Origin: Thermoguttaceae bacterium
GTDB taxonomy: Bacteria; Planctomycetota; Planctomycetia; Pirellulales; Thermoguttaceae
Assembly (NCBI GenBank): GCA_040772845.1
Contig: JAXGXG010000001.1
Location: 1,470,211 to 1,534,210 of the forward strand
DNA: 64,000 bases
Reading direction: 5' to 3'
In this document: one piece after another, positions 1 through 64,000 of the stretch
How positions within the stretch are numbered: the stretch's first letter is position 1
How the letters are laid out: the number at the start of each line of letters is the position of its first letter
Translations under genes and position numbers: made by a program
Notes under the pieces: generated by a model
Database searches by the model: none
The model's input: only the letters and a program-made list of their open reading frames with translations
What the model was told of the DNA's origin: nothing

Positions 1-1423
1 CGCCCGCCCGTACGGGCAGGCATCGGGAAGCGGACTTCGGTAGCCTGGCCCTTCACAAGGGTGATCTGTTGTTCCTGCTGCGAAGTTGGAACGTAGTAGT
101 CGGCCCCGCGATAGATGGCAGTGACCACGGCCGGGCCATCCATCCGCCCCTCCAGACGCAATACCACCTCGCCGGAATCGAACGCCGTCGCCGAACTGCT
201 CGCCTGCTCAAGCGGTTTTCCCTCGGCCGTGAGGAACTTGAGCGAGTCGAGCACAAGCGACGTCCCCTTGCCGAAGGTTGAGAACGCCAGTCGAAGCGGC
301 GCCGCCGGATCGAGCTTTTCAACCTGACGAAGGTCGTACCGGCGCGTGCCGGTCGCGTCGGTCTCAGGCTCCAGTACGGCAAGGACATGGTCCATTTGGG
401 CATCGGGGATGAACAGCGACCACCGGCTCGCCTTACCGACCGCAACCTCCACAATCGGCGTCCGCCGCCAATCGACGGCGAACGTCCCGACCGCGAACCC
501 GCTGTCGGCACAGACGTTCTTGTGGGCAATCTTCAGTTTGCCCTGGTCCTCGGCGACACTCGCGCCGTATCCTCGCCAGGTGGGCAGCGAAATCCGCTCT
601 TCCACCGATTCCACCTGCCACCGGTCGCCGGCCCGATCCCATCGCGGGCGTCGTGTGCATACGAGCTGCTCCATGCGCCACGAGCTAGCCGGCTGCCGCG
701 TCGTCGTTGCGGCAGGCCACAGGGTGTCGATTGTTGCGACGGCCTCGCGTTTCGCCGCCCAAACCGCGGCGCGGCACAGCAACTGGTAGTAGGCCTCCCA
801 GTCGCGATAGTCCACCTGCTCGAATGGAACGAGAGGCGTCAGGCAGCCCACCCGCGCGGCATACGACAGGCTGACGATCCGCCCTTCACCGCACCGGCCG
901 GTATGGATATCCGGTCGGCAGCCTTCAGGCAGGCGATCGAGCGGCAGCCCGATTTCGAGGAACGCGGCCGAATCCGCCGCATGGATCACCTCACCCGTAT
1001 GGAGTGTCGCGGTCGCCTCGACGTTCAATACACCTGTCCCTTGCCGTGCCTTCGCAACCAGCAATCGCTGTGTTTGTTCGGGCAGCTTCGCCAGCGGCGC
1101 CTTGCTCAGAAGAACGATGTCGTAGGACTTCTCTGCCAGCAATTTGCCGAACTCATTCGCCACGTCGTCATGCAGAAGCGGATCCTGAAACGTCACCAGG
1201 TCGTACTCCAGATCGAGCCGCTGCGCCAATTCCACGACATCGCGCTGGCCGGGAATGGGCGTCAGGCAAAGGGCCTTCAGCGGACCGCCGGGCAGCGGCT
1301 TGGCCCAGGCAACGTGTGGCGTCACGATCGGGTCCGACACCCGCTGGAAACGCTCGGGCTCCCCGCCAGCGGCCCAGGAGGACATAACAGCAGTGACAAG
1401 CAGAGCACAAGTGCGAATCTTCA
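1..1423 (-). CDS. Large secreted hypothetical protein, N-terminal ~474 aa (gene continues past window start)
   Basis: Not in the ORF track because it runs off the edge. Reverse-strand ATG at 1423 gives MKIRTCALLVTAVMSSWAAGG (signal peptide) and a non-repetitive open frame down to position 1. ATGA overlap with the stop of the upstream gene at 1421-1423. Confidence 0.55.
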
Positions 1424-2170
1424 TGGCGACGACCTCCGGCTTGCGTACGCATAAGCAATGACATTGTTCACCAGATCGAAGGGCACGCCTGCATCGCTAC
1501 GGAAGACGGCCGGAAGCTGGCTGAATACCACGCTGCCCTTGCCTGCAACACCGTCTTGAATGAGAAGAGTCGCCTGCCCTTCCGTATTACGGTCGCGAGC
1601 CAGGGCAATCTGTGCAGGCGACCACTTCTCGAACCAGCCGTAATGGCCGGTCGTCTTTCCGCCGATGAGCACGGGCCCTGCAAGCAGGGTATGGATCTCA
1701 GGGGCGGCGAACACGCTTTCGCCGTACCCCGGATGGAACTCCGCCGGAGCCGTTACGCCCACCGACTTGAGAAACTGGACCGTCTCCGGCCGAAACCTCT
1801 CGCTGCCGGCGCCGGTGTGGTAATCGAAAAAGAGCGTCCCGCCTTGTCCGAGGAACGTGCGTATCCGGTCGCACAAATGCGGATCGGTGAACAACGGTCC
1901 TTCATCGGAGTATTGGCCTACGTACAGCAGTCGCGACCGCTGCAAGTTTTCGGCCAAGGTCACGTCGATATTGCCTGGCGTGTAGAAGGCCTCGAACAGG
2001 GCAAAGTGTTCCGACAATCGGAATAGCGGGTAGACATTGGGCTTCGGTGGCGTACGGCCGTTGTTGTTGAAGATGACCGCGCGCGGCAACGGCAGCAGGT
2101 CTTGCCCAGCGGCGCCGCACCATGCCAATACCGAGACCAGCCCGGCCGCCATGAAGGACTGTGGACGCAT
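1421..2170 (-). CDS. Secreted hypothetical protein (possible class-I glutamine-amidotransferase/ThuA-like fold)
   Basis: 249-aa ORF with N-terminal signal peptide (MRPQSFMAAGLVSVLAWCGAAGQ) and non-repetitive composition. Translationally coupled (ATGA) to the downstream gene. The fold assignment is a guess. Confidence 0.55.
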   Translation of the reverse strand: MRPQSFMAAGLVSVLAWCGAAGQDLLPLPRAVIFNNNGRTPPKPNVYPLFRLSEHFALFEAFYTPGNIDVTLAENLQRSRLLYVGQYSDEGPLFTDPHLCDRIRTFLGQGGTLFFDYHTGAGSERFRPETVQFLKSVGVTAPAEFHPGYGESVFAAPEIHTLLAGPVLIGGKTTGHYGWFEKWSPAQIALARDRNTEGQATLLIQDGVAGKGSVVFSQLPAVFRSDAGVPFDLVNNVIAYAYASRRSSP

Positions 2171-2481
2171 CGGAGTTCCTCCGTTCGTGTTCTATAGGTA
2201 TCTTTGTAGTTGTCAAACACCGCTCCACCGACGCAGGGTCGGTGGTGGCGTTTTCAGTTTGAGTCATTAGTATATCGCGCCAATCCGGCGGCAACCAGTT
2301 GTGGCCGTTTGTCAGCCGTGCAAGTCCGCTGCCGCACCCGCGCAAATCCTTGACCGAACACCTTCCAGAGCGAATCCATGCCATCCCAGATTCTTTGCTC
2401 CCGAACCGGGCGTGATTGACCCGTTCTCCGACGAAGAGCAGGTTGCCGACCAGACGCACCCGATTGTTCTGGCACACGTTC

Positions 2482-3900
2482 TTAGAATCGCACGACCATG
2501 TCGAGCGAGAAGAGGAACTGGTGACTCTTCTTGCCTGCATCGAAGGCCGGGGTATCGGTCACATCGTCGCGATCTTGCCAGTCCCAGCGAACCTCGGGGC
2601 GCCAGAGGATGCATGCTCCCTGCCGGATGTTCAACCCGCATGTCAGGTTCGTGTACACTCCCGGGGCGGCCGGATTCTGTGACCGGAACCCATAGACCAG
2701 GAAACCGGTCTCGTCGCGCAATACTTCCAGGCGCATGCCGGCGCGAACTCGATCATTCACATCGTAGTAGAGATATTGCGTGAAGGCGTAAGCTTCGGCA
2801 TCGTCGAAGCCGTACTCCGGGGCGCCGCTCTGGAAGAAGTAGTCGTGGTTGAACACATACAGCAACCTGTCGGTCAGTTGGTGTTCCAGGATGGCCGAGA
2901 GGTTTGTCCGATTGAGGCTGCGGCCCGGCGCATCGGGGCCCGGCGCGCCGCTCAGGTTCTGCCAGTCGGCCCGCTCGTCCTGTTCGGGACCGAACTGGAC
3001 GGCCGCGTAGATGGACGTCCTTTCGTCCTTGCTCGTCCAGCAGACATAGCCGATGTAGCCCAACTCGTTGTTGTTGTCCTCCCAAACGTCGGAGCCGCGA
3101 TGCACACCGTGCGACGTGCTGATCTGGTCGGTCAGATCGGTCGTCAACAGGATGCCCGTCAGCGAGAAGGCAATGCCGTTGTAGGCCAGCGTGTGCGAGT
3201 AGAAGAAGTCCTCGGGAGCAAGCCCCGCTTCATAGCCGACCAGCGTAAAGAACTTGCCCATCTGGACCTTAATTCCCGGCCCGATCGGCACGAATCCTTC
3301 CACGTAGAGCTGCGGAAATGCAAGTTTGTAGAAACGGCTGTCGCGGTCCGAAACGGTCCGATCGTCCAGCCCCAGCGACTGGAACAGGAATGCATCGGTC
3401 CCATAAACCAGGTCGCCGCGAAAGCCGAACGAAAACGTCTCGGCCTCCGTATCCGCCAATCGCTCGCACAGGACATAGAGCTGATTGAACTGATACTCGT
3501 TCGCCCGGTCATTATGGCAGAGCGGGCCGTTGAAACGATCGGCCGGATCGTCCGGATTCCAACTGAACCCTTGGTCGAGCCAGCCTTCGACCGAAATACC
3601 CGTCCGCTCCGAGAAGCCTTCGGGAAACAGTAGGCGATTGAGCCGTTGGCATTCGAGCGGCTCGCTCTCATGCTCAGCTTCCGCCTCGAAATGCATCTTG
3701 CCCACCTCGTTGGCAACCACGCTGTCCACTGGCCTGGGCGCATCGGCCCGCTCGTTTTCCGCCAGGTAGGAAGCGGACGGGGCCGGCTCCGACGCCTGCG
3801 GCAAAGTCGCCGCAATCGCCAAAGTCGCTACCGTCAGCAGCCCCACAAAGAGGCCCAAACGGAAGAAACTCGCAGAGAATGACGCGGTTCGAGGCTTCAT
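2482..3900 (-). CDS. Outer-membrane beta-barrel protein (porin-like)
   Basis: 472 aa with signal peptide, alternating amphipathic Y/F/G-rich segments and a C-terminal aromatic residue (..SLDMVVRF), typical of OM beta-barrels. Confidence 0.6.
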   Translation of the reverse strand: MKPRTASFSASFFRLGLFVGLLTVATLAIAATLPQASEPAPSASYLAENERADAPRPVDSVVANEVGKMHFEAEAEHESEPLECQRLNRLLFPEGFSERTGISVEGWLDQGFSWNPDDPADRFNGPLCHNDRANEYQFNQLYVLCERLADTEAETFSFGFRGDLVYGTDAFLFQSLGLDDRTVSDRDSRFYKLAFPQLYVEGFVPIGPGIKVQMGKFFTLVGYEAGLAPEDFFYSHTLAYNGIAFSLTGILLTTDLTDQISTSHGVHRGSDVWEDNNNELGYIGYVCWTSKDERTSIYAAVQFGPEQDERADWQNLSGAPGPDAPGRSLNRTNLSAILEHQLTDRLLYVFNHDYFFQSGAPEYGFDDAEAYAFTQYLYYDVNDRVRAGMRLEVLRDETGFLVYGFRSQNPAAPGVYTNLTCGLNIRQGACILWRPEVRWDWQDRDDVTDTPAFDAGKKSHQFLFSLDMVVRF

Positions 3901-3939
3901 ACCACCCTTATCGGCTCTCGCACGCCTGGATTCGACATC

Positions 3940-4602
3940 GTGTCTCTCTGTATGGTCGGTTCCTTTCTCTGCGCCGGATCAACAAACCACCGGAGCACGC
4001 GCCGGAAAGCGACACATAGTGCATGGCTGTTCGCAACCTCAGACCGCACGGGGCGCATCATCCAAGACGGCTGCGCGGCAACCCCAAAAACCGGCGAGCA
4101 AGCACCGAGCGCCGTTCGACTGGCCTGCCGCGTCCTCCTGGCGGAAGACGGTCAGGACAACCAACGGCTCATTTCTTTCGTGCTCAAAAAGGCCGGCGCG
4201 GAGGTTACCCTGGCCGAAAACGGCCGGATTGCCTGCCAGAAAGCCCTCGACGCCTGTTCACCCCCGGAACCCGGCGACGAAGACGAGAATGCGGCCAAGG
4301 GCGGCGGCGCCGCCCCGTATGACGTCGTCCTCATGGACATGCAGATGCCGGTGATGGACGGTTACGCCGCCGCGGGCGAGCTGCGGAAGGCCGGATACAC
4401 CGGCCCGATCATTGCCCTGACCGCACACGCAATGAGACACGACCAGCAGAAGTGCCTTGACGCAGGCTGCGACGACTACCTGGCGAAACCTTTCGAGCGC
4501 GACGCGCTGCTGGCCATGGTCGCCCGGTACGCCCGCCATGACGCCACGGACAGCGCCTGTTCTGCGCCCACCGCACCGCCCGCCGCAGAAACGGCTCGAT
4601 AA
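3940..4602 (+). CDS. Stand-alone response-regulator receiver (CheY-like) protein; true start probably downstream of 3940
   Basis: Receiver signature RVLLAEDGQDNQRL ... YDVVLMDMQMPVMDGY ... IIALTAHA ... KPF. The first ~60 codons are low complexity and leave only 39 bp to the divergent gene, so the start is uncertain. Confidence 0.5.
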   Translation: MSLCMVGSFLCAGSTNHRSTRRKATHSAWLFATSDRTGRIIQDGCAATPKTGEQAPSAVRLACRVLLAEDGQDNQRLISFVLKKAGAEVTLAENGRIACQKALDACSPPEPGDEDENAAKGGGAAPYDVVLMDMQMPVMDGYAAAGELRKAGYTGPIIALTAHAMRHDQQKCLDAGCDDYLAKPFERDALLAMVARYARHDATDSACSAPTAPPAAETAR

Positions 4603-4624
4603 TTGAACAGCCTTTGCAGAGGAC

Positions 4625-5689
4625 CTACGGCGCCGAGACGATATGGCCGTCGCTTCTGGCGCCCATATGCCGGAAGAGAACCGTCTCGATGTTCTCGCTG
4701 ATGAATCGGACCGATCCGTCGGCTAGCCCGAAATGGGCGCCGCCGACATGCTCGCTTCCGGGCGATTCGAAGAATCCGTTGTTCATTCCACCGGGATTCC
4801 CGCAAGTGATGTCGGTATCGAAGATCGTAGCCACACCGCCATTCGCCCACCCGTCCTGGCTCGGCGTATCGCCGCACCCGCCCTCTACCAATCGCTGCAT
4901 TTCACCGACTAGCAACGTGTTGGATGTGCCGTCACGTGCGTCCTCCAATCGGATCGACTGGTTCCATTCGAACATGCCCTTCATGGTCTCGTCATAGGAA
5001 CCGCACACATTGCTGACCGGCACGGCGATAACATGGGTACAGTCGGGCGGCGTTCCGCCGGCGTTGTAGAAGCCGTTCACTCCGCCGAGGCTGCCGCCGT
5101 AATCGGTTCCGCCGGCCTGGGCGTGCATAAACATGATGGCCGTGTCCTGGCCTCGCACTCCACTTCGCCGACTGGGGCAATAGAGTGTAGCGATGTCGGT
5201 TTGGGCTACCGTAGCGTTGGCCGCCACATTCTTGCTGAAGTCCCACCGGTCGAACAGGTTCCGCTGTTCGATGTAGGGCAGCAGTTGCAGAATCCAACTG
5301 GTGCCATGACTGCCCGACCGGGCTTCGCCCCAGATGTCGTGTCCGCCGACGAACGAATGAATGTTCACCGAAGAAATGACGCCGGGCGGCAGCGCCTCCC
5401 TCGCGGCATGGTAACTGTGCAGCGCCAACGCCAGTTGCTTGAGGTTGTTCTGACACTGCATCCGTCGCGCCGCTTCCCGCGCCGCCTGCACCGCCGGCAG
5501 CAGCAGCGCGATCAAAATGCCGATAATCGTGATGACCACCAGTAACTCAACGAGCGTAAAACCGTGTAGGGGCCAGGCGAAGCCGTATCCCCTTAGAGGC
5601 TTCGCCTTACTTCGCCTCCACGCCCGGAAGCGTTTGCAGTGTCCGCGCGGATTGCCGTTTCGGATTCCTTCATTGACGTGAATCTGCAT
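4625..5689 (-). CDS. DUF1559 protein with prepilin-type N-terminal cleavage/methylation domain (Planctomycete-expanded family)
   Basis: [51 protein letters not shown] is the class-III signal / type IV pilin-like N-terminus followed by the DUF1559 body. Start chosen at ATG 5689 (MQIHV..) because it is preceded by AGGGGAA; ORF-track start is 5740. Confidence 0.8.
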   Translation of the reverse strand: MQIHVNEGIRNGNPRGHCKRFRAWRRSKAKPLRGYGFAWPLHGFTLVELLVVITIIGILIALLLPAVQAAREAARRMQCQNNLKQLALALHSYHAAREALPPGVISSVNIHSFVGGHDIWGEARSGSHGTSWILQLLPYIEQRNLFDRWDFSKNVAANATVAQTDIATLYCPSRRSGVRGQDTAIMFMHAQAGGTDYGGSLGGVNGFYNAGGTPPDCTHVIAVPVSNVCGSYDETMKGMFEWNQSIRLEDARDGTSNTLLVGEMQRLVEGGCGDTPSQDGWANGGVATIFDTDITCGNPGGMNNGFFESPGSEHVGGAHFGLADGSVRFISENIETVLFRHMGARSDGHIVSAP

Positions 5690-5808
5690 AGTTCCCCTGT
5701 GGCGTACATTGTTGTTGGCTCGGCCGGCCAATAGAATCAACTACCCGGCGCATGACGCACACGATCGCGAGGTACTCGGAGCATCGCTGTCGTGACGTCC
5801 AACTCCGT

Positions 5809-6712
5809 TCAGTGACGCGACCGTCGATTTGGCAGCAAAAAGAAGGCCACGCCCAAAACCAACAAGGTCAGCGAGCCCGGTTCCGGCACGGCAACCAGAA
5901 ATTGGTCCACGTCCAACAACGTATCGGAAAAACGAATCTCGTCGATCCAGCCATTCCAGCAGTTGCCGTTATTGCGCCCGCCGACATGTAGCACGCCCCC
6001 GTCGTAGAAGATAGCGCCGGTGCCTCCCGGATTGGGGACCAGCGTGCCGACGTTTGCGTAATCCATAAACAGGTTGAACTCAGGAGTGGCCATCGACCCA
6101 TCGTACGTGACGGCAATGTGATGCCACTGCCCGTCCATGACAACCGGCCCCTGGACCGATTGGTTGAAGCCGGGGTCGCCGTTCGGGCCTGCCGGGTTAA
6201 CGTCCGTATCGGCGCGGAGCAGCAGATTGCCGCTGGGGTTCGTCTGCAATATCCAGCTAGCGTTGCTTCCAGCTCGGGTCTTCCTTGCAATAACGCGATA
6301 CAAGTCGTCCAATTCGCCTTCCGACTTGACAAACATCTCAAACGTAAAGACATTCGGCTGCGTTAGTTTCGGAGTATTAACGGTGTCGTCGACATCGAAC
6401 CGATTGTTGCCCAAGGTAACCGTATAAAGCGACATGTCGTTGACAACGCGGCCCCCGGCAATTCCATCTTGAATCTTCTCCATCTTGAATCTTCGATCCC
6501 GGCACGTGGTCGGTGTACACCATTGCCCCAGAGCCACTGCCTCCTTCGGCGCCCTGCATAATCGTATTGTTAAACTCGCTGGTCACCGTTGTGGCTTCCG
6601 CGCCAAGCACACCGTTCTCCAAACGCCAATAGGCGATCGTCTCGGCAACCGAGGACGACGCACCGCCACTGACCAGAATTGCAAGCACAACGGCGCCGGA
6701 GAGCCTATTCAT
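5809..6712 (-). pseudogene. LamG/concanavalin-like lectin domain protein with PEP-CTERM anchor, frameshifted by a 16-bp tandem duplication
   Basis: N-terminal piece (ORF 6377..6760 from [20 protein letters not shown], a signal peptide) and C-terminal piece (ORF 5809..6537) both contain KIQDG at the junction. The C-terminus ..VAVPEPGSLTLLVLGVAFFLLPNRRSRH is a PEP-CTERM sorting signal. Removing one 16-nt repeat copy restores a single 296-codon frame. Confidence 0.6.
6464..6495. repeat. 16-bp tandem duplication (2 x CCATCTTGAATCTTCK) inside the PEP-CTERM LamG gene
   Basis: Plus strand reads ccatcttgaatcttct ccatcttgaatcttcg. On the coding strand the second copy shifts KIQDG-IAGGRVV.. to KIQDG-EDSRWN..stop. 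Confidence 0.7.
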
Positions 6713-7119
6713 CGCCAACTCTCTCACAAAAACGAGTGGAAAACTTGCGAAGACCACCAATCAGGATATGCGGACTTTCCTGTGGACGCGACGCCCGGGG
6801 CATCGTCGCCCTCAATCACCTCGATCATGGCCGATCGCAACGTTGCCAGGGTAACAAGACTCGGGAAGGTTGTCAAACGAAGTGGCTGTCCGCATGCCCC
6901 CCTCCCCTTCTGCTGGCATTGTGTTATGCTCAGTCCATTCGGTGGCCGGAAGGCAGGGCGCCCGAGGGGGGGTTGCCGTGGAGAATTCGGCGCCGAAGGG
7001 GGCTTGCCCCGGAACGTGAAACTTTGTACACTACCTCTAGTGTCCGGAATTCGTTCCCGCCTACCCCCGCGAGGTTGATGGTTTCCGCTACCCTCTCCAA
7101 ACCCAGGTCGAGACAAGCA

Positions 7120-8178
7120 ATGGCCAAGAAAAGCACCAAAACCGCCCCCAGCAGTTCCAAGAAGGATCCCGCCCACGCCATCTTCGACGGCCACCCGTCG
7201 CTGCAGAACACCGTGGCCCAAATCGAGAAGCAATATGGCGAAGGGGCCATCATGCCGCTCGGCGCCGAACAGACGGCAAGAATTGCAGGCATTCCGACAG
7301 GCAGCCTGTCGCTCGATATCGCATTGGGCGGGCAGGGCGTTCCGCGAGGCCGGATTATCGAGATCTTCGGCCCCGAATCGAGCGGAAAGACCACGCTGGC
7401 CCTCCACGTGGTTGCCCAGGCGCAGCGCAGCGGCGGTATCGCCGCATTCGTCGATGCAGAACACGCGTTGGACCCGAGTTGGGCGAAGAAACTGGGCGTC
7501 GAGCTGGAGACCTTGCTGGTCAGCCAGCCGGGCTGCGGTGAAGAAGCCATGCACATCACCGAAATGCTCATCCGCAGCAATGCGGTGGACGTGGTCGTGG
7601 TCGATTCGGTAGCCGCCCTCGTGCCCCGCAAGGAACTCGAAGGCGAAATCGGCGACCAGCACGTCGGACTGCAGGCCCGACTGATGAGTCAGTCCATGCG
7701 CAAGCTGACCGGCGCCATTTCAAAGTCGAAAACGACCGTCATCTTCATCAACCAGATCCGTGAGAAGATCGGCGTCATGTTCGGATCGCCGGAAACGACG
7801 CCTGGCGGCCGGGCCCTGAAGTTCTACTGCTCGTGCCGGATCGACGTGCGGCGGATCGGCGCGTTGAAAGACGGCGAGACCGTTGTCGGCCAGCGTGTTC
7901 GCGCGAAGGTGGTCAAGAACAAGGTCGCGCCGCCGTTCCGGGTGGCCGAATTCGACATGATGCACGACAATGGAATCAGCTACGAAGGCGACATCCTTGA
8001 CTTGGCCCAGACCCACAAGATGATCACACGCACCGGCGCCTGGTTCCGTTACGGCGACCAACAGCTTGGCCAAGGACGCGAGAAGACACGCGAATACATG
8101 AAAGAGAATCCCGAGTTCGTTGCCGATTTGCGCGAGAAAATCTTGGTTGCCGAGGGACTCGCCGCACCGGCGTCCTAA
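7120..8178 (+). CDS. recA: Recombinase RecA
   Basis: Walker [54 protein letters not shown], i.e. the full RecA core. Start taken at MAKKSTK (7120); the ORF-track upstream extension from 6679 is Arg-rich junk. Confidence 0.95.
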
Positions 8179-8210
8179 GTCTCGAACGTCCCGTTCCCGG
8201 GAAGACCCCA

Positions 8211-9662
8211 ATGCGTATTCGCCGCATGTTTATTCCGGCCCTCCTCATTGCCGTTCCGTGGGCCGCTTCGGCCCAGGAGGGCGCCGGGCCGGATTTGCTG
8301 GAAACGCTCGAGCGTTCGATGACCGGCGCGATCGAGCAGGCGGAGCGTTCGGTGGTGGCCATTGCACGCGTCCGGAAGGCCCAGCCGGGCGAGACCTTTC
8401 CGCTGGAGTTTCGCCCGGACCCGTTCGGCCGCCGTCTTGCCCCGGCCCCGGCCCCTCAGCCGACCGATCCCGATTTCATCCCCAGCGCCTACGGCACGGG
8501 GGTGGTCGTCGATGCGCGCGGCTTGATCCTCACGGCAAACCACGTGCTTCAGGAGGACAGCGAGTATTACGTGACCACACACGACCGCAAGGTCTACCAG
8601 GCGTGGGTCAAAGGCGCCGACCCCCGAAGTGACCTGGCCATTTTGGCCATCGAAGCCGGCAATCTGCTGCCTATCCGGTTTGGCGACGGCGCCAAGGTGC
8701 GGCGCGGTCAGCTTGTAATCGCCTTAGGGAACCCGTATGCCATTGCCCGCGACGGGCAGTTCAGCGCAAGTTGGGGAATCGTCTCGAATCTCGCCCGCAA
8801 GGCCCCGCCCTCTCCGAATGAGTTCGACTCGTCCGGGCGCGATACGCTGCACCATTTCGGCACGTTGATCCAAACCGACGTCCGGCTGACGCTGGGCGCC
8901 AGTGGGGGCCCTCTTCTCGACCGCCAGGGCCGGATGATCGGGCTGTGTGTCGCCCTGGCCGCCACAACCGGCCACGAAATGGCCGCCGGCTACGCAATTC
9001 CGGTCGACGCCACCTTCCACCGCGTCCTGGCAACCCTCAAAGAAGGACGCGAGGTTGAATATGGATTCCTCGGGGTCCGCCCCACCAACCTACCGCCCCG
9101 CGAAATCCACGCAGGCCGTCATGGAACACGACTGACCGAGGTGGTGCCCGGCACGCCTGCCGATCGCTTCGGACTCCGGGAAGGAGACATTCTGACCGCA
9201 GTCAACGGCAAACCGATCCACGAGGCCGACGGCCTGTACCTCGAGGTGGGCAAACTACCGGTCGAAGCGGTCGCCCACCTGACCATTCTACGCGACGGTC
9301 GCCCGCGGCAGATCGACGTGCAACTGTCGAAATACCCGGTGCGCGGCCGCAAGGTGGTTACGGCGCCGCGTCCGGCGTGGCGAGGCATGCGGGTGGATTA
9401 CCCCACGGCATGGCTCGACGCGGCGCGCCAGTCGTCCCGTCTGCCGGCCTTCGACGAAGGCGTCATCGTGACCGACGTGGAGGAACACTCGCCTGCCTGG
9501 GAGGCCGGACTGCGCCCCGGGGCGCTCGTCAGCCATATCGAAAACACGGCCGTGCGCAATCCGGACCAGTTCCACGCCGCCCTGGCGGGCAAGGCAGGCG
9601 AAGTCGCCCTGCGCCTGCCCGACGACCGCCGGCAGCCGGTTCGCACCGTACCGCCCGAGTAG
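8211..9662 (+). CDS. HtrA/DegP-family periplasmic serine endoprotease (trypsin-like domain + 2 PDZ)
   Basis: Signal peptide, catalytic His (LTANHV), Asp (DLAIL) and Ser (GASGGPL) motifs, then two PDZ-like segments. Confidence 0.85.
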   Translation: MRIRRMFIPALLIAVPWAASAQEGAGPDLLETLERSMTGAIEQAERSVVAIARVRKAQPGETFPLEFRPDPFGRRLAPAPAPQPTDPDFIPSAYGTGVVVDARGLILTANHVLQEDSEYYVTTHDRKVYQAWVKGADPRSDLAILAIEAGNLLPIRFGDGAKVRRGQLVIALGNPYAIARDGQFSASWGIVSNLARKAPPSPNEFDSSGRDTLHHFGTLIQTDVRLTLGASGGPLLDRQGRMIGLCVALAATTGHEMAAGYAIPVDATFHRVLATLKEGREVEYGFLGVRPTNLPPREIHAGRHGTRLTEVVPGTPADRFGLREGDILTAVNGKPIHEADGLYLEVGKLPVEAVAHLTILRDGRPRQIDVQLSKYPVRGRKVVTAPRPAWRGMRVDYPTAWLDAARQSSRLPAFDEGVIVTDVEEHSPAWEAGLRPGALVSHIENTAVRNPDQFHAALAGKAGEVALRLPDDRRQPVRTVPPE

Positions 9663-9669
9663 CGACCGC

Positions 9670-11142
9670 TCAGACCTTCTCGGCCGACGGCACAACGAAC
9701 GGTTCACGGTAGTCGCGAGTCAGCAGCGCATTGGCCTGCGAATTATCGACAAACGTCTCACTCTCCGGATCAATCTCCAACCACGGGCCGAGCACCAGCG
9801 GCGGGAAGATCACGCGGCGCTGTTCCATGTCGAATTCGTTCGCCTTCAAGTGCTCTTGGATTCCGTTGTAGACCGCTACCGGGTCGCCGTTGACCTTGAG
9901 CGACTGCAATCGGCCGGTGATCTCCTCCGGCGAGGCCGGCTGCCCCAGAAGCTGTGAGATATTGGCGACGTGGACCAGCGCCGTCGAGACGTGCCCCTCG
10001 TGAATCGGAGCATTCAGGTCGCTTACCTTCCGGCTGCGCACCGCCTTGATGAAGTTGGCAACGTGGTCTTCGCTCTCTCCGGTAAGCTTCTCGACCACCT
10101 TGCCCTCGAGATCGAATACCGTGTTCGAGCCGAGCGACCCAACCATGTATCCTTCGGTCCCTTCGATCAGCAAGGCGCCGCCCCGCTCGGGGGCAGCCGA
10201 CTTCAGGTTGCGGACCTCCTGCACCACGGTCAGATCCCCAAAGTCGTGGATGGTAACCTGCGTGTTCGGCGTTTCGCCCGCGTCATCGAACTGGCGGGCG
10301 CCGTAGCTTAGCACGCGCCGGCCTAGCCCTTGCAGGCCGAGGATCAGCCGCATGGTATCGACCACGTGGACGCTATTGTTGCCCAGCTCGCCATTGCCGT
10401 AGTCCCAGAGCCAGTGCCAGTCGTAATGGAAATGGGGCCGCCGGACAGGTATCTGCATGGGCGCAGGGCCGGCCCAAAGGTTGTAATCCACCGTGGCCGG
10501 CGGATCGTATTCACCTGCCGGGCCCATATGGTTGCGAGGCCGATACATTCGCAGATGCGCAAGGCTGATCTTGCCGAGTTTGCCCGACCTGATGTACTCG
10601 GCCGCCGCCCGGTTGCTGCCCACGGACCGATACTGCGTTCCGCCCTGGCAGATTCGGTTGTACTTCTCCATGGCCTGGACCATGCGACGACCTTCGCTCA
10701 CGTTGTGGCTGACCGGTTTCTCGACATACACGTCCTTCCCCGCCTGCATGGCCCAAATGGCCGCCAGCGAGTGCCAGTGGTTGGGCGTGGCGACCACAAC
10801 GATGTCTACCGACGGATCGTCGAACACGTCGCGCATGTCGGTAACGCACTTCGGCGCCCGCCCGCCCTGGCGCTGGCCGATCTGTTCCGCCCGTTTCGGG
10901 CCGATGGCCGAATCGGGCTCGCAGACGTACGTAATCTCGCAGTCGTCGCGAGAACCGAACGCGGTCGCGTGCGCGGCGCCGCGGCCCCGTACGCCCAGCA
11001 CGGCAACCGACAGCTTCTCGTTCGGGCTTTTGGATTGCTTCTCCTCCGCCAGAATGCGCGCGGCGGGGGTCGTCGCGGCCAGAGCGGTTGCCGTGGCAAG
11101 CATGGAGTCTTTCAAGAAGCAACGTCGGCTGAAGTGTTTCAT
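9670..11142 (-). CDS. Gfo/Idh/MocA-family oxidoreductase with Tat signal
   Basis: Twin-arginine motif SRRCFLK; Rossmann segment KLSVAVLGVRGRGAAHA; conserved EKP (VYVEKPV) of the Gfo/Idh/MocA family. Confidence 0.8.
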   Translation of the reverse strand: MKHFSRRCFLKDSMLATATALAATTPAARILAEEKQSKSPNEKLSVAVLGVRGRGAAHATAFGSRDDCEITYVCEPDSAIGPKRAEQIGQRQGGRAPKCVTDMRDVFDDPSVDIVVVATPNHWHSLAAIWAMQAGKDVYVEKPVSHNVSEGRRMVQAMEKYNRICQGGTQYRSVGSNRAAAEYIRSGKLGKISLAHLRMYRPRNHMGPAGEYDPPATVDYNLWAGPAPMQIPVRRPHFHYDWHWLWDYGNGELGNNSVHVVDTMRLILGLQGLGRRVLSYGARQFDDAGETPNTQVTIHDFGDLTVVQEVRNLKSAAPERGGALLIEGTEGYMVGSLGSNTVFDLEGKVVEKLTGESEDHVANFIKAVRSRKVSDLNAPIHEGHVSTALVHVANISQLLGQPASPEEITGRLQSLKVNGDPVAVYNGIQEHLKANEFDMEQRRVIFPPLVLGPWLEIDPESETFVDNSQANALLTRDYREPFVVPSAEKV

Positions 11143-11245
11143 TGCAGGTCTCCTCGGCAGGTTAGGCGGCTGCAGGCCGCGGTGGGATAGCAGGGTTCAG
11201 TTGGACATTCGCTCCGGGGGCACTGGTGGGTTGCTTCGTTCGCGT

Positions 11246-11524
11246 CTACCTTGCGACCGGAAAGGGTTTGCGGACGCTCGCGCCGGATCGTTCCAGCAAC
11301 GCTCGGAAGGCTGGATTGAACTCGATCAAGTCACTGACCTGGGACGCATCGTCGTCCCAGGCATCCAGCGGCTGGATCGCCACGAAGCGATGATCGGGCA
11401 GTTCCACAACCAGAGCCTGCCCAGAATCACGACACTTCGCCAGCAGTTCCGGAGTCTGCATCTGGCGCTGACTCAGGGGGATGACCTCGGTGTCCATGGA
11501 ACCAATGGTAACATGGAACGCCAT
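11246..11524 (-). CDS. Small Phd/YefM-like (antitoxin-fold) protein, paralog of the adjacent ORF; real start probably internal (MQTPELL..)
   Basis: ..TPELLAKCRDSGQALVVELPDHRFVAIQPLD..SDLIEFNPAFRALLERS aligns with the neighbouring ORF. No toxin partner visible. Confidence 0.4.
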   Translation of the reverse strand: MAFHVTIGSMDTEVIPLSQRQMQTPELLAKCRDSGQALVVELPDHRFVAIQPLDAWDDDASQVSDLIEFNPAFRALLERSGASVRKPFPVAR

Positions 11525-11695
11525 TGTTTGCAGTCCCTGTTGCCCCCAAAATGTCTGCCAGCCGCAGCGAGACCCGCCCCCAACGCCCGCCGTCGCACCC
11601 TCACGCGAGAGATCCCCAGCCCGGCGTCGGAGGTCCGGCTGAATATCACGAAGCTCGCGCGAACCATCTGCATGCGTTCGGCAGGTTGCGAGTTG

Positions 11696-11947
11696 TCAGC
11701 CAAAGCGGCGCCGCATTTCCTCGGCGGACACGCTGCCTTCCTCTTGCACACGGAAGCGAGAACGCTCGATCAAATCTAAGAATCGACGATTTGTGCTATG
11801 CGAAACCGTTTCCAGATCGGCGTTCTCGATAGGAACCAATGCCGCAACGGAGTGCCCTTGGTCTGCCACGATGACTGGACCTGCCTGGATCTCCGAAGCA
11901 TAGTCAGCTAAGGACCGAGTTGCCTCTCGTTTGTCAACCGCTTTCAT
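11696..11947 (-). CDS. Phd/YefM-like type II antitoxin-family small protein
   Basis: 83 aa: MKAVDKREATRSLADYASEIQAGPVIVADQGHSVAALVPIE.. resembles prevent-host-death antitoxins. No cognate toxin ORF adjacent. Confidence 0.45.
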   Translation of the reverse strand: MKAVDKREATRSLADYASEIQAGPVIVADQGHSVAALVPIENADLETVSHSTNRRFLDLIERSRFRVQEEGSVSAEEMRRRFG

Positions 11948-12167
11948 AGCTCGGCCTCCTCGCCACCTATCATAACACGGCCGCGCTCCTCTTCTGTCGA
12001 ACTTGTATTTATCCCGCAGGCGTGCGGCCGTGCTTATTCTTCAGACCCGCCGGTTCGGTGGAACAAGAACCCCCGGGCCAACGGCAATTCTGCCCCGTAA
12101 CCCGTTGCCGGTCAAGACCCTGCCGTCGCTTTGCGATTTCGCTCTTCGCGCCTAATCTGGTCCGCCT

Positions 12168-12690
12168 ATGCGGGCAAAGAAACCCAAGCGACTGCCCGCC
12201 GTCTTCTCGCCCGAAGAGGCCATTGCCGTTCTCGGCCGACTTCAGAGCGTGCGGTGGCTGATGGGCGTTTAGAAGTCAGGATCAGATAGAAGTCAGCACA
12301 GAAGTCAGAACCTCGTTGAACCGAAGATGCCCCGCAGGCTGTCGCGAGGGTGGATTTCTGCGATAACTGGAACCTCATTGAACCGGAGCCACAGAGTGGC
12401 GCGAGGAGATGCGACGGGTGCAAGCGCAAGCCGCCTGGCGCGTTCTCCTTGGAGCAGACTCGCCGCCTGTTATACTATGGTAGCTCTGGAATGGCGATGT
12501 GGAGAGGTTTGCCCACAGGACGATCAACCGCCTTGGTAGCTCCGCATAGCAGTCGGCCCCCCCGCTTGACCGCAAGCGATCCACGAGAATCGTTTGACTG
12601 TTCATCGGTACGCGAGATATTCATGCCCGTCAACCTTGATAAGCCACAGTTATGGAAGCAAGACACTCGGCATTCTGTAGATTTTTATAG
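12168..12690 (+). pseudogene. Degraded tyrosine recombinase (phage/integron integrase-like) remnant, split across two frames
   Basis: Frame 1: MRAKKPKRLPAVFSPEEAIAVLGRLQS, resembling the integrase [21 protein letters not shown] segment, then a stop. Frame 2 from about 12440: GAFSLEQTRRLLYYGSSGMAMWRGL, resembling [21 protein letters not shown]. The N-terminal and catalytic domains are absent. Confidence 0.3.
12271..12308. repeat. Three direct copies of AGAAGTCAG (spacings 17 and 12 nt) inside the integrase remnant
   Basis: tAGAAGTCAGgatcagatAGAAGTCAGcacAGAAGTCAGaacc read directly. Nearby imperfect repeat cRttgaaccgRag x2. Confidence 0.4.
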
Positions 12691-12693
12691 CTG

Positions 12694-14241
12694 ATGGCCT
12701 CGGTTCTCGATACAGAAATGAACCGACTTGTGGAACAAGTTCGGTTGGATTCGCTGAAGACGGCAGAGGAACGGAACAAGTGGGGACAGTTTGCCACGCC
12801 TCCGAGCCTGTCCGCAGACATCGCCAAATATGCCTGGGGTCGTCTGCGCGGCCGCAAGGGAGGCCTTCGTTTCATCGATCCGGCAATTGGTACGGGTTCT
12901 TTTTTCTCCGCCGTTCGCAGCATTTTCCCCACGGGGCGACTCTCACATGCTGCCGGAATCGAGTTGGACCCGGAGTTTGTAAGGGCCACGAGAGCTTTAT
13001 GGGAATCCTACGGGTTAGAGGTAACCGAGGGAGACTTCACTCAGCAGATTCCACCTGCAACAAAGTACGACCTGCTGATCGCTAACCCGCCTTACGTACG
13101 ACATCACCATTTGAACAGCGCGGACAAGACAAGGCTCAATGCCCTGCTTGCAGAACGCCTTGGCATGTCGATAAGCGGCCTGGCGGGACTCTACTGTTAT
13201 TTCCTCTTGTTGGCAGATTCGTGGCTTGCCGAGAAGGCTTTGTCGGTCTGGTTGATTCCATCGGAATTCATGGACGTGAACTACGGTAACACGGTGAAGC
13301 ACTATCTGCTTGACAATGTAACACTGTTGCATATTCACCGATTCTGCCCTTCGGATGTGCAGTTCGTCGATGCCCTTGTATCATCCGCAGTTGTCGTTTT
13401 CGAGAAGACGCCGCCGAAGCAGGGGCACGCAGTGGAGTTCACGTTTGGAGGATCGCTTAATCAACCCGAACTGACGGAACTTGTTGACCTCGGCACACTG
13501 CGTGGCGCGAGGAAATGGACCGCTTTCCCCGCGAGCAACTTGGCCGAACGCCGGACCCCCTCGATTACCTTAGGCGACCTGTTCGATGTCAAGCGCGGCT
13601 TGGCCACCGGGAACAATGCGTTTTTTGTATTGCCTCTTGAACGCGCGAAGGCATTGGGCATCCCTTCACAGTACCTGCGTCCCATTGTGCCGAGCCCGCG
13701 ATACATGAGGGAGTCCGTGATCGAAGGCGACGAGGAGGGACATGTGCGACTCGACCGTCAACTTGCCCTGATTGACTGCCCGCTTGGCGAGGACACCGTT
13801 CGAGTGAAGTACCCCGAGTTCTGGAGTTATCTTGAACAGGGAAAAGCAGAGGGCGTACACAAGGGCTACCTGGCAAGCCGGCGGGTTCCATGGTACTCGC
13901 AGGAGAAGCGGGAACCCGCCCCGTTCTTGTGTACATATATGGGGCGTTCCAAAGAACGGCCGTTCCGTTTCATCCGGAATAAATCGCGCGCCGTGGCGGC
14001 AAATGTCTATTTGCTGCTGTATCCGAAGGGGGCGTTAAAGTGTGCTCTCGAAGACAACCCCGAATTGTACGAAGCCTTATTTGCCACGCTCCGTGACATT
14101 ACGCCAGAAGATTTCATCCATGAAGGGCGAATCTACGGGGGTGGATTACGCAAGATGGAGCCCGCCGAACTGAAACGCTTGCCCGCAGACCATATCGCCA
14201 AAACACTTGGGCTGGTCGTACAGCGAACGTTTGAGTTCTAG
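12694..14241 (+). CDS. Gamma-class N6-adenine DNA methyltransferase (Eco57I/TaqI-like MTase domain + C-terminal target-recognition region), orphan
   Basis: Motif I FIDPAIGTGSFF and motif IV LIANPPYV (NPPY); 515 aa. No restriction endonuclease ORF alongside. Visibly lower GC than the flanks. Confidence 0.8.
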   Translation: MASVLDTEMNRLVEQVRLDSLKTAEERNKWGQFATPPSLSADIAKYAWGRLRGRKGGLRFIDPAIGTGSFFSAVRSIFPTGRLSHAAGIELDPEFVRATRALWESYGLEVTEGDFTQQIPPATKYDLLIANPPYVRHHHLNSADKTRLNALLAERLGMSISGLAGLYCYFLLLADSWLAEKALSVWLIPSEFMDVNYGNTVKHYLLDNVTLLHIHRFCPSDVQFVDALVSSAVVVFEKTPPKQGHAVEFTFGGSLNQPELTELVDLGTLRGARKWTAFPASNLAERRTPSITLGDLFDVKRGLATGNNAFFVLPLERAKALGIPSQYLRPIVPSPRYMRESVIEGDEEGHVRLDRQLALIDCPLGEDTVRVKYPEFWSYLEQGKAEGVHKGYLASRRVPWYSQEKREPAPFLCTYMGRSKERPFRFIRNKSRAVAANVYLLLYPKGALKCALEDNPELYEALFATLRDITPEDFIHEGRIYGGGLRKMEPAELKRLPADHIAKTLGLVVQRTFEF

Positions 14242-14369
14242 GCGCTCGTACCGCTTGCCCTTCCAGCCGGCGGGCCTCGTCCTTCGCAACTGCTTGTCGC
14301 AAACGGCCGCCTTCGCGTGCAGCCGAGAAGGGCATCCTCGCCGGCGCCCCATGACACTTGCGCGAACGC

Positions 14370-14936
14370 CTATCTTCGCCCTGCGGCGCGGAGGAGTTCG
14401 TCGCTCCAGACGGCTTCGGGCGGCGCAAGGGGCGGGATGGGCTCTGCGCGATAATCGATGGTATCGTAACGCCCGTTGCGATAGCACGTTGCGACCAGGG
14501 GTTGAAGGTCCAGCTTCAGCTCCTCATCGGTCGGGCGAAGCGGCACGGGGATCGCCGGAAGCGCCCTGGATAAACGCATCGCATGAACCGCCACGCAGTC
14601 GGGCTTCCATCCCCGATAGATGCACGCCTGGTACGCCGCGCGGTACCGGGGCGGGATCATGCCTGGCCGGGCGACCGTCACCCGCTGGCCGGAACGGGTC
14701 AGATCGACCTCGACCAAGCTTGCCCCGGCCGCCATGACTTCCCGCTGTTTGCGGAGGTAGAGGTCCTGGCCGGCGCCCGGAACCTTATTGGCAGGGCTGA
14801 GGAACTCGATGACGGTAACCACACGGTTGCCGGAACCTACATCGACGATTTCGAGGTAGCCTTGCGTGATCGGCTCGTGGCGAAGAGAAAGAACGACTCT
14901 CAGAAGCTGTTCTGATCGACAACTTCGCCACCGTCA
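14370..14936 (-). pseudogene. 5'-truncated DUF4058-family (restriction-endonuclease-like fold) gene remnant
   Basis: ORF 14370..14822 starts at GTG with VTVIEFLSPANKVPGAGQDLYLRKQREVMAAGASLVEVDLTRSG and ends ..IPVPLRPTDEELKLDLQPLVATCYRNGRYDTIDY. The same frame stays open to 14936 (..HEPITQGYLEIVDVGSGNR) without any start codon and runs into the 3' end of the DUF1559 gene. About 100 N-terminal residues expected for the family are missing. Confidence 0.55.
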
Positions 14937-15907
14937 CGCGAACCTAACCAAAGATGGGTTTCCGAATCGATGGTGAAGCTGATCGCGCGAACCGAGCCGT
15001 CGCACAATGCCATGTTGAAAACGCCACTGTGCGTACTGCCGAACGTGTAGGCGCCCAGCACGCCGGCTCGATCCTGCAACGGAACCCAGTACGTGCTCCG
15101 CAATACGTCCTGATCGTGGCCCACGTACATGGCCTGGTCGTCGTTACTGGCGCTGCCGGTCTCATAATGGTCGGGGATCAGATACTTCTCGCCCACCATG
15201 TACGTGTTGGTCAGACCGTCGCTGATCATGGCCGTCGTAACCTTGCTTCGCCGGTAGACGACCCCGTTGTACTTGTTGCCGCTCTGGTAACTGTCGATCC
15301 ATTGCTGCTCGCTCAGACTGTCGCCGGCATCGTAGGATCCCGGGCTGCCCCCTCCCCAGTAGCCCACGCTGCCCATATTCGCCGCGTAGTCGCTGCGTCC
15401 GGCAACCGAGGCCGAAACACTCAGCCGGTAGGCCGTCTTGTTCGGATACGCCACCGAGTCGCGCCGGCTCGGACAGTTCTGAAACGAAAGCGACGTCTCC
15501 ACGCACTGGGCCAATTCGGCCGCCTTCTGGGTACCTGAAAGCCCCTTGCCAAACGCCCCGAGTGTCTGCTGCTCGACAAAGGGAAGGATATTGTAGGCCC
15601 ACCCGCCCGGCTGCTGTTTGTCAAAGCCGCGGTCGGGATCTCCTACCCACTGACACCCCCAGCCGCCGGTCGGGAAATGGCGATGGGCACTCTCGTGATT
15701 CAAAAACGCCAGCCCGATCTGCTTCAAATGGTTCTGACACTGCATTCGCCGCGCCGCCTCACGCGCCGACTGGACCGCCGGCAGCAGCAAAGCAATCAAA
15801 ATGCCGATGATCGCAATCACGACAAGAAGCTCAATAAGCGTAAAACCTCTGTTCACGCCTCGAATCGCAGATTTCCAATGGGGCATCATTGCAACCTCCC
15901 CTAACAA
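14900..15907 (-). CDS. DUF1559 protein with prepilin-type N-terminal methylation domain (second paralog)
   Basis: [57 protein letters not shown]..; C-terminal CDGSVR motif shared with the 4625..5689 copy. Confidence 0.8.
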
Positions 15908-16137
15908 GTAGAAGTCTCAACTACACACAATACTGGCCCCCCGTCAGAACCGCAATAGCCAACCAATCGCCTGCCCGACAAAGGTCACCAACAATAGACC
16001 GGACAACGGCACGGTGTGCAACCGATAATCGATAGACCCCGTACAACCTGCAACCCACCCACTTCCCAGGCAGGGCCCTTGCCGGTATCCTCGATAGATT
16101 CGACTTCCCCGTGCCCTTTCCGCGATATGCGTTGACT

Positions 16138-18768
16138 ATGAGAACCGACGAACTCCGCGAAGCGTATCTTGCCTTCTTTGAAAGCAAAGGCTGTGTCCGC
16201 CGACCGAGCGATGTGCTTGTCCCCCGCTGGGACCCTTCCGTCCTGTTCACCCCGGCCGGAATGAACCAGTTCAAAGACCACTTTATGGGCCGGACGAAGC
16301 TCGAGTTCACGCGAGCCACCACCTGCCAAAAATGCCTGCGAACCGGCGACATCGACAATGTGGGCCGTACGGCGTACCACCATACGTTTTTCGAGATGCT
16401 GGGCAATTTCAGCTTTGGCGACTATTTCAAACGGGAAGCGATCCTGTGGGCGTGGGAGTTCTGTACGGATAAGCGATGGCTCGGCCTGGATCCGGCGCGG
16501 CTTTCGGCCACCGTCTACCTGGACGACGACGAGGCGGCCGACATCTGGCTGAAGGAGGTGAAGCTCCCTCCGGAGAAGTTGGAGCGTCTGGACGAAGACG
16601 AGAACTTCTGGCCGGCCAACGCGCCCAGCCAGGGGCCGGATGGCGTTTGCGGTCCGTGCAGCGAAATCTACTATCACACCGACCGCGGCTCCGTGGAGAT
16701 ATGGAACCTGGTATTCACCCAGTTCAACCGTGTGGGTGACCCGCCGGATAATCTCCGTCCGTTGCCCAGCCGGAATATCGATACGGGCATGGGGCTGGAA
16801 CGAACGGCGGCGGTGTTGCAGGGAGTGGAGACGAACTTCCACATTGACATTTTGCGTCCGCTGGTGGAAGCGGCGGCCGAGGTATGCGGCGTTACCTACA
16901 ATCCGGCCGACGAAACCGGCCGGCGGGTCCGCCGGATTGCCGACCACGTGCGTGCGTGCTCCTTCGCCATCCACGAAAACGTCTATCCGGGGCCGAACAA
17001 GGAGAAGTACGTTATCAAGCGTCTGCTGCGCCGGGCCGTTTTGGACGGCCGGCAGATGGGCGTCGGCGAGCCGTTCCTGTACAAGCTGGTCGGCAAGGTG
17101 GCGGAACTGATGGAGACGTCCTATCCGGAACTCGGGCAGACGGTCGAGCGGGTGGCCAACGTCATCCAGCAGGAGGAATCGAACTTCCTGGGAACGATTG
17201 ATGGCGGCCTGGAACGGATCGGGCGCATTTTCGACCAGATGAAGCGAGACGGGCACGGCACGGTGGCCGGTACCGATGCCGCCGAGATGTACACCACATA
17301 TGGTTTCCCGCCCGAATTGTTCGAGACTCTCGCGGCCGAACACAACCTGACGTTCGACTGGCCCGGCTACCAGAAGGAAATGGCGCTCCACGGCGAGCTA
17401 TCCGGAACAGGTGAAAAGACTGTTTTTAAGCACGACCCGCTCGAAGCCATCAAGAAAATGCGGCACGGCAGCCAATTTCTGGGCTACGAGACCACCAAGG
17501 TCGAAGACGCCGAGATTCTGGCGATCGTGGCAGGCGGGCAACTTTGCGACCAGGCGGACGAGATCGACTCGGCCCAGCCGATCACGGTTGTGCTGGACCA
17601 GACCCCCTTTTACGGCGAGATGGGCGGCCAGGTGGGCGATACGGGTGAAATCGTCGGCCCCGGATTCCGGTTCGAGGTCGTCACAACGCAGGTGGACGGC
17701 GCATTCACGCTGCATTGCGGCCACCTTCGAGAGGGGGCGATTCGCCTGGGCGAGAAGGTCTCCGCCCAAATCGACGCCTCCCGGCGTCAAGGAATCCGCC
17801 GGGCGCACTCGGCAACCCACCTCCTGCACAGCGCGCTACGGAAGGTGCTGGGCGACCATGCAGAACAACAGGGCTCGAAGGTCGACGACGACTGGCTTCG
17901 GTTCGATTTCACCAATCCGCAGGCGGTCAAATCGGACGAACTGGTCGAAATCGAGCGCGACGCCAATGCCCGCATCCTCGAGAGCGCGGCGGTCGTTGCG
18001 AAGGATATGCCGTTGATCGAGGCCCGGAAGACGGGCGCCACGATGCTCTTCGGCGAGAAGTACCCTGATGTCGTCCGCGTCATCTCGATGGGCGACTTCA
18101 GCAAGGAGTTGTGTGGCGGCACCCACCTGGACAATACGGCCCAGGTAGGCCTGCTGAAGATTGTTTCGGAAGAGAGCGTCGCATCCGGCACACGGCGGAT
18201 TGTCGCGCTGACCGGACGGAAAGCGATGGAACACATCCGTTCGCACGAGCAGGCATTGCACCAGGCGGCGGTGGCGCTGCGGACCTCGCCCGAGGAACTT
18301 CCCAGCCGCGTCGAGGCAATGGCCCACGAGATCCGCGACCTGCGGAAGAAACTGAGCCAGGCAGCCCCCCAGCAGGAAGGCCCCTCGATCGATGACCTGA
18401 AAGACGGTTCGACCGAAGTGCTCGGCGTACGGGTCGTTGCAACGGAAATACCGGGTGCGCGCCCGGACGCGATGCGTCACCTGATCGACCAACTCCGCCG
18501 GAAGGCAGCGCCGGTTGCGGTGCTGCTCGCGTCATGCGAGGAGGAGAAGGTTACATTGATCGCCGGGGCGAGCCGCGACATAGTGGAACAAGGATTCGAC
18601 TGCGTTGCGTGGATCCGAGCCGTGGCGAAGCGGGTTGGTGGCGGGGGGGGTGGCCGCCCCGACATGGCCCAGGCGGGCGGCAAGAAGCCCGGGGCACTTC
18701 CGCAGGCGCTCCAGGCCGCTTCGGAAGAAGCCGAAAGCCTCCTGAAGAAAACGCCGAAACAATCGTGA
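16138..18768 (+). CDS. alaS: Alanine--tRNA ligase
   Basis: MRTDELREAYLAFFESKG.., FTPAGMNQFK, class II catalytic core, editing-domain HSATHLLH, C-terminal DHHA1-like region; 876 aa. Confidence 0.95.
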   Translation: MRTDELREAYLAFFESKGCVRRPSDVLVPRWDPSVLFTPAGMNQFKDHFMGRTKLEFTRATTCQKCLRTGDIDNVGRTAYHHTFFEMLGNFSFGDYFKREAILWAWEFCTDKRWLGLDPARLSATVYLDDDEAADIWLKEVKLPPEKLERLDEDENFWPANAPSQGPDGVCGPCSEIYYHTDRGSVEIWNLVFTQFNRVGDPPDNLRPLPSRNIDTGMGLERTAAVLQGVETNFHIDILRPLVEAAAEVCGVTYNPADETGRRVRRIADHVRACSFAIHENVYPGPNKEKYVIKRLLRRAVLDGRQMGVGEPFLYKLVGKVAELMETSYPELGQTVERVANVIQQEESNFLGTIDGGLERIGRIFDQMKRDGHGTVAGTDAAEMYTTYGFPPELFETLAAEHNLTFDWPGYQKEMALHGELSGTGEKTVFKHDPLEAIKKMRHGSQFLGYETTKVEDAEILAIVAGGQLCDQADEIDSAQPITVVLDQTPFYGEMGGQVGDTGEIVGPGFRFEVVTTQVDGAFTLHCGHLREGAIRLGEKVSAQIDASRRQGIRRAHSATHLLHSALRKVLGDHAEQQGSKVDDDWLRFDFTNPQAVKSDELVEIERDANARILESAAVVAKDMPLIEARKTGATMLFGEKYPDVVRVISMGDFSKELCGGTHLDNTAQVGLLKIVSEESVASGTRRIVALTGRKAMEHIRSHEQALHQAAVALRTSPEELPSRVEAMAHEIRDLRKKLSQAAPQQEGPSIDDLKDGSTEVLGVRVVATEIPGARPDAMRHLIDQLRRKAAPVAVLLASCEEEKVTLIAGASRDIVEQGFDCVAWIRAVAKRVGGGGGGRPDMAQAGGKKPGALPQALQAASEEAESLLKKTPKQS

Positions 18769-18907
18769 GATTCCACCGTATCGTCCCCTCGCCCGCTTGA
18801 CATTGCAGGCGGATGAGCCTACCATATTGGGTTTTACCGGTTCTTGGGATTCCGGCGTCGGTCGTGTGGGCAGGCGCGGGCCCGGAGAGGCTGAAGGACA
18901 TCGGATT

Positions 18908-19087
18908 ATGGCCGTACCGAAACGCAAGCATTCGAACTCCCGCACGGGAAAACGGCGGGCGCACGACGCAAAGACTCCCCCGCACATCACCTATTGCGAG
19001 CATTGCAGTGCCGCGGTAACCCCGCACACGGTGTGCCCCAAATGCGGTTACTACATGGATCGCAAGGTCATGGAGGTTGAGGTCTAG
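18908..19087 (+). CDS. rpmF: 50S ribosomal protein L32
   Basis: MAVPKRKHSNSRTGKRRAHDAKT.. with zinc ribbon C..C...C..C; 59 aa. The upstream part of the ORF-track entry is not coding. Confidence 0.9.
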   Translation: MAVPKRKHSNSRTGKRRAHDAKTPPHITYCEHCSAAVTPHTVCPKCGYYMDRKVMEVEV

Positions 19088-19089
19088 CC

Positions 19090-19998
19090 TTGGGTAAAAT
19101 CGCTTTCCTTTTTCCGGGACAGGGCGCCCAAACGGTTGGCATGGGCAAGCGGCTTGTCGAGTCGCTTCCGGCCGCCCGTGCGCTGTTCGACCGCGCCAAC
19201 GAAGTGCTCGGCTACGATCTGGCCAAGCTCTGCTTCGAAGGCCCAGCAGAGGAACTCGATTCAACCGTCCGCAGTCAGCCGGCCCTGTTTGTAACCAGCC
19301 TGGCGGCTGTGGAAGTCCTGCGTGCCGAGACACCGGACGTCGTGCTCTCGTGCGAGGCCACGGCCGGCCTGAGCCTCGGAGAATACACGGCCATGGTCTT
19401 TGCCGGCGTGATGGACTTCGAGGACGGCCTGCAACTGGTCCAGAAGCGTGGCGCCGCGATGCAGCAGGCGGCGGACGCGACGCCCAGCGGCATGGTCAGC
19501 ATCCTCGGGCTGGAGCGCGTGGAAGTGGAAGCCCTGTGCGACAAGGCGCGTGGCGATGACGTGCTCGAAATCGCCAACCTGCTCTGCCCGGCCAACATCG
19601 TGGTTTCCGGCTCGAACGCCGCATGTGAACGGGCGGCGGAAATGGCCCAGTCGTTCGGCGCCATGCGCGCCATGCCCCTGGCCGTGGCCGGGGCCTTCCA
19701 CACACAAATCATGAAACCGGCGGAAGCCAAGCTGGCCGAAGCCCTGGCTGCCGTCACCATGCGGCCGCCGCGTATTCCGGTTGTGGCCAATCTCGATGCC
19801 CAGCCGCACGAAAGCCCCGAAGAAATTCGCACGCTCCTCATGCGTCAAGTACTGGAACCGGTACGCTGGGAGGACTCGATGCGGTATCTTCTTTCGCAGG
19901 GCTTTGATCAGTTTTACGAAGTGGGGCCCGGACGCGTACTCCGGGGCCTGCTGCGACGCATCGACCGCGGGGTAACCTGCCAGAGCGTCGAGGTCTAG
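19090..19998 (+). CDS. fabD: Malonyl CoA-ACP transacylase
   Basis: IAFLFPGQGAQ, GLSLGEYTA (active Ser), AFHT; TTG start immediately after the rpmF stop. Confidence 0.9.
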   Translation: MGKIAFLFPGQGAQTVGMGKRLVESLPAARALFDRANEVLGYDLAKLCFEGPAEELDSTVRSQPALFVTSLAAVEVLRAETPDVVLSCEATAGLSLGEYTAMVFAGVMDFEDGLQLVQKRGAAMQQAADATPSGMVSILGLERVEVEALCDKARGDDVLEIANLLCPANIVVSGSNAACERAAEMAQSFGAMRAMPLAVAGAFHTQIMKPAEAKLAEALAAVTMRPPRIPVVANLDAQPHESPEEIRTLLMRQVLEPVRWEDSMRYLLSQGFDQFYEVGPGRVLRGLLRRIDRGVTCQSVEV

Positions 19999-20028
19999 CC
20001 AGGAAACAGGACCCTATCGGAACGGAAT

Positions 20029-20799
20029 ATGAACGCAGCGACAAAACCCCGGATTTCCGTCGAGCTGGACGGCCGTGTGGCCCTGGTGACAGGCGCCGGG
20101 CGAGGACTCGGACGCACCATTGCTCAATCGTTAGCCGCCTCCGGCGCCGCGGTCGCCTGCGTTGACATCGACGCCACACTCCTGGCGGAAACGGTCAAGG
20201 GCATTGAAGCCACCGATGGTACGGCCCAGGCATTCACGTGCGACGTTACCGATAGCGGTCGCGTCAACGAAGTGGTCGACGCCGTGGTCAAGCAGATGGG
20301 CAAACTCGATATTCTGGTCAACAATGCCGGAATCACGCGTGACGGCATGATCATGCGGATGAAAGACGACCAGTGGGATTCGGTTCTGGCCATTAATCTG
20401 AGGGGGACATTCCTCTTCACCCGAGCCGTCACCCGACCGATGATGAAGGCGCGTGGCGGACGAATTATCAATATCGCGAGCGTTTCCGGCCTGATGGGTA
20501 ATCCGGGGCAAGCCAACTACTCGGCGTCGAAGGCGGGAGTGATCGGCCTGACGCGCACGGTCGCCCGGGAACTCGCCTCGCGGAACATTACGGTCAACGC
20601 CATCGCCCCGGGCTTCATTGCCACGGAGATGACGGCGAAGATGGGCGAGGAGATTCTCTCGCAGGTTCAAGAGCAGATTCCTTTGGGTCGGCTCGGTGAG
20701 CCGCAAGATGTGGCTGACGCGGTCCTATTCCTGGCCGGCGATGCCGCCAGCTTCATTACAGGGCACGTCCTGACGGTCGACGGTGGCCTGACAACTTAG
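20029..20799 (+). CDS. fabG: 3-oxoacyl-ACP reductase (SDR)
   Basis: VALVTGAGRGLG, NNAG, YSASKAG catalytic motif; 256 aa. Confidence 0.9.
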   Translation: MNAATKPRISVELDGRVALVTGAGRGLGRTIAQSLAASGAAVACVDIDATLLAETVKGIEATDGTAQAFTCDVTDSGRVNEVVDAVVKQMGKLDILVNNAGITRDGMIMRMKDDQWDSVLAINLRGTFLFTRAVTRPMMKARGGRIINIASVSGLMGNPGQANYSASKAGVIGLTRTVARELASRNITVNAIAPGFIATEMTAKMGEEILSQVQEQIPLGRLGEPQDVADAVLFLAGDAASFITGHVLTVDGGLTT

Positions 20800-20995
20800 G
20801 AAACTCGAAATTTTCTCCGTCCGGTCGGCAGGGAGATATAGACACGGCGCGGAAAAGTCGGTATATCTTTCCGGATCGGGTCGAGACCAGCTTGGCCCAC
20901 AAGGCCTTCCCCCTCGTCGGGGCTATGTATTTACACAACGAAGAGGCCCACCGGGGCCTTAATCACGAAGCTTGATTTGTAGGAGGACCTTCAAG

Positions 20996-21238
20996 GTGGC
21001 CTCAGTTAGTGAACGCGTCATTGATATCGTGGCGGAGCAGTTGGGCGTAAGCAAAGACCAGATTCAGAACGAGACCTCGTTCGTCAACGATCTGGGCGCA
21101 GACTCCTTGGACACCGTCGAATTGGTCATGGAGTTGGAAGAAGAATTCGACATCAACATCCCGGATGATGTTGCCGAGAAGATCCAAACGGTGGGTCAAG
21201 CCATCGAGCACATCGAAAAAGCCATCGAAGACAACTAG
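20996..21238 (+). CDS. acpP: Acyl carrier protein
   Basis: [19 protein letters not shown] (phosphopantetheine Ser). GTG start 9 nt after AGGAGG; the ORF-track start at 20972 (MICRRTFK) is unlikely. Confidence 0.85.
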
Positions 21239-21247
21239 CGGGTAGCG

Positions 21248-22492
21248 ATGAACAGGCGTGTGGTCGTCACCGGATTGGGCGCGGTCACTTCTCTCGGCTG
21301 CAAGGTCGAGGAGTTGTGGTCGCGCATTCTTCAAGGCAAGAGCGGGGTGCGCCCGCTTCAAACGATCGATGCTGCGCCGTTTCGATCCCAGATTGGGGGC
21401 GAGATCATCGATTGGTCAACCAACGGGTATTTGGACCCGAAGGAGGCGAAACGCCTTGACCGATTTGCGCAGTTCGGCGTGGTCGCCGCAATGGAGGCCG
21501 TCCGCGATTCGGGAATCGACTTCACCCGCGAAGATTCGTACCGTTGCGGTGTAATCCTCGGTTCCGGGATCGGAGGGTTACTCGAAATCGAGGTACAGCA
21601 CCTCCGCATGCTGAACCGGGGACCGGAGAAGGTCTCGGCCTTCACCGTGCCCAAGATGATGACCAACGCCGCCTGCGGCTATGTTTCGATCATGTATGGC
21701 CTACGAGGCATGAATCAGGCCGTTTCAACGGCCTGCGCCTCTGCCACCAACGCCATTGGCGATGCCGTCCGCGCCATCCGCTACAATGAGGCCGACGTCT
21801 TCGTGACCGGCGGGACCGAGGCCGCGTTGACGCCACTGGGCCTTAGCGCGTTCTCGTCCATGCGGGCGCTTTCGGAACGCAACAGCGATCCGGAACGCGC
21901 GAGCCGGCCCTTTGACGCCGACCGTGACGGTTTCGTCCTGAGCGAAGGCGCCGGAATTGTCGTGATCGAAGAACTCGAGCACGCCAAGGCGCGCGGCGCC
22001 AAGATATACGGCGAAGTGCTCGGTTACGGGTGGAGCGCCGACGCCGGCCATATCACGCAGCCGGACGAAAAGGGCACGGGAGCTGCGTACGCTATCAAAC
22101 GGGCTCTCGACAGCGCCGGCCTCAATCCGGAGCAGATCACCTATATCAATGCGCACGGCACCAGTACACCGCTGGGCGATCAGGCTGAGACGGCGGCGAT
22201 CAAGAGCGTGTTCGGAGAACACGCAAGGCAACTGAGCATCTCAAGCACCAAGAGCCACCTGGGCCACCTGCTGGGCGCAAGCGGAGGCGTCGAGCTGGTC
22301 TTCTGTATGCTGGCCATGCGAGATAGCGTCATTCCGCCGACGATCAACTACGAAACGCCCGACCCGCTTTGCGATCTCGACTACACGCCGAATCAGGCGC
22401 GCGAGCGAAGGATCGAAGCCGCCATGTCGAACAGCTTCGGGTTCGGTGGCCATAACGGCTCGCTCATTGTCGCCCCGCTTCGCGATGCGTAG
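21248..22492 (+). CDS. fabF: 3-oxoacyl-ACP synthase II
   Basis: VVVTGLGAVTSLG, active-site ACASATNAIG, HGTSTPLGD, GHLLGASG; 414 aa. Confidence 0.9.
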   Translation: MNRRVVVTGLGAVTSLGCKVEELWSRILQGKSGVRPLQTIDAAPFRSQIGGEIIDWSTNGYLDPKEAKRLDRFAQFGVVAAMEAVRDSGIDFTREDSYRCGVILGSGIGGLLEIEVQHLRMLNRGPEKVSAFTVPKMMTNAACGYVSIMYGLRGMNQAVSTACASATNAIGDAVRAIRYNEADVFVTGGTEAALTPLGLSAFSSMRALSERNSDPERASRPFDADRDGFVLSEGAGIVVIEELEHAKARGAKIYGEVLGYGWSADAGHITQPDEKGTGAAYAIKRALDSAGLNPEQITYINAHGTSTPLGDQAETAAIKSVFGEHARQLSISSTKSHLGHLLGASGGVELVFCMLAMRDSVIPPTINYETPDPLCDLDYTPNQARERRIEAAMSNSFGFGGHNGSLIVAPLRDA

Positions 22493-22722
22493 GATGCGGC
22501 GGATGCGTTGCACGCTTTACGAAAGCCCGCTTCGCTTGACACCTGGCGATCCGGTCCTCATAATGGCGTCTGACTTCGTCAGTAGCGGTGCTGCTACGTT
22601 GGTTTTGCATCTTTTCGCACAAGCGAGTTGCAAGCCGTCTCGCCCAATGTCGCCGATGGCTCCGGCAGCGGAACCGCTCCTGGGGACCGGTCCCATTTGC
22701 CTGCAGAACCATGAGGTGTTCC

Positions 22723-24339
22723 ATGTCGCAAGCGAGTTCTGGGAGAGAAGCCTGGGCGTCACGGCTCGGCGTGATCCTGGCAGTCACCGGCAGTGCGGTG
22801 GGGCTGGGCAACTTCCTTCGGTTTCCGGGGCTTGCTGCGAAGTATGCCGGCGGGGCGTTCATGATCCCGTACGCCATTGCGTTCCTTCTGCTCGGGCTGC
22901 CGATTGCATGGGTGGAATGGTCGCTGGGCCGGTACGGGGGCTCGCAGGGGTTCAATTCCTCGCCGGGGATCTTCCGCGCCGTCTGGAAGAATCGCGCCGC
23001 CCCATACGCCGGCGTGTTGGCCATGGTCGTGCCGGTGATGATCTACATGTACTACGTCTACATCGAGGCGTGGTGTCTGGCCTATGCAATGCGTTACCTG
23101 TTCGGATTCATGGACTTCGGCCAGGATCCGGCGGCGTACCAGGTCTTCTTCGACCGTTTTGTGGGGATGGGCGGGAACGGTGAGGCGTTGATGACCGAGG
23201 GCGAGGGACTGCTCGGGTCGGCGGTTTTCTTTCTGGTGATCTGCTTCCTGGTCAATTTCCTGCTGATCTACCGCGGGCTGACCAAAGGGATTGAATGGTT
23301 CTGCAAGTGGGCCATGCCCGCCCTGGTCGTATGCGCCATTGTTGTCCTCGTTCGCGTATTGACATTGGGAACACCCGACGCCGCCAGCCCGGACCAGAAC
23401 GTCCTGAACGGCTTGGGTTATATGTGGAACCCAAGCACCTCTCAAATGGGATTCCTGGAATCGCTCTCCAAGCCGCAAATGTGGCTGGAAGCCGCCGGGC
23501 AGATCTTCTTCTCCCTATCGGTCGGCTACGGGATCATCATCACGTACTCCAGCTATTTGCGCGCCGACGATGACGTGGCCCTTTCCAGCCTGACGGCGGC
23601 GGCCGGCAACGGTTTCTGCGAAGTGGCGTTGGGCGGCATGATTGTCGTACCGGCCGCCTTCGTATTCCTGGGGCAAGGGTTCCTGCAGGAACTGCCGACC
23701 ACGTTCCAGCTCGGATTCGTCACGTTGCCGAACGTTTTTAACCAGATGACGGCCGGGCATCTCGTCGGTTTCCTCTTCTTCTTCCTGCTGTTCCTGGCCG
23801 CGGTAACGAGTTCGCTGTCGATGCTCCAGCCGGCCATTGCGCTTCTGGAAGAAGGCCTGGGATTGGGCCGCAAGGCTTCCGTCGCCATGTTGGGATTCAT
23901 TACGGCCATGGGAGCCGGTTTCGTCGTCTTCTTCTCGGAGGATCTCAAGGCGCTTGATACGATCGACTTCTGGCTCGGGACCTTCGGCATATTCATACTC
24001 GCGACGTTCCAGGTTATTCTGTTCGGCTGGGTGCTGGGCGTCGATCGCGGCTTCGACGAGTTGCGCCGCGGGGCCGAAATTCAGATCCCCAACTTCGTCA
24101 AGTTCGTCATCAAGTACGTCTCGCCCACGTACCTGCTCGGTGTCTTCGGTTTCTGGTTCTACAGCGAGTTCCTCAATCCCGAGACGGCCGTCCGGCTGAA
24201 ACAGATCCGGGAAGATCTAGTGGTGCAGCTTTCAATCGGTTTCATTGTTGTTGTCGTGCTTCTGTTCACCCTCTTGATCGCGCAGTCGGTCAAGCGGTGG
24301 CGGGCCGCCGAACGTGACCAGGTGGAGGTGATTCCATGA
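22723..24339 (+). CDS. Sodium-dependent transporter, SNF/NSS family
   Basis: N-terminal GSAVGLGNFLRFP motif and about 12 predicted TM segments. Start at MSQASSGREAW (22723) or 22711; the ORF-track N-terminus from 22588 is Arg-rich junk. Confidence 0.8.
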   Translation: MSQASSGREAWASRLGVILAVTGSAVGLGNFLRFPGLAAKYAGGAFMIPYAIAFLLLGLPIAWVEWSLGRYGGSQGFNSSPGIFRAVWKNRAAPYAGVLAMVVPVMIYMYYVYIEAWCLAYAMRYLFGFMDFGQDPAAYQVFFDRFVGMGGNGEALMTEGEGLLGSAVFFLVICFLVNFLLIYRGLTKGIEWFCKWAMPALVVCAIVVLVRVLTLGTPDAASPDQNVLNGLGYMWNPSTSQMGFLESLSKPQMWLEAAGQIFFSLSVGYGIIITYSSYLRADDDVALSSLTAAAGNGFCEVALGGMIVVPAAFVFLGQGFLQELPTTFQLGFVTLPNVFNQMTAGHLVGFLFFFLLFLAAVTSSLSMLQPAIALLEEGLGLGRKASVAMLGFITAMGAGFVVFFSEDLKALDTIDFWLGTFGIFILATFQVILFGWVLGVDRGFDELRRGAEIQIPNFVKFVIKYVSPTYLLGVFGFWFYSEFLNPETAVRLKQIREDLVVQLSIGFIVVVVLLFTLLIAQSVKRWRAAERDQVEVIP

Positions 24340-24491
24340 CACCCGGAGGATGGTTCATAATGGTGCTCGCCGTGGGAGGCGTGACCGGCCTGCTCATTTG
24401 GTGTATCTACAAGGTGCTCACAACGCCTGGCTCCACGGCCCACTTGCACTCGCAGGCAGATATCGAAACGCCCGATACGGAAGACGACTGA
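24336..24491 (+). CDS. 51-aa single-pass membrane protein, ATGA-coupled to the NSS transporter (possible accessory subunit)
   Basis: Not in the track (<60 aa). MTPGGWFIMVLAVGGVTGLLIWCIYKVLTTPGSTAHLHSQADIETPDTEDD; its ATG overlaps the NSS stop. Confidence 0.45.
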   Translation: MTPGGWFIMVLAVGGVTGLLIWCIYKVLTTPGSTAHLHSQADIETPDTEDD

Positions 24492-24492
24492 C

Positions 24493-26040
24493 TCACTCTG
24501 GCTGGCGGTCCATCGCCCAGAAGATGCCGTTGACCAACAGACGCCGGAATGCAGGCTGGTCGAAATCGTCCGGGTGGCCCAGGGCCGTGTAGAAGACGCG
24601 GGCCTTGCCATACGAGCGAGTCCAGGTGAGCGGTTCCGTTCGATCGTCGATGCGGCCCACCTGGATGAGTGTCGCATCGTCGCGAATGGGCGCAGTGAAA
24701 TAGAGCGAGCCCGTGCTGTGCCAACGGGCAGGTTCTACTCCCTTGAGAATCGGATGCGTCTCCGCGCCTTCGGCCGGGGCGATATCGCTGCCGGCCGCGT
24801 TCGGGCCGTGGTTATTGTAGTTGCCGCCCAACACGTCGGCATCGAACTCGGGCCACTGTGCGGCGCCCTCGGGGCCGGGTTTCTTGATGTCGAACGCATG
24901 GCTTGCCGTACGCATGGCCACCAGCGGCTTGCCGGCATTGAGGAACTGGCGAATCTTCGCCATTTGCCCCTCCGGCAGCGCCAGCCGGCGAATGAACAGG
25001 ACCAGGACATCGGCCTTGTCCAACTCGTCGGTATGGCGGATATCGGCCGTCCCTTCACCATGCAGCAGGGTAACGTAGCAGCCCCAACGTTCGCGCAGCT
25101 CGCCGGCGAACACGGGCAGTGTCTCGTCGGCCTTGTAGTGGTCGTCACTTACCAGAATGGCCACATGCGGCCGGTCGTCCTCCCGGAATCGCAAGGCCGG
25201 ACCGCCCAGCAGATCGCTACTGGTGCACGTGGGGCAAATGAGCCGCTCGATATACTCGACCACCAGCTCCGTGCCCCGCACGTGCGGAACGAACGGCGAC
25301 TTGCGCGAGTTGTACATCGCATCGGTCATATCTCGCACCAGGAGCACGTCTTTGCCCGCATGGACGAGGTTTCGGATTCCAAACGGCCGCCCCAGCACAC
25401 ACATGTTCGTGTGAACGCCCACCATCAGCACATGCTCAACGCCTCGCTGCTCCAGAAGATTCCAGCATTCGACGCCCGAATCGGTTATCGCATCTTCGGG
25501 GGCGATTTCCAGGACGGCAATCTGATGCCGGTCCATAGCGTCTGACGTCTGCTCGCACGGAGAGCTGCAATCGCACCCGCCGTCCGCCTGATCGACGGGC
25601 CACTCACGCCCCTTCTCGATATCCAACTGCCCACAGCTTTGGCCAATTCCCACGGGTAAATCCGCGGCCCGTGGAGCCTCCTTCGCGCGATGCCGGGCAG
25701 GATGGTCTTCGTAAAACTTCACGCCGCCGCTGGGTGCGTGGATGATGAGAGCCCCACGGTTGCGGGCTTCGCCAAGAAAGGCGTTCATGCGAGGCGCCAT
25801 TTGCTGAACACGATCCGTCGCACCTGCACACCAGTGCTTCGCCCACATGTCGCACACAATCACGGCGGTCTTCGCGCCTTCCCACTGGACGGTGCGGTAT
25901 TCAACCGCCGGCTTGGCTCCTTCCTCCGATGCCGCAATATGGCGGCGCGTCTGCAGCCGAAGCGTCTCGGCAGCCAACGGCCCCGCCAAGATCGATACGA
26001 AGGTCATGGCCAGAATCGTATTGCGTGGAACATGTCGCAT
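24493..26040 (-). CDS. Secreted fusion protein: isochorismatase-like cysteine hydrolase domain + ThuA-like domain
   Basis: Signal peptide; VIVCDMW..HWC and GVHTNMCVLGRPFG..LLVRDMTDAM (isochorismatase catalytic Cys region). C-terminal half resembles ThuA (..VFYTALGHPDDFDQPAFRRLLVNGIFWA). Confidence 0.7.
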   Translation of the reverse strand: MRHVPRNTILAMTFVSILAGPLAAETLRLQTRRHIAASEEGAKPAVEYRTVQWEGAKTAVIVCDMWAKHWCAGATDRVQQMAPRMNAFLGEARNRGALIIHAPSGGVKFYEDHPARHRAKEAPRAADLPVGIGQSCGQLDIEKGREWPVDQADGGCDCSSPCEQTSDAMDRHQIAVLEIAPEDAITDSGVECWNLLEQRGVEHVLMVGVHTNMCVLGRPFGIRNLVHAGKDVLLVRDMTDAMYNSRKSPFVPHVRGTELVVEYIERLICPTCTSSDLLGGPALRFREDDRPHVAILVSDDHYKADETLPVFAGELRERWGCYVTLLHGEGTADIRHTDELDKADVLVLFIRRLALPEGQMAKIRQFLNAGKPLVAMRTASHAFDIKKPGPEGAAQWPEFDADVLGGNYNNHGPNAAGSDIAPAEGAETHPILKGVEPARWHSTGSLYFTAPIRDDATLIQVGRIDDRTEPLTWTRSYGKARVFYTALGHPDDFDQPAFRRLLVNGIFWAMDRQPE

Positions 26041-26123
26041 GGGTGCAGACTCCTTGGCAAATGAGGAAAGACGTTACGCATGACCTGTCTTCAGTTCAAA
26101 ACGGACGGACACGCACACAACGG

Positions 26124-28490
26124 CTAGGCCCCGAGGGCCTTCTCCAGTATCCGGTACGTCTTGTAACGCTTGGCGCCCACCGTCTCGATAGCGCTATTGA
26201 TCAGTCTATTATCCTCGAGCGTCCAACTCAACTCGGCGCCGGTATACCCGAGCACATTCTTGCCATAATCAAGCGTGCGAAGGATAAGCAGTTCACTGAG
26301 CCCGCGCCGCCGATAGCCTTCGAGCAGGTCGAGAATCAGCATCCGGGCCGTCTTGATCTTCCGGACGCCCATATAGGCCTTTGCAACCCCGACAGGAATG
26401 CCGCAAGTCGTCAGCCGACCGTCCAAAGGGCGAATCGCTTCGTTGTAGTCGGGCACCGTCACAGAAAAACCGATAACCTGCCCGTCCTTCTCCACCAGCA
26501 GCACCTGCTGCTCCTCCGCAATCTTCTCCAATCGTTTGGCCAAATACCGAAGCTCGGCCTCCGTCAGTCCGACGACCCCCCAATTTCGCTGTTGCGCCGC
26601 ATTGTATACGGCCTGGCAGTGCTGCAAGTCCTCACGAAAATGATGGCGGCGGAATGGGCGGACGATGGCCCCGCTTCGCCGGGCGATTCGCTCGGCCTTC
26701 TCGCGCCATCGTTCAACCAGATTCAGCGGATCGGTAAACCACCAGGCATACAGGTCCTTGGCCTTGTCCAAGCCCCAGGATTCCAGCAATGCAAGGTAAT
26801 ACGGCCGATGATGGTTCATCATGAACCGGGGCGGCGTATCGAAACCATCGACCAGCAGACCGCAGGGATAGTTGGTCGAATAGTCGATCGGGCCCATGAT
26901 GTGGTCGATGCCGCGCCCGCGCAGCCAATCGGCCCCCGCATCGAGCAAACCACGGGTCGCCTCCGAATCGTCGAAGCACTCGAACATGCCGAAACAGCCG
27001 GTGCTGGCGCCATGCTGCCGGTTGTAGTTGGGATCATCGCTTACCAGAACCCGGCCGACCGGTTGTCCGTCGCGAGTGGCAAGGAACTGGACGGCATCGC
27101 CATGTTGGTAGAACGGATGTTTGCGCCGATCGAGGAACTCCTTGACTTCGGTCAACAGGGGCGGTACCCAATGCGGATCGTTCGCATAGATGGCCCATGG
27201 CAGCCGGCAGAACGCCGCGAGATCGCGCCGGTTTTCAACCTTACGAACCTCCAGTTGTCCGGTCGGCGGGCTGGCGGTTGAAGGCAGAACGGCGGCGCCG
27301 CGAGGTTCCCATTCGGGGGCAGTGCGAACGACTCCGGTCTCGGGCTCGACCGATTGTGGCTCCAAGTCGAGATCGTAGATCCGGTAGGTCTTCGTGATCT
27401 TCGCCCCGCCCTTCTTCAACGCACCGTAGGAAAGCTTGTTCGATTCGAGGACCCAGGAGAACTCTGCCTCTTGAAGATCCCAGGCAATCGCCTTCGGCAC
27501 CAACGCATGCATCAGCAGCAGCCCGATCCCCATGCGCTGGTATTCCGGCAGGACGTTCGTGCTGATCACCCGAATCTTTTTGATCGCCTGCTTGTTCCGC
27601 AACAAACGAATGAACCCGAACGGCAATAATCGGCCATTGATCTCGCGGATCCTCTCGTTGTAGTCGGGCAGGCAGAAGGAAGCGCCGACCACCCGGCCAT
27701 CGACTTCGGCGGCAACGGCCAGCTCCGGGACAATCAGGTACTGAAGCCCCTTGGCCGTATGCCGTATTTCATCCGGACTCATCGGGACGAATCCCCAGGT
27801 ATTCACCAGCGCCCGGTTGTAGATCGAGAGAAACGTCTCGACCTCCTCCAGGAACCGGGACTTATCCAGCGATCGCAAGGTCACGTCGTAGTGCTCGAGG
27901 ATCCCTTCCACCACGGGACCGAGCTTTTCGCCAATTTTCGGCAGCAGGGAGCGATGACCCCAGAAGGCGTACAAATCTTGCGATTTCCGAAAACCGTAAT
28001 CCTCGATCAACCGTTCGTAGAACGGCGGATTATAAGTCATCATGAACATGGGCGGAGAATCGAAACCATCGATCAGCAGCCCGAGTTCATGATTGAGCGA
28101 GGGATTCGTCGGTCCGCGGAGCTTGAATATCCCCTGTCGATAGAACCACTGCCGCACGGCGTCGAACAAGCCGTCGGCCACTTCCTGATCATCAATGCTC
28201 TCGAAGAACCCGAAGAACCCGCGGCGTTCGTTGTAGCGCTCGTTGTGGCCCTGGTTCAGAATCGCGGCAATCCGCCCGCACGGTTCCCCATCGCGTAGCG
28301 CGAGAAACGTCTGGATGGAATTCCGGGCGTAGAACGGGTTGGGTGCAAAACCGAACACCTCCTTCGCATTGGCCCTTAGGGGGGGAATCCAGTTCGGGTC
28401 CCCGTGATAGAGTTCCCACGGCAATTCCAGAAACTCGCGCTTCTCGCGCTGCGATTCCACCCGCTTGATGACGATTTCACCCATACCCAA
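26124..28490 (-). CDS. Protein made of two tandem ~390-aa GNAT-type acyltransferase modules
   Basis: Both modules open with an LPWxxYxxDPxWxPPL motif (ELPWELYHGDPNWIPPL / RLPWAIYANDPHWVPPL) and close with a GNAT motif-A-like segment (EYQRMGIGLLL / GYRRRGLSELL). Clear internal duplication. Confidence 0.65.
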   Translation of the reverse strand: MGMGEIVIKRVESQREKREFLELPWELYHGDPNWIPPLRANAKEVFGFAPNPFYARNSIQTFLALRDGEPCGRIAAILNQGHNERYNERRGFFGFFESIDDQEVADGLFDAVRQWFYRQGIFKLRGPTNPSLNHELGLLIDGFDSPPMFMMTYNPPFYERLIEDYGFRKSQDLYAFWGHRSLLPKIGEKLGPVVEGILEHYDVTLRSLDKSRFLEEVETFLSIYNRALVNTWGFVPMSPDEIRHTAKGLQYLIVPELAVAAEVDGRVVGASFCLPDYNERIREINGRLLPFGFIRLLRNKQAIKKIRVISTNVLPEYQRMGIGLLLMHALVPKAIAWDLQEAEFSWVLESNKLSYGALKKGGAKITKTYRIYDLDLEPQSVEPETGVVRTAPEWEPRGAAVLPSTASPPTGQLEVRKVENRRDLAAFCRLPWAIYANDPHWVPPLLTEVKEFLDRRKHPFYQHGDAVQFLATRDGQPVGRVLVSDDPNYNRQHGASTGCFGMFECFDDSEATRGLLDAGADWLRGRGIDHIMGPIDYSTNYPCGLLVDGFDTPPRFMMNHHRPYYLALLESWGLDKAKDLYAWWFTDPLNLVERWREKAERIARRSGAIVRPFRRHHFREDLQHCQAVYNAAQQRNWGVVGLTEAELRYLAKRLEKIAEEQQVLLVEKDGQVIGFSVTVPDYNEAIRPLDGRLTTCGIPVGVAKAYMGVRKIKTARMLILDLLEGYRRRGLSELLILRTLDYGKNVLGYTGAELSWTLEDNRLINSAIETVGAKRYKTYRILEKALGA

Positions 28491-28561
28491 TCCTTCACAT
28501 ATTATGTAAACTAACGATTTTACTGATATGCCAAGCGATACGCAACCAGCCCAACAATCCC

Positions 28562-29608
28562 ATGAGCAGGATCCTCGTTACCGGCGCCAGCGGCTTCATT
28601 GGCAGGCACCTGGTTCGCGCCTTGGTCGAGGCCGGGAATACGGTAACTTGCCTGGTTCGGCGAGAATCGGCCGTCGAGTCGCTCCAGACCTTCGATGTAC
28701 GCTTGTGCGTTGGGGATGTCACGGATGCCGACAGTCTTACATCGGCTGTTGCCGGGCAGGATGTTGTGTACCATCTGGCAGGCCGGACGCGAGCCCTTTC
28801 AGCAAACCAGTTTTTCGCGGTCAACGAAGAAGGGACTCGTGCCGTTGCCCAGGCTTGCGCCAACCAGATGACGCCCCCCGTTCTTGTAAGTGTTTCCTCA
28901 CTCGCGGCGGCCGGCCCCTCTACGCCGGATCGCCCGCACATAGAAACCGATCCGGACGCTCCCGTTTCGCACTACGGTCGGAGCAAACGGGCAGGTGAGT
29001 TGGCCATTGCCGCCATGGCGCACCGCATTCCGGCAACGATCGTGCGGCCTCCTATTGTCATCGGCTTCGGCGACCGGCTGGGCCTGCCCCTGTTCGCCTC
29101 GGTGGCACGATTCGGCTTGCAGGCGTTACCCAGTCTTGCAAGTCCCCGTTTCTCCATGATCCACGTTGCAGATTTGGTGGCCCTGCTGACGGCTGCCGCC
29201 GAGAAGGGGGAACGCCTGGATGGTCGTCCGCCAGAGGCGCGCAACAATTCCGGCGACCGCAATGATGGGGCAACCGGGCAAGGCCTCTATTATGTCTCTT
29301 GCGGCTATCATCCTACCCTCGGCGAGTTCGCACACCTGATCGCGCGCGCCGCCGGCCGCCGCCACACCATCGTGCTGCCCTTGCCATCGCCCGTCACGTG
29401 GTCCGTGGCCGCGATTATGGAGCTGTTTGCCCACGTTTCCCGCCATCCGCTTTCGCTCAATCTCGATAAGGCCCGCGAGGCAACGGCAGGCGACTGGACC
29501 TGCTCCGCCCGGAAGGCCTCCGACCAGTTAGGGTTCCTCCCGGCCGAATCGCTTGCAAAACGGGTTCAAGAAACCGTCGAAGGGTACCGTCAAGCAGGTT
29601 GGCTGTAG
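28562..29608 (+). CDS. NAD-dependent epimerase/dehydratase (extended SDR)
   Basis: ILVTGASGFIGRHLV, YGRSK catalytic YxxxK; 348 aa. Confidence 0.8.
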   Translation: MSRILVTGASGFIGRHLVRALVEAGNTVTCLVRRESAVESLQTFDVRLCVGDVTDADSLTSAVAGQDVVYHLAGRTRALSANQFFAVNEEGTRAVAQACANQMTPPVLVSVSSLAAAGPSTPDRPHIETDPDAPVSHYGRSKRAGELAIAAMAHRIPATIVRPPIVIGFGDRLGLPLFASVARFGLQALPSLASPRFSMIHVADLVALLTAAAEKGERLDGRPPEARNNSGDRNDGATGQGLYYVSCGYHPTLGEFAHLIARAAGRRHTIVLPLPSPVTWSVAAIMELFAHVSRHPLSLNLDKAREATAGDWTCSARKASDQLGFLPAESLAKRVQETVEGYRQAGWL

Positions 29609-29822
29609 GAAGCTGGAAGCTGGGAGTTGGAAGTTGGAAGTTGGGAGTTGGAAGTTGGAAGTTGGAAGTTGGAAGTTGGAAGTTGGAAGTTGGAAGTTGG
29701 AAGTTGGAAGTTGGAAGTTGGGAGTTGGGAGTTGGGAGTTGGGAGTTGGGAGTTGGAAGTTGGAAGTTGGGAGTTGGGAGTTGGGAGTTGGAAGTTGGGA
29801 GTTGGGGTTGGGGGTTGGGCTG
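29607..29822. repeat. Heptanucleotide microsatellite (TTGGRAG)n, about 30 units, G-rich on the plus strand
   Basis: ggaagttggaagttgggagttgg.. read directly. Starts at the epimerase stop codon and ends about 80 bp before the DUF1611 start. Contains GGGAGTTGGGAGTTGGGAGTTGGG (G3N4 x >=4) near 29720-29750 and 29769-29819. Confidence 0.9.
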
Positions 29823-29901
29823 TTGACAAGGCGACTGGTTGCCAAGACAATCAAGAACCGTTTACAGAGAACGCCATATTCGATCACGCTGCAGACTTGC
29901 C

Positions 29902-30939
29902 ATGCCCGATACGCCCCGACAGATGGTCATCCTGACCGATGGTTTCAGCGATTCGTACGCCGCAAAGACGGCCATTTGTGTCATCCGCTATCGCCCCGAC
30001 GAGGTGGTCGCCGTTCTCGACGGTTCATCGAGCGGCAAGACGGCTGGCGAACTGCTGGGAGTCGGCGGGGCAATTCCCGTCGTCAACCGCCTGGCCGATG
30101 CCCACGGCGCCAATACGCTATTGATTGGCATCGCGCCTCCGGGCGGCAAGCTGCCTGCAGCCTGGGAGCCGATCGTCCTCGACGCCCTCAAGCGGCGAAT
30201 GACCGTAGTTTCCGGATTGCATGACCTGCTGCGGAACAATGCCCGGTTCGTCGACGCCGCCGAGGAATACGGCGGAACGCTGGTCGACCTGCGAGATAGC
30301 AACGAGTCGGACGTCGCCTCCGGCGAACCGTTCCGCGACGGATGCCTGCGTATCCACACCATCGCCAACGACTGCAGCGTCGGCAAAATGGTTGCCGCCG
30401 TGGAGTTGGCCGACGGTCTCCGTCGTGCAGGTGTGGATGCCCAGTTCATCGCCACAGGGCAGACGGGAATGCTGGTTGCCGGCAACGGGTGCGCCGTCGA
30501 TCGCGTGATTTCGGACTTTGTACCGGGCGCGGCCGAAAAACTCGTGCGCGCCAACGAGCATCATGAAGTCGTGGTGGTCGAAGGCCAGGGGAGCCTGTTC
30601 CATCCCCGGTATTCGGGCGTAACGCTCAGCCTCTTGCACGGCGTCCAGCCGGATGGCATGGTGCTGGTCTACGAAATGGGGCGCACGTTCATCCACGGCA
30701 TGGAGCCGCGTCCCATACCGCCGCTTCGACGTACGGTGGAATACTACGAGGAAACGGCTTCCCTTCTGCATCCTTCGCGTGTGATCGGCATAGCCGTCAA
30801 CGGTCGCCGCTTCAACGACGCGGAGGTCCAAGCGGAATGCGCCCGTGTGGAAAATGAGCTCGGCGTGCCCACCTGCGACGTCATCCGCCACGGACCAGCT
30901 AAGCTGGTCGAGGCCGTACAAGCCATGCGCAAAGCATGA
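29902..30939 (+). CDS. DUF1611-family protein (Rossmann-like N-domain; family linked to D-glutamate N-acetyltransferase DgcN)
   Basis: MPDTPRQMVILTDGFSDSYAAKTAICVIRYRPDEVVAVLD.. Start taken at the second Met; the ORF-track N-terminus from 29839 is Arg-rich. Confidence 0.55.
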   Translation: MPDTPRQMVILTDGFSDSYAAKTAICVIRYRPDEVVAVLDGSSSGKTAGELLGVGGAIPVVNRLADAHGANTLLIGIAPPGGKLPAAWEPIVLDALKRRMTVVSGLHDLLRNNARFVDAAEEYGGTLVDLRDSNESDVASGEPFRDGCLRIHTIANDCSVGKMVAAVELADGLRRAGVDAQFIATGQTGMLVAGNGCAVDRVISDFVPGAAEKLVRANEHHEVVVVEGQGSLFHPRYSGVTLSLLHGVQPDGMVLVYEMGRTFIHGMEPRPIPPLRRTVEYYEETASLLHPSRVIGIAVNGRRFNDAEVQAECARVENELGVPTCDVIRHGPAKLVEAVQAMRKA

Positions 30940-30985
30940 GACGGCAGTGCCACGTGGCACTGTCGTTTCGACAGTGTTTTCTTCC
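30940..30985 (+). terminator. Rho-independent terminator after the DUF1611 gene
   Basis: 13-bp near-perfect palindrome ACGGCAGTGCCAC/GTGGCACTGTCGT then a T-rich tract (ttcgacagtgttttcttcc). The ACGGCAGTGCCAC core recurs at about 31104-31116 near the end of the convergent flotillin gene. Confidence 0.5.
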
Positions 30986-31177
30986 TGCGACGGACCTTGC
31001 TCGTTCGATTTACGAAGAACCACGGTGCGATGAGCGTCCCCCCTGCGCAGAAACGGACCCCGGCGCCCCTGCACTACAAGGAAACGGAAGAACATTCACT
31101 GCCGGGACGGCAGTGCCACCGGGTGACTGTCCCTGCCGGGTGGGGCGTGATGTGTGCCCCGCAAGGCATCAGGAAAA

Positions 31178-32824
31178 CTAACGCTTGCGCGATACGACCT
31201 CTTGCGCCTTTTCCGCCTGCGACGACTCGACCGGCGTTTCGTCGGGCGTCGATTCGGGCTTGCCGTTCGAACTGCGACCGCCGGCAAGTTGGGCCAGCGT
31301 TTCGGGGATTTCGATCCCGCCGATGTCCTTCATCACCTGCATCATGGGCGGCAGGGTGTGCGCCATATTGTGCAGCCAGTTGGCAGTCGAGCTGCTGCCG
31401 TCTTTTCCGCCCCCTTCCCAAACGACGATCTTGTCGAACTTGATATTGGAGATCGCCTGGGCCGAGGCCTCGACCAGGTTGTCGAAGTGTTCGAGCATCA
31501 TCATCTGGAACGCCTGCTGGGCGCCGCCGCAGGCGTTGACGATTTCGCGCAAGCCATCGCCCTTCTTTTTAAGGATTTCGTACTGGCCGCGGGCTTCGGC
31601 TTCGAGCTTGGCGAAGATTGCGGACGCCTCGCCTTCGGCCTCGATACGGCGTTTGGCGGCTTCGGCCTCGGCCTCCACCTGGATGCGGGCCTTCTCGGCC
31701 TTGGCAGGTGCTTCGACCTCGGCGCGGCGTTTCGCTTCAATTTCTTCGGCCTCGGCGAGAGCGGCCTTGGCAAGGGCGCGGTGCTCGATTTCCAACACGG
31801 CTGCTTCGGCGGTTCGCTTCTTCGACTCGCCGATCTGGTAGGCCTCGGCCTTCTTCACCTGCAACGACGCTTGCGATGCGGCAATGACGGCCCGGGCCTC
31901 GTTTTCGCCTTCGACGGCCTGGGCCTCGGCATCGGCCATTCGGACACGCATGTCGCGTTGGGCGTTCTTGACCTGAGCCTCGCGTTCGAACTTGGCCGCT
32001 TCCTCCCGAACGGTCTGCTCGCGTTCCATATCGGCAATGCTCATGGCCTGATCGCGTTGCGCCTCGCGGGTGCCGATCTCGCGGACCTTGGTGGCATTGG
32101 CCACCTGGACGGCCTTCTCGCGTTCGGCGTCGGCCACGCGGATTTCGCCCATTTTCTCGTTGTCGGCCACGTCGCCGCGCGCCTTCTGGATGGCAAGCGA
32201 CGCCGCCTTCTGGCCAATCGCCTCGATGTAGCCCGACTCGTCCGTAATGTCGGTAATGTTCACGTTGATCAGTACCAAACCGATCTTCAGCAACTCCGGC
32301 TCCAACGATTCCTGAATGCTGCTGAGGAACTTGTCGCGGTCCCGGTTGATATCCTCGATAGCCATCGACGCGATCACCTGCCGCAACTGGCCGAAGATGA
32401 TATCTTCCGCCTGCTTCTTGATCTCGGACGTGGTCAGTCCGAGCAAGCGGATGGCCGCGTTGTGCATCAGCTCGGGCGTCGTACCGATAGCCACGGTGAA
32501 CACGCTGGGCACATTGACGCGGATATTCTCCATCGACAGGGCGCCGCGGAGCGGGATTTCGATTTGCATGGGCTCCAGGCTGAGCCATCGATAATCCTGC
32601 AGCAGCGGGACGACGAACTTCGCCCCACCGTGGATGCATGCGGCCGACTTTCCCGTTCCGGCCTTGCCGAAGATGACCAGGACCCGGTTGCTCGGACACC
32701 GTTTGTAGTATTTTGTGGCCACGACCATCATCATGGTGAGCAGCCCGATCACGAGGGCGGCCGAAATGATCAGGACCGTCATCAAGGTATCGTCGGCAGC
32801 CGCCAGAAGCGTGAAGTCAAACAT
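31178..32824 (-). CDS. Flotillin-like SPFH/band-7 protein (FloT/YuaG-like)
   Basis: Start at MFDFTLLAAADDT.. with N-terminal TM, SPFH domain, then a long Ala/Glu-rich coiled coil (EAEAEAAKRRIEAEGE). The upstream 130 codons of the track ORF are not coding. Overlaps the NfeD-like gene by 8 nt. Confidence 0.8.
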   Translation of the reverse strand: MFDFTLLAAADDTLMTVLIISAALVIGLLTMMMVVATKYYKRCPSNRVLVIFGKAGTGKSAACIHGGAKFVVPLLQDYRWLSLEPMQIEIPLRGALSMENIRVNVPSVFTVAIGTTPELMHNAAIRLLGLTTSEIKKQAEDIIFGQLRQVIASMAIEDINRDRDKFLSSIQESLEPELLKIGLVLINVNITDITDESGYIEAIGQKAASLAIQKARGDVADNEKMGEIRVADAEREKAVQVANATKVREIGTREAQRDQAMSIADMEREQTVREEAAKFEREAQVKNAQRDMRVRMADAEAQAVEGENEARAVIAASQASLQVKKAEAYQIGESKKRTAEAAVLEIEHRALAKAALAEAEEIEAKRRAEVEAPAKAEKARIQVEAEAEAAKRRIEAEGEASAIFAKLEAEARGQYEILKKKGDGLREIVNACGGAQQAFQMMMLEHFDNLVEASAQAISNIKFDKIVVWEGGGKDGSSSTANWLHNMAHTLPPMMQVMKDIGGIEIPETLAQLAGGRSSNGKPESTPDETPVESSQAEKAQEVVSRKR

Positions 32825-33485
32825 CGTTGTTCCTTTCTGAATCGAGAAGTGGCTCCACCCGTACGGTGGTTGGTGTAACAATATCAACAACGACAATCCC
32901 GGCGCCCGTGGGCAAGGCCGCTCCGGCGGTGGTTGCCAGGTATTCGACGGTGCGCGACTGCATGTTGATCTGGACTTTTCCCATGCCGGACTCGTTGGCT
33001 GGAATCCGGAGATAGACGCTTCCATGTCGGCCGAGCGCGTTCGCAATTCGCACCGTGCCGTCGGACCGCAGCGAGTAGAGGGTAGCGAACATCCAGTAGA
33101 CGCTGTACATGGCCGCGGCCCCGGCCAATAGCGCAACGGCCCACACGACAAACGGGCCGGCGCCGGTGCTCTGGGCGCCAAGTCCGCCCAGGCCGAAGAA
33201 CGTGATGCCGGCAACCAGTGTTCGCACGGAGATCACGCGCACGCCGGTCGCCGTATCGGCATCGTGCGTGTCGCCCACGCCGTCGTGACCGGCGGAAACA
33301 TCGACATGGTCCGTCGTGCCCAGGTCGTGCGTCCCCACATCGTGCATTCCGAAATCGTGGCCCCCAAGATCGTGCGCCACATCGACGCCGCCGGAATCGG
33401 CATCGGCGCCAATCAAGGTAAGCACAATCTGGAATACGAGTACCACCCCACCCAGAACGGCACAGAACAGAAAGAGCGTATACAT
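32817..33485 (-). CDS. NfeD/YuaF-like membrane protein (flotillin partner) with His/Asp-rich repeat insert
   Basis: Two N-terminal TM helices, repeat HDLGGHDFGMHDVGTHDLGTTDHVDVSAGHDGVGDTHDAD, more TM, C-terminal OB-fold-like tail. Operon order NfeD then flotillin as in yuaF-floT. Confidence 0.6.
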   Translation of the reverse strand: MYTLFLFCAVLGGVVLVFQIVLTLIGADADSGGVDVAHDLGGHDFGMHDVGTHDLGTTDHVDVSAGHDGVGDTHDADTATGVRVISVRTLVAGITFFGLGGLGAQSTGAGPFVVWAVALLAGAAAMYSVYWMFATLYSLRSDGTVRIANALGRHGSVYLRIPANESGMGKVQINMQSRTVEYLATTAGAALPTGAGIVVVDIVTPTTVRVEPLLDSERNNDV

Positions 33486-33688
33486 GGCCGCGACTCCCTT
33501 CCAATCAGAGCAGTCCCCTCACAACCTGAAAATCCACAGCAGAAGCCAGCAAAAATCCCCCCCTGCACCCGTTGCTCCCAAAGGCTTCAGCCGTAACAAT
33601 AACACACGATTTGCGAGAATGCACTCGGTCCAGCCGTATATTCGCTTTGGAATCAGGAATCTTGCCATCGCTGTTGGGGGGTAGACGC

Positions 33689-34654
33689 ATGAATTCGTTA
33701 TGGGAAGCCCGTCGCAGGCTCGATCGGCGAAAGGCACTTTCTATTGGGGCCGCCCTACTGACTTCCCCGTTTGCCTTCGGGCAAGTACAACCCACGAACG
33801 GTTCGCCCCCTGTCAAAGAACCTTGGATCGACGCGCATTCGCACCTCTGGACGCGAGAGATCGACCGTTTCCCCCTCCGCGATGGCGTTACCGTCGATCA
33901 ACTCAGTCCGCCCAGCTTCACCGACGACGACCTAATGGCCGTCGCCCAACCGGCAGGTGTGGGCCGAGTCGTACTGATCCAGCACTACCCCTATCACGGG
34001 TGGGATCTTTCCTATTTACTGGACGCATGTCGGCGGCATCCGGAGCGATTTCGGATGGTCGGTATGATCGATGACCGGTTGCCGGAACCGGGGAAGCGGA
34101 TGCGTGAGCTGCTCCGGCGCGGTGTCACCGGGTTTCGCATTGGCTCCGGTTCCGGCCGGCCGGACTGGCTTGCCTCCGACGGCATGCACGTCATGTGGCA
34201 AACTGCGGCCGAAACACGACAGCCCATGTGTTGCCTGATCAACCCGTCGGATCTTCCGGCCGTCGCTGCCATGTGCAGGCGGTATCCGGAAACGCCGGTT
34301 GTCATCGATCACTTTGCCCGCATCGGCATGACAGGCACGATTGAGGCGGGCGACCTGAGGAACCTGTGCGCCCTGGCGCGGTTCCGCCACATCTTCGTCA
34401 AGCTGTCAGCATTCTATGCGTTGGGCAAGAAGCGTCCGCCACACGACGAGTTGATTCCCATGATCCGGCGGCTGCTCGACGCGTTCGGTCCGGATCGTCT
34501 GATGTGGGCAAGCGACTGCCCCTACCAGTTGGGCGGCGAGAGCAGCTACCAGTCGTCCATCGGGCTCATTCGCGACCGCATGGACTTTCTCACGCCAGAA
34601 GATCGCTGCCGGTTACTCAAGACCACCGCCGAAACGGTGTTCTTCTTCCGCTAG
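33689..34654 (+). CDS. Amidohydrolase-2 (TIM-barrel metal-dependent hydrolase) with Tat/Sec signal
   Basis: MNSLWEARRRLDRRKALSIGAALLTSPFAFG signal; IDAHSHLW (HxH metal site); ..DHFAR.. and ..WASDCPY.. of PF04909-like enzymes. Confidence 0.7.
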   Translation: MNSLWEARRRLDRRKALSIGAALLTSPFAFGQVQPTNGSPPVKEPWIDAHSHLWTREIDRFPLRDGVTVDQLSPPSFTDDDLMAVAQPAGVGRVVLIQHYPYHGWDLSYLLDACRRHPERFRMVGMIDDRLPEPGKRMRELLRRGVTGFRIGSGSGRPDWLASDGMHVMWQTAAETRQPMCCLINPSDLPAVAAMCRRYPETPVVIDHFARIGMTGTIEAGDLRNLCALARFRHIFVKLSAFYALGKKRPPHDELIPMIRRLLDAFGPDRLMWASDCPYQLGGESSYQSSIGLIRDRMDFLTPEDRCRLLKTTAETVFFFR

Positions 34655-34670
34655 AACCAAGAATGCTCGG

Positions 34671-36068
34671 TCACCTGCAACGACGCCGACAGGGCAGGAT
34701 CGCGGCAACCCCGATCACCAGAAGCACGATGGCGGACGGTTCGGGAATGGGAGACATAGCGCCGCCATACCAGGCCAAGGCGAAGTCGGTGCCGGCATCC
34801 ACGCCGGGGATTAGAAACGCGTACCGGCCGGCAGCCAGATCCTGCGCGTAGATATGTTCGACATTGTCAACCGTGCTTGCACTGTAGTCGAGCTGGGTAT
34901 TCAGAGTAAACCCGTCAGCCGACCAGAGTTCGAGGTCCAGATTGGCCAAGTGCGACTGTGGCTCGCCCCATCCAGTTCCGGAATCGCCGTCGGTAATCTC
35001 CCGATTCCAGGCAACAATAGCAGAAAGCTCGTCCAGTACCGAACCCGCGCCGATGTCAAAGAACCAAAGCAGATCGTCGCCGGTTGTGGCGCCGTAGTCC
35101 CAGCCCGTCAAGCCGACCAAAGACGATGCACTGGCATCCTGCTCGCCTGCGACGAGCGTATGGTAGCTACGGTAGATGTTCAGTTCGCCGGCTCCATACA
35201 CCTCGTCGATGGGGCGCGTATGGGTGCGGTCCCACGTCGGAAACTCATCCTTCGTAGCTCCGGCCATAAGCAGAGCCTTCACCGTGATCGAGTTGCTCGC
35301 ATTGGCATAGGCCCCGTTACCCGCTGCCGTATCCAGCAAGAAGGCCGCCGCACTCCCAACCATGGGCGTCGCATAGCTGGTGGCTCCGGCCGGTGCAACG
35401 ATATCGGGTTTGACTCGCCCCATTCCGTCGATTGTCGTAAAGCCTGCACTGTGCACGCCATCGCTGCGCCCGACGGAAATCGCGTTGTAGTTGTGCCCCA
35501 TGAGCGAGGGAATGGTTGTCGACGAACCATTGTTCATCCCCACCACTGCAACGTAGTTGTCGCGCTGGATGGTATAGTCAAACCGTCGAATCACGTCGAC
35601 ATCCAACGCAGTGCTCCCCACAGTACCAATCCAGCTATGATTCTGTACATCCTGGGTCTCCACGGCCGGTTCCAAGGAACTCGCCGTCTTCAGAAAACCA
35701 GCTCCGATCCAGTCGTCAGCCAGCCAACTATCGATGTCGACGATACCGCCGGCAATACTCGAAGTGTTGCCGAACAAGTAAGTGCCGACCGTGGTTGCAT
35801 GCCAACTCGTCCCCGAAGCGCCCGACATGAGCGTAATCGTCTTGCCGGTGAACTGGGCATGTGCCGTGTCCGGTGCATAGTAAGGGGAGTTGTCATCGGT
35901 CGATGCCTCGACCATGCTGGCCGTGACGCTTGAACCCGTAGGGATCGCAGCCCCCAGTTCGACTTCGAGATCTGTGTAGCCGATGTCATCCTTCCAGCCG
36001 GCAGAGACCGAGGACACAAAGACAGCAAGGAAGGACAGTACAAGAAACGAGACGGCGTGGCGGTGCAT
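34671..36068 (-). CDS. Subtilisin-like S8 serine peptidase with PEP-CTERM sorting signal
   Basis: Signal peptide; GTSYATPMVGSAAAFL (Ser motif GTSxAxP); C-terminus ..SPIPEPSAIVLLVIGVAAILPCRRRCR (PEP + TM + basic tail). Confidence 0.75.
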   Translation of the reverse strand: MHRHAVSFLVLSFLAVFVSSVSAGWKDDIGYTDLEVELGAAIPTGSSVTASMVEASTDDNSPYYAPDTAHAQFTGKTITLMSGASGTSWHATTVGTYLFGNTSSIAGGIVDIDSWLADDWIGAGFLKTASSLEPAVETQDVQNHSWIGTVGSTALDVDVIRRFDYTIQRDNYVAVVGMNNGSSTTIPSLMGHNYNAISVGRSDGVHSAGFTTIDGMGRVKPDIVAPAGATSYATPMVGSAAAFLLDTAAGNGAYANASNSITVKALLMAGATKDEFPTWDRTHTRPIDEVYGAGELNIYRSYHTLVAGEQDASASSLVGLTGWDYGATTGDDLLWFFDIGAGSVLDELSAIVAWNREITDGDSGTGWGEPQSHLANLDLELWSADGFTLNTQLDYSASTVDNVEHIYAQDLAAGRYAFLIPGVDAGTDFALAWYGGAMSPIPEPSAIVLLVIGVAAILPCRRRCR

Positions 36069-36279
36069 GGCAACCTTCCTTAAACCTATTCCGGGCGCGA
36101 ATCGACACCAGGCGATGAAATACAGCCCTCAGACTCCATTTTCCTTACCTTGCCAGGAAAATCAAATACTTGGGGCGATATTCCGCCATTATGGGGGTGC
36201 GCAAGTAAGTGTACGCCGAGAGAACCGCACCACAACGGCGGCCTTCCGTTCGTCGTCACGGGTTCGCGCTGGGCAACCC

Positions 36280-36975
36280 TCAGTCGATCGCCGTCAGATA
36301 CTTGTGCTTCCAGAGGGGATTGCCGCATACGGGGCAGGCGTCGCCCTGCGCCAGGACTTCGCCGTGACAATCCTGGCAATACGAAATAGGCGGCAGAATT
36401 TCCAACTGCTTGCGACGCAAGGCGGCGGCCGTCTCCGGGTCGTCGAACGCCAGGGCCGTCGCCAACTCCACCGCAAGTGGCATCAGACGGAAGAGAACCA
36501 GTGGCGCCTTGCTCGATTCCGGCAAGATGCCGATCAGCGTGTTGGTTAAGGACAGTGCCCGCTCCTCCGAGGTCTGGGCCAGATACTCGCGCAAACGCAT
36601 TTGAACGGCCGCATCGGTCGCCCGGTCGTCCAGCCGAATCCCGGCCAACCACAGAAGGAACCACTCGTCCGGAGCATCCACGTAGCCGCGTTCGATCACC
36701 GCGGCGGCGGCTTCAGCCGTCTGGTAGATCTCGATCTCCTCGGCCGTCTGCTGCTCCGCCCTGAGGACGGAGACAGGCATCATCATGGAATCCTTGCCTA
36801 CGGTCTGCTGGACATCGCGGTGGATGCGCATATAGAACGCGTCACAGAGTACGTTCAAACCCTGGTTAAGACGATTTGCAACCTGCTCGGCGTCGCCGCG
36901 GTGTCTACGCTGGTTTAGTTCATCGATGGCCGTGTTGAGGCCTTGGTCAAGGTGGGTGGAGTTCATCGAAATCAA
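36280..36975 (-). CDS. Hypothetical protein with C-terminal zinc ribbon
   Basis: 231 aa; ..YCQDCHGEV..ACPVCGNPLWKHKYL; no family recognised. Confidence 0.5.
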   Translation of the reverse strand: MISMNSTHLDQGLNTAIDELNQRRHRGDAEQVANRLNQGLNVLCDAFYMRIHRDVQQTVGKDSMMMPVSVLRAEQQTAEEIEIYQTAEAAAAVIERGYVDAPDEWFLLWLAGIRLDDRATDAAVQMRLREYLAQTSEERALSLTNTLIGILPESSKAPLVLFRLMPLAVELATALAFDDPETAAALRRKQLEILPPISYCQDCHGEVLAQGDACPVCGNPLWKHKYLTAID

Positions 36976-37279
36976 ACACTAGGAAAACAAGGGGAAGATT
37001 AACGTAACTCCTTATTATACCTTATTTTCCGCAACAGGACTATTACCCCATAGGGACTAGTGCCGACACATCCCAATGCCGGAACTCGGGCATAGCATTC
37101 GCCGCGACTGCCGGGGTGCGAGCGAGGGTGCGAGGTCCCAAGCATGCACGGCTGCCGCAGGTCCAGGGTTTCCTGTTATAATGGCAGCGTCTGTGTGCCT
37201 CGGCCGCGTCAACTCGCAATGAAGACCGACCACGCACATGTGCATCGCCTGCCTCAAGCCCCGCCAGGAGAAGTCCCCC

Positions 37280-39370
37280 ATGTCTCGCCTCTTGTTGACC
37301 GTTGCCCTAGGCTTCCTGACCACGCTACCGCTGGAAGCCACCGATCTGTTCGTAGCGCCGAACGGCAACGACACAAACCCGGGCACGCAGGCCGAGCCGC
37401 TGGCGACGCCGGAGCAGGCCCGCGATACGCTTCGGACCATGCGCAAGGCCGGAACGTTGCCGCCTGAAGGCGTTACCATTTGGATTCGCGGCGGTGTCTA
37501 CGCACGTGAAACGTCATTCGAGTTGACCGAGCAGGATTCGGGCACACAGCAGGGACCGGTGGTCTATCGGGCCTTCAAAGGTGAGCAGCCGCGTATCTCC
37601 GGCGGACGTGTCCTGACGCCGACCGACTTCCAACCCGTTACTGATGCGGCCGTTCTCCAGCGGCTTGTTCCGGAAGCACAAGGAAAGGTGCTCGAAGCCG
37701 ATCTCGACAAGCTCGGCGTCGCTCTCCCCAAACCGTGGCCGGACGCTTCCCGAATGATCCCCGGCGCCGAGTTGTTCTTCGATGGGCAACCGATGCAGAT
37801 CGCTCGCTGGCCCAACGAAGGCTGGGTCACCATCGCCGAGGTGATCGATCGAGGCGTTGAACCGCTCGACCTGACGCAGGCGGAACGCGAGAAAGGGGTT
37901 CGCGGCGGCACGTTCGTCTACAAGGAAGACCGGCCGGCGCGATGGCAAGTCGACCAGGGCGTCTGGCTCTTGGGCTTCTGGTGCCACGACTGGTCAAGCG
38001 AGTGCCTTCGCGTCGCATCGATCGATGCCCAACAGCATCGCATCACGCTGGCCGCGCCGCACGCGTACGGCATCGGCCCGTCATCAACCTGGAACAAACA
38101 TCCGCGACGCTATTATGCCCTGAACCTGCTCGAAGAACTCGATGCGCCGGGCGAGTGGTATCTTGATCGCAACGCGAAACGGCTCTATTTCCTGCCCCCG
38201 AGTTCCCTGAAGGGAAAGGAAGTGACGCTGTCTCTGCTCACGGCTCCGCTGGTGTCCATGAAGAACACGTCTCACGTCGTGCTTCGCGGACTCACCTTCG
38301 AGACCTCACAGGGCGGCGGAGTGCGTATCTCCGGCGGAACAAACAATCTGGTCGCAGGCTGTAAGCTGATGAACCTGGCCGATACGGCCGTTGCAGTCTC
38401 CGGCGGCACGGGCCATGGGATTATCTCGTGCGACTTGTGGAACCTCGGCCGCGGCGGGATCAGCCTGGGCGGCGGCGATCGCAAATCGCTCGCGCCCGGC
38501 GAGCACTACGCCGTCAACAACCATATCCACCACTTTGCACGCCTGCAACGGACGTATGCCGGCGGCATCCACCTTCACGGAGTTGGGAATCGGGCGGCGA
38601 ACAATTGCATTCACGACACGCCGCACTCGGCCATTTTCTACGGCGGCAACGAGCATCGGATCGAGTTGAACGAAGTGTACGACGTGGCGCTGGAGACCTC
38701 CGACGTCGGCGCCCTGTACACCGGCCGCGATTGGACCAGCCGCGGCAACGTGGTGCGAAACAACTACATCCACGATCTGGCCAGCATGGAAGGTGTTGGG
38801 ACCATGGGTGTGTACCTGGACGATTGCGACAGCGGCGATGAAGTCATCGGCAACGTCTTCTACAAGGCGGGCCGCGCCGCGTTTATCGGCGGCGGACGCG
38901 ACAATCGCGTTGCCAACAACATCTTCATCGAATGCTATCAGGCCGTCCACCTCGACGCCCGCGGCCTCCGCCGCGCCAAACCCGGCTCCGGCGTACGCGA
39001 CGGCTGGGACCTGCTGGCCAAGGCCGAGGCACTCGACTTCCAAAACCCGCCCTGGAGTACCCGCTATCCCAAGCTCGCCCACGTCATGGACGAAGAGCCC
39101 CTGCTGCCGCTAGGTAACGTTGTCCAGCGCAACGTGGCAGTCGACTGCGACAAGTGGCTCAACGCAGGCGGTGACGTACGCCCCTACCTGGATCGGGTTG
39201 TCTTCCAAGACAATCTCATCCTGGAAAACGAAGACCCCGGTTTCGTCAATCGCGATGCCAACAACTTCCAACTGAAGTCCGACTCGATCGTCTACCGAAA
39301 GATCCCCGGCTTCGAACCCATCCCGTTCGACCGAATCGGCCTATTCCAAGACGAATACCGAACGGAATAG
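37280..39370 (+). CDS. Secreted right-handed parallel beta-helix repeat protein (putative polysaccharide lyase/hydrolase)
   Basis: Signal peptide MSRLLLTVALGFLTTLPLEA; repeated NNxIHD/NNxI turns (NNHIHHF, NNCIHDT, RNNYIHD, ANNIFIE, QRNVAVD) typical of pectate-lyase-like beta-helices. Confidence 0.7.
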   Translation: MSRLLLTVALGFLTTLPLEATDLFVAPNGNDTNPGTQAEPLATPEQARDTLRTMRKAGTLPPEGVTIWIRGGVYARETSFELTEQDSGTQQGPVVYRAFKGEQPRISGGRVLTPTDFQPVTDAAVLQRLVPEAQGKVLEADLDKLGVALPKPWPDASRMIPGAELFFDGQPMQIARWPNEGWVTIAEVIDRGVEPLDLTQAEREKGVRGGTFVYKEDRPARWQVDQGVWLLGFWCHDWSSECLRVASIDAQQHRITLAAPHAYGIGPSSTWNKHPRRYYALNLLEELDAPGEWYLDRNAKRLYFLPPSSLKGKEVTLSLLTAPLVSMKNTSHVVLRGLTFETSQGGGVRISGGTNNLVAGCKLMNLADTAVAVSGGTGHGIISCDLWNLGRGGISLGGGDRKSLAPGEHYAVNNHIHHFARLQRTYAGGIHLHGVGNRAANNCIHDTPHSAIFYGGNEHRIELNEVYDVALETSDVGALYTGRDWTSRGNVVRNNYIHDLASMEGVGTMGVYLDDCDSGDEVIGNVFYKAGRAAFIGGGRDNRVANNIFIECYQAVHLDARGLRRAKPGSGVRDGWDLLAKAEALDFQNPPWSTRYPKLAHVMDEEPLLPLGNVVQRNVAVDCDKWLNAGGDVRPYLDRVVFQDNLILENEDPGFVNRDANNFQLKSDSIVYRKIPGFEPIPFDRIGLFQDEYRTE

Positions 39371-39420
39371 CCGCCAACTCTCAGCAAGCAGCAGGATCGG
39401 ACGCCTCGGGCGCCACATCT

Positions 39421-39448
39421 CAAATCACAAATCACAAATCACAAATCC
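39421..39448. repeat. Heptanucleotide tract (CAAATCA)x3 plus one degenerate unit, in the promoter region of the downstream oxidoreductase
   Basis: caaatcacaaatcacaaatcacaaatcc read directly, about 95 bp upstream of the 39543 start. Confidence 0.8.
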
Positions 39449-39463
39449 CTCCCCCCGCCTCTT

Positions 39464-39492
39464 ACGTTGACACCACCATGCGTTTGGGTGAA
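39464..39492 (+). promoter_or_regulatory. Candidate sigma70-like promoter for the 39543 gene
   Basis: TTGACA, 17 nt, GAAAAT; strong RBS GAAGGAGG 8 nt before the ATG at 39543. Confidence 0.25.
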
Positions 39493-39542
39493 AATGGGGG
39501 AACCTAAGCCCTTGTACGGTTCCACTGAAGGAGGTTCCATCG

Positions 39543-40865
39543 ATGAGCGATAGTATTTCCCGCGGCGTATGGCGGAAACGACATCAGGCCGTCTCGGCCG
39601 GCGCCCTGGCTGCCGGGTTGAGCATTGCCCGAGGCGCGCACGCCGCCGGCAGTGATGCGATTCGGATCGGGTTCATCGGCTGTGGCAACCGAGGCACGGG
39701 CGCGTGCAAAGAGGCACTGAGCACCAAGGTCCCGACAAAGCTCGTGGCCGTGGGCGACCTGTTCTCCGAACGCATCGAACGCAGCCTCCGCAACCTGAGC
39801 AAGTACCCCGACATCAATGCACGCATGGACGTACCGGCCGAGCGGCAGTTCACCGGCTTCGACGCGTACGAGAAAGTCCTTGATGCCGGCGTCGATCTGG
39901 TGCTACTGACCACGCCGCCCCATTTCCGACCCATGCAGTATGCGGCGGCCATCGCGGCAGGTAAGCACGTATTCATGGAGAAGCCGCTCTGCATCGACGC
40001 ACCCGGCTACCGCACCCTTGTCGCCACGAACAAGCAGGCGTTGGCCACCAAATGCTCGGTCGTGGTCGGCATGCAGCGGCGGCACCAGCCCAACTACCTC
40101 CAAGGCATCCAGAAGATCCACGACGGCCTGCTGGGCGACGTCCAACTCATTCGCACCTACTTCAACATGCCAGGCGGCGGACGCTCCGGCTGGCTCAAGC
40201 CGGAGGGCATGGGCGAAATGGAATACCAGATCCGCCACTGGGCCGTCTTCTGCTGGCTCTGCGGCGATCACCTGGTCGAGCAGGCGACGCACGAAATCGA
40301 CGTGGCCAACTGGGTCATGAACGGCCATCCGGTCAAGGCCAACGGTCAGGGCAGCCGGCAGATACGGTTCGGACCGGGCAACGGCGATATCTGGGACCAT
40401 CACTTTATCGAATACGAGTACGACAACGGCGTGCGGTTCTACTGCCAGGCACGGCAGCAGCCAGGCACTTGGAGCCACGTATCGGACACGGTGCACGGCA
40501 CGAAGAACGTCGTCACGCTCGGCACGGGCGCCTGGGGTATGGGCGACGTCACGCCGCGCGAGTTGCGGTCTCGCGCCTATCGCGGCGTGAACCCGTACCA
40601 GCAGGAGCACGAGGACCTGGCCGACAGCATCGCCGGCGTCGGGCGCTACCGCATGGAGGCCGACTACGGGGCCGACAGCAGCATGACGGCCGTCATGGGC
40701 CGCATGGCCACCTATTCCGGCCAGATGCTCACCTGGGAGCAGGCCACAGCGTCGGAAGTCCGCCTTGCCCCCGAGCGTTACGCCTTCGACGCCGATCCCC
40801 CCACCCTTCCCGACGCCACCGGCGCCTACCCCGCCGCCGTCCCCGGAATGCCAGGTGCGTTTTAA
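39543..40865 (+). CDS. Gfo/Idh/MocA-family oxidoreductase (second copy), N-terminal export signal
   Basis: IRIGFIGCGNRG Rossmann motif, FMEKPL, signal-like N-terminus with KR pair and AHAAG cleavage region. Confidence 0.8.
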   Translation: MSDSISRGVWRKRHQAVSAGALAAGLSIARGAHAAGSDAIRIGFIGCGNRGTGACKEALSTKVPTKLVAVGDLFSERIERSLRNLSKYPDINARMDVPAERQFTGFDAYEKVLDAGVDLVLLTTPPHFRPMQYAAAIAAGKHVFMEKPLCIDAPGYRTLVATNKQALATKCSVVVGMQRRHQPNYLQGIQKIHDGLLGDVQLIRTYFNMPGGGRSGWLKPEGMGEMEYQIRHWAVFCWLCGDHLVEQATHEIDVANWVMNGHPVKANGQGSRQIRFGPGNGDIWDHHFIEYEYDNGVRFYCQARQQPGTWSHVSDTVHGTKNVVTLGTGAWGMGDVTPRELRSRAYRGVNPYQQEHEDLADSIAGVGRYRMEADYGADSSMTAVMGRMATYSGQMLTWEQATASEVRLAPERYAFDADPPTLPDATGAYPAAVPGMPGAF

Positions 40866-40897
40866 GGGAGGCGGATGCAAGAACAAACTTGCAGCGC

Positions 40898-41326
40898 ATG
40901 CTACTGATCCTTGAAGATAACTCTGAGCGGGTGGAGCGATTTACCGCTATCCTACAGACCATCGCTCCCACCCTTCCCTTTCGTGTGTGGCGAGATGCCT
41001 ACGCAATGATGCGCGAAGCCGGTCCGTTGCTGACGTTTGCCTCAATGATCTCTCTCGACCACGACCTGGAGCCGGAATCAAACGCACCCGACCCGGGCGA
41101 CGGGTATATGGTCACGAAGTGGCTGGTGTCGCAATCCATCATCTGCCCCGTTATCATCCACTCCAGTAACGGAGAACGCGCATCGTGGATGGCTGGCGAA
41201 TTCGATCTGGCAGGTTGGCCATACTGGCGAGTCCCACCGATTGGCGACGACTGGATTGAGTCGGATTGGAAACAGATCGTTCACCGCGTGCTCAACAGGC
41301 CCATTGACGACAACCAATGCCGATAA
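40898..41326 (+). CDS. Stand-alone cPRec (cyclic-phosphate-processing receiver-like) domain protein
   Basis: MLLILEDNSERVERF..ISLDHDLEPE..GDGYMVTKWLV..VIIHSSNGERASWM matches the cPRec hallmarks (hhhDD, DHDLG-like, GY.V.KWL, IHSxN). The upstream 280 codons of ORF 40052..41326 are Arg-rich junk. Confidence 0.6.
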   Translation: MLLILEDNSERVERFTAILQTIAPTLPFRVWRDAYAMMREAGPLLTFASMISLDHDLEPESNAPDPGDGYMVTKWLVSQSIICPVIIHSSNGERASWMAGEFDLAGWPYWRVPPIGDDWIESDWKQIVHRVLNRPIDDNQCR

Positions 41327-41357
41327 GGATAATGAAGACTTTCACCACCGAGCAACC

Positions 41358-41522
41358 ATGACAACCGCAGACATATTGGCAGTCATCCCAGACCTCTCAC
41401 CAGAAGACCGCCGCCGCATCTTGGATCGACTATTGGAGGTCGAAGACGAGATTGCGGCAATCGAGACGGCACGCCGTAGAGCCGACGAAACATTTCAGCT
41501 ACTCGATGCCATGGAGATATAG
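41358..41522 (+). CDS. 54-aa helical protein resembling TIGR02574 'addiction module component' antitoxin-like proteins
   Basis: MTTADILAVIPDLSPEDRRRILDRLLEVEDEIAAIETARRRADETFQLLDAMEI; 31 nt after the cPRec stop. Confidence 0.35.
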   Translation: MTTADILAVIPDLSPEDRRRILDRLLEVEDEIAAIETARRRADETFQLLDAMEI

Positions 41523-41577
41523 GGCCACGGTTTCATGAATATTCCGAGGCCAATTGCTGACGTCCATCCGCAACCAT

Positions 41578-44500
41578 TCACCGGATCTGCACTTCGCTGA
41601 TTACAAGGTTGCGGTCTTTCGGCGGATCGTAGAAATCGTTGGTGAATGTCAGGCCGATCTGGTGTTCCCCGGCCGGTACGTCGACTTCCAGGTGTAAGAG
41701 TTGCCAGTCGGGCCGACTAAGCATGACGTTGCCCACGCGACGGCCGTCCAGGCTCACGTCGATATTGGGAAACTCGCCGGCGGCTTCCGTACCTCGGGCA
41801 CGGATCGTGAAACGGTACTTGCGCGATTGGGCGAATCGGACCGTTGCAAGCACGGTCCCGTTCGAGCCGATGCGCATCGCGCCCTCCTGGTCCGGCGTGT
41901 ACCTGCCGGGCTTGGCCGATGTCAACCCCGAGCCGGGAATCCGCAGGGCGCCGGCGGCCGTCTGGAACTCGGCGCCAAGGTTCGTCAGCAAATTGGCCAG
42001 ATACCGCGAAGCCTTCTCCGCATTCGACCCCGAGTCCCATCGCACCTGGTCCAGCAGCACAAAACCTTCGCCCACCGGCGCCTTGACCAAGGCCGCCGGA
42101 CGCAATAGGCGTTTCGACTGTAGCGACGGCGTCGGCCCGTAGGACACGCGATCGAGCCACACGTTGCGATCCTCCTTGGTCACCGGATTCCACAGGTCAT
42201 TAACGAAGTTGAGCGCGACCACATGCGATCCCTTCTCGACGGTGGCCGAAATCGCATAGGTTCCCCATTCGCGCCCGTCGGTCGTAATGCTCCCGCACGG
42301 CTGGCCGTCGATTAGCAGTTCAATCTCCGGATAGATATCGGCCAGCGGCGTCCCTTTACCGCGAATCAGGAACGTATACTCGCCGTCGATGGGAAACTCG
42401 CACGACTTGGCAAGCGCCCCGGAAACGCCCAGGTATACACAGTCTTTCTGGAAAGTAGCCCGACTGCCCCGATCGTGCGTCATCGACTCGGCCTCCACGA
42501 CCGTCAGCCGCTGCGGGTCAGGCATACCGGCCACAATCACGTAGTCTGCCACGTCCTTGGCAAGCGGCGTACGGGCCCGCCAGGTCAAGCCCTCGCGGCT
42601 TCCGTACCAGTGCAGTTGCTGATTGCTGAGCCCATTGATGACCGAATCCCACTCACTGAGACAGATCGGAGCAGCGCTATTACGCCGGGCCATGATCGGC
42701 TCGGGAAACAACGGGGCCAAACGGCCAATCGCGTCGGGCGTAGTCCCCTGCAATAGTATCCGGCCGCCTGCCGCGGCAAACTGGCGGAGCCTGGCCAGAT
42801 TGGCCGTTACCTCCGGCGCCTCGGCCTCGGCTACCAACACGCCGAACGACCCCAGGTCGCTATCGGCCAGCTTGCCGGAGAGATCCGTATACACCGCCCC
42901 GACGGCATTGAGCTTCTCGCCCAGCGGCCGTGCGTCTTGCACCAGGGCCAGCTTCGCCGGCGATGTCTTCTGGCTCACCGCATAGCGCAGCAGGTTTTCC
43001 AGTAATACCTGGGCGACGGGTTCGGTCGCCAGTTTCTCGCCAATGGCCATCTGCGACAAAAGATACCGGCCACTCCCGTCCAGCACCTCCAGAAGCGGCA
43101 CGTAGACCAGCCCCTCCGGCCCGCCGGAATCGACCAGTACACGGAACCGCCCCTGCCGCGGTTTGAACAGCGTTTTACGAGCCACCACATGATCGCCGCG
43201 CCAGAACCAGAAATCGTCCTCGATCAGCCCCGCGAACAATACGTCGTCCTTAGCTCGCGGGAAAGTGATGGTCGCCCCGCGATCTACGAGTCGGCCGGGC
43301 AGCAGGCCGCACTCGTAGGAGTCCTGTTCCAGGGCAATCACGTTACCGCCCTTGTGAACAAACGTCGCAATTTGCTGCCGTGCCCCCGACCGGTCGCCAA
43401 CGGTTGGCGTGCCCGTCTCCGGCTTCACGTCGTCCAGGGCATGCGGCCCGATCAACAGCACGTCGGCATCGGGTAACTGTCCCAAATCGGCTACACGCAA
43501 CACGTCCACACCGGCCTCGCCCAGCGCCTGGCTCAGCGTGTGGTCGGCCGTCTCGAACAAGGCAATCCGAATGCCTTGCGGTACGCTCAGTTTCCGACGC
43601 GGAAATACCCAGTAGGTCTTGTTCCGCTGGTCCACCTGCTGGTCGCCGTTGGCCACCGTCACCTGCCAGGCCGCCTCGGTCCGCTCGGCAACCGCAGGCA
43701 TCGGCAGTGTCAGGCCGAACTGCGTCATCCCGGCCGGCGGCAAATCGAACGCCTTGGTCGTGACCGCAGGCCGTTCGTTTCCGGCCAACTGCGAACGCAC
43801 CAGCAGTTTGGCCGCGTGGAGCGTATCGTTGTACAGCATCATCGTCCGCTCGACCTGCTCGCCTGCAAAGAAGCGGCTGTCGTATTGCCGAACCAGTGCG
43901 GCGTTCGGAGCATAAGCCCGTTTGACGGCCAGGTAGCGGGGATTGTCGTCGCTGGGAAAATCGCCCGTCTCGGTCAGCGTCCACGGGCACAGGCCCGATA
44001 CGCCGGCGGCCCGGTAGGCCTCGATCTGCATCTCCCAGGCCATGGCCTTGGTGCGGGCCATCGCCTGGTTGAAACTCGGATAGGCCTCGTCGCCCAAAAA
44101 CACCGTGTACGGATCGGCTTCCCGGTAATGCTGCAAGTGAAGAAACTCACCGAAGTAGAGCGGCTTCTTCCGGTCCCAGTTCCAAAACTTGTGCGGCCAG
44201 CAGGCGACTTCCATCCCGGTTTCCAGCCAGTACCCAGCCTGCGGCCAGAGATTCTGCTTGTCGAACGGCAGCGGATAGTGCAGGTTCAGCACGTCGGCCA
44301 CGCCCTCGGGATCGCCGTCGCCGTCGTAAAGGATCGGGCGCGTCGGATCGAGCCGCTTGACCAGCCGGCCCGCCTCGGCCAACCGCGGGATCGTCTGCGG
44401 TTCGCGCTCGCCGCCGCAGTGCAGGATTTCGTTCTCCAGACTCGTCATCACGATCGACGGATGATTCCGATGATCGCGGATCACTGCTTCGAGATGCGTA

Positions 44501-45663
44501 TGGTAGTTCTCCCAGAACTTCGGCTTCGACAGGGCATAGGCCCGCGCGTAGCAGAACAGGGGCGCCTCGAAGACGATCGGCATGCCCACCTCGTCGGCCG
44601 CCTCGTACCAGCACTTCGGCCAGATATTGGCGTGCAGCCGCATCGCCACACAACCTGCCTCGCGAATTCGATGGTAGAAGTCCACCGCGCTGGCCTTGCT
44701 CAAACCGTTGTCCAGATCGCCGCGGGGATGGCCGGCCGTGGCCAGGAACTTCATGGGCGTGCCGTTGAGCACAAACACGGCGCCGTCGATCCAGAACTCG
44801 CGGAAACCGAACCGCGTCTTTGCCTGATCGAGCGTCTTGCCGCCGGCGGTCACCTGCGTGAGCAAGTGGTACAGGTGCGGATTCTCCGGTCCCCAGAGCT
44901 GCGGATCGGCCCAACCGCACTTCAGCGACAGGGTCTTCGACGCACCGGCCGGTACGGTCACCTCTTTCTCGCCGAGCGTCACGTCTGTCCCCTCCACGTG
45001 CGCGGCCAGGTGAACCGTCTGCTCGCGATCGCTCAGGTTCCTGAGCGCGAGATCGGCGGCCAGTTCATGCTTGCGCACCGAGGTCTGCACGAAGACGTCT
45101 TCGATGTACACATCGTTTCGCGCAATGAGACGGACCGACTTCCAGATACCGACTCGCGAGTATTGCGACCCAACCGGCGCCATAACCGAGTCTTCGGCCT
45201 GGTCGATAAACCGGCCGGATGCGTTCTCTTTGCCCGCCTCTATCTCCTGGTCGATCACGCCTGTCACATCCTGGACTCGCAGGAGCAGCTCGTTCGGCTG
45301 CCCGATTCTGCAGGCGTCGGTAATTTCCACTTCAAACGGTTCCCAACCGCCGTAATGCCTGCCGACCTTCTTGCCGTTGACGTAGACTTCGGAGACAAAC
45401 CGCACGGCGTCGAAGCGGAGGAACACGTGCCGGTCGGTAAACTCTTCAGGTACGGTGAACGACCGCGTGTACCAGACAAACGGCGTCTCGCGCCGCTGAA
45501 AAAGCAGCGACGGCACGGTGACCGATTCCCACTTCGCGTCGGCCGCGGGCCGTTCGCCCGTCGCGCTCCACGAGAGCGTCCAGGAACCATCAAGCGATTC
45601 GGCCGGGCAACAGGCAGTCAGGCCAAGAGTAACGAGAATGGCAAAGAACCCGCGGGCGAGCAT
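41578..45663 (-). CDS. Secreted glycoside hydrolase family 2 enzyme with two C-terminal carbohydrate-binding-like modules (1361 aa)
   Basis: Signal peptide; GH2 N-terminal jelly roll (..FVWYTRSFTVPEEF..VYVNGKKVGRHYGGWEPFEVEITD), TIM-barrel region with ..IVMTSLENE..; two related ~130-aa C-terminal beta-sandwich modules. Confidence 0.8.
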   Translation of the reverse strand: MLARGFFAILVTLGLTACCPAESLDGSWTLSWSATGERPAADAKWESVTVPSLLFQRRETPFVWYTRSFTVPEEFTDRHVFLRFDAVRFVSEVYVNGKKVGRHYGGWEPFEVEITDACRIGQPNELLLRVQDVTGVIDQEIEAGKENASGRFIDQAEDSVMAPVGSQYSRVGIWKSVRLIARNDVYIEDVFVQTSVRKHELAADLALRNLSDREQTVHLAAHVEGTDVTLGEKEVTVPAGASKTLSLKCGWADPQLWGPENPHLYHLLTQVTAGGKTLDQAKTRFGFREFWIDGAVFVLNGTPMKFLATAGHPRGDLDNGLSKASAVDFYHRIREAGCVAMRLHANIWPKCWYEAADEVGMPIVFEAPLFCYARAYALSKPKFWENYHTHLEAVIRDHRNHPSIVMTSLENEILHCGGEREPQTIPRLAEAGRLVKRLDPTRPILYDGDGDPEGVADVLNLHYPLPFDKQNLWPQAGYWLETGMEVACWPHKFWNWDRKKPLYFGEFLHLQHYREADPYTVFLGDEAYPSFNQAMARTKAMAWEMQIEAYRAAGVSGLCPWTLTETGDFPSDDNPRYLAVKRAYAPNAALVRQYDSRFFAGEQVERTMMLYNDTLHAAKLLVRSQLAGNERPAVTTKAFDLPPAGMTQFGLTLPMPAVAERTEAAWQVTVANGDQQVDQRNKTYWVFPRRKLSVPQGIRIALFETADHTLSQALGEAGVDVLRVADLGQLPDADVLLIGPHALDDVKPETGTPTVGDRSGARQQIATFVHKGGNVIALEQDSYECGLLPGRLVDRGATITFPRAKDDVLFAGLIEDDFWFWRGDHVVARKTLFKPRQGRFRVLVDSGGPEGLVYVPLLEVLDGSGRYLLSQMAIGEKLATEPVAQVLLENLLRYAVSQKTSPAKLALVQDARPLGEKLNAVGAVYTDLSGKLADSDLGSFGVLVAEAEAPEVTANLARLRQFAAAGGRILLQGTTPDAIGRLAPLFPEPIMARRNSAAPICLSEWDSVINGLSNQQLHWYGSREGLTWRARTPLAKDVADYVIVAGMPDPQRLTVVEAESMTHDRGSRATFQKDCVYLGVSGALAKSCEFPIDGEYTFLIRGKGTPLADIYPEIELLIDGQPCGSITTDGREWGTYAISATVEKGSHVVALNFVNDLWNPVTKEDRNVWLDRVSYGPTPSLQSKRLLRPAALVKAPVGEGFVLLDQVRWDSGSNAEKASRYLANLLTNLGAEFQTAAGALRIPGSGLTSAKPGRYTPDQEGAMRIGSNGTVLATVRFAQSRKYRFTIRARGTEAAGEFPNIDVSLDGRRVGNVMLSRPDWQLLHLEVDVPAGEHQIGLTFTNDFYDPPKDRNLVISEVQIR

Positions 45664-45681
45664 GCGTGTCTCCTTTCCGCC

Positions 45682-46743
45682 TTACGCAACCGGAACCAGT
45701 TCACTCTGGAAGGTTGCGGCTTCGTCGGTGTGCAACGTGCCGAGCTTCGGTGCGAAGTCGGTGGTCGAAAGGGTCCTGCCGTCCGGACTCACCTGCACCA
45801 GACGCATCCACGTATCGCCGCCGTTGGGGCAGAACTGGTAATCGGCCAGATATTGGTGGACCGTATTGCCGTTTTCGCCGCGATCGTCCTGCTTGGCAAC
45901 CAATTCGGTATGGCCAGAGAAGACGAGCCGGAAGCTCTTGTGCTTGGAGACGAGTTTCCGCCACATCTGGCCGCCGTCGTTGCATCCTTCCTTGCGTCCC
46001 AACTCGCTTTTGGCGCACGTATAATGCCAAGGCGCGCCCCCTTGCGAGGCGGATACCGTCCTGTCGTAGCGGCCCTGCGAGGTCATATAGGCGTGGGTGA
46101 GCAGTACGGCCGCCCGCTTGGGATGATCGCCTACCACCTCATTGGCCCACCGCAACACGTCGTCGCGCGGTCCGAACTCCAGTGCGAGGACAAGCCAGTC
46201 GACCTCGCCCGTGCTGAGCAGATGGAAGCTGTTGTCGGGCCGTTCGGCTTCCTTGTCGTACACGCCGCCGAAGGTGGGCTGGGCCTTCCAGAAGTCCAAC
46301 GGAAAGTACTCGCCGAACAGGGTATCGCGCGTGCCCGACTTGCCCTCTTCGCCGATGTCGTGGTTTCCCAGGCAGATGGCGTAAGGAACCTTGCCGTTCA
46401 GACGCGACATGGCCGCCTTGGCCACGTCCCACTGCGGCCGGTTGTTGTTTTCTGTAACATCCCCTTCGTGCAGCACGAAACGGATATGGAACCGCTCCTG
46501 GTTCTGAAGAATCCATTGAACCTGGCAATGGAACAGATCGGGGAACAGTCGAGCGTAATTCTGCGTGTCGGGCAGCACGACGAACGACTCGGCGCCGGCG
46601 ACCGGCTGGGGCACGCCCCTTTCAATCGTCCCGAAGTCCCTCCGGCCCGGTCCCTTCCGTTGCTCGGCAACCCACGCCACCCGCGGCGCAGCGATCACTC
46701 CGGTACCGAAAGCAGCCAATCGCAAAAAGTCACGTCGTTTCAT
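45682..46743 (-). CDS. Calcineurin-like metallophosphoesterase with Tat signal
   Basis: MKRRDFLRLAAFGTGVIAAP (KRRDFLR); GDVTEN, GNHD, GHTE metallophosphatase motifs; AGGAGGA RBS. The upstream 146 codons of the track ORF are not coding. Confidence 0.75.
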   Translation of the reverse strand: MKRRDFLRLAAFGTGVIAAPRVAWVAEQRKGPGRRDFGTIERGVPQPVAGAESFVVLPDTQNYARLFPDLFHCQVQWILQNQERFHIRFVLHEGDVTENNNRPQWDVAKAAMSRLNGKVPYAICLGNHDIGEEGKSGTRDTLFGEYFPLDFWKAQPTFGGVYDKEAERPDNSFHLLSTGEVDWLVLALEFGPRDDVLRWANEVVGDHPKRAAVLLTHAYMTSQGRYDRTVSASQGGAPWHYTCAKSELGRKEGCNDGGQMWRKLVSKHKSFRLVFSGHTELVAKQDDRGENGNTVHQYLADYQFCPNGGDTWMRLVQVSPDGRTLSTTDFAPKLGTLHTDEAATFQSELVPVA

Positions 46744-47358
46744 AAGAAGTTCGTCCTCCTGTTGTATGGGCCGCACAAGCCGACCCGCTCGCATCCGACC
46801 AACCTGCAAACTCGCCGCGCGTTGTCTTGACGCTTCTGTACAAGGGATACTCTGTCTGTCCCGGTCTTGACGGGCTGAAACCCATCCTACCGAAGTGCGC
46901 ACTTTCGAGCCGCAACAAATATAACGCCCCAATCGGCAACCCGACAATCGAGACAATGACTCCCAACAATATAGGACAAGAGCATGTCGGGCGTCAAATT
47001 CACTATCTCCGGAGTAACCTTTTCGGGTCGCAACCGATATACCTGGACGAGTCATACACAACGCTATTCCAGCAGATTCTTCTTTACGCCGGAAAAGCCG
47101 CTTGACCAACGCATATCGATTAGCGAGAATGCGGGTTGATGGATCCCCCGCGGAAAGAGGGCCGAAAGACGCTTCGGTCAAACCACGGGGGAGAGATCAT
47201 GCGAACGATGAACCAGCAGCAGAAGGAGGCTTTGGCACAAAGAAACGACGCAACAATCGTCTCTGGATCACGACGATTGAAGCAGAATCACGCTTGCCCG
47301 CTTCCGTGAAGCGAATGCAGCATTCTTAAACCACCTTCCGATTGGAAAGGACCATCCG

Positions 47359-48726
47359 ATGAACGAGTCGAAGAAGAGCCGCCGCCAGTTCTTGGAAGCG
47401 GCGGGCGCGGTGAGTGCCGCCTCGATTGTTACCGCTACCGCCGGGATGAATAGCAGTTTTGGCGCCGAGGGGAAGGAAAAGCTTGCCATCGACGGCGGAA
47501 CGCCAGTGCGCAAGACGCCGCTCCACCACCAGGCATACGGGCCCCAGTTCTACAACGAGGTCGAAAAGCGGGAAATCCTCGAAGTCCTCGAGTCCAGAAA
47601 ACCATTCCGCTGGTGGAAGGGCGATTCCAAGTCGCTCCAGTTCGAGCAAGCCTACGCCGCGCACCTGGGAGTCAAGTACGCGATCGGCGTCACTTCCGGA
47701 ACGACCGCGCTGGCAGCCGCCTTGGCCGCCCTGGAAATCGGTCCCGGCGACGAAGTCATTCTCCCCGCGTGGACCTGGTATGCCGATTACGATACGGTCG
47801 TCCTCGCCGGCGCGCTGCCCGTCTTTGCCGAGGTGGACCTGTCACTGAACATCGACCCGACCGATATCGAGGCCCGAATCACGCCGCGCACCAAGGCAAT
47901 CATCGCCGTCAGCCTGCAAGGATGCCCGGCCGATATGGACCCGATCCTTGCCATTGCCCGCAAGCATAACCTCCGCGTTTTGGAAGATTTTTCGCAGTGC
48001 GTCGGCGGTCGTTACCGGGGCAAATACCTTGGCTCGATGGGCGATATCGGCATCAGCAGCTTCCAGCAGAGCAAGACGATCACGGCCGGAGAAGGCGGCG
48101 CCGTGGTGACCAACGATCCGGAACTGTTCGAGCGGGCCGTCCGCGCCCACGACGTCGGATCGATTCGCGCCCCTTACACGGAAATGCTGGGCGGCGGCCG
48201 AATTCCAGGCTTTGCCGCATCGAACTACCGCATGAACGAGTTCACCGGCGCCATTCTCAAAGCGCAGGAGCAAGATCTCGAAACGATCTGCACCAAGTTG
48301 CGCGACAACGCACGCAAGGTGCGCGAAGGAATTGCCGACCTGCCAGGCCTGAAGATGCGGAAGACGCCGGACCTGGAAGGCGATCTGGGGGTCACCATCT
48401 TCCTGGATCACGGCAACCAGCAGCAGCGCGATCGATTCTTGCGGGCCCTGCGAGCCGAGGGCATTAGTGCATCGCCTCCCGGCGGCTCGGTCATTCTGCC
48501 AATCAACGAGCGCGTCGAAAACAAGGTCACCGTCCACCCCGAGTGGCCTTCCTTCACCACGCCGCAAGGCAAGGCCATTCGCTACGGGCGAGAGTCCTGC
48601 CCGCAGACCATCGACGTCCAAAGCCGATTGGGCGGCGTGATCATGGACCCCAATTTCACCGAGGAGGACATCAACGACATCATTACAGGCATCCGCAAGG
48701 TATACCTGGCCATGTACACCGCATGA
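47359..48726 (+). CDS. DegT/DnrJ/EryC1/StrS-family PLP-dependent aminotransferase with Tat signal
   Basis: SRRQFLEAAGAVSAASIVTATA twin-arginine signal, then a canonical sugar-aminotransferase fold (..GVTSGTTAL.., ..SFQQSKTITAGEGGAVVT.. containing the PLP Lys). Confidence 0.8.
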   Translation: MNESKKSRRQFLEAAGAVSAASIVTATAGMNSSFGAEGKEKLAIDGGTPVRKTPLHHQAYGPQFYNEVEKREILEVLESRKPFRWWKGDSKSLQFEQAYAAHLGVKYAIGVTSGTTALAAALAALEIGPGDEVILPAWTWYADYDTVVLAGALPVFAEVDLSLNIDPTDIEARITPRTKAIIAVSLQGCPADMDPILAIARKHNLRVLEDFSQCVGGRYRGKYLGSMGDIGISSFQQSKTITAGEGGAVVTNDPELFERAVRAHDVGSIRAPYTEMLGGGRIPGFAASNYRMNEFTGAILKAQEQDLETICTKLRDNARKVREGIADLPGLKMRKTPDLEGDLGVTIFLDHGNQQQRDRFLRALRAEGISASPPGGSVILPINERVENKVTVHPEWPSFTTPQGKAIRYGRESCPQTIDVQSRLGGVIMDPNFTEEDINDIITGIRKVYLAMYTA

Positions 48727-48934
48727 GCGTCCGAAGTGCGGCGCGCCGCGCGTCCCATGCGCCCTGCGGCGCGCCGCCAGGTGTTCTAACTGCCGCCTGC
48801 CTTCCCATCAAAACTCTGTGACAATCGAGCCGAACCGTATCGCGCCCGTCCGGACAGCCATTCCTCCCACGGAACGGCTCCCCACACCGGTTGAGTCCGG
48901 CTCGCCTCCCTCTGCCTCGAAAGGAACCGCGATC

Positions 48935-50284
48935 ATGAAAGACCAAGTCACGCGACGCACCTTCATTCAAACCACCGCGGCCGGCTCGGCCACACTGGCA
49001 GGACTCAGCAGCGGCGTCCCTACGGTCTTCGCCGCCAATGTCGACAAGCCGGCCCTGCTCGGCGGAACTCGCGCCCACCAGGGCGGCTGGCCCAAATGGC
49101 CCGAGTGGAACGAAGCCTGGGAACCCGAAATCCTCGATGTCTTGCGCAGCGGCCGATGGTGCGGTCACGGCGGCGACGGCAAGGTGGGCGAATTCGAATC
49201 CGCCTATGCCAATCTGCTCGGCGCAAAACGATGCGTCACCACGGCCAGCGGCACCGCCGCACTGCTGACTGCCCTGTACGTTGCAGGCGTCGATGCCGGC
49301 GATGAGGTGATCGTTTCGCCCTATACGTTCATCGCCACCTACAACACCATCCTCATGCAGAAGGCGCTGCCCGTCTTTGCCGATACGGACCCGGCCACGC
49401 TCACCATGGACCCGGCCTCGATCGAGAGTCGCATCACCGAGCGGACCCGCGCCATCGTACCGGTCCACATCTATGGCATGCCCTGCGATATGGACCCGAT
49501 CAACGCCATCGCCAAGAAGCACAATCTGGCGGTTGTCGAAGACGCATGCCAGGCGTGGTTGGCCGAATATAAGGGCAAGAAATGCGGGACCCTGGGCGAC
49601 CTGGGCTGCTTCAGCTTCCAGAACTCCAAGCACATTCCTGCAGGCGACAGCGGCGCCATCACCGGCAATAGCGACGAGCTGATGGACCGCTGTCAGGCCT
49701 TCCACAATGTGGGGCGAGCATTCGGCGCCTTCAAAGGCAGCGGCTCGTTCACCCGCGGCAGCAATTTCCGAATGAACCAGTATCAGGCCGCCCTGCTGAT
49801 CCAGCAGATCGACAAACTGGTGCGCGAGACCGAAGTCCGCCGCCAGAACGCCGACTACCTCACCGCCGGCCTCAAAGACATCCCCGGCGTCGAACCGGTA
49901 CGCCTGCCGGAAAACACCCGCCCTGTATGGCATCTGTACGCGTTCCGCTACGATCCGGAGCAGTTCCATGGCCTCTCGCGCGACAAGTTCCGCAAGGCCT
50001 TAAGCGCCGAAGGCATTCCGACCAGCGGCGGCTATCACGAACAGTACAACGACGGCCTGCTCGATGAAGCCATCCAATCGCGCGGCTTCCAACGCCTGTT
50101 CCCCGCCGAACGGCTGAAGGCCTATCGCGCGAGCTTCCAGGAACTCCGAGGCAACAAGCAGGTGTGCGAGACAACCGTGGGTGTATTCAATACACTTCTT
50201 CTGGCCGACCGCAGCGACGTCGACCACATCCTGCAGGCAATCCGCAGAATTCACGCCCACAGCGCCGCCCTGGGGGATGCGTAG
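48935..50284 (+). CDS. DegT/DnrJ/EryC1-family PLP-dependent aminotransferase with Tat signal (paralog)
   Basis: MKDQVTRRTFIQTTAAGSATLAGL signal; ..TTASGTAAL.., ..SFQNSKHIPAGDSGAITG.. (PLP Lys). Start at the internal Met (48935) preceded by AAAGGAA. Confidence 0.8.
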   Translation: MKDQVTRRTFIQTTAAGSATLAGLSSGVPTVFAANVDKPALLGGTRAHQGGWPKWPEWNEAWEPEILDVLRSGRWCGHGGDGKVGEFESAYANLLGAKRCVTTASGTAALLTALYVAGVDAGDEVIVSPYTFIATYNTILMQKALPVFADTDPATLTMDPASIESRITERTRAIVPVHIYGMPCDMDPINAIAKKHNLAVVEDACQAWLAEYKGKKCGTLGDLGCFSFQNSKHIPAGDSGAITGNSDELMDRCQAFHNVGRAFGAFKGSGSFTRGSNFRMNQYQAALLIQQIDKLVRETEVRRQNADYLTAGLKDIPGVEPVRLPENTRPVWHLYAFRYDPEQFHGLSRDKFRKALSAEGIPTSGGYHEQYNDGLLDEAIQSRGFQRLFPAERLKAYRASFQELRGNKQVCETTVGVFNTLLLADRSDVDHILQAIRRIHAHSAALGDA

Positions 50285-50441
50285 TCGGCAGAAGTGCAGT
50301 TTTCCGTCGCGCTATTAAGATTCTCCGGGGCATGTTTTCCGTGAGAGATGCGGGATCGTGCGCCGACGGGCATTCTGTTGACATTCTCCATGGCGTGAAT
50401 GACAATAGGAGCGATTCGTACTCAAAACAGGAGCTATTTCC

Positions 50442-51365
50442 ATGGCGCGTCGCACCCGTTCTGACATGCTCGTTTCCCGCCGCCGTTTTCTCGCCGCAGC
50501 CTGTGCCGCACCGGCGGTCATGGCCGCCGCGCCTGCCGGTCAAGCCGCAGAAATGCCGGCCGATGTGCCTGGCGAGGATTACCATATCGAACGCGGTCGC
50601 ATCAAGCAGTCGGTCTACGGCTGGCCGTTCGCACCCATGCCCATGGAAACGCTCATTCGCGCGTCCCATCGGATGGGCATCCGAGCCATGGACGTCGGTA
50701 AGGATCATTACCCGCTGTTGAAAGAGCTGGGCATGATGGTCATGATGGTCAGCGCCCACGGGTTCAAGATCGGGCCGCTCAATCGAGAGAATCACCCCTT
50801 CTGCATCGAACGATTGCGCAGTGCCATCGACACGGCCGTCCAGTGGGGCTCGCCCCACGTCATTACGTTCACCGGAATGCGAGAGAAAGGCATTACCGAC
50901 GAGCAGGCGGCCCAGAACTGTGTGGACTGCTGGAAGCAGGTGGCCGGCTACGCCGAGGAGAAGGGCATCAACATGTGCCTGGAAATTCTCAACTCGCGCG
51001 ACGATACGCACCCGATGAAGGGCCATCCCGGCCAGTTCGGCGACGACGTCGATCTGTGCATCGATATGATCCGCCGCGTCGATAGCCCGCGCATGAAGCT
51101 GCTATTCGACGTCTATCACGTGCAGGTGATGAACGGCGATATTATCCGCCGCATCCGGCAGTACAACGAGTACATCGGCCACTACCACGTGGCCGGCTGC
51201 CCCGGACGCGGCGAACCTGACGACACGCAAGAACTCAACGTGCCGGCCATCCTGCGCGCCATTCTCGAAACCGGCTACACGGGCCACGTTTCGCAGGAGT
51301 TCATCCCCACCTGGCCCGACAAACTGGCCGCCCTGCGCTACGCGGTCCGCAAGTGCGACGTGTGA
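50442..51365 (+). CDS. Xylose-isomerase-like TIM-barrel protein (sugar phosphate isomerase/epimerase family) with Tat signal
   Basis: SRRRFLAAACAAPAVMAAAPAGQA signal; conserved E/H/D metal-site pattern (..NMCLEILN.., ..FDVYHVQ.., ..HYHVAG..). Confidence 0.75.
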   Translation: MARRTRSDMLVSRRRFLAAACAAPAVMAAAPAGQAAEMPADVPGEDYHIERGRIKQSVYGWPFAPMPMETLIRASHRMGIRAMDVGKDHYPLLKELGMMVMMVSAHGFKIGPLNRENHPFCIERLRSAIDTAVQWGSPHVITFTGMREKGITDEQAAQNCVDCWKQVAGYAEEKGINMCLEILNSRDDTHPMKGHPGQFGDDVDLCIDMIRRVDSPRMKLLFDVYHVQVMNGDIIRRIRQYNEYIGHYHVAGCPGRGEPDDTQELNVPAILRAILETGYTGHVSQEFIPTWPDKLAALRYAVRKCDV

Positions 51366-51601
51366 CGCCATCTCGGCCTTCCACCATGCGAACAAGGCCC
51401 GTAGATTCTTCGGAAATGCGAAAATGCTGGTCTTCCCTGCCAGGCAAGACACCACTATAATAGGCCTTTGCATTATCGACCGGAAGAAGGGACGCAACGG
51501 CACGGCGGATCGAACTGCGGTGGCGTGGCAATACGCAGGCTTGGCGGATCACCTGGAGAAACGGAAGCAATCGGCTGGAAGCGGAAAGGGAGGCGCGTTC
51601 G

Positions 51602-51817
51602 ATGCGGACTGTTGTCGCCGTCTTGATAGTCTTGCTCTCCCTGGCCGCGCCGGCGCCCAACGCAGAAGGGCGAACGTGGACCGATTTGCTGGGCAACCAG
51701 ACCACTGCGGATTTCGTCCGGGTCCACAACGGAATGGTCATTCTGCTCCGATTCCCCAGAACGCTGACGGCCAGCACCCGGATGCTGCGACCGCTGGCAA
51801 CGACGCCAGCCGGATGA
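51602..51817 (+). CDS. Small secreted protein with SHD1-like N-terminal motif (possibly the 5' part of a frameshifted gene)
   Basis: MRTVVAVLIVLLSLAAPAPNAEG signal, then RTWTDLLGNQTTADFVRVHNGMVILL (resembles an SLA1-homology SHD1 start). TGA overlaps the ATG of the next ORF. Confidence 0.4.
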   Translation: MRTVVAVLIVLLSLAAPAPNAEGRTWTDLLGNQTTADFVRVHNGMVILLRFPRTLTASTRMLRPLATTPAG

Positions 51818-52386
51818 CGGCCGACCAGGTCCAGGCCGAACTGGTGCGACTCCAGCAACTTGCCATGCAACGCCAGCAGGAACAGGGCGCGCTTCCCGAA
51901 AGTCCTCACAGCGAACCGGTCACCCCTGCCCAGCACGGGCAACAGGAAGCACACCAATCGCCAACCCGCTGGATTCCACCGCAACATCAGCCGGCCGGGC
52001 AAATCCCCGGGCAAACGGTGGGCCAACAGGGACCTCAAGACGGCGAGGCGCGCCAACGCGCCCTGCTGGAAGAAAAGGCGGCCTGGAAACGGTTCCAAAA
52101 AGAGCCGAACCTACCGATCCCTCACCTGATCATCTCCAACTGCAACCGTACCTGCGGCAAGTGCGACCACGCCGTCCCCGATTACGCCCAACTCGGCGAG
52201 AAGTGCCCGTGGTGCGGCACGGTGTGGCAATACGAGACCGATTACGCCGGCAAGGTGATCGACCGAACAAGACCTCCCAGGACGAGCCTGCTGAAGATTT
52301 GTGCCGGCATCGGGCTTTGGGCCCTGCTGTTCCTGGTGATTGGCGTAGCCATCCGCATTGTGCGCGCGATTACCGGCCAGGCCTAG
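51814..52386 (+). CDS. Gln/Pro-rich protein with zinc ribbon and C-terminal TM anchor
   Basis: MTADQVQAELVRLQQLAMQRQQEQ.. ..CNRTCGKCDHAVPDYAQLGEKCPWCG.. ..LLKICAGIGLWALLFLVIGVAIRIV. The ORF-track N-terminus from 51424 is not coding. Confidence 0.45.
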   Translation: MTADQVQAELVRLQQLAMQRQQEQGALPESPHSEPVTPAQHGQQEAHQSPTRWIPPQHQPAGQIPGQTVGQQGPQDGEARQRALLEEKAAWKRFQKEPNLPIPHLIISNCNRTCGKCDHAVPDYAQLGEKCPWCGTVWQYETDYAGKVIDRTRPPRTSLLKICAGIGLWALLFLVIGVAIRIVRAITGQA

Positions 52387-52609
52387 CTGCCGCCAAAGAC
52401 AGGTTGGCCCATGGCGACTATTGCTTTGGATTCGTAGCGTGGCGTCTAACACGTCGCACACCCCGTTGGTAGCCCCGCCTTCAGGCGGCTTTCTCCCCGC
52501 GTCGCGCTCAACCCGTCGCGCTTCGTCCTTCCTTCGTCATTTGGCACTCGCCATTGCCGTCGGACAGCCGTTGCTGCACGCGATGTCGCCAGGTGCGAGG
52601 GAGTCATAC

Positions 52610-52639
52610 TTGACAGGTGTGAGAGCTGGGCGGTAAACT
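52610..52639 (+). promoter_or_regulatory. Candidate promoter for tRNA-Val
   Basis: TTGACA, 18 nt, TAAACT; a 7-bp-stem hairpin (CAGCAGG/CCTGCTG, 52663..52682) sits between it and the tRNA 5' end. Confidence 0.25.
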
Positions 52640-52687
52640 GATGACGTTGGAGACTGGAGAATCAGCAGGCTGCTACCTGCTGAACAG

Positions 52688-52761
52688 GGGCGATTAGCTC
52701 AGTTGGCTAGAGCACCTCGTTTACACCGAGGGGGTCGGCGGTTCGAGCCCGTCATCGCCCA
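52688..52761 (+). tRNA. tRNA-Val (anticodon TAC), no encoded CCA
   Basis: GGGCGAT/ATCGCCC acceptor stem, D arm GCTC..GAGC, anticodon arm CCTCG-TTTACAC-CGAGG, T arm GGCGG-TTCGAGC-CCGTC, discriminator A followed by CTT. Confidence 0.85.
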
Positions 52762-52829
52762 CTTCTCGTGCTTGGTTTTCTGCCGTTTTGTGATTGCATC
52801 TACAGAGAGCGGAACAAGGGAGGCACCCA

Positions 52830-54080
52830 ATGCGCGTTCTCCAAAGGGCAGGTTTCCAGGGCCTATGGGTTCTCGGTATTCTCATTGTCGGCGTCATCTC
52901 AGACGCCCATTCCGACGATTGGCCTCAGTGGCGTGGTCCGAATCGCGACGGCATCTGCGAGGAAGAGGGCCTGTTGGACGAGTGGCCCGCGGGTGGACCC
53001 AGACTGCTGTGGAAAGCGACGGGCCTGGGCGAGGGGTTCAGCGGGCCGGCCATTGTTGGCGATCGTCTTTTCAGTATGGGCAGCGCAGGTGGGCAGGAAT
53101 GGGTTTTCTGTCTCGATCTGACGAAAGAGGGCAAGCCGGTCTGGGGAACGCCGCTGGGCCAGGTTCGACACAAGGGAGGCGGCTATCCCGGGCCTCGGGC
53201 GACGCCGACCATCGACGGCGACCAACTCTTCACACTTGGGATCAGCGGCGATCTTGTGTGCCTCGACGCGCGGAGCGGCAAGCCTGCCTGGCGCGTCGAT
53301 CTGACTCGCGACCTCGGCGGTAGTGCGCCTCAGTGGGGCTACAGCGAATCGGTCCTGGTCGATGGCCCCGTCGTGCTGTGCACGCCGGGCGGTCAACGGG
53401 CGACCATGGCCGCGTTGAACAAGAAGAACGGCCGTCCGGTTTGGACCGCTCCGATTGGCGATCCGGCCGCGTACAGTTCCATTATCAAGGCGAATCTGGC
53501 TGGTGTCCCGCAGTACGTTACCCTGACGGGCAAAGGCGTGATCGGCGTGGCGGCCAAGGACGGGACGCCGTTGTGGCGATACGATCGGCCGGCAAACAGC
53601 ACGGCGAGTATCCCCACGTGCATCCACTACGGGCAAACCATCTTCGGCGCGAGCGGATACGGAACGGGCGGCGGCGCCGTCTGGATCAAGCGGGCCGGGA
53701 AAGGTCTCGTTGCCGAGGAACTGTACTTCACCAAGGACATGCAGAACCACCACGGCGGCGTGATCCGCGTGGGCGACTATCTGTACGGCGCCAGCAATCC
53801 GGGCATTCTGACCTGCATCAACTACCGCACGGGTGAAACCGTATGGAAAGAGCGCAAGCCTGGCAAATGTTCGCTTCTGTATGCCGATGGCATGCTCTAC
53901 TGCCGCGACGAGAAAGGCCCGATCACTTTGGTCGAGGCGACTCATGAGGGGTACCGGGAGCACGGGCGGTTCGATCAGCCGGACCGGAGTGAACGCGAGG
54001 CATGGCCCCACCCGGTCATTGCCGACGGCAAGCTCTATATTCGCGACCAGGACGTGCTGCTGTGCTACCAGGTGAAGTAG
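52830..54080 (+). CDS. PQQ-repeat beta-propeller protein (BamB-like fold), secreted
   Basis: Signal/TM then DWPQWRGPNRDG and repeated ..LY..D/G..G..VW.. blades. Confidence 0.75.
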   Translation: MRVLQRAGFQGLWVLGILIVGVISDAHSDDWPQWRGPNRDGICEEEGLLDEWPAGGPRLLWKATGLGEGFSGPAIVGDRLFSMGSAGGQEWVFCLDLTKEGKPVWGTPLGQVRHKGGGYPGPRATPTIDGDQLFTLGISGDLVCLDARSGKPAWRVDLTRDLGGSAPQWGYSESVLVDGPVVLCTPGGQRATMAALNKKNGRPVWTAPIGDPAAYSSIIKANLAGVPQYVTLTGKGVIGVAAKDGTPLWRYDRPANSTASIPTCIHYGQTIFGASGYGTGGGAVWIKRAGKGLVAEELYFTKDMQNHHGGVIRVGDYLYGASNPGILTCINYRTGETVWKERKPGKCSLLYADGMLYCRDEKGPITLVEATHEGYREHGRFDQPDRSEREAWPHPVIADGKLYIRDQDVLLCYQVK

Positions 54081-54112
54081 GACAAAGCAGTTTCCTGAGG
54101 AAAGGGAGATAG

Positions 54113-56326
<2,214 letters not shown>

Positions 56327-56406
56327 GCGCGGCTAAGCCATGTCCCTGTTGAACAACCAGTGTGAACGCCTCGTTGTGCACTCCGTTTGAAGTGCATCGC
56401 AACCTT

Positions 56407-58149
56407 TCATTTACCTGCGGTCATCTCCAGCACCGATGCCTCACATGCGTCGAAGGCGTCGCGGATGGGTTGGATGCGTTGCTTCACGTCGTCGGACTTC
56501 GCCCGGCTTGCGGCGTCGTCGAGCAGCTTGCGGAGCTGGTCGCAGGTGGGCTGGTCGAAGATCTTCGGGCCCAGCCGCTTGGCGCTGCCCTGGCGCAGCC
56601 CGTACGAAATGCACTGGTCGCTCTTGACCATCGTGTCTTCCAGCCCTGTGAGGTAGGCCTTCATCGGTTCGGCGGCTTCCTGGAAGAAGGCCGTACAGAA
56701 GTCGTCGATCAGCCAGTCGACGTTCAGGTCGGCATTCCACGCCAGCTTGGCGGCAATGTAGTAGTTCAACGGTGAACTGGGCCAGTTGCCCACCTGCGTG
56801 TAGAAACCGCGGGCGCCGCAATCGCGGTAGAAGGGGATGTCGTGGCGCATGGTATGGACCATGGGCCACAGCATGTTCGTCTTGGACCAACCGCCCAATG
56901 CGTAATACTCGTAGATGAACAGGTTATTGGAAAGGCCGGACCACTGGCGCACCAGCTCGGCGAACCGCTGATTCGGCAGGAAGTTGTCGCTCGGCTCGTA
57001 CGTTTTGCCGGCCTGGCACTGGTCCGAAGTGATTGGGTGGTTGTGGCAGAAGTAGATGTGACAAAGCTGAATGATCTGGTTGGGCTCGGGCCGCCAGTCG
57101 GGAATCTCAGGCGGCAAGGCGTACATGGCATACGCTCCAACCTTCACCAGTACATCCGGATGCTTCTCTGCAATCCGGCGTGAGATCTCCTTGTTCAACG
57201 CGGCGAGGCGTTTCGAGTACCTGGCGAACCAGCCCCGTTCGGGCTCGTCCAGTGCGGTACACTTGGGACACTCGCAGAATCCGCCGCCGTCGTTTGGCGA
57301 AAGTGTGATGATCTCGATGGAGGGATCGGCGTCCAGAACCTCAATCATCCCCTTCGCCAGTTTGTCGATCACCTCCGGGTTGGTCGTACAGAGCTGGGCG
57401 CCGTGGCTGGGACGCTCTTTGAACGTCTTCCGCTTGCCGTTGATCATGGCGAACCATTCCGGGTGCTGTTCGGAAAACTCTTCGGGCGGGACCAGAATGG
57501 CAAACGTGTGGAAGTGCCACTTCCAGTTGACTCCCACCGGGCGCCCGTCCACCTTCACGTAGCAGTTCATCCGCTGCTTGAGCGACCAATCGCTGTTGTG
57601 AATCCATCGGAACTCGAACGACGGACGCACCTGCCGCTCGAACGTACCTATCGATACAGTAGCCGCCTTCGGAACGACCTCGTCGGCAGTGCCCGGCTCG
57701 AACCAACGAACGCCGAACTCGCGCTCGACCAGATCGTACACGCCAAACAGGGTCGCCAGGGGCGTGACGCCGCACAGCACGAGACCGCCGTCATCGCACC
57801 GGACGGCATGGCCGTCGCGCGACAGTTGGTCCTTCCCGAGGATCAAGCCGGCCTGCTTCGCCTTCTGTGTCTTGCCGACCCAGATGCCGAAGCCGTCGGG
57901 ATTTGTCGGCTCGTTGACAATCGGCAGTTCCTTGCCCGTAATCTTCCGCACATAACCTTGCAGCTCACTCGCCGCATGCTGTTCAAGCCAGTCGGGCTCG
58001 TTGGAGATAACGATGGTTGCGGCCGGGCCATCGGAAGTGACCAAGGCGTGCATGGGACCGGGCGACGGGGCAAGCGTCGCCTCGCCAGCCGCGAGTGATG
58101 TCGCCCCCAACACGCCTACCACGAGAAACAGCGAGAGACAAAGACGCAT
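56407..58149 (-). CDS. Secreted DUF4838-like putative glycoside hydrolase
   Basis: Signal peptide MRLCLSLFLVVGVLGATSLAAG; Cys cluster CECPKC; overall resemblance to DUF4838/GH20-related proteins. Start at the internal Met with signal peptide. Confidence 0.55.
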   Translation of the reverse strand: MRLCLSLFLVVGVLGATSLAAGEATLAPSPGPMHALVTSDGPAATIVISNEPDWLEQHAASELQGYVRKITGKELPIVNEPTNPDGFGIWVGKTQKAKQAGLILGKDQLSRDGHAVRCDDGGLVLCGVTPLATLFGVYDLVEREFGVRWFEPGTADEVVPKAATVSIGTFERQVRPSFEFRWIHNSDWSLKQRMNCYVKVDGRPVGVNWKWHFHTFAILVPPEEFSEQHPEWFAMINGKRKTFKERPSHGAQLCTTNPEVIDKLAKGMIEVLDADPSIEIITLSPNDGGGFCECPKCTALDEPERGWFARYSKRLAALNKEISRRIAEKHPDVLVKVGAYAMYALPPEIPDWRPEPNQIIQLCHIYFCHNHPITSDQCQAGKTYEPSDNFLPNQRFAELVRQWSGLSNNLFIYEYYALGGWSKTNMLWPMVHTMRHDIPFYRDCGARGFYTQVGNWPSSPLNYYIAAKLAWNADLNVDWLIDDFCTAFFQEAAEPMKAYLTGLEDTMVKSDQCISYGLRQGSAKRLGPKIFDQPTCDQLRKLLDDAASRAKSDDVKQRIQPIRDAFDACEASVLEMTAGK

Positions 58150-58244
58150 GGTCGGTCCTCCACGTTCAGGCTGATTGGCAGAGATACACTCGGTCGTTCC
58201 GCGTCCGGACGACGACAACTTCGGCCCCGGGCAAGCCTATCCGC

Positions 58245-58868
58245 TCAGTCGGCCAACGGCTTGACCTGGATGTTCTTAATCAACACCTTGCTGCCCGGAT
58301 CGTGGGCCTGAATGGCAAACGTCCCGCGGGAAAGCTTGCGGTCGCCCTCGACCTTGTCCGGCTCGGTATAGTCGACCAGCACCTGGCCGTTGATCTTACT
58401 GATGATCCGCTTACCCTGGACGATAATCTCCTGCGTATACCACTCGTTATCCTTTGCAGGCGGATTGGCAACGTCGGAAACGGCGTAGAGTCCGCCCGAC
58501 TTCTTCGGGTCGCGGTGCGAGACGTTCACCTGGATCTCGTAACCGTGGCTCGGCCAGCCGGACTCCTGAAACTTCGTGTGGATGTAGAGCCCGGAGTTTG
58601 CCTGCGGTTTGGTCATTACGTCGGCCTTGAAATGGAAGTTCTTGAAGTTATGGTCTTCCACCGGCCCCGCATAGAACAAGTGCCCGCGTGGCCCGTTGAC
58701 GACGATCGCGCCGTCTTCGACGCGGAACGAATCGGGGTTTTCGTTGATGCGCCAGCCGTCGAAGTTCTTGCCGTTAAACAGGCTGATCCAACCGTCGTCA
58801 CCGAAGACGTCGTTGGCCGAGACAAACAGGGCAACGACCAACACAAGCAGAGCAGAGAAGCGTTTCAT
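58245..58868 (-). CDS. DUF1080 (3-keto-disaccharide hydrolase-like, LamG fold) secreted protein
   Basis: MKRFSALLVLVVALFVSA signal; ..WISLFNGKNFDGWR.. ..GLYIHTKFQ.. ..FAIQAHDPGSKVLIKNIQVKPL, the characteristic DUF1080 N- and C-terminal motifs. Confidence 0.7.
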   Translation of the reverse strand: MKRFSALLVLVVALFVSANDVFGDDGWISLFNGKNFDGWRINENPDSFRVEDGAIVVNGPRGHLFYAGPVEDHNFKNFHFKADVMTKPQANSGLYIHTKFQESGWPSHGYEIQVNVSHRDPKKSGGLYAVSDVANPPAKDNEWYTQEIIVQGKRIISKINGQVLVDYTEPDKVEGDRKLSRGTFAIQAHDPGSKVLIKNIQVKPLAD

Positions 58869-59190
58869 CGCAGAGACTCCGTATAGCAGTAAGGAAAGTA
58901 ATGAACGTGGCAGGAACGACGGCCGATTCGAACTACCGCTCGACCGTGGCAGGTTATCCCCGCTGATCGCCAACCTTTTTCAGAAGCTTAACGATCCTGG
59001 GGCTAGTAGTATGGTAACCCCCCGGCAACAAGAAGCAAGTCCCCTGCCCTCCACTGCGTGCGGCAACGCTTTGTGGCGAACGCGCTCGCGTCCCCTTGGG
59101 CCACACCTCCCCACCCGGCCCCCGCAGGTGCAAGAACGGGTTGGGCGGGGGCTTGGTAGCTGGCCAGTCATGAGACCGGCTGAGGCAAGC

Positions 59191-59798
59191 CTGGGCTGTC
59201 AAAAAGTTGGGGTTGACACCATGTTTCGATAGTGCGGTTTTATTCCCTCCGCTCGCCGCCAATCCAGAAGTCGCTTGTTACGGTATGATTCCGAGTCCCA
59301 CACGCCACGTACCAGCACCCATTCATCCGCGCCTATTCGCCGGAGGCGATTCGCACCGTAGCCAGGGGTTTCTTTACCCCTGGAAACCATACGCACCACC
59401 CCACATCCCCGTTTATTGCCGGTTTGTTCGGCCGCCGCAGGCGGCGGAACAAACCGGCAAACCGGTCGGAACACCCGCGATGTTTTTGCCGCCTGCGGCG
59501 GCAAAAGCATCGCGGGAATGTGTTGGGGAATGTGGTGCGGCCATGGGTCCTGGGGTAAAGAAACCCCAGGCTACGGTGCTGATCGCCTACGGCGAAAACG
59601 CGCCGGGGGCGGTGCCTGAACACGCCACGCCCGGCCCCTTCTTCCTCCCTGTTACATCGGGCACGTTCAAGTCTGGATCAAAGACACAATCCAACCCGAC
59701 ACTCAGGTTGCGCGGCTAGAAGACCTATCGGACCCCAGAACGGGAACAAACCTTGCGCAACCCCAAATCGCCGCAACCCCAACTTTTTGACAGCCCAG
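59191..59798. mobile_element. MITE-like non-coding element: 25-bp perfect terminal inverted repeats flanking ~560 bp of nested palindromes (alternatively a structured RNA)
   Basis: CTGGGCTGTCAAAAAGTTGGGGTTG at 59191-59215 and its exact reverse complement at 59774-59798. Interior: ~48-bp imperfect inverted arms (59336-59383 vs 59548-59597), each with its own CCAGGGG/CCCCTGG hairpin, and two central GC-rich palindromes (59419-59457, 59477-59513) built on GCCGCC-GCAG-GCGGCGG. No intact protein-coding ORF inside. Confidence 0.45.
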
Positions 59799-59946
59799 CA
59801 AGCCCAGCGGCGACGATTTCATACCGACAATTGCTCACGCCAAGCGTGCCAGAACCTCTTGCCGCGAGGCGGTATACCACACATCGACTTTCCACCACAG
59901 ATTTGTTATGCTGGGGGCCTACCACTCACACGAAAGGGCCCACCCG

Positions 59947-61467
59947 ATGAAACGTGTCCCGCCGAGTTGCGTGTTAGCGCCGCTGGTTCTCCTGTCCGCA
60001 GGCGTGTTGCCCGAAACGATTCGGGGCGCCGAGGACGAAGCTCTGTGCCGCCAGGCTGCAACCGCTTTGCGCAAAGCGGTTACGTTCTTCAACGACAAGG
60101 TATCGACCGAAGGCGGCTACCTGTGGCAGTACAGCGAGGACCTTGCATTGCGGGAAGGCGAGGGACGGGCGGATGAGACGTCGGTGTGGGTTCAGCCGCC
60201 CGGTACACCGTCGGTTGGGCAGGCGTTGTTGGATGCCTACGACGGAACGGGCGAGAGCATCTATCTGGAAGCTGCCCGCCGGACCGGAATGTGCCTGGTG
60301 CAAGGCCAGCTTGTTTCGGGCGGCTGGGGCTACTCGATCCATTTCGATCCGGACGTGCGCAAGCGCCACGCGTATCGAGTTGACTTGGCCGACGGCGCAA
60401 CGCCGCAAGGTTCCAATGTAACCACGCTGGACGACGACACGACGCAGGCCGCCTTGCGTTTCCTGATGAGGCTTGACCGCACCCTGGAGTTTGCCGATCG
60501 GCCGATCCATGACGCGGTTGTGTATGCCCTGGATCACCTTCTCGCGGCCCAGTATCCGAACGGGGCATGGCCGCAACGATTCCGCGAGTCGCCCAATCCG
60601 GAGGACTTTCCCGTCAGAAAGGCCGCCTATCCGGCCTCGTGGGAGCGAGAGCATCCGCGCGCGAGCTATATGGCTTTCTACACGTTGAACGACAATACGC
60701 TGGCCGACATGATCGAGACCATGTTGCTGGCGGCAGCCATTTACGACAATACGGCCTACCGCACGACGGCGGTCTGGGGCGGCGAGTTTCTTATTCTGGC
60801 ACAGATGCCTTCTCCCCAACCTGCATGGGCACAGCAGTACAATGCCGAGATGCATCCGGCGTGGGCGCGTCGGTTCGAACCGCCGTCGGTCACGGGCGGA
60901 GAGTCGCAACGGGCCATGCTTGCCCTGATGACCGTCTATCGCGCGACCGGCGATGTGCGATTCCTGGAGCCGATTCCTCGGGCCATCGCCTATCTGCGGA
61001 AATCGCTTCTGCCCGACGGCCGGCTGGCCCGTTTCTACGAACTCGAAACGAACAAGCCGCTCTACTTCACCAAGGACTACCAGCTTACGTATGACAACGG
61101 CGATATGCCGACCCACTATTCGTTTATTGTGGGGAGCCGGCTCGACGCCATCGCCCGCGAGTACGACCGACTGGCGGCGATGAGTCCGGAGGCGATTGCC
61201 GAACTGCGTGAGAGTCAGTCGCGGCAGAAGTCTGTCGCAAGCTTCAAAGACACCGCCACACCGACGAAGAACCAGATTCGGGCGGCCGAAAAGGCCATTG
61301 CGGCGCTCGATCCCCATGGACGCTGGGTCGAGTCGGGAACCTTGCGGCGCCACGATACTCCCCAGAACCATCGCGTGATTCGCACGTCCACGTTCATCGG
61401 GAACGTGCGCGCCCTGGCGGCCTACCTGGCAACCTGCCCCAAATCGGACCAGAAGCCGGTGAAGTGA
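59947..61467 (+). CDS. Secreted six-hairpin (alpha/alpha toroid) protein, pectic-acid-lyase (PL10)-like / prenyltransferase-like repeats
   Basis: Signal peptide MKRVPPSCVLAPLVLLSAGV; repeated Q/GxxxGGW-type motifs (VSGGWGY, YPNGAWPQ). The family call is tentative. Confidence 0.5.
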   Translation: MKRVPPSCVLAPLVLLSAGVLPETIRGAEDEALCRQAATALRKAVTFFNDKVSTEGGYLWQYSEDLALREGEGRADETSVWVQPPGTPSVGQALLDAYDGTGESIYLEAARRTGMCLVQGQLVSGGWGYSIHFDPDVRKRHAYRVDLADGATPQGSNVTTLDDDTTQAALRFLMRLDRTLEFADRPIHDAVVYALDHLLAAQYPNGAWPQRFRESPNPEDFPVRKAAYPASWEREHPRASYMAFYTLNDNTLADMIETMLLAAAIYDNTAYRTTAVWGGEFLILAQMPSPQPAWAQQYNAEMHPAWARRFEPPSVTGGESQRAMLALMTVYRATGDVRFLEPIPRAIAYLRKSLLPDGRLARFYELETNKPLYFTKDYQLTYDNGDMPTHYSFIVGSRLDAIAREYDRLAAMSPEAIAELRESQSRQKSVASFKDTATPTKNQIRAAEKAIAALDPHGRWVESGTLRRHDTPQNHRVIRTSTFIGNVRALAAYLATCPKSDQKPVK

Positions 61468-61491
61468 TTTAGGAGATGTCTGCCCGGTCTG

Positions 61492-62673
61492 TTACGGTTC
61501 GCCTTCCGGCTTGAAGAGAATCCTGGCGCAATAGGCCGGTCCGCCGCCTGCAACGGTAACCCAGGTCTCGTTTTCGGTGATGGCCGTGGCGTCGAAATTG
61601 CCGAAACGCGCCGTGCCCTTCTTCGGGACGAGGATGCGTTCGGTATTGCGGAGCACGCAGAGCCGTTCGGGATCGACCTGGGCCATGACCAGAGGGGCGC
61701 GGTGGCGGGCGATTTCATCGTTATCGAGACCGCGACGCGTGTAGACCAGAAACAGGGCATCGCGGTGGGCCGCCCATTTCTGCTGGGTGTTGTAGCTGCC
61801 CAGTTCGGTCCCATCGTCGAAGGTCCAGGGCCGCGCCGGATCGAAGGCGAGCCCGTCGCTTCCGGAGCTCACATAACCGCGGAGGTCGTTCCGCATGGTA
61901 AGGAAATAGCGATCCTGGTGTTTGACGATGGACGTTTCGTACAGGCCGCGGCGATCGGCAATGGTCAATGCCGGCCCCCGTTCGATCGACGACAGCGTTT
62001 CGCCGTCGAACCGGCATCGCAGGACGAGGCAGCGGCAATTCCACGGTTCGCCCTTTCCCACAGCGTAGACGGGCAACAGGATACTCCCGTCCGGTTCCAC
62101 GAGCCACTGTCCGTGCGCGCCGTTGTGAAAGAATGCATCGGCATCGGACGGCGGGAACTGGAGAACACGCCAGGGCGACCATGCGTCGGTTGCCGGATCG
62201 TACACGGCATAGGCAACGTCGCGACGGTATCCAAACCCGGCAAACCCCTTCTTCGTATAGCGCACCGTATGGCCGATACCCAACACACGCTGCGACGGTG
62301 CATGCCAGCCGAGCTGGAAGTCGCAAACACCGATCTTGACGACCGGCGCACCATCCTCGACGTCGCGCCAAGCCAATGCCGGCGCCGCCTGCGGCTCCGA
62401 CCACGTCTTCCCCAAATCGAACGTCCGCATCGAAGACAGGCCGGTGAAGTAGTCGGAGCCGAGAATCTGCATGGCCACCATAACCACGGCAGGCTTGCCG
62501 TCTCGCGTCAATGCCGGAATGGGTGCAGGCCGGGGCTGGAACCAATGGCCCCCTTCTTTCGCCGTGAGAACTGTTTCCAGTCGAATCTCGTAATCGACCG
62601 TTTCCGCGAGGATGTCATGGGCCATCGCCACAAGGCTGATGGCAGCGAACAGCAGGAAACATCTTCTTGTCAT
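61492..62673 (-). CDS. BNR/sialidase-like beta-propeller glycoside hydrolase (exo-alpha-sialidase-like), secreted
   Basis: MTRRCFLLFAAISLVAMA signal; ..RTFDLGKTWSEP.. (BNR SxDxGxTW) and propeller-like repeats. The upstream 20 codons of the track ORF are probably not translated. Confidence 0.6.
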   Translation of the reverse strand: MTRRCFLLFAAISLVAMAHDILAETVDYEIRLETVLTAKEGGHWFQPRPAPIPALTRDGKPAVVMVAMQILGSDYFTGLSSMRTFDLGKTWSEPQAAPALAWRDVEDGAPVVKIGVCDFQLGWHAPSQRVLGIGHTVRYTKKGFAGFGYRRDVAYAVYDPATDAWSPWRVLQFPPSDADAFFHNGAHGQWLVEPDGSILLPVYAVGKGEPWNCRCLVLRCRFDGETLSSIERGPALTIADRRGLYETSIVKHQDRYFLTMRNDLRGYVSSGSDGLAFDPARPWTFDDGTELGSYNTQQKWAAHRDALFLVYTRRGLDNDEIARHRAPLVMAQVDPERLCVLRNTERILVPKKGTARFGNFDATAITENETWVTVAGGGPAYCARILFKPEGEP

Positions 62674-62707
62674 GAGTCTTCTCCTCGTAGTCACAGTAGC
62701 GGTGTTG

Positions 62708-63691
62708 TCAGTCGGAAGGGGTGGCCGCGCCAATCGCGTGGTTCAAGGGGTTGCGGGGGACGTTACCGTCGAGTACGGCGACGACGTTACCGATGCACCA
62801 CTCAAGCGCGATCTGTTGCGATTCGGCCACCGCGCCTCCGATATGCGGCGTGAGGACGACGTTCTCCATGGCGCGCAGCTCTCCGGAGACGTTCGGTTCA
62901 GCCTCGAAGACGTCGAGCGCCGCGCCGGCCAGTCGCCCGGTGCGAAGCGCCTCGATCAGCGCTGCCTCATCAACGACACGACCGCGCGAGACATTCACCA
63001 GCAGGGCGCCCGGCTTCATCTGCGCCAACCGTTCCGCATTGATCAGCCGGTCCGTACCTGCATTGAGCGGAACGTGAAGGCTCACAACGTCGGCTTCGGC
63101 AAGCAGTTGATCCAGCGTTCGACACGCGGGTGAATCGTCACAAGTGGCTCGACAACAATGAATCACGCGCATTCCAAAGCCGACGGCTCGTTCGGCCACA
63201 GCCCGGCCAATTCGCCCATAGCCGACGATGCCCAACGTCTTGCCGCGGAGCAGCATGCCGCCGGTGACCGCCATGCGATCGGCCGTGTCGGGCCAGACTC
63301 CGGCGCGCACAAGGGCATCGGCGCGGACAATCTTCCGGGACGCGGCCAGCAGTAACCCGAAGGCCAGATCGGCCGTGCAATCGGCAAAGGCATCCGGGGC
63401 GTTGGTGGCCCACACGCCTGCCTCGGCCATCCGGGCAAGATCGAGATTCTCGAACCCTGCACATGCATTCGCCACAATGCGAAGGCGGGGCGCGGCCGCC
63501 AGCAGTGCGGCATCGACATGCACGTCCGACCAGTTGATCACGGCCGCCAGTTCCCGAGCGTGTTCGAGCAGTCCGGAACGCGATATGCAGTGTGCCGGGT
63601 CGGGCGGAATGATCAGGTTCGCGCGCGATGTGATGGCATCGAACGGGACATCGACCACTCGATTGGTGACAACGACTGTGAACTGGGCCAT
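62708..63691 (-). CDS. D-isomer-specific 2-hydroxyacid dehydrogenase (NAD-binding)
   Basis: GKTLGIVGYGRIGRAVA (GxGxxG), ..VSLHVPL.., ..NVSRG..VDE.., ..TPHIGG.. catalytic His. Start at MAQFTVVV; the track's GTG start at 63907 would overlap the upstream gene. Confidence 0.85.
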   Translation of the reverse strand: MAQFTVVVTNRVVDVPFDAITSRANLIIPPDPAHCISRSGLLEHARELAAVINWSDVHVDAALLAAAPRLRIVANACAGFENLDLARMAEAGVWATNAPDAFADCTADLAFGLLLAASRKIVRADALVRAGVWPDTADRMAVTGGMLLRGKTLGIVGYGRIGRAVAERAVGFGMRVIHCCRATCDDSPACRTLDQLLAEADVVSLHVPLNAGTDRLINAERLAQMKPGALLVNVSRGRVVDEAALIEALRTGRLAGAALDVFEAEPNVSGELRAMENVVLTPHIGGAVAESQQIALEWCIGNVVAVLDGNVPRNPLNHAIGAATPSD

Positions 63692-63723
63692 TTCGCGGTC
63701 TTCCGCAGCTTTCTGATGAACCG

Positions 63724-64000
63724 TTACGGCTTCGCGCCGTCCAGCGACGCCTTGGGACACCATACCACGGCGCCCATATGGTAGCCGTCGTGGCCTTCGA
63801 TCTTGCGGGCGTAGTACGCGGTAAGGACTTGGCCATCGGGCAATTGCACGCTGCTCGGGTAGCCGCCGTCTCCCTGCCAATCGAGCACGCGAACCGGGCC
63901 GCTCCACGTATGCCCTTCATCGCAACTGACGAGTATATCGACGCCGTTGCCCGTTCGGTTGGGATTGCCGTCGCCGGCCCGATTGCCGTAGGCACAGATC
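63724..64000 (-). CDS. C-terminal fragment of a BNR-repeat/sialidase-like protein (gene starts beyond the window end)
   Basis: Reverse-strand frame gives ..GNGVDILVSCDEGHTWSGPVRVLDWQGDGGYPSSVQLPDGQVLTAYYARKIEGHDGYHMGAVVWCPKASLDGAKP-stop. Contains the BNR motif SxDxGxTW. Not in the ORF track. Confidence 0.5.
   Translation of the reverse strand, partial: ICAYGNRAGDGNPNRTGNGVDILVSCDEGHTWSGPVRVLDWQGDGGYPSSVQLPDGQVLTAYYARKIEGHDGYHMGAVVWCPKASLDGAKP

What the first reader, a model, noticed from the sequence alone, without database searches (positions are those of the whole stretch)
11246..14936. Degraded mobile/defence islet: integrase remnant, 9-mer direct repeats, orphan N6-adenine methyltransferase, truncated DUF4058 gene, two antitoxin-like ORFs
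Between a housekeeping-type oxidoreductase and a DUF1559 gene lies a ~3.7-kb stretch with visibly lower GC. It holds (i) two tandem paralogous Phd/YefM-like small ORFs with no toxin, (ii) a tyrosine-recombinase fragment in two frames with three AGAAGTCAG direct repeats inserted (possible arm-type sites), (iii) an intact gamma-class NPPY methyltransferase with no nuclease partner, and (iv) a DUF4058 gene (a family I recall as having a restriction-endonuclease-like PD-(D/E)xK fold) lacking its 5' ~100 codons. This reads as a decayed integrative element that carried an R-M-like or other defence module. The MTase may now be an orphan, or its partner nuclease is unrecognised or lost.
Basis: partly seen in the sequence, partly recalled or inferred. 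Interest (0 to 1): 0.6.

Follow-up and report, generated by a model that had tools for sequence, protein, structure and literature searches.

The report
Methylase orphaned by recent nuclease deletion
This stretch of a planctomycete chromosome holds the wreck of two "poison and antidote" gene pairs (a restriction-modification system and a toxin-antitoxin pair): short-repeat deletions removed both poison genes and left both antidote genes intact, which is a clean example of an expected and already known kind of gene decay.

Summary
The MTase (12694-14241) belongs to a widespread Type II R-M family. In that family an XamI-family nuclease sits directly upstream in 50 of 60 surveyed loci. Here only nuclease codons 1-22 survive (12624-12692).

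A same-species metagenome contig (L176, 98-99% identical, same gene order) carries the intact 317-aa nuclease. Against it, the window lacks 881 nt between two TTATA repeats.

ORF2 (11696-11947) is a conserved 83-aa Phd/YefM antitoxin whose ParE-type toxin normally lies directly upstream. The window keeps only the last ~14 toxin codons, after a 261-nt deletion between two CGCTCCT repeats. The toxin is already a pseudogene in L176. ORF1 is a distant Phd-like relative.

The recombinase remnant is real but covers only 34 codons of an integron-type integrase. The proposed second-frame fragment is not supported. DUF4058 lacks its first ~96 profile positions and is not the MTase's partner.

No att sites, attC sites or intact element were found. 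The whole 6.4 kb between a protease gene and alaS is inserted relative to 20 relatives. This is ordinary decay of addiction modules, unusually well documented. Interest is low to moderate.

The parts
9663..16110 (.). Variable block inserted between the conserved PDZ-protease gene (8211-9662) and alaS (16111-18768). It contains the oxidoreductase, the islet and the DUF1559 gene.
   Evidence: In 20 Pirellulales/Thermoguttaceae relatives the protease homolog ends 54-733 nt upstream of alaS on the same strand. In the window the gap is 6448 nt. The block is present with the same gene order only in same-species contig L176.
11246..11497 (-). ORF1: intact 83-aa Phd/YefM-like small protein. It is antitoxin-like and has no Pfam match. 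An in-frame ATG at 11524 would give 92 aa.
   Evidence: 196 homologs of ~83 aa. The family profile aligns to the ORF2 family (hhalign E = 1.9e-5). The AF2 model has beta-alpha-beta-beta-alpha-alpha topology at pLDDT 72, and its top 19 PDB fold hits are YefM/Phd/RelB antitoxins, though each is individually weak (E 0.03-1). Elsewhere homologs sit just downstream of a ParE_toxin gene. The window differs from L176 by 5 synonymous and 5 non-synonymous changes.
11696..11947 (-). ORF2: intact 83-aa Phd/YefM-family antitoxin, now without its toxin.
   Evidence: 246 homologs, nearly all exactly 83 aa and 63-94% identical. Many carry PF02604 or are named antitoxin or prevent-host-death by their source. 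The window protein's own Pfam score is 16.3 bits, below the cut-off. In L088 and L089 a ~98-aa ParE_toxin gene lies directly upstream with a 4-nt overlap.
11944..11990 (-). 3' remnant (~14 codons, ..ERGRVMIGGEEAEL*) of the ParE-type toxin gene. Its stop codon overlaps the ORF2 start.
   Evidence: DNA homology with L088 and L089 runs past the ORF2 start to 11981-11990. The translation matches the toxin C-termini ..DRSRIIIGGEEVDL* and ..DRNRVLIGGVEVKL*.
11984..11990 (.). Junction of deletion 1: CGCTCCT, a single copy here. In L176 two copies flank 261 nt that hold the rest of the toxin pseudogene.
   Evidence: blastn of window against L176 and the junction sequences. The L176 toxin has an in-frame stop (WEL to W*L) and a frameshift.
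12015..12167 (+). Non-coding block of unknown nature that precedes the integrase remnant. The same arrangement is shared with another planctomycete metagenome contig.
   Evidence: 86% DNA identity to L095 positions 1-164. L095 begins at its contig end, so 12015 is not a true boundary. No Rfam match and no stable fold. A Logan assembly contig of the same strain breaks at 12095.
12168..12269 (+). Integron-type tyrosine-integrase remnant of 34 codons (MRAKKPKRLPAVFSPEEAIAVLGRLQSVRWLMGV). It corresponds to about residues 77-110 of full-length relatives, the linker between the SAM-like and catalytic domains.
   Evidence: phmmer against 1.84 billion proteins gave 17 hits, the best at E = 2.6e-9 and 82% identity. 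Nine of the ten hits scanned carry PF13495 and/or PF00589. The best NCBIfam match for hit P0242 is TIGR02249, integron integrase, at 1.9e-60. Homology to L095 and to all hits stops at 12268/12269.
12271..12308 (+). Three direct AGAAGTCAG repeats, spaced 17 and 12 nt apart, starting exactly where integrase homology ends.
   Evidence: They are identical in L176 and absent from all other fetched loci. Function not established.
12308..12388 (+). Pair of 19-mers, GAACCTCGTTGAACCGAAG and GAACCTCATTGAACCGGAG, 62 nt apart. Each contains GAACC-N5-GAACC.
   Evidence: family D5. Identical in L176. Not found in viral contigs. Function not established.
12624..12694 (+). Stub of the XamI-family restriction endonuclease gene: codons 1-22 (MPVNLDKPQLWKQDTRHSVDFY), then Ser and TGA. 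The TGA overlaps the MTase ATG (TGATG).
   Evidence: tblastn with intact REases gives 80-88% identity over 25 residues at E = 3e-10, and there is no other match in the 64 kb. The intact 317-aa genes are in L005, L002 and L176.
12685..12689 (.). Junction of deletion 2: TTATA. The 881 nt present in L176 (REase codons 23-317) are missing here.
   Evidence: blastn of window against L176 shows a 5-nt overlap of the two flanking alignments, and the junction sequences agree. The junction is also present in an independent Logan assembly contig, L001, which is 100% identical.
12694..14241 (+). Intact Type II gamma-class N6-adenine DNA methyltransferase (Eco57I-like catalytic domain plus M_Eco57I_C), now solitary.
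   Evidence: Against L176 there are 12 nt differences, 8 synonymous and 4 non-synonymous. It has the lowest GC in the window.
14370..14915 (-). DUF4058 gene remnant lacking about the first 96 profile positions. The truncation point abuts the stop codon of the DUF1559 gene (14900-14902).
   Evidence: Pfam PF13267 at 1.5e-43, profile positions 97-253 of 254. The same 150-aa remnant is in L176, with 5 nt differences.

Best explanation
The islet is the remains of two addiction-type modules plus unrelated gene fragments. It sits in a variable 6.4-kb block inserted between a protease gene and alaS.

The first module is a Type II restriction-modification pair ordered R then M: an XamI-family PD-(D/E)XK endonuclease followed, 3-4 nt later, by an Eco57I-like gamma N6-adenine methyltransferase. 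The second module is a toxin-first ParE/Phd-YefM toxin-antitoxin pair. A second Phd-like gene (ORF1) lies next to it.

In this strain both 'poison' genes have been removed by deletions between short direct repeats: 881 nt between TTATA repeats took out endonuclease codons 23-317, and 261 nt between CGCTCCT repeats took out the toxin, which was already a pseudogene. Both 'antidote' genes remain full-length.

Inferred, not shown: the methyltransferase is still made. It would use the old endonuclease promoter and start codon, with the 23-codon stub ending in TGATG and so coupled to the MTase start. It would keep methylating its unknown target as a solitary enzyme.

The order of loss, poison first, is what addiction logic predicts: losing the antidote first is lethal.

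The integron-type integrase remnant, the 9-mer cluster and the DUF4058 truncation are older lesions shared with the sister genome. They are not demonstrably part of one element.
For: Shown:
- In the MTase's family an XamI REase lies directly upstream. Of 60 metagenome loci with at least 1 kb of upstream sequence, 50 have an intact REase, 9 a decayed one and 1 none. L002, L005 and L007 show the same arrangement.
- Plasmid homologs are annotated as XamI family restriction endonuclease next to an N-6 or Eco57I-type methylase.
- The REase stub is at 12624-12692.
- Sister contig L176 is 98.4-99.0% identical over 6895-11990 and 12685-18343, with identical gene order and an intact 317-aa REase. The window lacks exactly 881 nt and 261 nt at microhomology junctions.
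- The junction-bearing sequence is reproduced in an independent assembly.
- The toxin identity is ParE_toxin, at 24.3-24.5 bits against a cut-off of 23.
- The toxin-first order with a 4-nt overlap is seen in L088-L091.
- The toxin remnant is shown.
- The MTase retains all family-invariant residues and differs from L176 by 8 synonymous and 4 non-synonymous changes.
- The R-M unit is foreign by composition and by lack of synteny.

From the literature: addiction behaviour of Type II R-M systems and the asymmetry between solitary MTases and solitary REases are described in PMC4176335 and PMC12707154.
Against: - No expression or methylation data exist, so MTase activity and target are unknown.
- The promoter-like site found (12594-12621) is a weak consensus match placed too close to the ATG to be convincing.
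- The direction of the two indels is inferred by parsimony from one sister contig plus the family-wide arrangement.
- L176 is a metagenome contig.
- Whether an REase or toxin copy exists elsewhere in the 7.5-Mb genome could not be checked. None is present in the 64 kb.
- ORF1 has no recognisable toxin remnant upstream, so its history is unclear.
Confidence: 0.85

Rival explanations
1. The whole 3.7 kb is one decayed integrative element. Its own tyrosine integrase brought in the R-M module, the antitoxins and DUF4058 as cargo, and the AGAAGTCAG repeats are arm-type integrase binding sites.
For: - A genuine integrase remnant lies between the TA genes and the R-M pair.
- GC is low.
- The block is absent from relatives.
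- The repeats are non-random.
Against: - Only 34 codons of the integrase survive.
- The same 5'-truncated pseudogene, with the same upstream block, occurs in another organism's contig, so it was already dead when it was shared.
- No flanking att-like direct repeats were found.
- R-M homology to other genomes begins at the REase ATG. The R-M pair sits in three other genomic contexts without any integrase.
- The DUF4058 remnant and ORF1 have native-like GC3 (0.73-0.74), unlike the MTase and ORF2. This argues for several acquisitions.
- The 9-mers start where integrase homology ends rather than flanking a core site.
Confidence: 0.12
2. The remnant integron-type integrase and the divergently oriented TA genes are what is left of a chromosomal integron whose cassettes included the toxin-antitoxin genes.
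For: - Relatives of the remnant score best against the integron-integrase model TIGR02249.
- The TA genes read away from the integrase, as cassettes do.
- From my own knowledge, not tested here: ParE/Phd cassettes are common in chromosomal integrons.
Against: - No RYYYAAC...GTTRRRY core pairs occur anywhere in 9600-16200.
- The spacers after ORF2 and ORF1 fold no better than shuffled sequence, with z = -0.65 and -0.03.
- The integrase 5' end, and with it any attI, is missing.
Confidence: 0.05
3. The MTase is a long-domesticated, lineage-specific orphan with a regulatory role. Its lack of a nuclease is its normal state.
For: - The MTase is intact and shows more synonymous than non-synonymous change.
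- Conserved solitary MTases are common (PMC12707154).
Against: - A sister genome 98-99% identical still has the nuclease at the same place.
- 50 of 60 family loci are paired with a REase.
- The gene is compositionally foreign.
- It is absent from the alaS neighbourhood of 80 relatives.
Confidence: 0.05
4. DUF4058 is the MTase's unrecognised nuclease partner.
For: - It lies adjacent, 128 nt from the MTase stop, in convergent orientation.
Against: - The true partner is identified.
- DUF4058 is truncated identically in the sister genome that has a working R-M pair.
- It is not next to the R-M pair in the three other loci examined, L002, L005 and L007.
- No PADLOC hit.
- No sequence match to any solved nuclease.
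Confidence: 0.02

Closest known systems
Type II R-M systems of the XamI REase (Pfam PF09572, PD-(D/E)XK) / Eco57I-like gamma N6-adenine MTase family
   Same: - The MTase is a full-length, highly conserved member: 55-81% identical to thousands of ~512-aa proteins, and PADLOC MTase_II at 9.8e-146.
- The gene order (R then M), the 3-4-nt R/M spacing and the REase N-terminus are preserved up to the deletion point.
   Different: - The REase is reduced to 22 codons, so this is no longer a restriction system.
- The recognition sequence is unknown. XamI itself is listed as GTCGAC from my memory of the Pfam/REBASE entry, not tested here.
- GTCGAC counts in the window are unremarkable: 18 against 28.6 +/- 5.5 expected.
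Solitary (orphan) DNA methyltransferases arising by in-situ loss of the REase
   Same: The MTase is retained and the nuclease lost, the direction expected from addiction logic and discussed in PMC4176335.
   Different: - That pan-genome study found this route to be the minority. Only 9-13% of pan-genome families contained both complete and solitary forms.
- Here the before and after states are both seen at 98-99% identity, with the exact 881-nt deletion and its TTATA microhomology.
ParE/RelE toxin with Phd/YefM antitoxin (type II TA), toxin-first gene order
   Same: - ORF2 is an 83-aa Phd/YefM-family protein.
- In other genomes its partner is a ~98-aa ParE_toxin protein encoded directly upstream with a 4-nt overlap.
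   Different: - Here the toxin is gone except for ~14 codons, and in the sister genome it is a pseudogene.
- ORF2 is therefore an orphan antitoxin.
- All four differences between the two strains' ORF2 are non-synonymous.
Integron integrases (NCBIfam TIGR02249)
   Same: The 34-codon remnant is 62-82% identical to the domain-linker region of proteins whose best model is integron integrase.
   Different: There is no SAM-like domain, no catalytic domain, no attI and no attC. It is a fossil, not a recombinase.
DUF4058 (PF13267)
   Same: Strong match to the C-terminal 60% of the family profile.
   Different: - The N-terminal ~96 profile positions are missing.
- No function is known for the family, and no paper in the searched library mentions it.

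Membership tests
Gamma-class N6-adenine DNA MTase (Eco57I-like, Type II) | SAM-binding motif I (D/E-x-G-x-G) and catalytic motif IV NPPY in gamma order, plus a C-terminal target-recognition domain | tested here: met
   DPAIGTGSF at residues 62-70 and NPPY at 131-134. Pfam Eco57I at 5.3e-12. M_Eco57I_C is precomputed for the identical protein. All 130+ invariant columns of alignment A1 are kept.
Complete Type II R-M system (XamI family) | An intact cognate restriction endonuclease gene adjacent to the MTase | tested here: not met
   Only REase codons 1-22 remain at 12624-12692. An intact 317-aa REase is present at the same site in sister contig L176.
Complete Type II R-M system (XamI family) | Site-specific methylation and cleavage of a defined sequence | not testable with these tools
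   No methylome, REBASE or biochemical data are available here.
Solitary (orphan) MTase | No cognate REase anywhere in the genome | tested here: inconclusive
   No other REase match in the 64-kb window. The remaining ~7.45 Mb of the genome could not be searched.
Phd/YefM antitoxin (PF02604) | Significant match to the family profile, and a beta-alpha-beta-beta-alpha N-terminal fold | tested here: inconclusive
   ORF2's own score is 16.3 bits, below the 29.8 cut-off, but dozens of its 63-94% identical homologs carry PF02604. ORF1 has no Pfam hit. The ORF1 profile aligns to the ORF2 family at E = 1.9e-5. The ORF1 model has the expected topology, and its top fold hits are YefM/Phd at E 0.03-1.
Type II toxin-antitoxin module (ParE/Phd) | An intact toxin gene adjacent to the antitoxin | tested here: not met
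   Only a ~14-codon 3' remnant is left. No ParE match elsewhere in the window. No toxin remnant is recognisable upstream of ORF1.
Tyrosine recombinase / integron integrase | Catalytic domain with the R-H-R-Y residues and an N-terminal SAM-like domain | tested here: not met
   Only 34 linker codons are homologous. Nothing aligns before 12168 or after 12269.
Integron | attC sites (R''/R' cores with a hairpin) after cassettes, and an attI site | tested here: not met
   No core pairs in 9600-16200. Spacer folds have z = -0.65 and -0.03. No covariance-model attC search was possible.
Integrative element / genomic island | Flanking direct repeats (attL/attR), often at a tRNA gene | tested here: not met
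   No flanking repeats beyond short chance matches. The only tRNA gene is at 52688.
DUF4058 (PF13267) | Full-length match to the 254-position profile | tested here: not met
   The match covers positions 97-253 only, at 149.5 bits.
DUF4058 as a PD-(D/E)XK nuclease | Restriction-endonuclease-like fold with catalytic D...(D/E)xK | not tested
   A sequence search of the PDB gave only chance hits. No structure prediction was run on the truncated protein.

The most novel reading that the evidence does not exclude
The retained antidotes are not just leftovers. After both poisons were removed, the solitary MTase and the orphan antitoxins are kept because they act as anti-addiction or immunity genes. 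They would neutralise incoming plasmids or phages that carry the same widespread XamI-type R-M or ParE toxins. Alternatively, the MTase is on its way to a regulatory role. The unusually diverged 65-nt patch just upstream of the old nuclease start codon would then reflect promoter rewiring after the nuclease was lost.
Probability: 0.12. Interest if true: 0.5.

Novelty: new member of a known kind. Interest (0 to 1): 0.3.

Why it matters
It gives a rare before-and-after pair for a well-known idea. Two genomes 98-99% identical differ by clean, repeat-mediated deletions of exactly the 'poison' halves of an R-M system and a TA pair, while both 'antidote' halves survive. A large pan-genome study concluded that solitary MTases seldom come from in-situ decay (PMC4176335), so documented cases with the junctions resolved are useful calibration points. 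The pair of strains would also be a natural system for asking what a freshly orphaned MTase does. For annotation, it shows that the MTase should be called a solitary remnant of an XamI-type system, and that DUF4058 is not its partner. No new mechanism is implied.

Tried and rejected
1. Second integrase fragment in another frame (12311-12480). There are no Pfam or PDB hits, and no integrase homolog aligns there. Rejected.
2. Integron reading. No attC core pairs and no stable hairpins. Rejected as untestable further here.
3. RNA genes in the islet. Rfam gave nothing at E <= 1.
4. tRNA integration target. No tRNA gene lies nearby.
5. Paralogy of ORF1 and ORF2 by BLASTP. Nothing was found. It is visible only at profile level.
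6. Toxin remnant upstream of ORF1. Only chance-level matches.
7. GTCGAC avoidance as a trace of XamI-like specificity. The result was 18 against 28.6 +/- 5.5 expected, which is not informative, and the specificity is unknown anyway.
8. DUF4058 against solved structures. Chance hits only. PADLOC gave nothing. No papers mention the family.
9. Origin of 12270-12623 and of the repeats. There is no homolog in 186 loci or in viral contigs. Left unexplained.
10. Phage carriage of the R-M family. Only 4 distant viral contigs.
11. The gene call in L002 suggested a 115-aa REase fragment. Translation shows it is intact at 317 aa, so L002 is not a case of decay.
12. The window's own genome was not among the GTDB representatives. 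The best alaS match was 86%. The sister contig L176 was found only through the ORF1 homolog look-up.

Full report
**What is there**

The window is from a planctomycete. The alaS protein is 83-86% identical to those of the closest relatives retrieved, four Planctomycetales/Planctomycetaceae/Thermoguttaceae MAGs, and 62-72% to those of the other Pirellulales, Thermoguttaceae and related MAGs. The exact MTase sequence is on record in a 7.5-Mb NCBI contig.

The region lies between a Gfo/Idh/MocA oxidoreductase gene (9670-11142, minus strand) and a DUF1559 gene (14900-15907, minus strand). Reading left to right, it contains:
- ORF1 (11246-11497, minus)
- ORF2 (11696-11947, minus)
- a short toxin-gene tail (11944-11990, minus)
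- a non-coding block (12015-12167)
- a 34-codon integrase remnant (12168-12269, plus)
- three AGAAGTCAG repeats (12271-12308)
- a 19-mer pair (12308-12388)
- a 23-codon restriction-endonuclease stub (12624-12694, plus)
- an intact 515-aa MTase (12694-14241, plus)
- a 5'-truncated DUF4058 gene (14370-~14915, minus)

**Checking the observation**

- The MTase is a gamma-class N6-adenine enzyme. It matches Pfam Eco57I and N6_Mtase and PADLOC MTase_II at 9.8e-146, and it has NPPY and the SAM motif.
- The DUF4058 match covers profile positions 97-253 of 254.
- The 9-mer occurs three times. These are the only copies in 64 kb, against 0.26 expected.
- The MTase is the GC minimum of the whole window: 0.55 against 0.611 +/- 0.019. 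Its GC3 is 0.63, against 0.70-0.80 for neighbouring genes. ORF2 has GC3 0.56.

**The missing nuclease**

The MTase has thousands of homologs of ~512 aa at 55-81% identity. In three contexts looked up, an XamI-family restriction endonuclease gene (PF09572) lies immediately upstream. It is intact in L005 and L002 and frameshifted in L007.

I surveyed 80 metagenome loci. Of the 60 with at least 1 kb of upstream sequence, 50 had a full-length REase, 9 a decayed one and 1 none. Plasmid homologs are annotated 'XamI family restriction endonuclease' next to an N-6 or Eco57I-type methylase.

In the window, tblastn with the intact REases finds only residues 1-25, at 12623-12697 (E = 3e-10), and nothing else in 64 kb. 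The stub reads MPVNLDKPQLWKQDTRHSVDFYS and then stops, and its TGA overlaps the MTase ATG.

**The missing toxin**

ORF2 has 246 homologs, almost all exactly 83 aa. Many carry PF02604 or are named antitoxin by their source. In L088-L091 a ~98-aa gene overlaps its start by 4 nt from upstream. That gene passes the Pfam ParE_toxin threshold.

In the window, DNA homology to those loci continues only 35-43 nt beyond the ORF2 start. The translation ..ERGRVMIGGEEAEL* matches the toxin C-termini.

ORF1 belongs to a separate 83-aa family with no Pfam domain.
- BLASTP against ORF2 finds nothing.
- The two family profiles align at E = 1.9e-5.
- An AF2 model has the Phd/YefM beta-alpha-beta-beta-alpha topology. 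Its top 19 PDB matches are YefM/Phd/RelB antitoxins, though each is weak individually.
- Elsewhere ORF1 homologs also follow a ParE_toxin gene.
- No toxin remnant is recognisable upstream of ORF1 here.

**The sister genome**

The closest ORF1 homolog (94%) led to a 616-kb metagenome contig, L176. It has the same gene order: alaS, DUF1559, DUF4058 (150 aa), MTase, an intact 317-aa XamI REase, ORF1, oxidoreductase, protease and recA.

blastn gives 98.4% identity over window 6895-11990, 95.2% over 11984-12689 and 99.0% over 12685-18343. L176 has two extra segments:
- 261 nt flanked by two CGCTCCT copies. This is the body of the ParE gene, which in L176 already carries an in-frame stop and a frameshift.
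- 881 nt flanked by TTATA. This is REase codons 23-317.

The junction sequences are shown. The window's junction-bearing sequence is reproduced 100% in an independent Logan contig.

Deletion in the window's lineage is the parsimonious direction, because the paired state is the family norm. The integrase remnant, the 9-mers, the 19-mers and the DUF4058 truncation are identical or nearly so in L176. They are therefore older than the two deletions.

**State of the survivors**

The MTase differs from the L176 copy at 12 nt, 8 synonymous and 4 non-synonymous. That is compatible with continued constraint, but the numbers are too small to prove it. ORF2 differs at 4 nt, all non-synonymous, and some fall at positions that are invariant or nearly invariant in the family. 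This hints at relaxed constraint on the orphan antitoxin.

**The integrase remnant**

A phmmer search of 1.84 billion proteins with the 38-aa translation gave 17 hits, the best at E = 2.6e-9. Nine of the ten hits scanned carry Phage_int_SAM_4 and/or Phage_integrase. The best NCBIfam model for one of them is integron integrase.

Homology is confined to 12168-12269.

A 1.3-kb metagenome contig (L095) shares 86-92% DNA identity with 12015-12268. It includes the non-integrase block upstream, and it continues into the catalytic domain where the window switches to the 9-mers. No attC cores, hairpins, Rfam families or flanking repeats were found.

**Context**

In 20 relatives the PDZ-protease homolog ends 54-733 nt upstream of alaS. 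In the window the two genes are 6448 nt apart.

None of the 80 alaS loci has the MTase, ORF1 or ORF2 nearby. The closest MAG (alaS 86%, with downstream fab genes in the same order) carries the intact R-M pair on another contig in a different neighbourhood.

**Interpretation**

Two addiction-type modules have each lost the poison and kept the antidote. The Type II R-M literature predicts this asymmetry, since loss of the MTase first is lethal (PMC4176335, PMC12707154). The same study reports that in-situ decay is a minority source of solitary MTases. This makes the locus a well-resolved example rather than a new phenomenon.

Expression of the MTase from the old R promoter through the coupled stub is inferred, not shown. 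The one promoter-like match is weak.

**Verdict**

The finding is a new member of a known kind, and interest is about 0.3.

Three things remain unexplained:
- the 354-nt segment 12270-12623 with its repeat arrays
- the diverged patch 12540-12605
- the history of ORF1

Noticed in passing
window 8211-9662 and 16111-18768 (and L016, L020, L021, L037-L068 etc.): A trypsin-like/PDZ protease gene and alaS are direct neighbours (54-733 nt apart, same strand) in 20 Pirellulales/Thermoguttaceae genomes. In this genome 6.4 kb has been inserted between them. In L022, L034 and L054 the protease homolog lies 2.4-6.4 kb from alaS, and in L022 and L054 it is inverted, so this intergenic spot may be a recurrent insertion or rearrangement site.
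   Followed up: partly
window 12540-12605: A ~65-nt patch 20-85 nt upstream of the old REase start codon is only ~70% identical to sister contig L176, while the surrounding kilobases are 99-100% identical. It contains two TTGAC(C/T) boxes. It could be a recombination patch or promoter turnover.
   Followed up: no
window 12270-12623: 354 nt with no homolog in any fetched locus outside the species. It holds 3x AGAAGTCAG and two copies of GAACCTCRTTGAACCGRAG, each of which is GAACC-N5-GAACC. This looks like a binding-site array or local duplications at an old junction.
   Followed up: partly
window 12095 (start of L001): An independent Logan assembly contig of the same strain ends at window position 12095, inside the block shared with L095. 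This would fit that block being repeated elsewhere in the genome.
   Followed up: no
window 11696-11947 versus L176 7551-7802: The orphan antitoxin ORF2 differs from its sister-genome copy at four positions, all non-synonymous (K6R, A9V, S33P, L57F). Two of them, A9 and L57, are invariant in the family alignment and one, position 33, is nearly invariant (consensus Pro).
   Followed up: partly
L095 1-700; proteins P0241-P0257: Many of the closest relatives of the integrase remnant are themselves truncated or run out of frame after ~150 residues. This suggests a family of integron-type integrase pseudogenes spread among planctomycete genomes.
   Followed up: no
L088 2342-3252: In one metagenome contig the ORF1-type gene, a ParE toxin gene and the ORF2-type antitoxin gene lie in that order as a trio. 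That differs from the ORF2-then-ORF1 order in the window. The two Phd-like families seem to travel together in variable arrangements.
   Followed up: partly
L007 7046-7997; L115, L145, L147, L107, L149, L160, L161, L169, L175: About one in six loci of this R-M family shows REase decay (frameshifts, a stop codon, or 5' truncations that keep the C-terminus) beside an intact MTase. The window's decay differs in keeping only the N-terminal 22 codons.
   Followed up: partly

Follow-up and report, generated by a model that had tools for sequence, protein, structure and literature searches.

Two adjacent genes, A and B, in the 64,000-nucleotide stretch of DNA analysed here (the window) encode paralogous DegT-family PLP aminotransferases with twin-arginine N-termini, and both belong to a gene cluster that is widespread in planctomycetes. 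The explanation that we favour, at a little under an even chance, is that they are part of a periplasmic module that would interconvert alcohols, ketones and amines on sugars or cyclitols bearing no nucleotide, most probably in the catabolic, deaminating direction. A sequence-only reading of this DNA had described three consecutive twin-arginine genes and interpreted them as a periplasmic pathway that oxidises glycosides at C3 and then cleaves or transaminates them; we confirmed the observation, while the interpretation was partly supported. In agreement with its statement that no Tat-routed DegT branch had been characterised, a literature search returned no paper describing such enzymes or this gene cluster.

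The three genes lie on the forward strand and fall in the families first assigned to them. Gene A (47359..48726, + strand, 455 aa) and gene B (48935..50284, + strand, 449 aa) both match the Pfam family DegT_DnrJ_EryC1 (PF01041; E 7.8e-77 and 1.6e-91, respectively) and are 39% identical to each other (E 2e-70), bearing out their description as paralogues. A belongs to a KdnA-like or 'FRYYG' subfamily and B to a 2-deoxy-scyllo-inosose-aminotransferase-like one. The catalytic lysine is kept in both (SSFQQSK in A, FSFQNSK in B), as are the motifs LEDFSQ in A and VEDACQ in B. Gene C (50442..51365, + strand, 307 aa) matches the xylose-isomerase-like TIM barrel family (PF01261, E 6.5e-27). The reading frame of B is open upstream as far as a GTG at 48818; we retained the originally chosen ATG at 48935 because the N-termini of orthologues read MKD.VTRR.F.

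All three proteins open with a twin-arginine motif (SRRQFLE in A, TRRTFIQ in B and SRRRFLA in C). The predicted Tat signal peptide of A (47359..47466, + strand) spans residues 1 to ~36, MNESKKSRRQFLEAAGAVSAASIVTATAGMNSSFGA, with putative cleavage before EG, and that of B (48935..49033, + strand) spans residues 1 to ~33, MKDQVTRRTFIQTTAAGSATLAGLSSGVPTVFA, with putative cleavage before AN. RR-x-F is kept in 117 of 120 A homologues, 16 of 17 B orthologues and at least 102 of 114 C homologues; counted by DegT paralogue type, the arginine pair is present in 74/75 A, 16/17 B, 23/23 L2c, 8/8 L2a and 4/4 L1x proteins. In A the pair sits on an extension of ~36 residues that is missing from the closest relatives without a signal (~420 aa, 35-45% identity), which start at 'KLAIDGG', residue ~41 of A, exactly where mature A begins. 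Among orthologues 64-87% identical, RR-x-F, the hydrophobic stretch and the AxA-like end are conserved, while the remainder of the extension varies. Mean Kyte-Doolittle hydropathy over the 22 residues after the arginines is 0.90 in A and 0.64 in B. N-terminal peptides matched Tat models only, with TIGR01409 found in 34 of 72; against its cut-off of 16.7 bits, C scores 19.1 bits and the N-terminal peptide of A 16.9 bits, and B has no Tat HMM match among those listed at E <= 0.01.

This last result, together with the otherwise cytoplasmic character of the DegT family, would fit a reading in which the arginine-rich regions are not export signals and A and B are ordinary cytoplasmic sugar aminotransferases serving cell-envelope glycan biosynthesis. 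We consider that very improbable, given the selective conservation of the extension and its absence from the nearest relatives. Furthermore, the cluster partners of A-type genes also bear Tat or Sec signals (RR is kept in 28 of 31 proteins of the cluster's oxidoreductase subfamily), and no glycosyltransferase or nucleotide-sugar genes were found near A and B or near A-type loci. Collectively, these data support the view that the N-termini of A, B and C behave as genuine Tat signals, and A and B, as carriers of such signals, probably function outside the cytoplasm. Transaminase export has a precedent in PtaA and PvdN, PLP-loaded enzymes exported by Tat (PMC6206403).

As to what A and B might act upon, the best PDB match of A is KdnA (5k8b, 203 bits), followed by 2-deoxy-scyllo-inosose / scyllo-inosose aminotransferases, and the best matches of B are 5w71 and 2c7t (~210 bits; full length in 5w70). 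Glutamine-scyllo-inositol transaminase is also among the best solved relatives of the pair. These closest solved relatives act on free sugars or cyclitols and not on nucleotide sugars, consistent with the earlier view that the paralogues are not ordinary nucleotide-sugar enzymes and suggestive of non-nucleotide sugars or cyclitols as their substrate class. The margin is modest for A, with top matches at 175-203 bits against 166 bits for perosamine synthase, a nucleotide-sugar enzyme. The parallel that had been drawn with NtdC/NtdA of kanosamine biosynthesis did not hold up, NtdA being distant from A and B (96-121 bits, versus 203-210 for KdnA and the 2-deoxy-scyllo-inosose aminotransferases). 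Many A homologues in JGI are named after the KdnA-type Kdo8N transaminase, which we take to be an automatic label and not a tested function.

Orthologues of A were found at 80 species-level loci. The cluster recurs in Planctomycetota; several of the 80 loci are from Verrucomicrobiota, and in these the cluster itself was not seen. To define synteny we used 75 species-level A-anchored loci and counted as a partner any gene within three genes of A. Another Tat-DegT paralogue accompanies A at 33 of the 75 loci (a B-type gene at 18), one Tat Gfo/Idh/MocA subfamily, Gfo_L2, at 31 and an exported Rid-family protein at 23, while an exported ceramidase-like amidase is the most recurrent extra neighbour (11/75). 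A regulator of XylR type, with a sugar-binding PBP domain, lies within 10 kb of A at 10 of the 75. Linkage is kept where gene order is rearranged: in L020, L036 and L041 the B gene comes before A, and L048 has its Gfo-Rid pair turned round. In locus L002 the fourth DegT gene shares 74% identity with the window's B. At about half of the A-type loci A stands alone amid heterogeneous neighbours, and no transporter or downstream catabolic gene conserved in the cluster was found. The window itself contains only the A-B pair, with no Gfo_L2 orthologue, Rid-family gene or XylR gene.

The best matches of Gfo_L2 are the PDB dehydrogenases 8tdf/8tdh, the 'glucuronide-3-dehydrogenase' 8tdi and the NCBIfam glycoside 3-dehydrogenase BT_2158_fam. 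Gfo_L2 and the window gene at 9670..11142 score 108-129 bits with NF058561, far below its equivalog cut-off of 750 bits, and both are distant relatives of the BT2158 glycoside 3-dehydrogenase. Of the genomic associations predicted for Tat-DegT genes, the one with Gfo/Idh/MocA stands (31/75), while those with TIM-barrel and DUF1080 genes do not (0/75 each). The GH2 and phosphoesterase genes proposed as pathway partners were likewise within three genes of A at 0/75 loci. These proteins are nonetheless present in the window: a GH2 protein carrying CBM60, a DUF1080 protein (58245..58973, PF06439) and a calcineurin-like metallophosphoesterase (45682..46744, - strand, PF00149), a divergent neighbour whose N-terminus, from a start inferred at an internal Met, reads MKRRDFLRL. 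The Gfo/Idh/MocA gene at 39543..40865, said to carry a Tat signal, begins WRKRHQ and has no twin arginine; that at 9670..11142 does have a Tat motif (SRRCFLK) but lies 36 kb from A and not within the 20 kb claimed.

Gene C must be considered separately. That A, B and C work together as a unit, in which the TIM barrel isomerises or cleaves a keto-sugar intermediate of the aminotransferases, is suggested by their consecutive order on one strand, by the twin arginines on all three and by the action of superfamily TIM barrels on keto-sugars in 3-keto-glycoside and inositol pathways. We judge this improbable. A tblastn search of C against all A-anchored loci found no homologue, C is within three genes of A at 0/75, and none of the five C-orthologue contexts inspected contains a DegT gene; the three genes are not a conserved module. 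Tat-like N-termini occur, by a crude rule, in 7 of the 46 called genes of the window, and three successive Tat-like genes are on their own weak evidence for linkage. The intergenic gaps are long (A-B 208 bp, B-C 157 bp), and the B-C gap contains a sigma-70-like promoter match (50378..50406, + strand; TTGACA, 17 nt, GACAAT; a consensus match only), which hints that C may be transcribed separately from A and B; a single A-B-C operon is therefore not demonstrated. Nor does C look like the 3-keto-glycoside-cleaving enzyme suggested at first. It resembles hydroxypyruvate/2-oxo-tetronate isomerases (TIGR03234, 93.6 bits; cut-off 353), in the PDB it matches 3ngf and YgbM best, and every match at E <= 0.001 is an isomerase or epimerase, with no glycoside lyase or deglycosidase named among them. 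C thus has a distribution of its own, as an isomerase-like TIM barrel predicted to be exported by Tat, and is simply a neighbour of A and B here.

In the module that we favour, A and B would fold and bind PLP in the cytoplasm before Tat export. They are the central pair of a cluster which, where complete, has a divergently oriented sugar regulator of XylR type, between two and four paralogous Tat-DegT genes, a Gfo/Idh/MocA oxidoreductase with a Tat signal, an exported tandem Rid-family protein and often an exported N-deacylase. The module's enzymes would convert C-OH, C=O and C-NH2 groups into one another. In the catabolic direction, an amidase would free an amine, position-specific DegT enzymes would transfer it as an amino group onto a keto acid to leave a keto-sugar, an oxidoreductase with a bound nicotinamide cofactor would reduce or further process the ketone, and the Rid-family protein would hydrolyse imine or enamine by-products. 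Deamination fits better than amino-sugar synthesis because the partners are amidases, a Rid-family protein and a sugar-type regulator, and we favour it on that partner set and regulator type alone. To work in the periplasm, a transaminase would require a keto acid or an amino acid there as co-substrate, which counts against the module. Further deacylase-type neighbours include a Tat AstE/AspA-type deacylase adjoining the A-B pair in L004 and two Amidohydro_2 genes 3' of a signal-less DegT relative (P0132).

The DegT-Gfo linkage and the glycoside 3-dehydrogenases nearest to Gfo_L2 are also what one would expect of periplasmic amination, in which the oxidoreductase oxidises a glycoside hydroxyl (at C3, for example) and the DegT enzyme, with glutamate or glutamine, makes an amino sugar. 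All of the characterised close relatives, KdnA and the 2-deoxy-scyllo-inosose aminotransferases, run in the aminating direction. The 2-oxoglutarate set free could in turn oxidise the NADH held by the dehydrogenase, making the enzyme pair independent of a cofactor pool, as in WbpB/WbpE, where WbpB holds NADH tightly and 2-oxoglutarate is converted to D-2-hydroxyglutarate (PMC8651671). We regard amination as possible but unlikely, since it offers no obvious use for periplasmic amino sugars under a catabolic-type XylR regulator and leaves unexplained the recurrent exported amidases, the Rid-family protein and the two to four DegT paralogues per cluster.

The amidases raise a more doubtful alternative, that the substrates are not sugars and A-type enzymes deaminate other amines freed by the ceramidase-like proteins, such as sphingoid bases or other N-acyl amino-alcohols and aminolipids, with the oxidoreductase acting on the hydroxyl next to the amine. 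Besides its presence at 11/75 loci, Ceramidase_alk is fused to an A-like DegT part in one protein (P0144). The cluster's Rid-family protein, imine/enamine hydrolase-like with tandem domains, reads 'RPVITS' in domain 1 at the position of 'RPARS' in the T. maritima homologue 2b33, and so lacks the motif arginine, which we take to be the counterpart of Arg105, the residue of E. coli RidA that binds the carboxylate; such a loss would argue against an alpha-imino-acid substrate. However, every characterised substrate of the DegT family is a sugar, sugar acid or cyclitol, the regulator carries a sugar-binding domain, the fusion protein adjoins a DUF4838 protein that matches GH67N weakly, and the Pfam matches to ceramidase are themselves weak and limited to the N-terminal domain.

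The favoured sugar or cyclitol module resembles several known systems in part. KdnA, the Shewanella transaminase of Kdo8N (8-amino-3,8-dideoxy-manno-octulosonate), shares the DegT fold and PLP chemistry of A, acts on a free sugar acid without nucleotide and partners with a dehydrogenase, KdnB; it is cytoplasmic, biosynthetic and without a signal peptide, whereas A has its Tat extension and extra C-terminal sequence. The L-glutamine:2-deoxy-scyllo-inosose / scyllo-inosose aminotransferases (BtrR 2c7t, 5w70/5w71, 7b0d) use cyclitol ketones without nucleotide and are paired in pathways with inositol-type dehydrogenases, but serve cytoplasmic antibiotic biosynthesis in Actinobacteria and Bacillus; A/B-type enzymes are predicted to be exported, occur in Planctomycetota and Verrucomicrobiota and are accompanied by a sugar-type regulator. 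PtaA and PvdN, of an aminotransferase family other than DegT, are both absent from the 55 PDB matches of A at E <= 1e-10. Both act in pyoverdine maturation and are exported folded with PLP bound, and PtaA is a true periplasmic transaminase (PMC6206403); unlike A and B, they target the side chain of a peptide siderophore and show no linkage to genes for oxidoreductases or Rid-family proteins. WbpB/WbpE, NtdC/NtdA and RifL/RifK follow the same Gfo/Idh/MocA plus DegT logic, from alcohol to ketone to amine, and WbpB, with its NADH recycled by 2-oxoglutarate (PMC8651671), is a model for a pair working without a cofactor pool; these systems differ in being cytoplasmic, in using nucleotide sugars or sugar phosphates and in having no Rid-family or amidase partner. 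Finally, the periplasmic 3-keto-glycoside pathway (BT2156-2160, AL1-AL5) has a Tat-exported Gfo/Idh/MocA 3-dehydrogenase, to which the cluster's Gfo_L2 is distantly related, and such periplasmic enzymes have non-exchanging NAD(H) (10.1101/2024.03.25.586180); that pathway has no aminotransferase, and its DUF1080 and TIM-barrel partners are the ones never linked to the DegT genes at our 75 loci.

Genes A (47359..48726, 455 aa, N-terminus SRRQFLE), B (48935..50284, 449 aa, TRRTFIQ) and C (50442..51365, 307 aa, SRRRFLA) are three consecutive plus-strand open reading frames, with the coordinates assigned to them in the sequence-only reading. A and B match the DegT family model PF01041 at 259.4 bits (E 7.8e-77) and 307.7 bits (E 1.6e-91), respectively, against a Pfam gathering cut-off of 19.8, and the two are paralogues with 39% identity. 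C, the xylose-isomerase-like TIM barrel, matches PF01261 at 95.2 bits (E 6.5e-27; cut-off 31.1). The Schiff-base lysine lies in SSFQQSKTITAGEGG (SSFQQSK) in A and in FSFQNSKHIPAGDSG (FSFQNSK) in B; this lysine of the S-F-x-x-x-K motif, K239, is invariant across alignment A1. The E-D motif reads LEDFSQ in A and VEDACQ in B, and we take its Asp to be the binder of the PLP pyridine nitrogen. An AlphaFold2 model of A based on alignment A1 (21 sequences) was unusable, with a mean pLDDT of 49 and a pTM of 0.44; homologues at least 70% identical to A made too shallow a set to improve on it.

The N-termini of the three proteins had been read as twin-arginine (Tat) signals, and conservation among orthologues supports this, the HMM matches being mixed. 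RR-x-F-L is kept in 117 of the 120 best database homologues of A (at least 70% identical, mostly from Pirellulales and Thermoguttaceae); the three without it comprise two N-terminally truncated proteins and one with a long N-terminal extension. Genes recovered from other genomes carry the motif in 74/75 A-type and 16/17 B-type cases and in 23/23, 8/8 and 4/4 cases of three further DegT paralogue types. Homologues of C keep it in at least 102 of 114 cases, and several of the exceptions listed still have RR, with W after it. Residues past the RR motif are variable yet rich in Ala, Gly and Ser, with an AxA-like end. In A, B and C, mean hydropathy is 0.64-1.15 over the 22 residues after RR, and the putative signals end at the A-x-A-like sites FGA/E, VFA/A and GQA/A, respectively. 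The Tat model TIGR01409 (cut-off 16.7 bits) scores C at 19.1 bits and the A peptide at 16.9, with B not listed at E <= 0.01; PF10518 reaches 17.2 bits on A, under its cut-off of 22.7. TIGR01409 also matches 34 of 72 DegT N-terminal peptides at E <= 0.01, and the other model matched by this set is again a Tat model, apart from one chance-level match (E 0.007).

When 1.84 billion representatives were searched exhaustively, the relatives next in closeness to A (35-45% identical, ~420 aa) had no such extension, opening at 'KLAIDGG.PVR', which corresponds to residue ~41 (~40) of A. The putative signal, shared by orthologues and missing from these relatives, is therefore a conserved addition to a type of enzyme that is otherwise cytoplasmic. 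A caveat is that this genome is rich in Tat-like N-termini (by a crude rule, 7 of the 46 genes called in the window), and three in a row are not remarkable alone. Judged from their sequences, A and B are very probably genuine DegT enzymes that are exported. In a rough neighbor-joining tree, Tat-bearing DegT sequences fall into at least three clades: an A clade nested among signal-less relatives, a clade uniting B with the paralogue types L2a, L2d and L1x from other loci, and a further such type, L2c, alone.

No named NCBIfam equivalog reaches its cut-off for A, B or C; for A and B, the best NCBIfam scores (WecE, ArnB, PseC, LegC, DesI, RfbH, etc.) are 174-198 bits against cut-offs of 375-420. 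The closest solved relative of A is the Kdo8N transaminase KdnA (203 bits), whose substrate is a free sugar acid, followed by 2-deoxy-scyllo-inosose aminotransferases. The closest solved relatives of B are 2-deoxy-scyllo-inosose aminotransferases (~210 bits, full length) and glutamine-scyllo-inositol transaminase. We therefore lean toward a nucleotide-free class of substrates for A and B, a lean and not proof, since the nucleotide-sugar enzyme perosamine synthase is close behind at 166-175 bits. The NtdC/NtdA pair of kanosamine biosynthesis, previously suggested as the analogous system, was rejected as the closest model on its bit scores: NtdA scores 96 bits against A and 121 bits against B, whereas KdnA and 2-deoxy-scyllo-inosose aminotransferases reach 203-210. 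In the window, no dehydrogenase gene adjoins A or B.

C had been grouped with A and B in a single module. The intergenic gaps are long (208 bp between A and B, 157 bp between B and C) and a sigma-70-like site, the single promoter-like match of a promoter scan, directly precedes C, so A, B and C may not form a single operon; terminator-like sites were rarer than in shuffles, leaving that scan uninformative. The NCBIfam models nearest to C are those of hydroxypyruvate isomerase and 2-oxo-tetronate isomerase, in both cases below cut-off (TIGR03234, 93.6 bits versus 353; NF043033, 87.1 bits versus 325), which leaves C a member of PF01261 alone. It is part of a large family, named 'hydroxypyruvate isomerase' by JGI, in which the signal is conserved. 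At E <= 0.001, the solved relatives of C comprise 3ngf, YgbM and ketose 3-epimerases, with none named as a keto-glycoside lyase or C-glycoside deglycosidase. Four orthologues of C (69-76% identical), at five genomic places, have unrelated neighbors: a DegT gene adjoins the orthologue at none of the five and a Gfo/Idh/MocA gene at one. Searches with C by blastp and tblastn against 83 loci likewise revealed no linkage, and we conclude that C is an independent neighbor of A and B. Following C is a 320-aa plus-strand open reading frame (51424-52386) that is possibly not a genuine gene: it has no Pfam match, and its GC3 of 0.68 is below that of its neighbors, although it includes a Cys-rich CxxC...CxxC segment and ends in a hydrophobic C-terminus. 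Farther downstream lie a PQQ_2 beta-propeller (52794-54080), a KatG catalase-peroxidase (54116-56326) and, on the minus strand, a DUF4838 protein (56407-58218) and a DUF1080 3-keto-disaccharide-hydrolase-like protein (58245-58973).

The genomic neighborhood of A-type genes was scanned in one genome per GTDB species, which yielded at least 473 relatives of A. Eighty loci, extending up to 10 kb on each side of A, were kept from Thermoguttaceae, Pirellulaceae, other Planctomycetota and several Verrucomicrobiota. Genes were called with a GC3-based script that reproduced the window's genes, and were labeled by blastp against the window proteins and the proteins of two Pfam-annotated loci. Counts were made over 75 non-duplicate loci and are lower bounds, as many contigs are short. 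Another Tat-DegT paralogue lies within three genes of A at 33/75 loci (34/75 within ±10 kb), a Gfo/Idh/MocA gene of one specific subfamily, Gfo_L2, at 31/75 (33/75), a gene for an exported Rid-family protein at 23/75 (25/75), a ceramidase-like gene at 11/75 (12/75) and a XylR-type regulator, combining a PBP domain with an AraC-type HTH, at 6/75 (10/75). Homologues of C and DUF1080 genes were each found at 0/75 loci within three genes and 1/75 within ±10 kb, and GH2 and phosphoesterase genes at 0/75 by either measure. The composition proposed for the module thus stands in part: the A-B pair is real and a Gfo/Idh/MocA link exists at other loci, while the TIM barrel, DUF1080, GH2 and phosphoesterase genes fall away as partners.

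Gfo_L2 proteins carry a PF19051 C-terminal domain and, in 28/31 cases, an RR motif. Their nearest solved relatives are the dehydrogenases 8tdf/8tdh and the 'glucuronide-3-dehydrogenase' 8tdi, and their nearest named family is the NCBIfam BT_2158_fam glycoside 3-dehydrogenase, at 108 bits, far under cut-off. The suggested connection to glycoside 3-dehydrogenases is borne out only through this distant relative near A at 31/75 loci elsewhere, with no such gene adjoining A or B in the window. The nearest BT2158-type candidates of the window, at distances of 6.5 kb and 36 kb, reach 38 and 129 bits where the cut-off is 750, and RR is present in only one of the two. The Rid-family protein (~417 aa) combines tandem PF01042 domains with a Sec or lipoprotein-type signal; at locus L002 (15774-17027, plus strand) and in its orthologues, two Pfam Ribonuc_L-PSP stretches lie within one exported 417-aa chain. 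Domain 1 reads 'RPVITS' where the T. maritima homologue 2b33 has 'RPARS', so that the motif Arg is missing. This Arg is the counterpart of the carboxylate-binding Arg105 of E. coli RidA, and its loss would argue against an alpha-imino-acid substrate.

Gene order around A is fluid: B occurs on either side of A, and locus L048 has the Gfo-Rid pair in inverted orientation. Linkage that outlasts such changes in order argues for selection and against mere shared ancestry, and A and B likely belong to a conserved module. Around 'solo' A genes, a pooled Pfam scan of 96 proteins found no recurrent family beyond a weak ceramidase signal. A different arrangement, in a Thermoguttaceae genome (L001/L012, 10001-19573), contains A, a XylR-type regulator, two Gfo/Idh/MocA genes, a PQQ_2 beta-propeller, a third Gfo/Idh/MocA gene and a DUF6807 gene, with signal-like N-termini on all but the regulator.

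The window itself holds A and B only, a partial copy of the cluster. A tblastn search of it found neither a Rid-family nor a XylR gene and, for Gfo_L2, only paralogues of ~28-30% identity in place of an orthologue. A Gfo/Idh/MocA gene of the window (39543-40865, plus strand) has a signal-like N-terminus with WRKRHQ instead of a twin arginine, possibly of the Sec type or a Tat variant. At the closest A-B-only locus (L004, 87% identical), the pair is followed on the opposite strand by three genes with signal-like N-termini (12820-13941, 14002-15276 and 15341-16207, minus strand): they encode a Tat-signal AstE/AspA-type deacylase, a 425-aa MKRRDFL protein without a Pfam match, and a class-I glutamine amidotransferase/peptidase C26-like protein with a hydrophobic, Sec-like N-terminus.

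The most recurrent extra neighbor of A-type genes is an exported ceramidase_alk-like protein (~460 aa), found at L024, L031, L043, L044, L055, L057, L066, L067, L070, L073, L077 and L082 and not in the window. In the 826-aa protein P0144 (locus L091), a ceramidase_alk-like domain is fused to an A-like DegT domain, and the fusion adjoins a DUF4838 protein with a weak GH67N match. The gene of the signal-less relative P0132 has two Amidohydro_2 genes after it. Together with the AstE/AspA-type deacylase, three different amidase families therefore adjoin this DegT branch. The ceramidase-like gene at L031 (2434-3861, plus strand), directly upstream of an A-type DegT gene, encodes a signal peptide, MNRPMKNRREFLATVGAAGAASIVAGSAGAAAGFAAEG, almost identical to the A-type DegT signals, which may reflect an exchange between the two neighbors or a mis-called gene start.

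A periplasmic DegT-Gfo module is plausible on existing precedents, as the PLP transaminases PtaA and PvdN are exported cofactor-bound via Tat (PMC6206403) and Gfo/Idh/MocA enzymes exported via Tat are active in the periplasm, where their NAD(H) does not exchange and is regenerated by the pathway itself (10.1101/2024.03.25.586180). In the pathway that we tentatively infer, exported amidases would uncover amines, position-specific Tat-exported DegT transaminases would turn these amines into ketones, and a Tat Gfo/Idh/MocA enzyme holding NAD(P)H, together with an exported Rid-family hydrolase, would complete the conversion. This catabolic direction has somewhat less than an even chance of being correct. 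We favor it because it explains why amidases and the Rid-family protein are there, why there are several paralogues and why the regulator is of a sugar type. DegT-family enzymes are textbook examples of cytoplasmic, biosynthetic enzymes, for unusual amino sugars and aminoglycosides. The aminating direction of the sequence-only reading is a live rival, though we consider it unlikely. Taken together, the statement that exported DegT enzymes form a conserved module working in the catabolic direction falls just short of an even chance. More doubtful is the broader possibility that Planctomycetota, and possibly Verrucomicrobiota with A-type genes, use these steps as a self-contained periplasmic system that strips nitrogen, ahead of any import, from the amino sugars (N-acylated or free) and aminocyclitols in environmental glycans.

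The DegT fold, Gfo-DegT pairs, Tat export of PLP enzymes and periplasmic keto-sugar chemistry are already known. Topic searches of the literature found no paper on Tat-routed DegT enzymes, nor any describing the combination, in which Gfo and Rid-family genes accompany several exported DegT paralogues in one cluster. If true, removal of nitrogen before import would give the DegT family its first known catabolic function, and its first known one outside the cytoplasm. A large exported branch would mean that PLP enzymes transaminate sugars in the periplasm, give the recently discovered periplasmic keto-sugar chemistry a nitrogen-handling arm and help to explain complex-glycan digestion in the enlarged periplasm of planctomycetes; cofactor-retaining sugar aminotransferases might also find use in biocatalysis.

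Such a pathway raises the question of where the co-substrates would come from, both for a transaminase in the periplasm and for a dehydrogenase whose cofactor does not exchange. The periplasmic 3-keto-glycoside cleavage system (BT2156-2160/AL1-5) differs from the A-type loci in its linkage of a TIM barrel and DUF1080, which is not seen within three genes of A. WbpB, a dehydrogenase of the family to which Gfo_L2 belongs, can be re-oxidized by 2-oxoglutarate from the reaction of its partner transaminase (PMC8651671).
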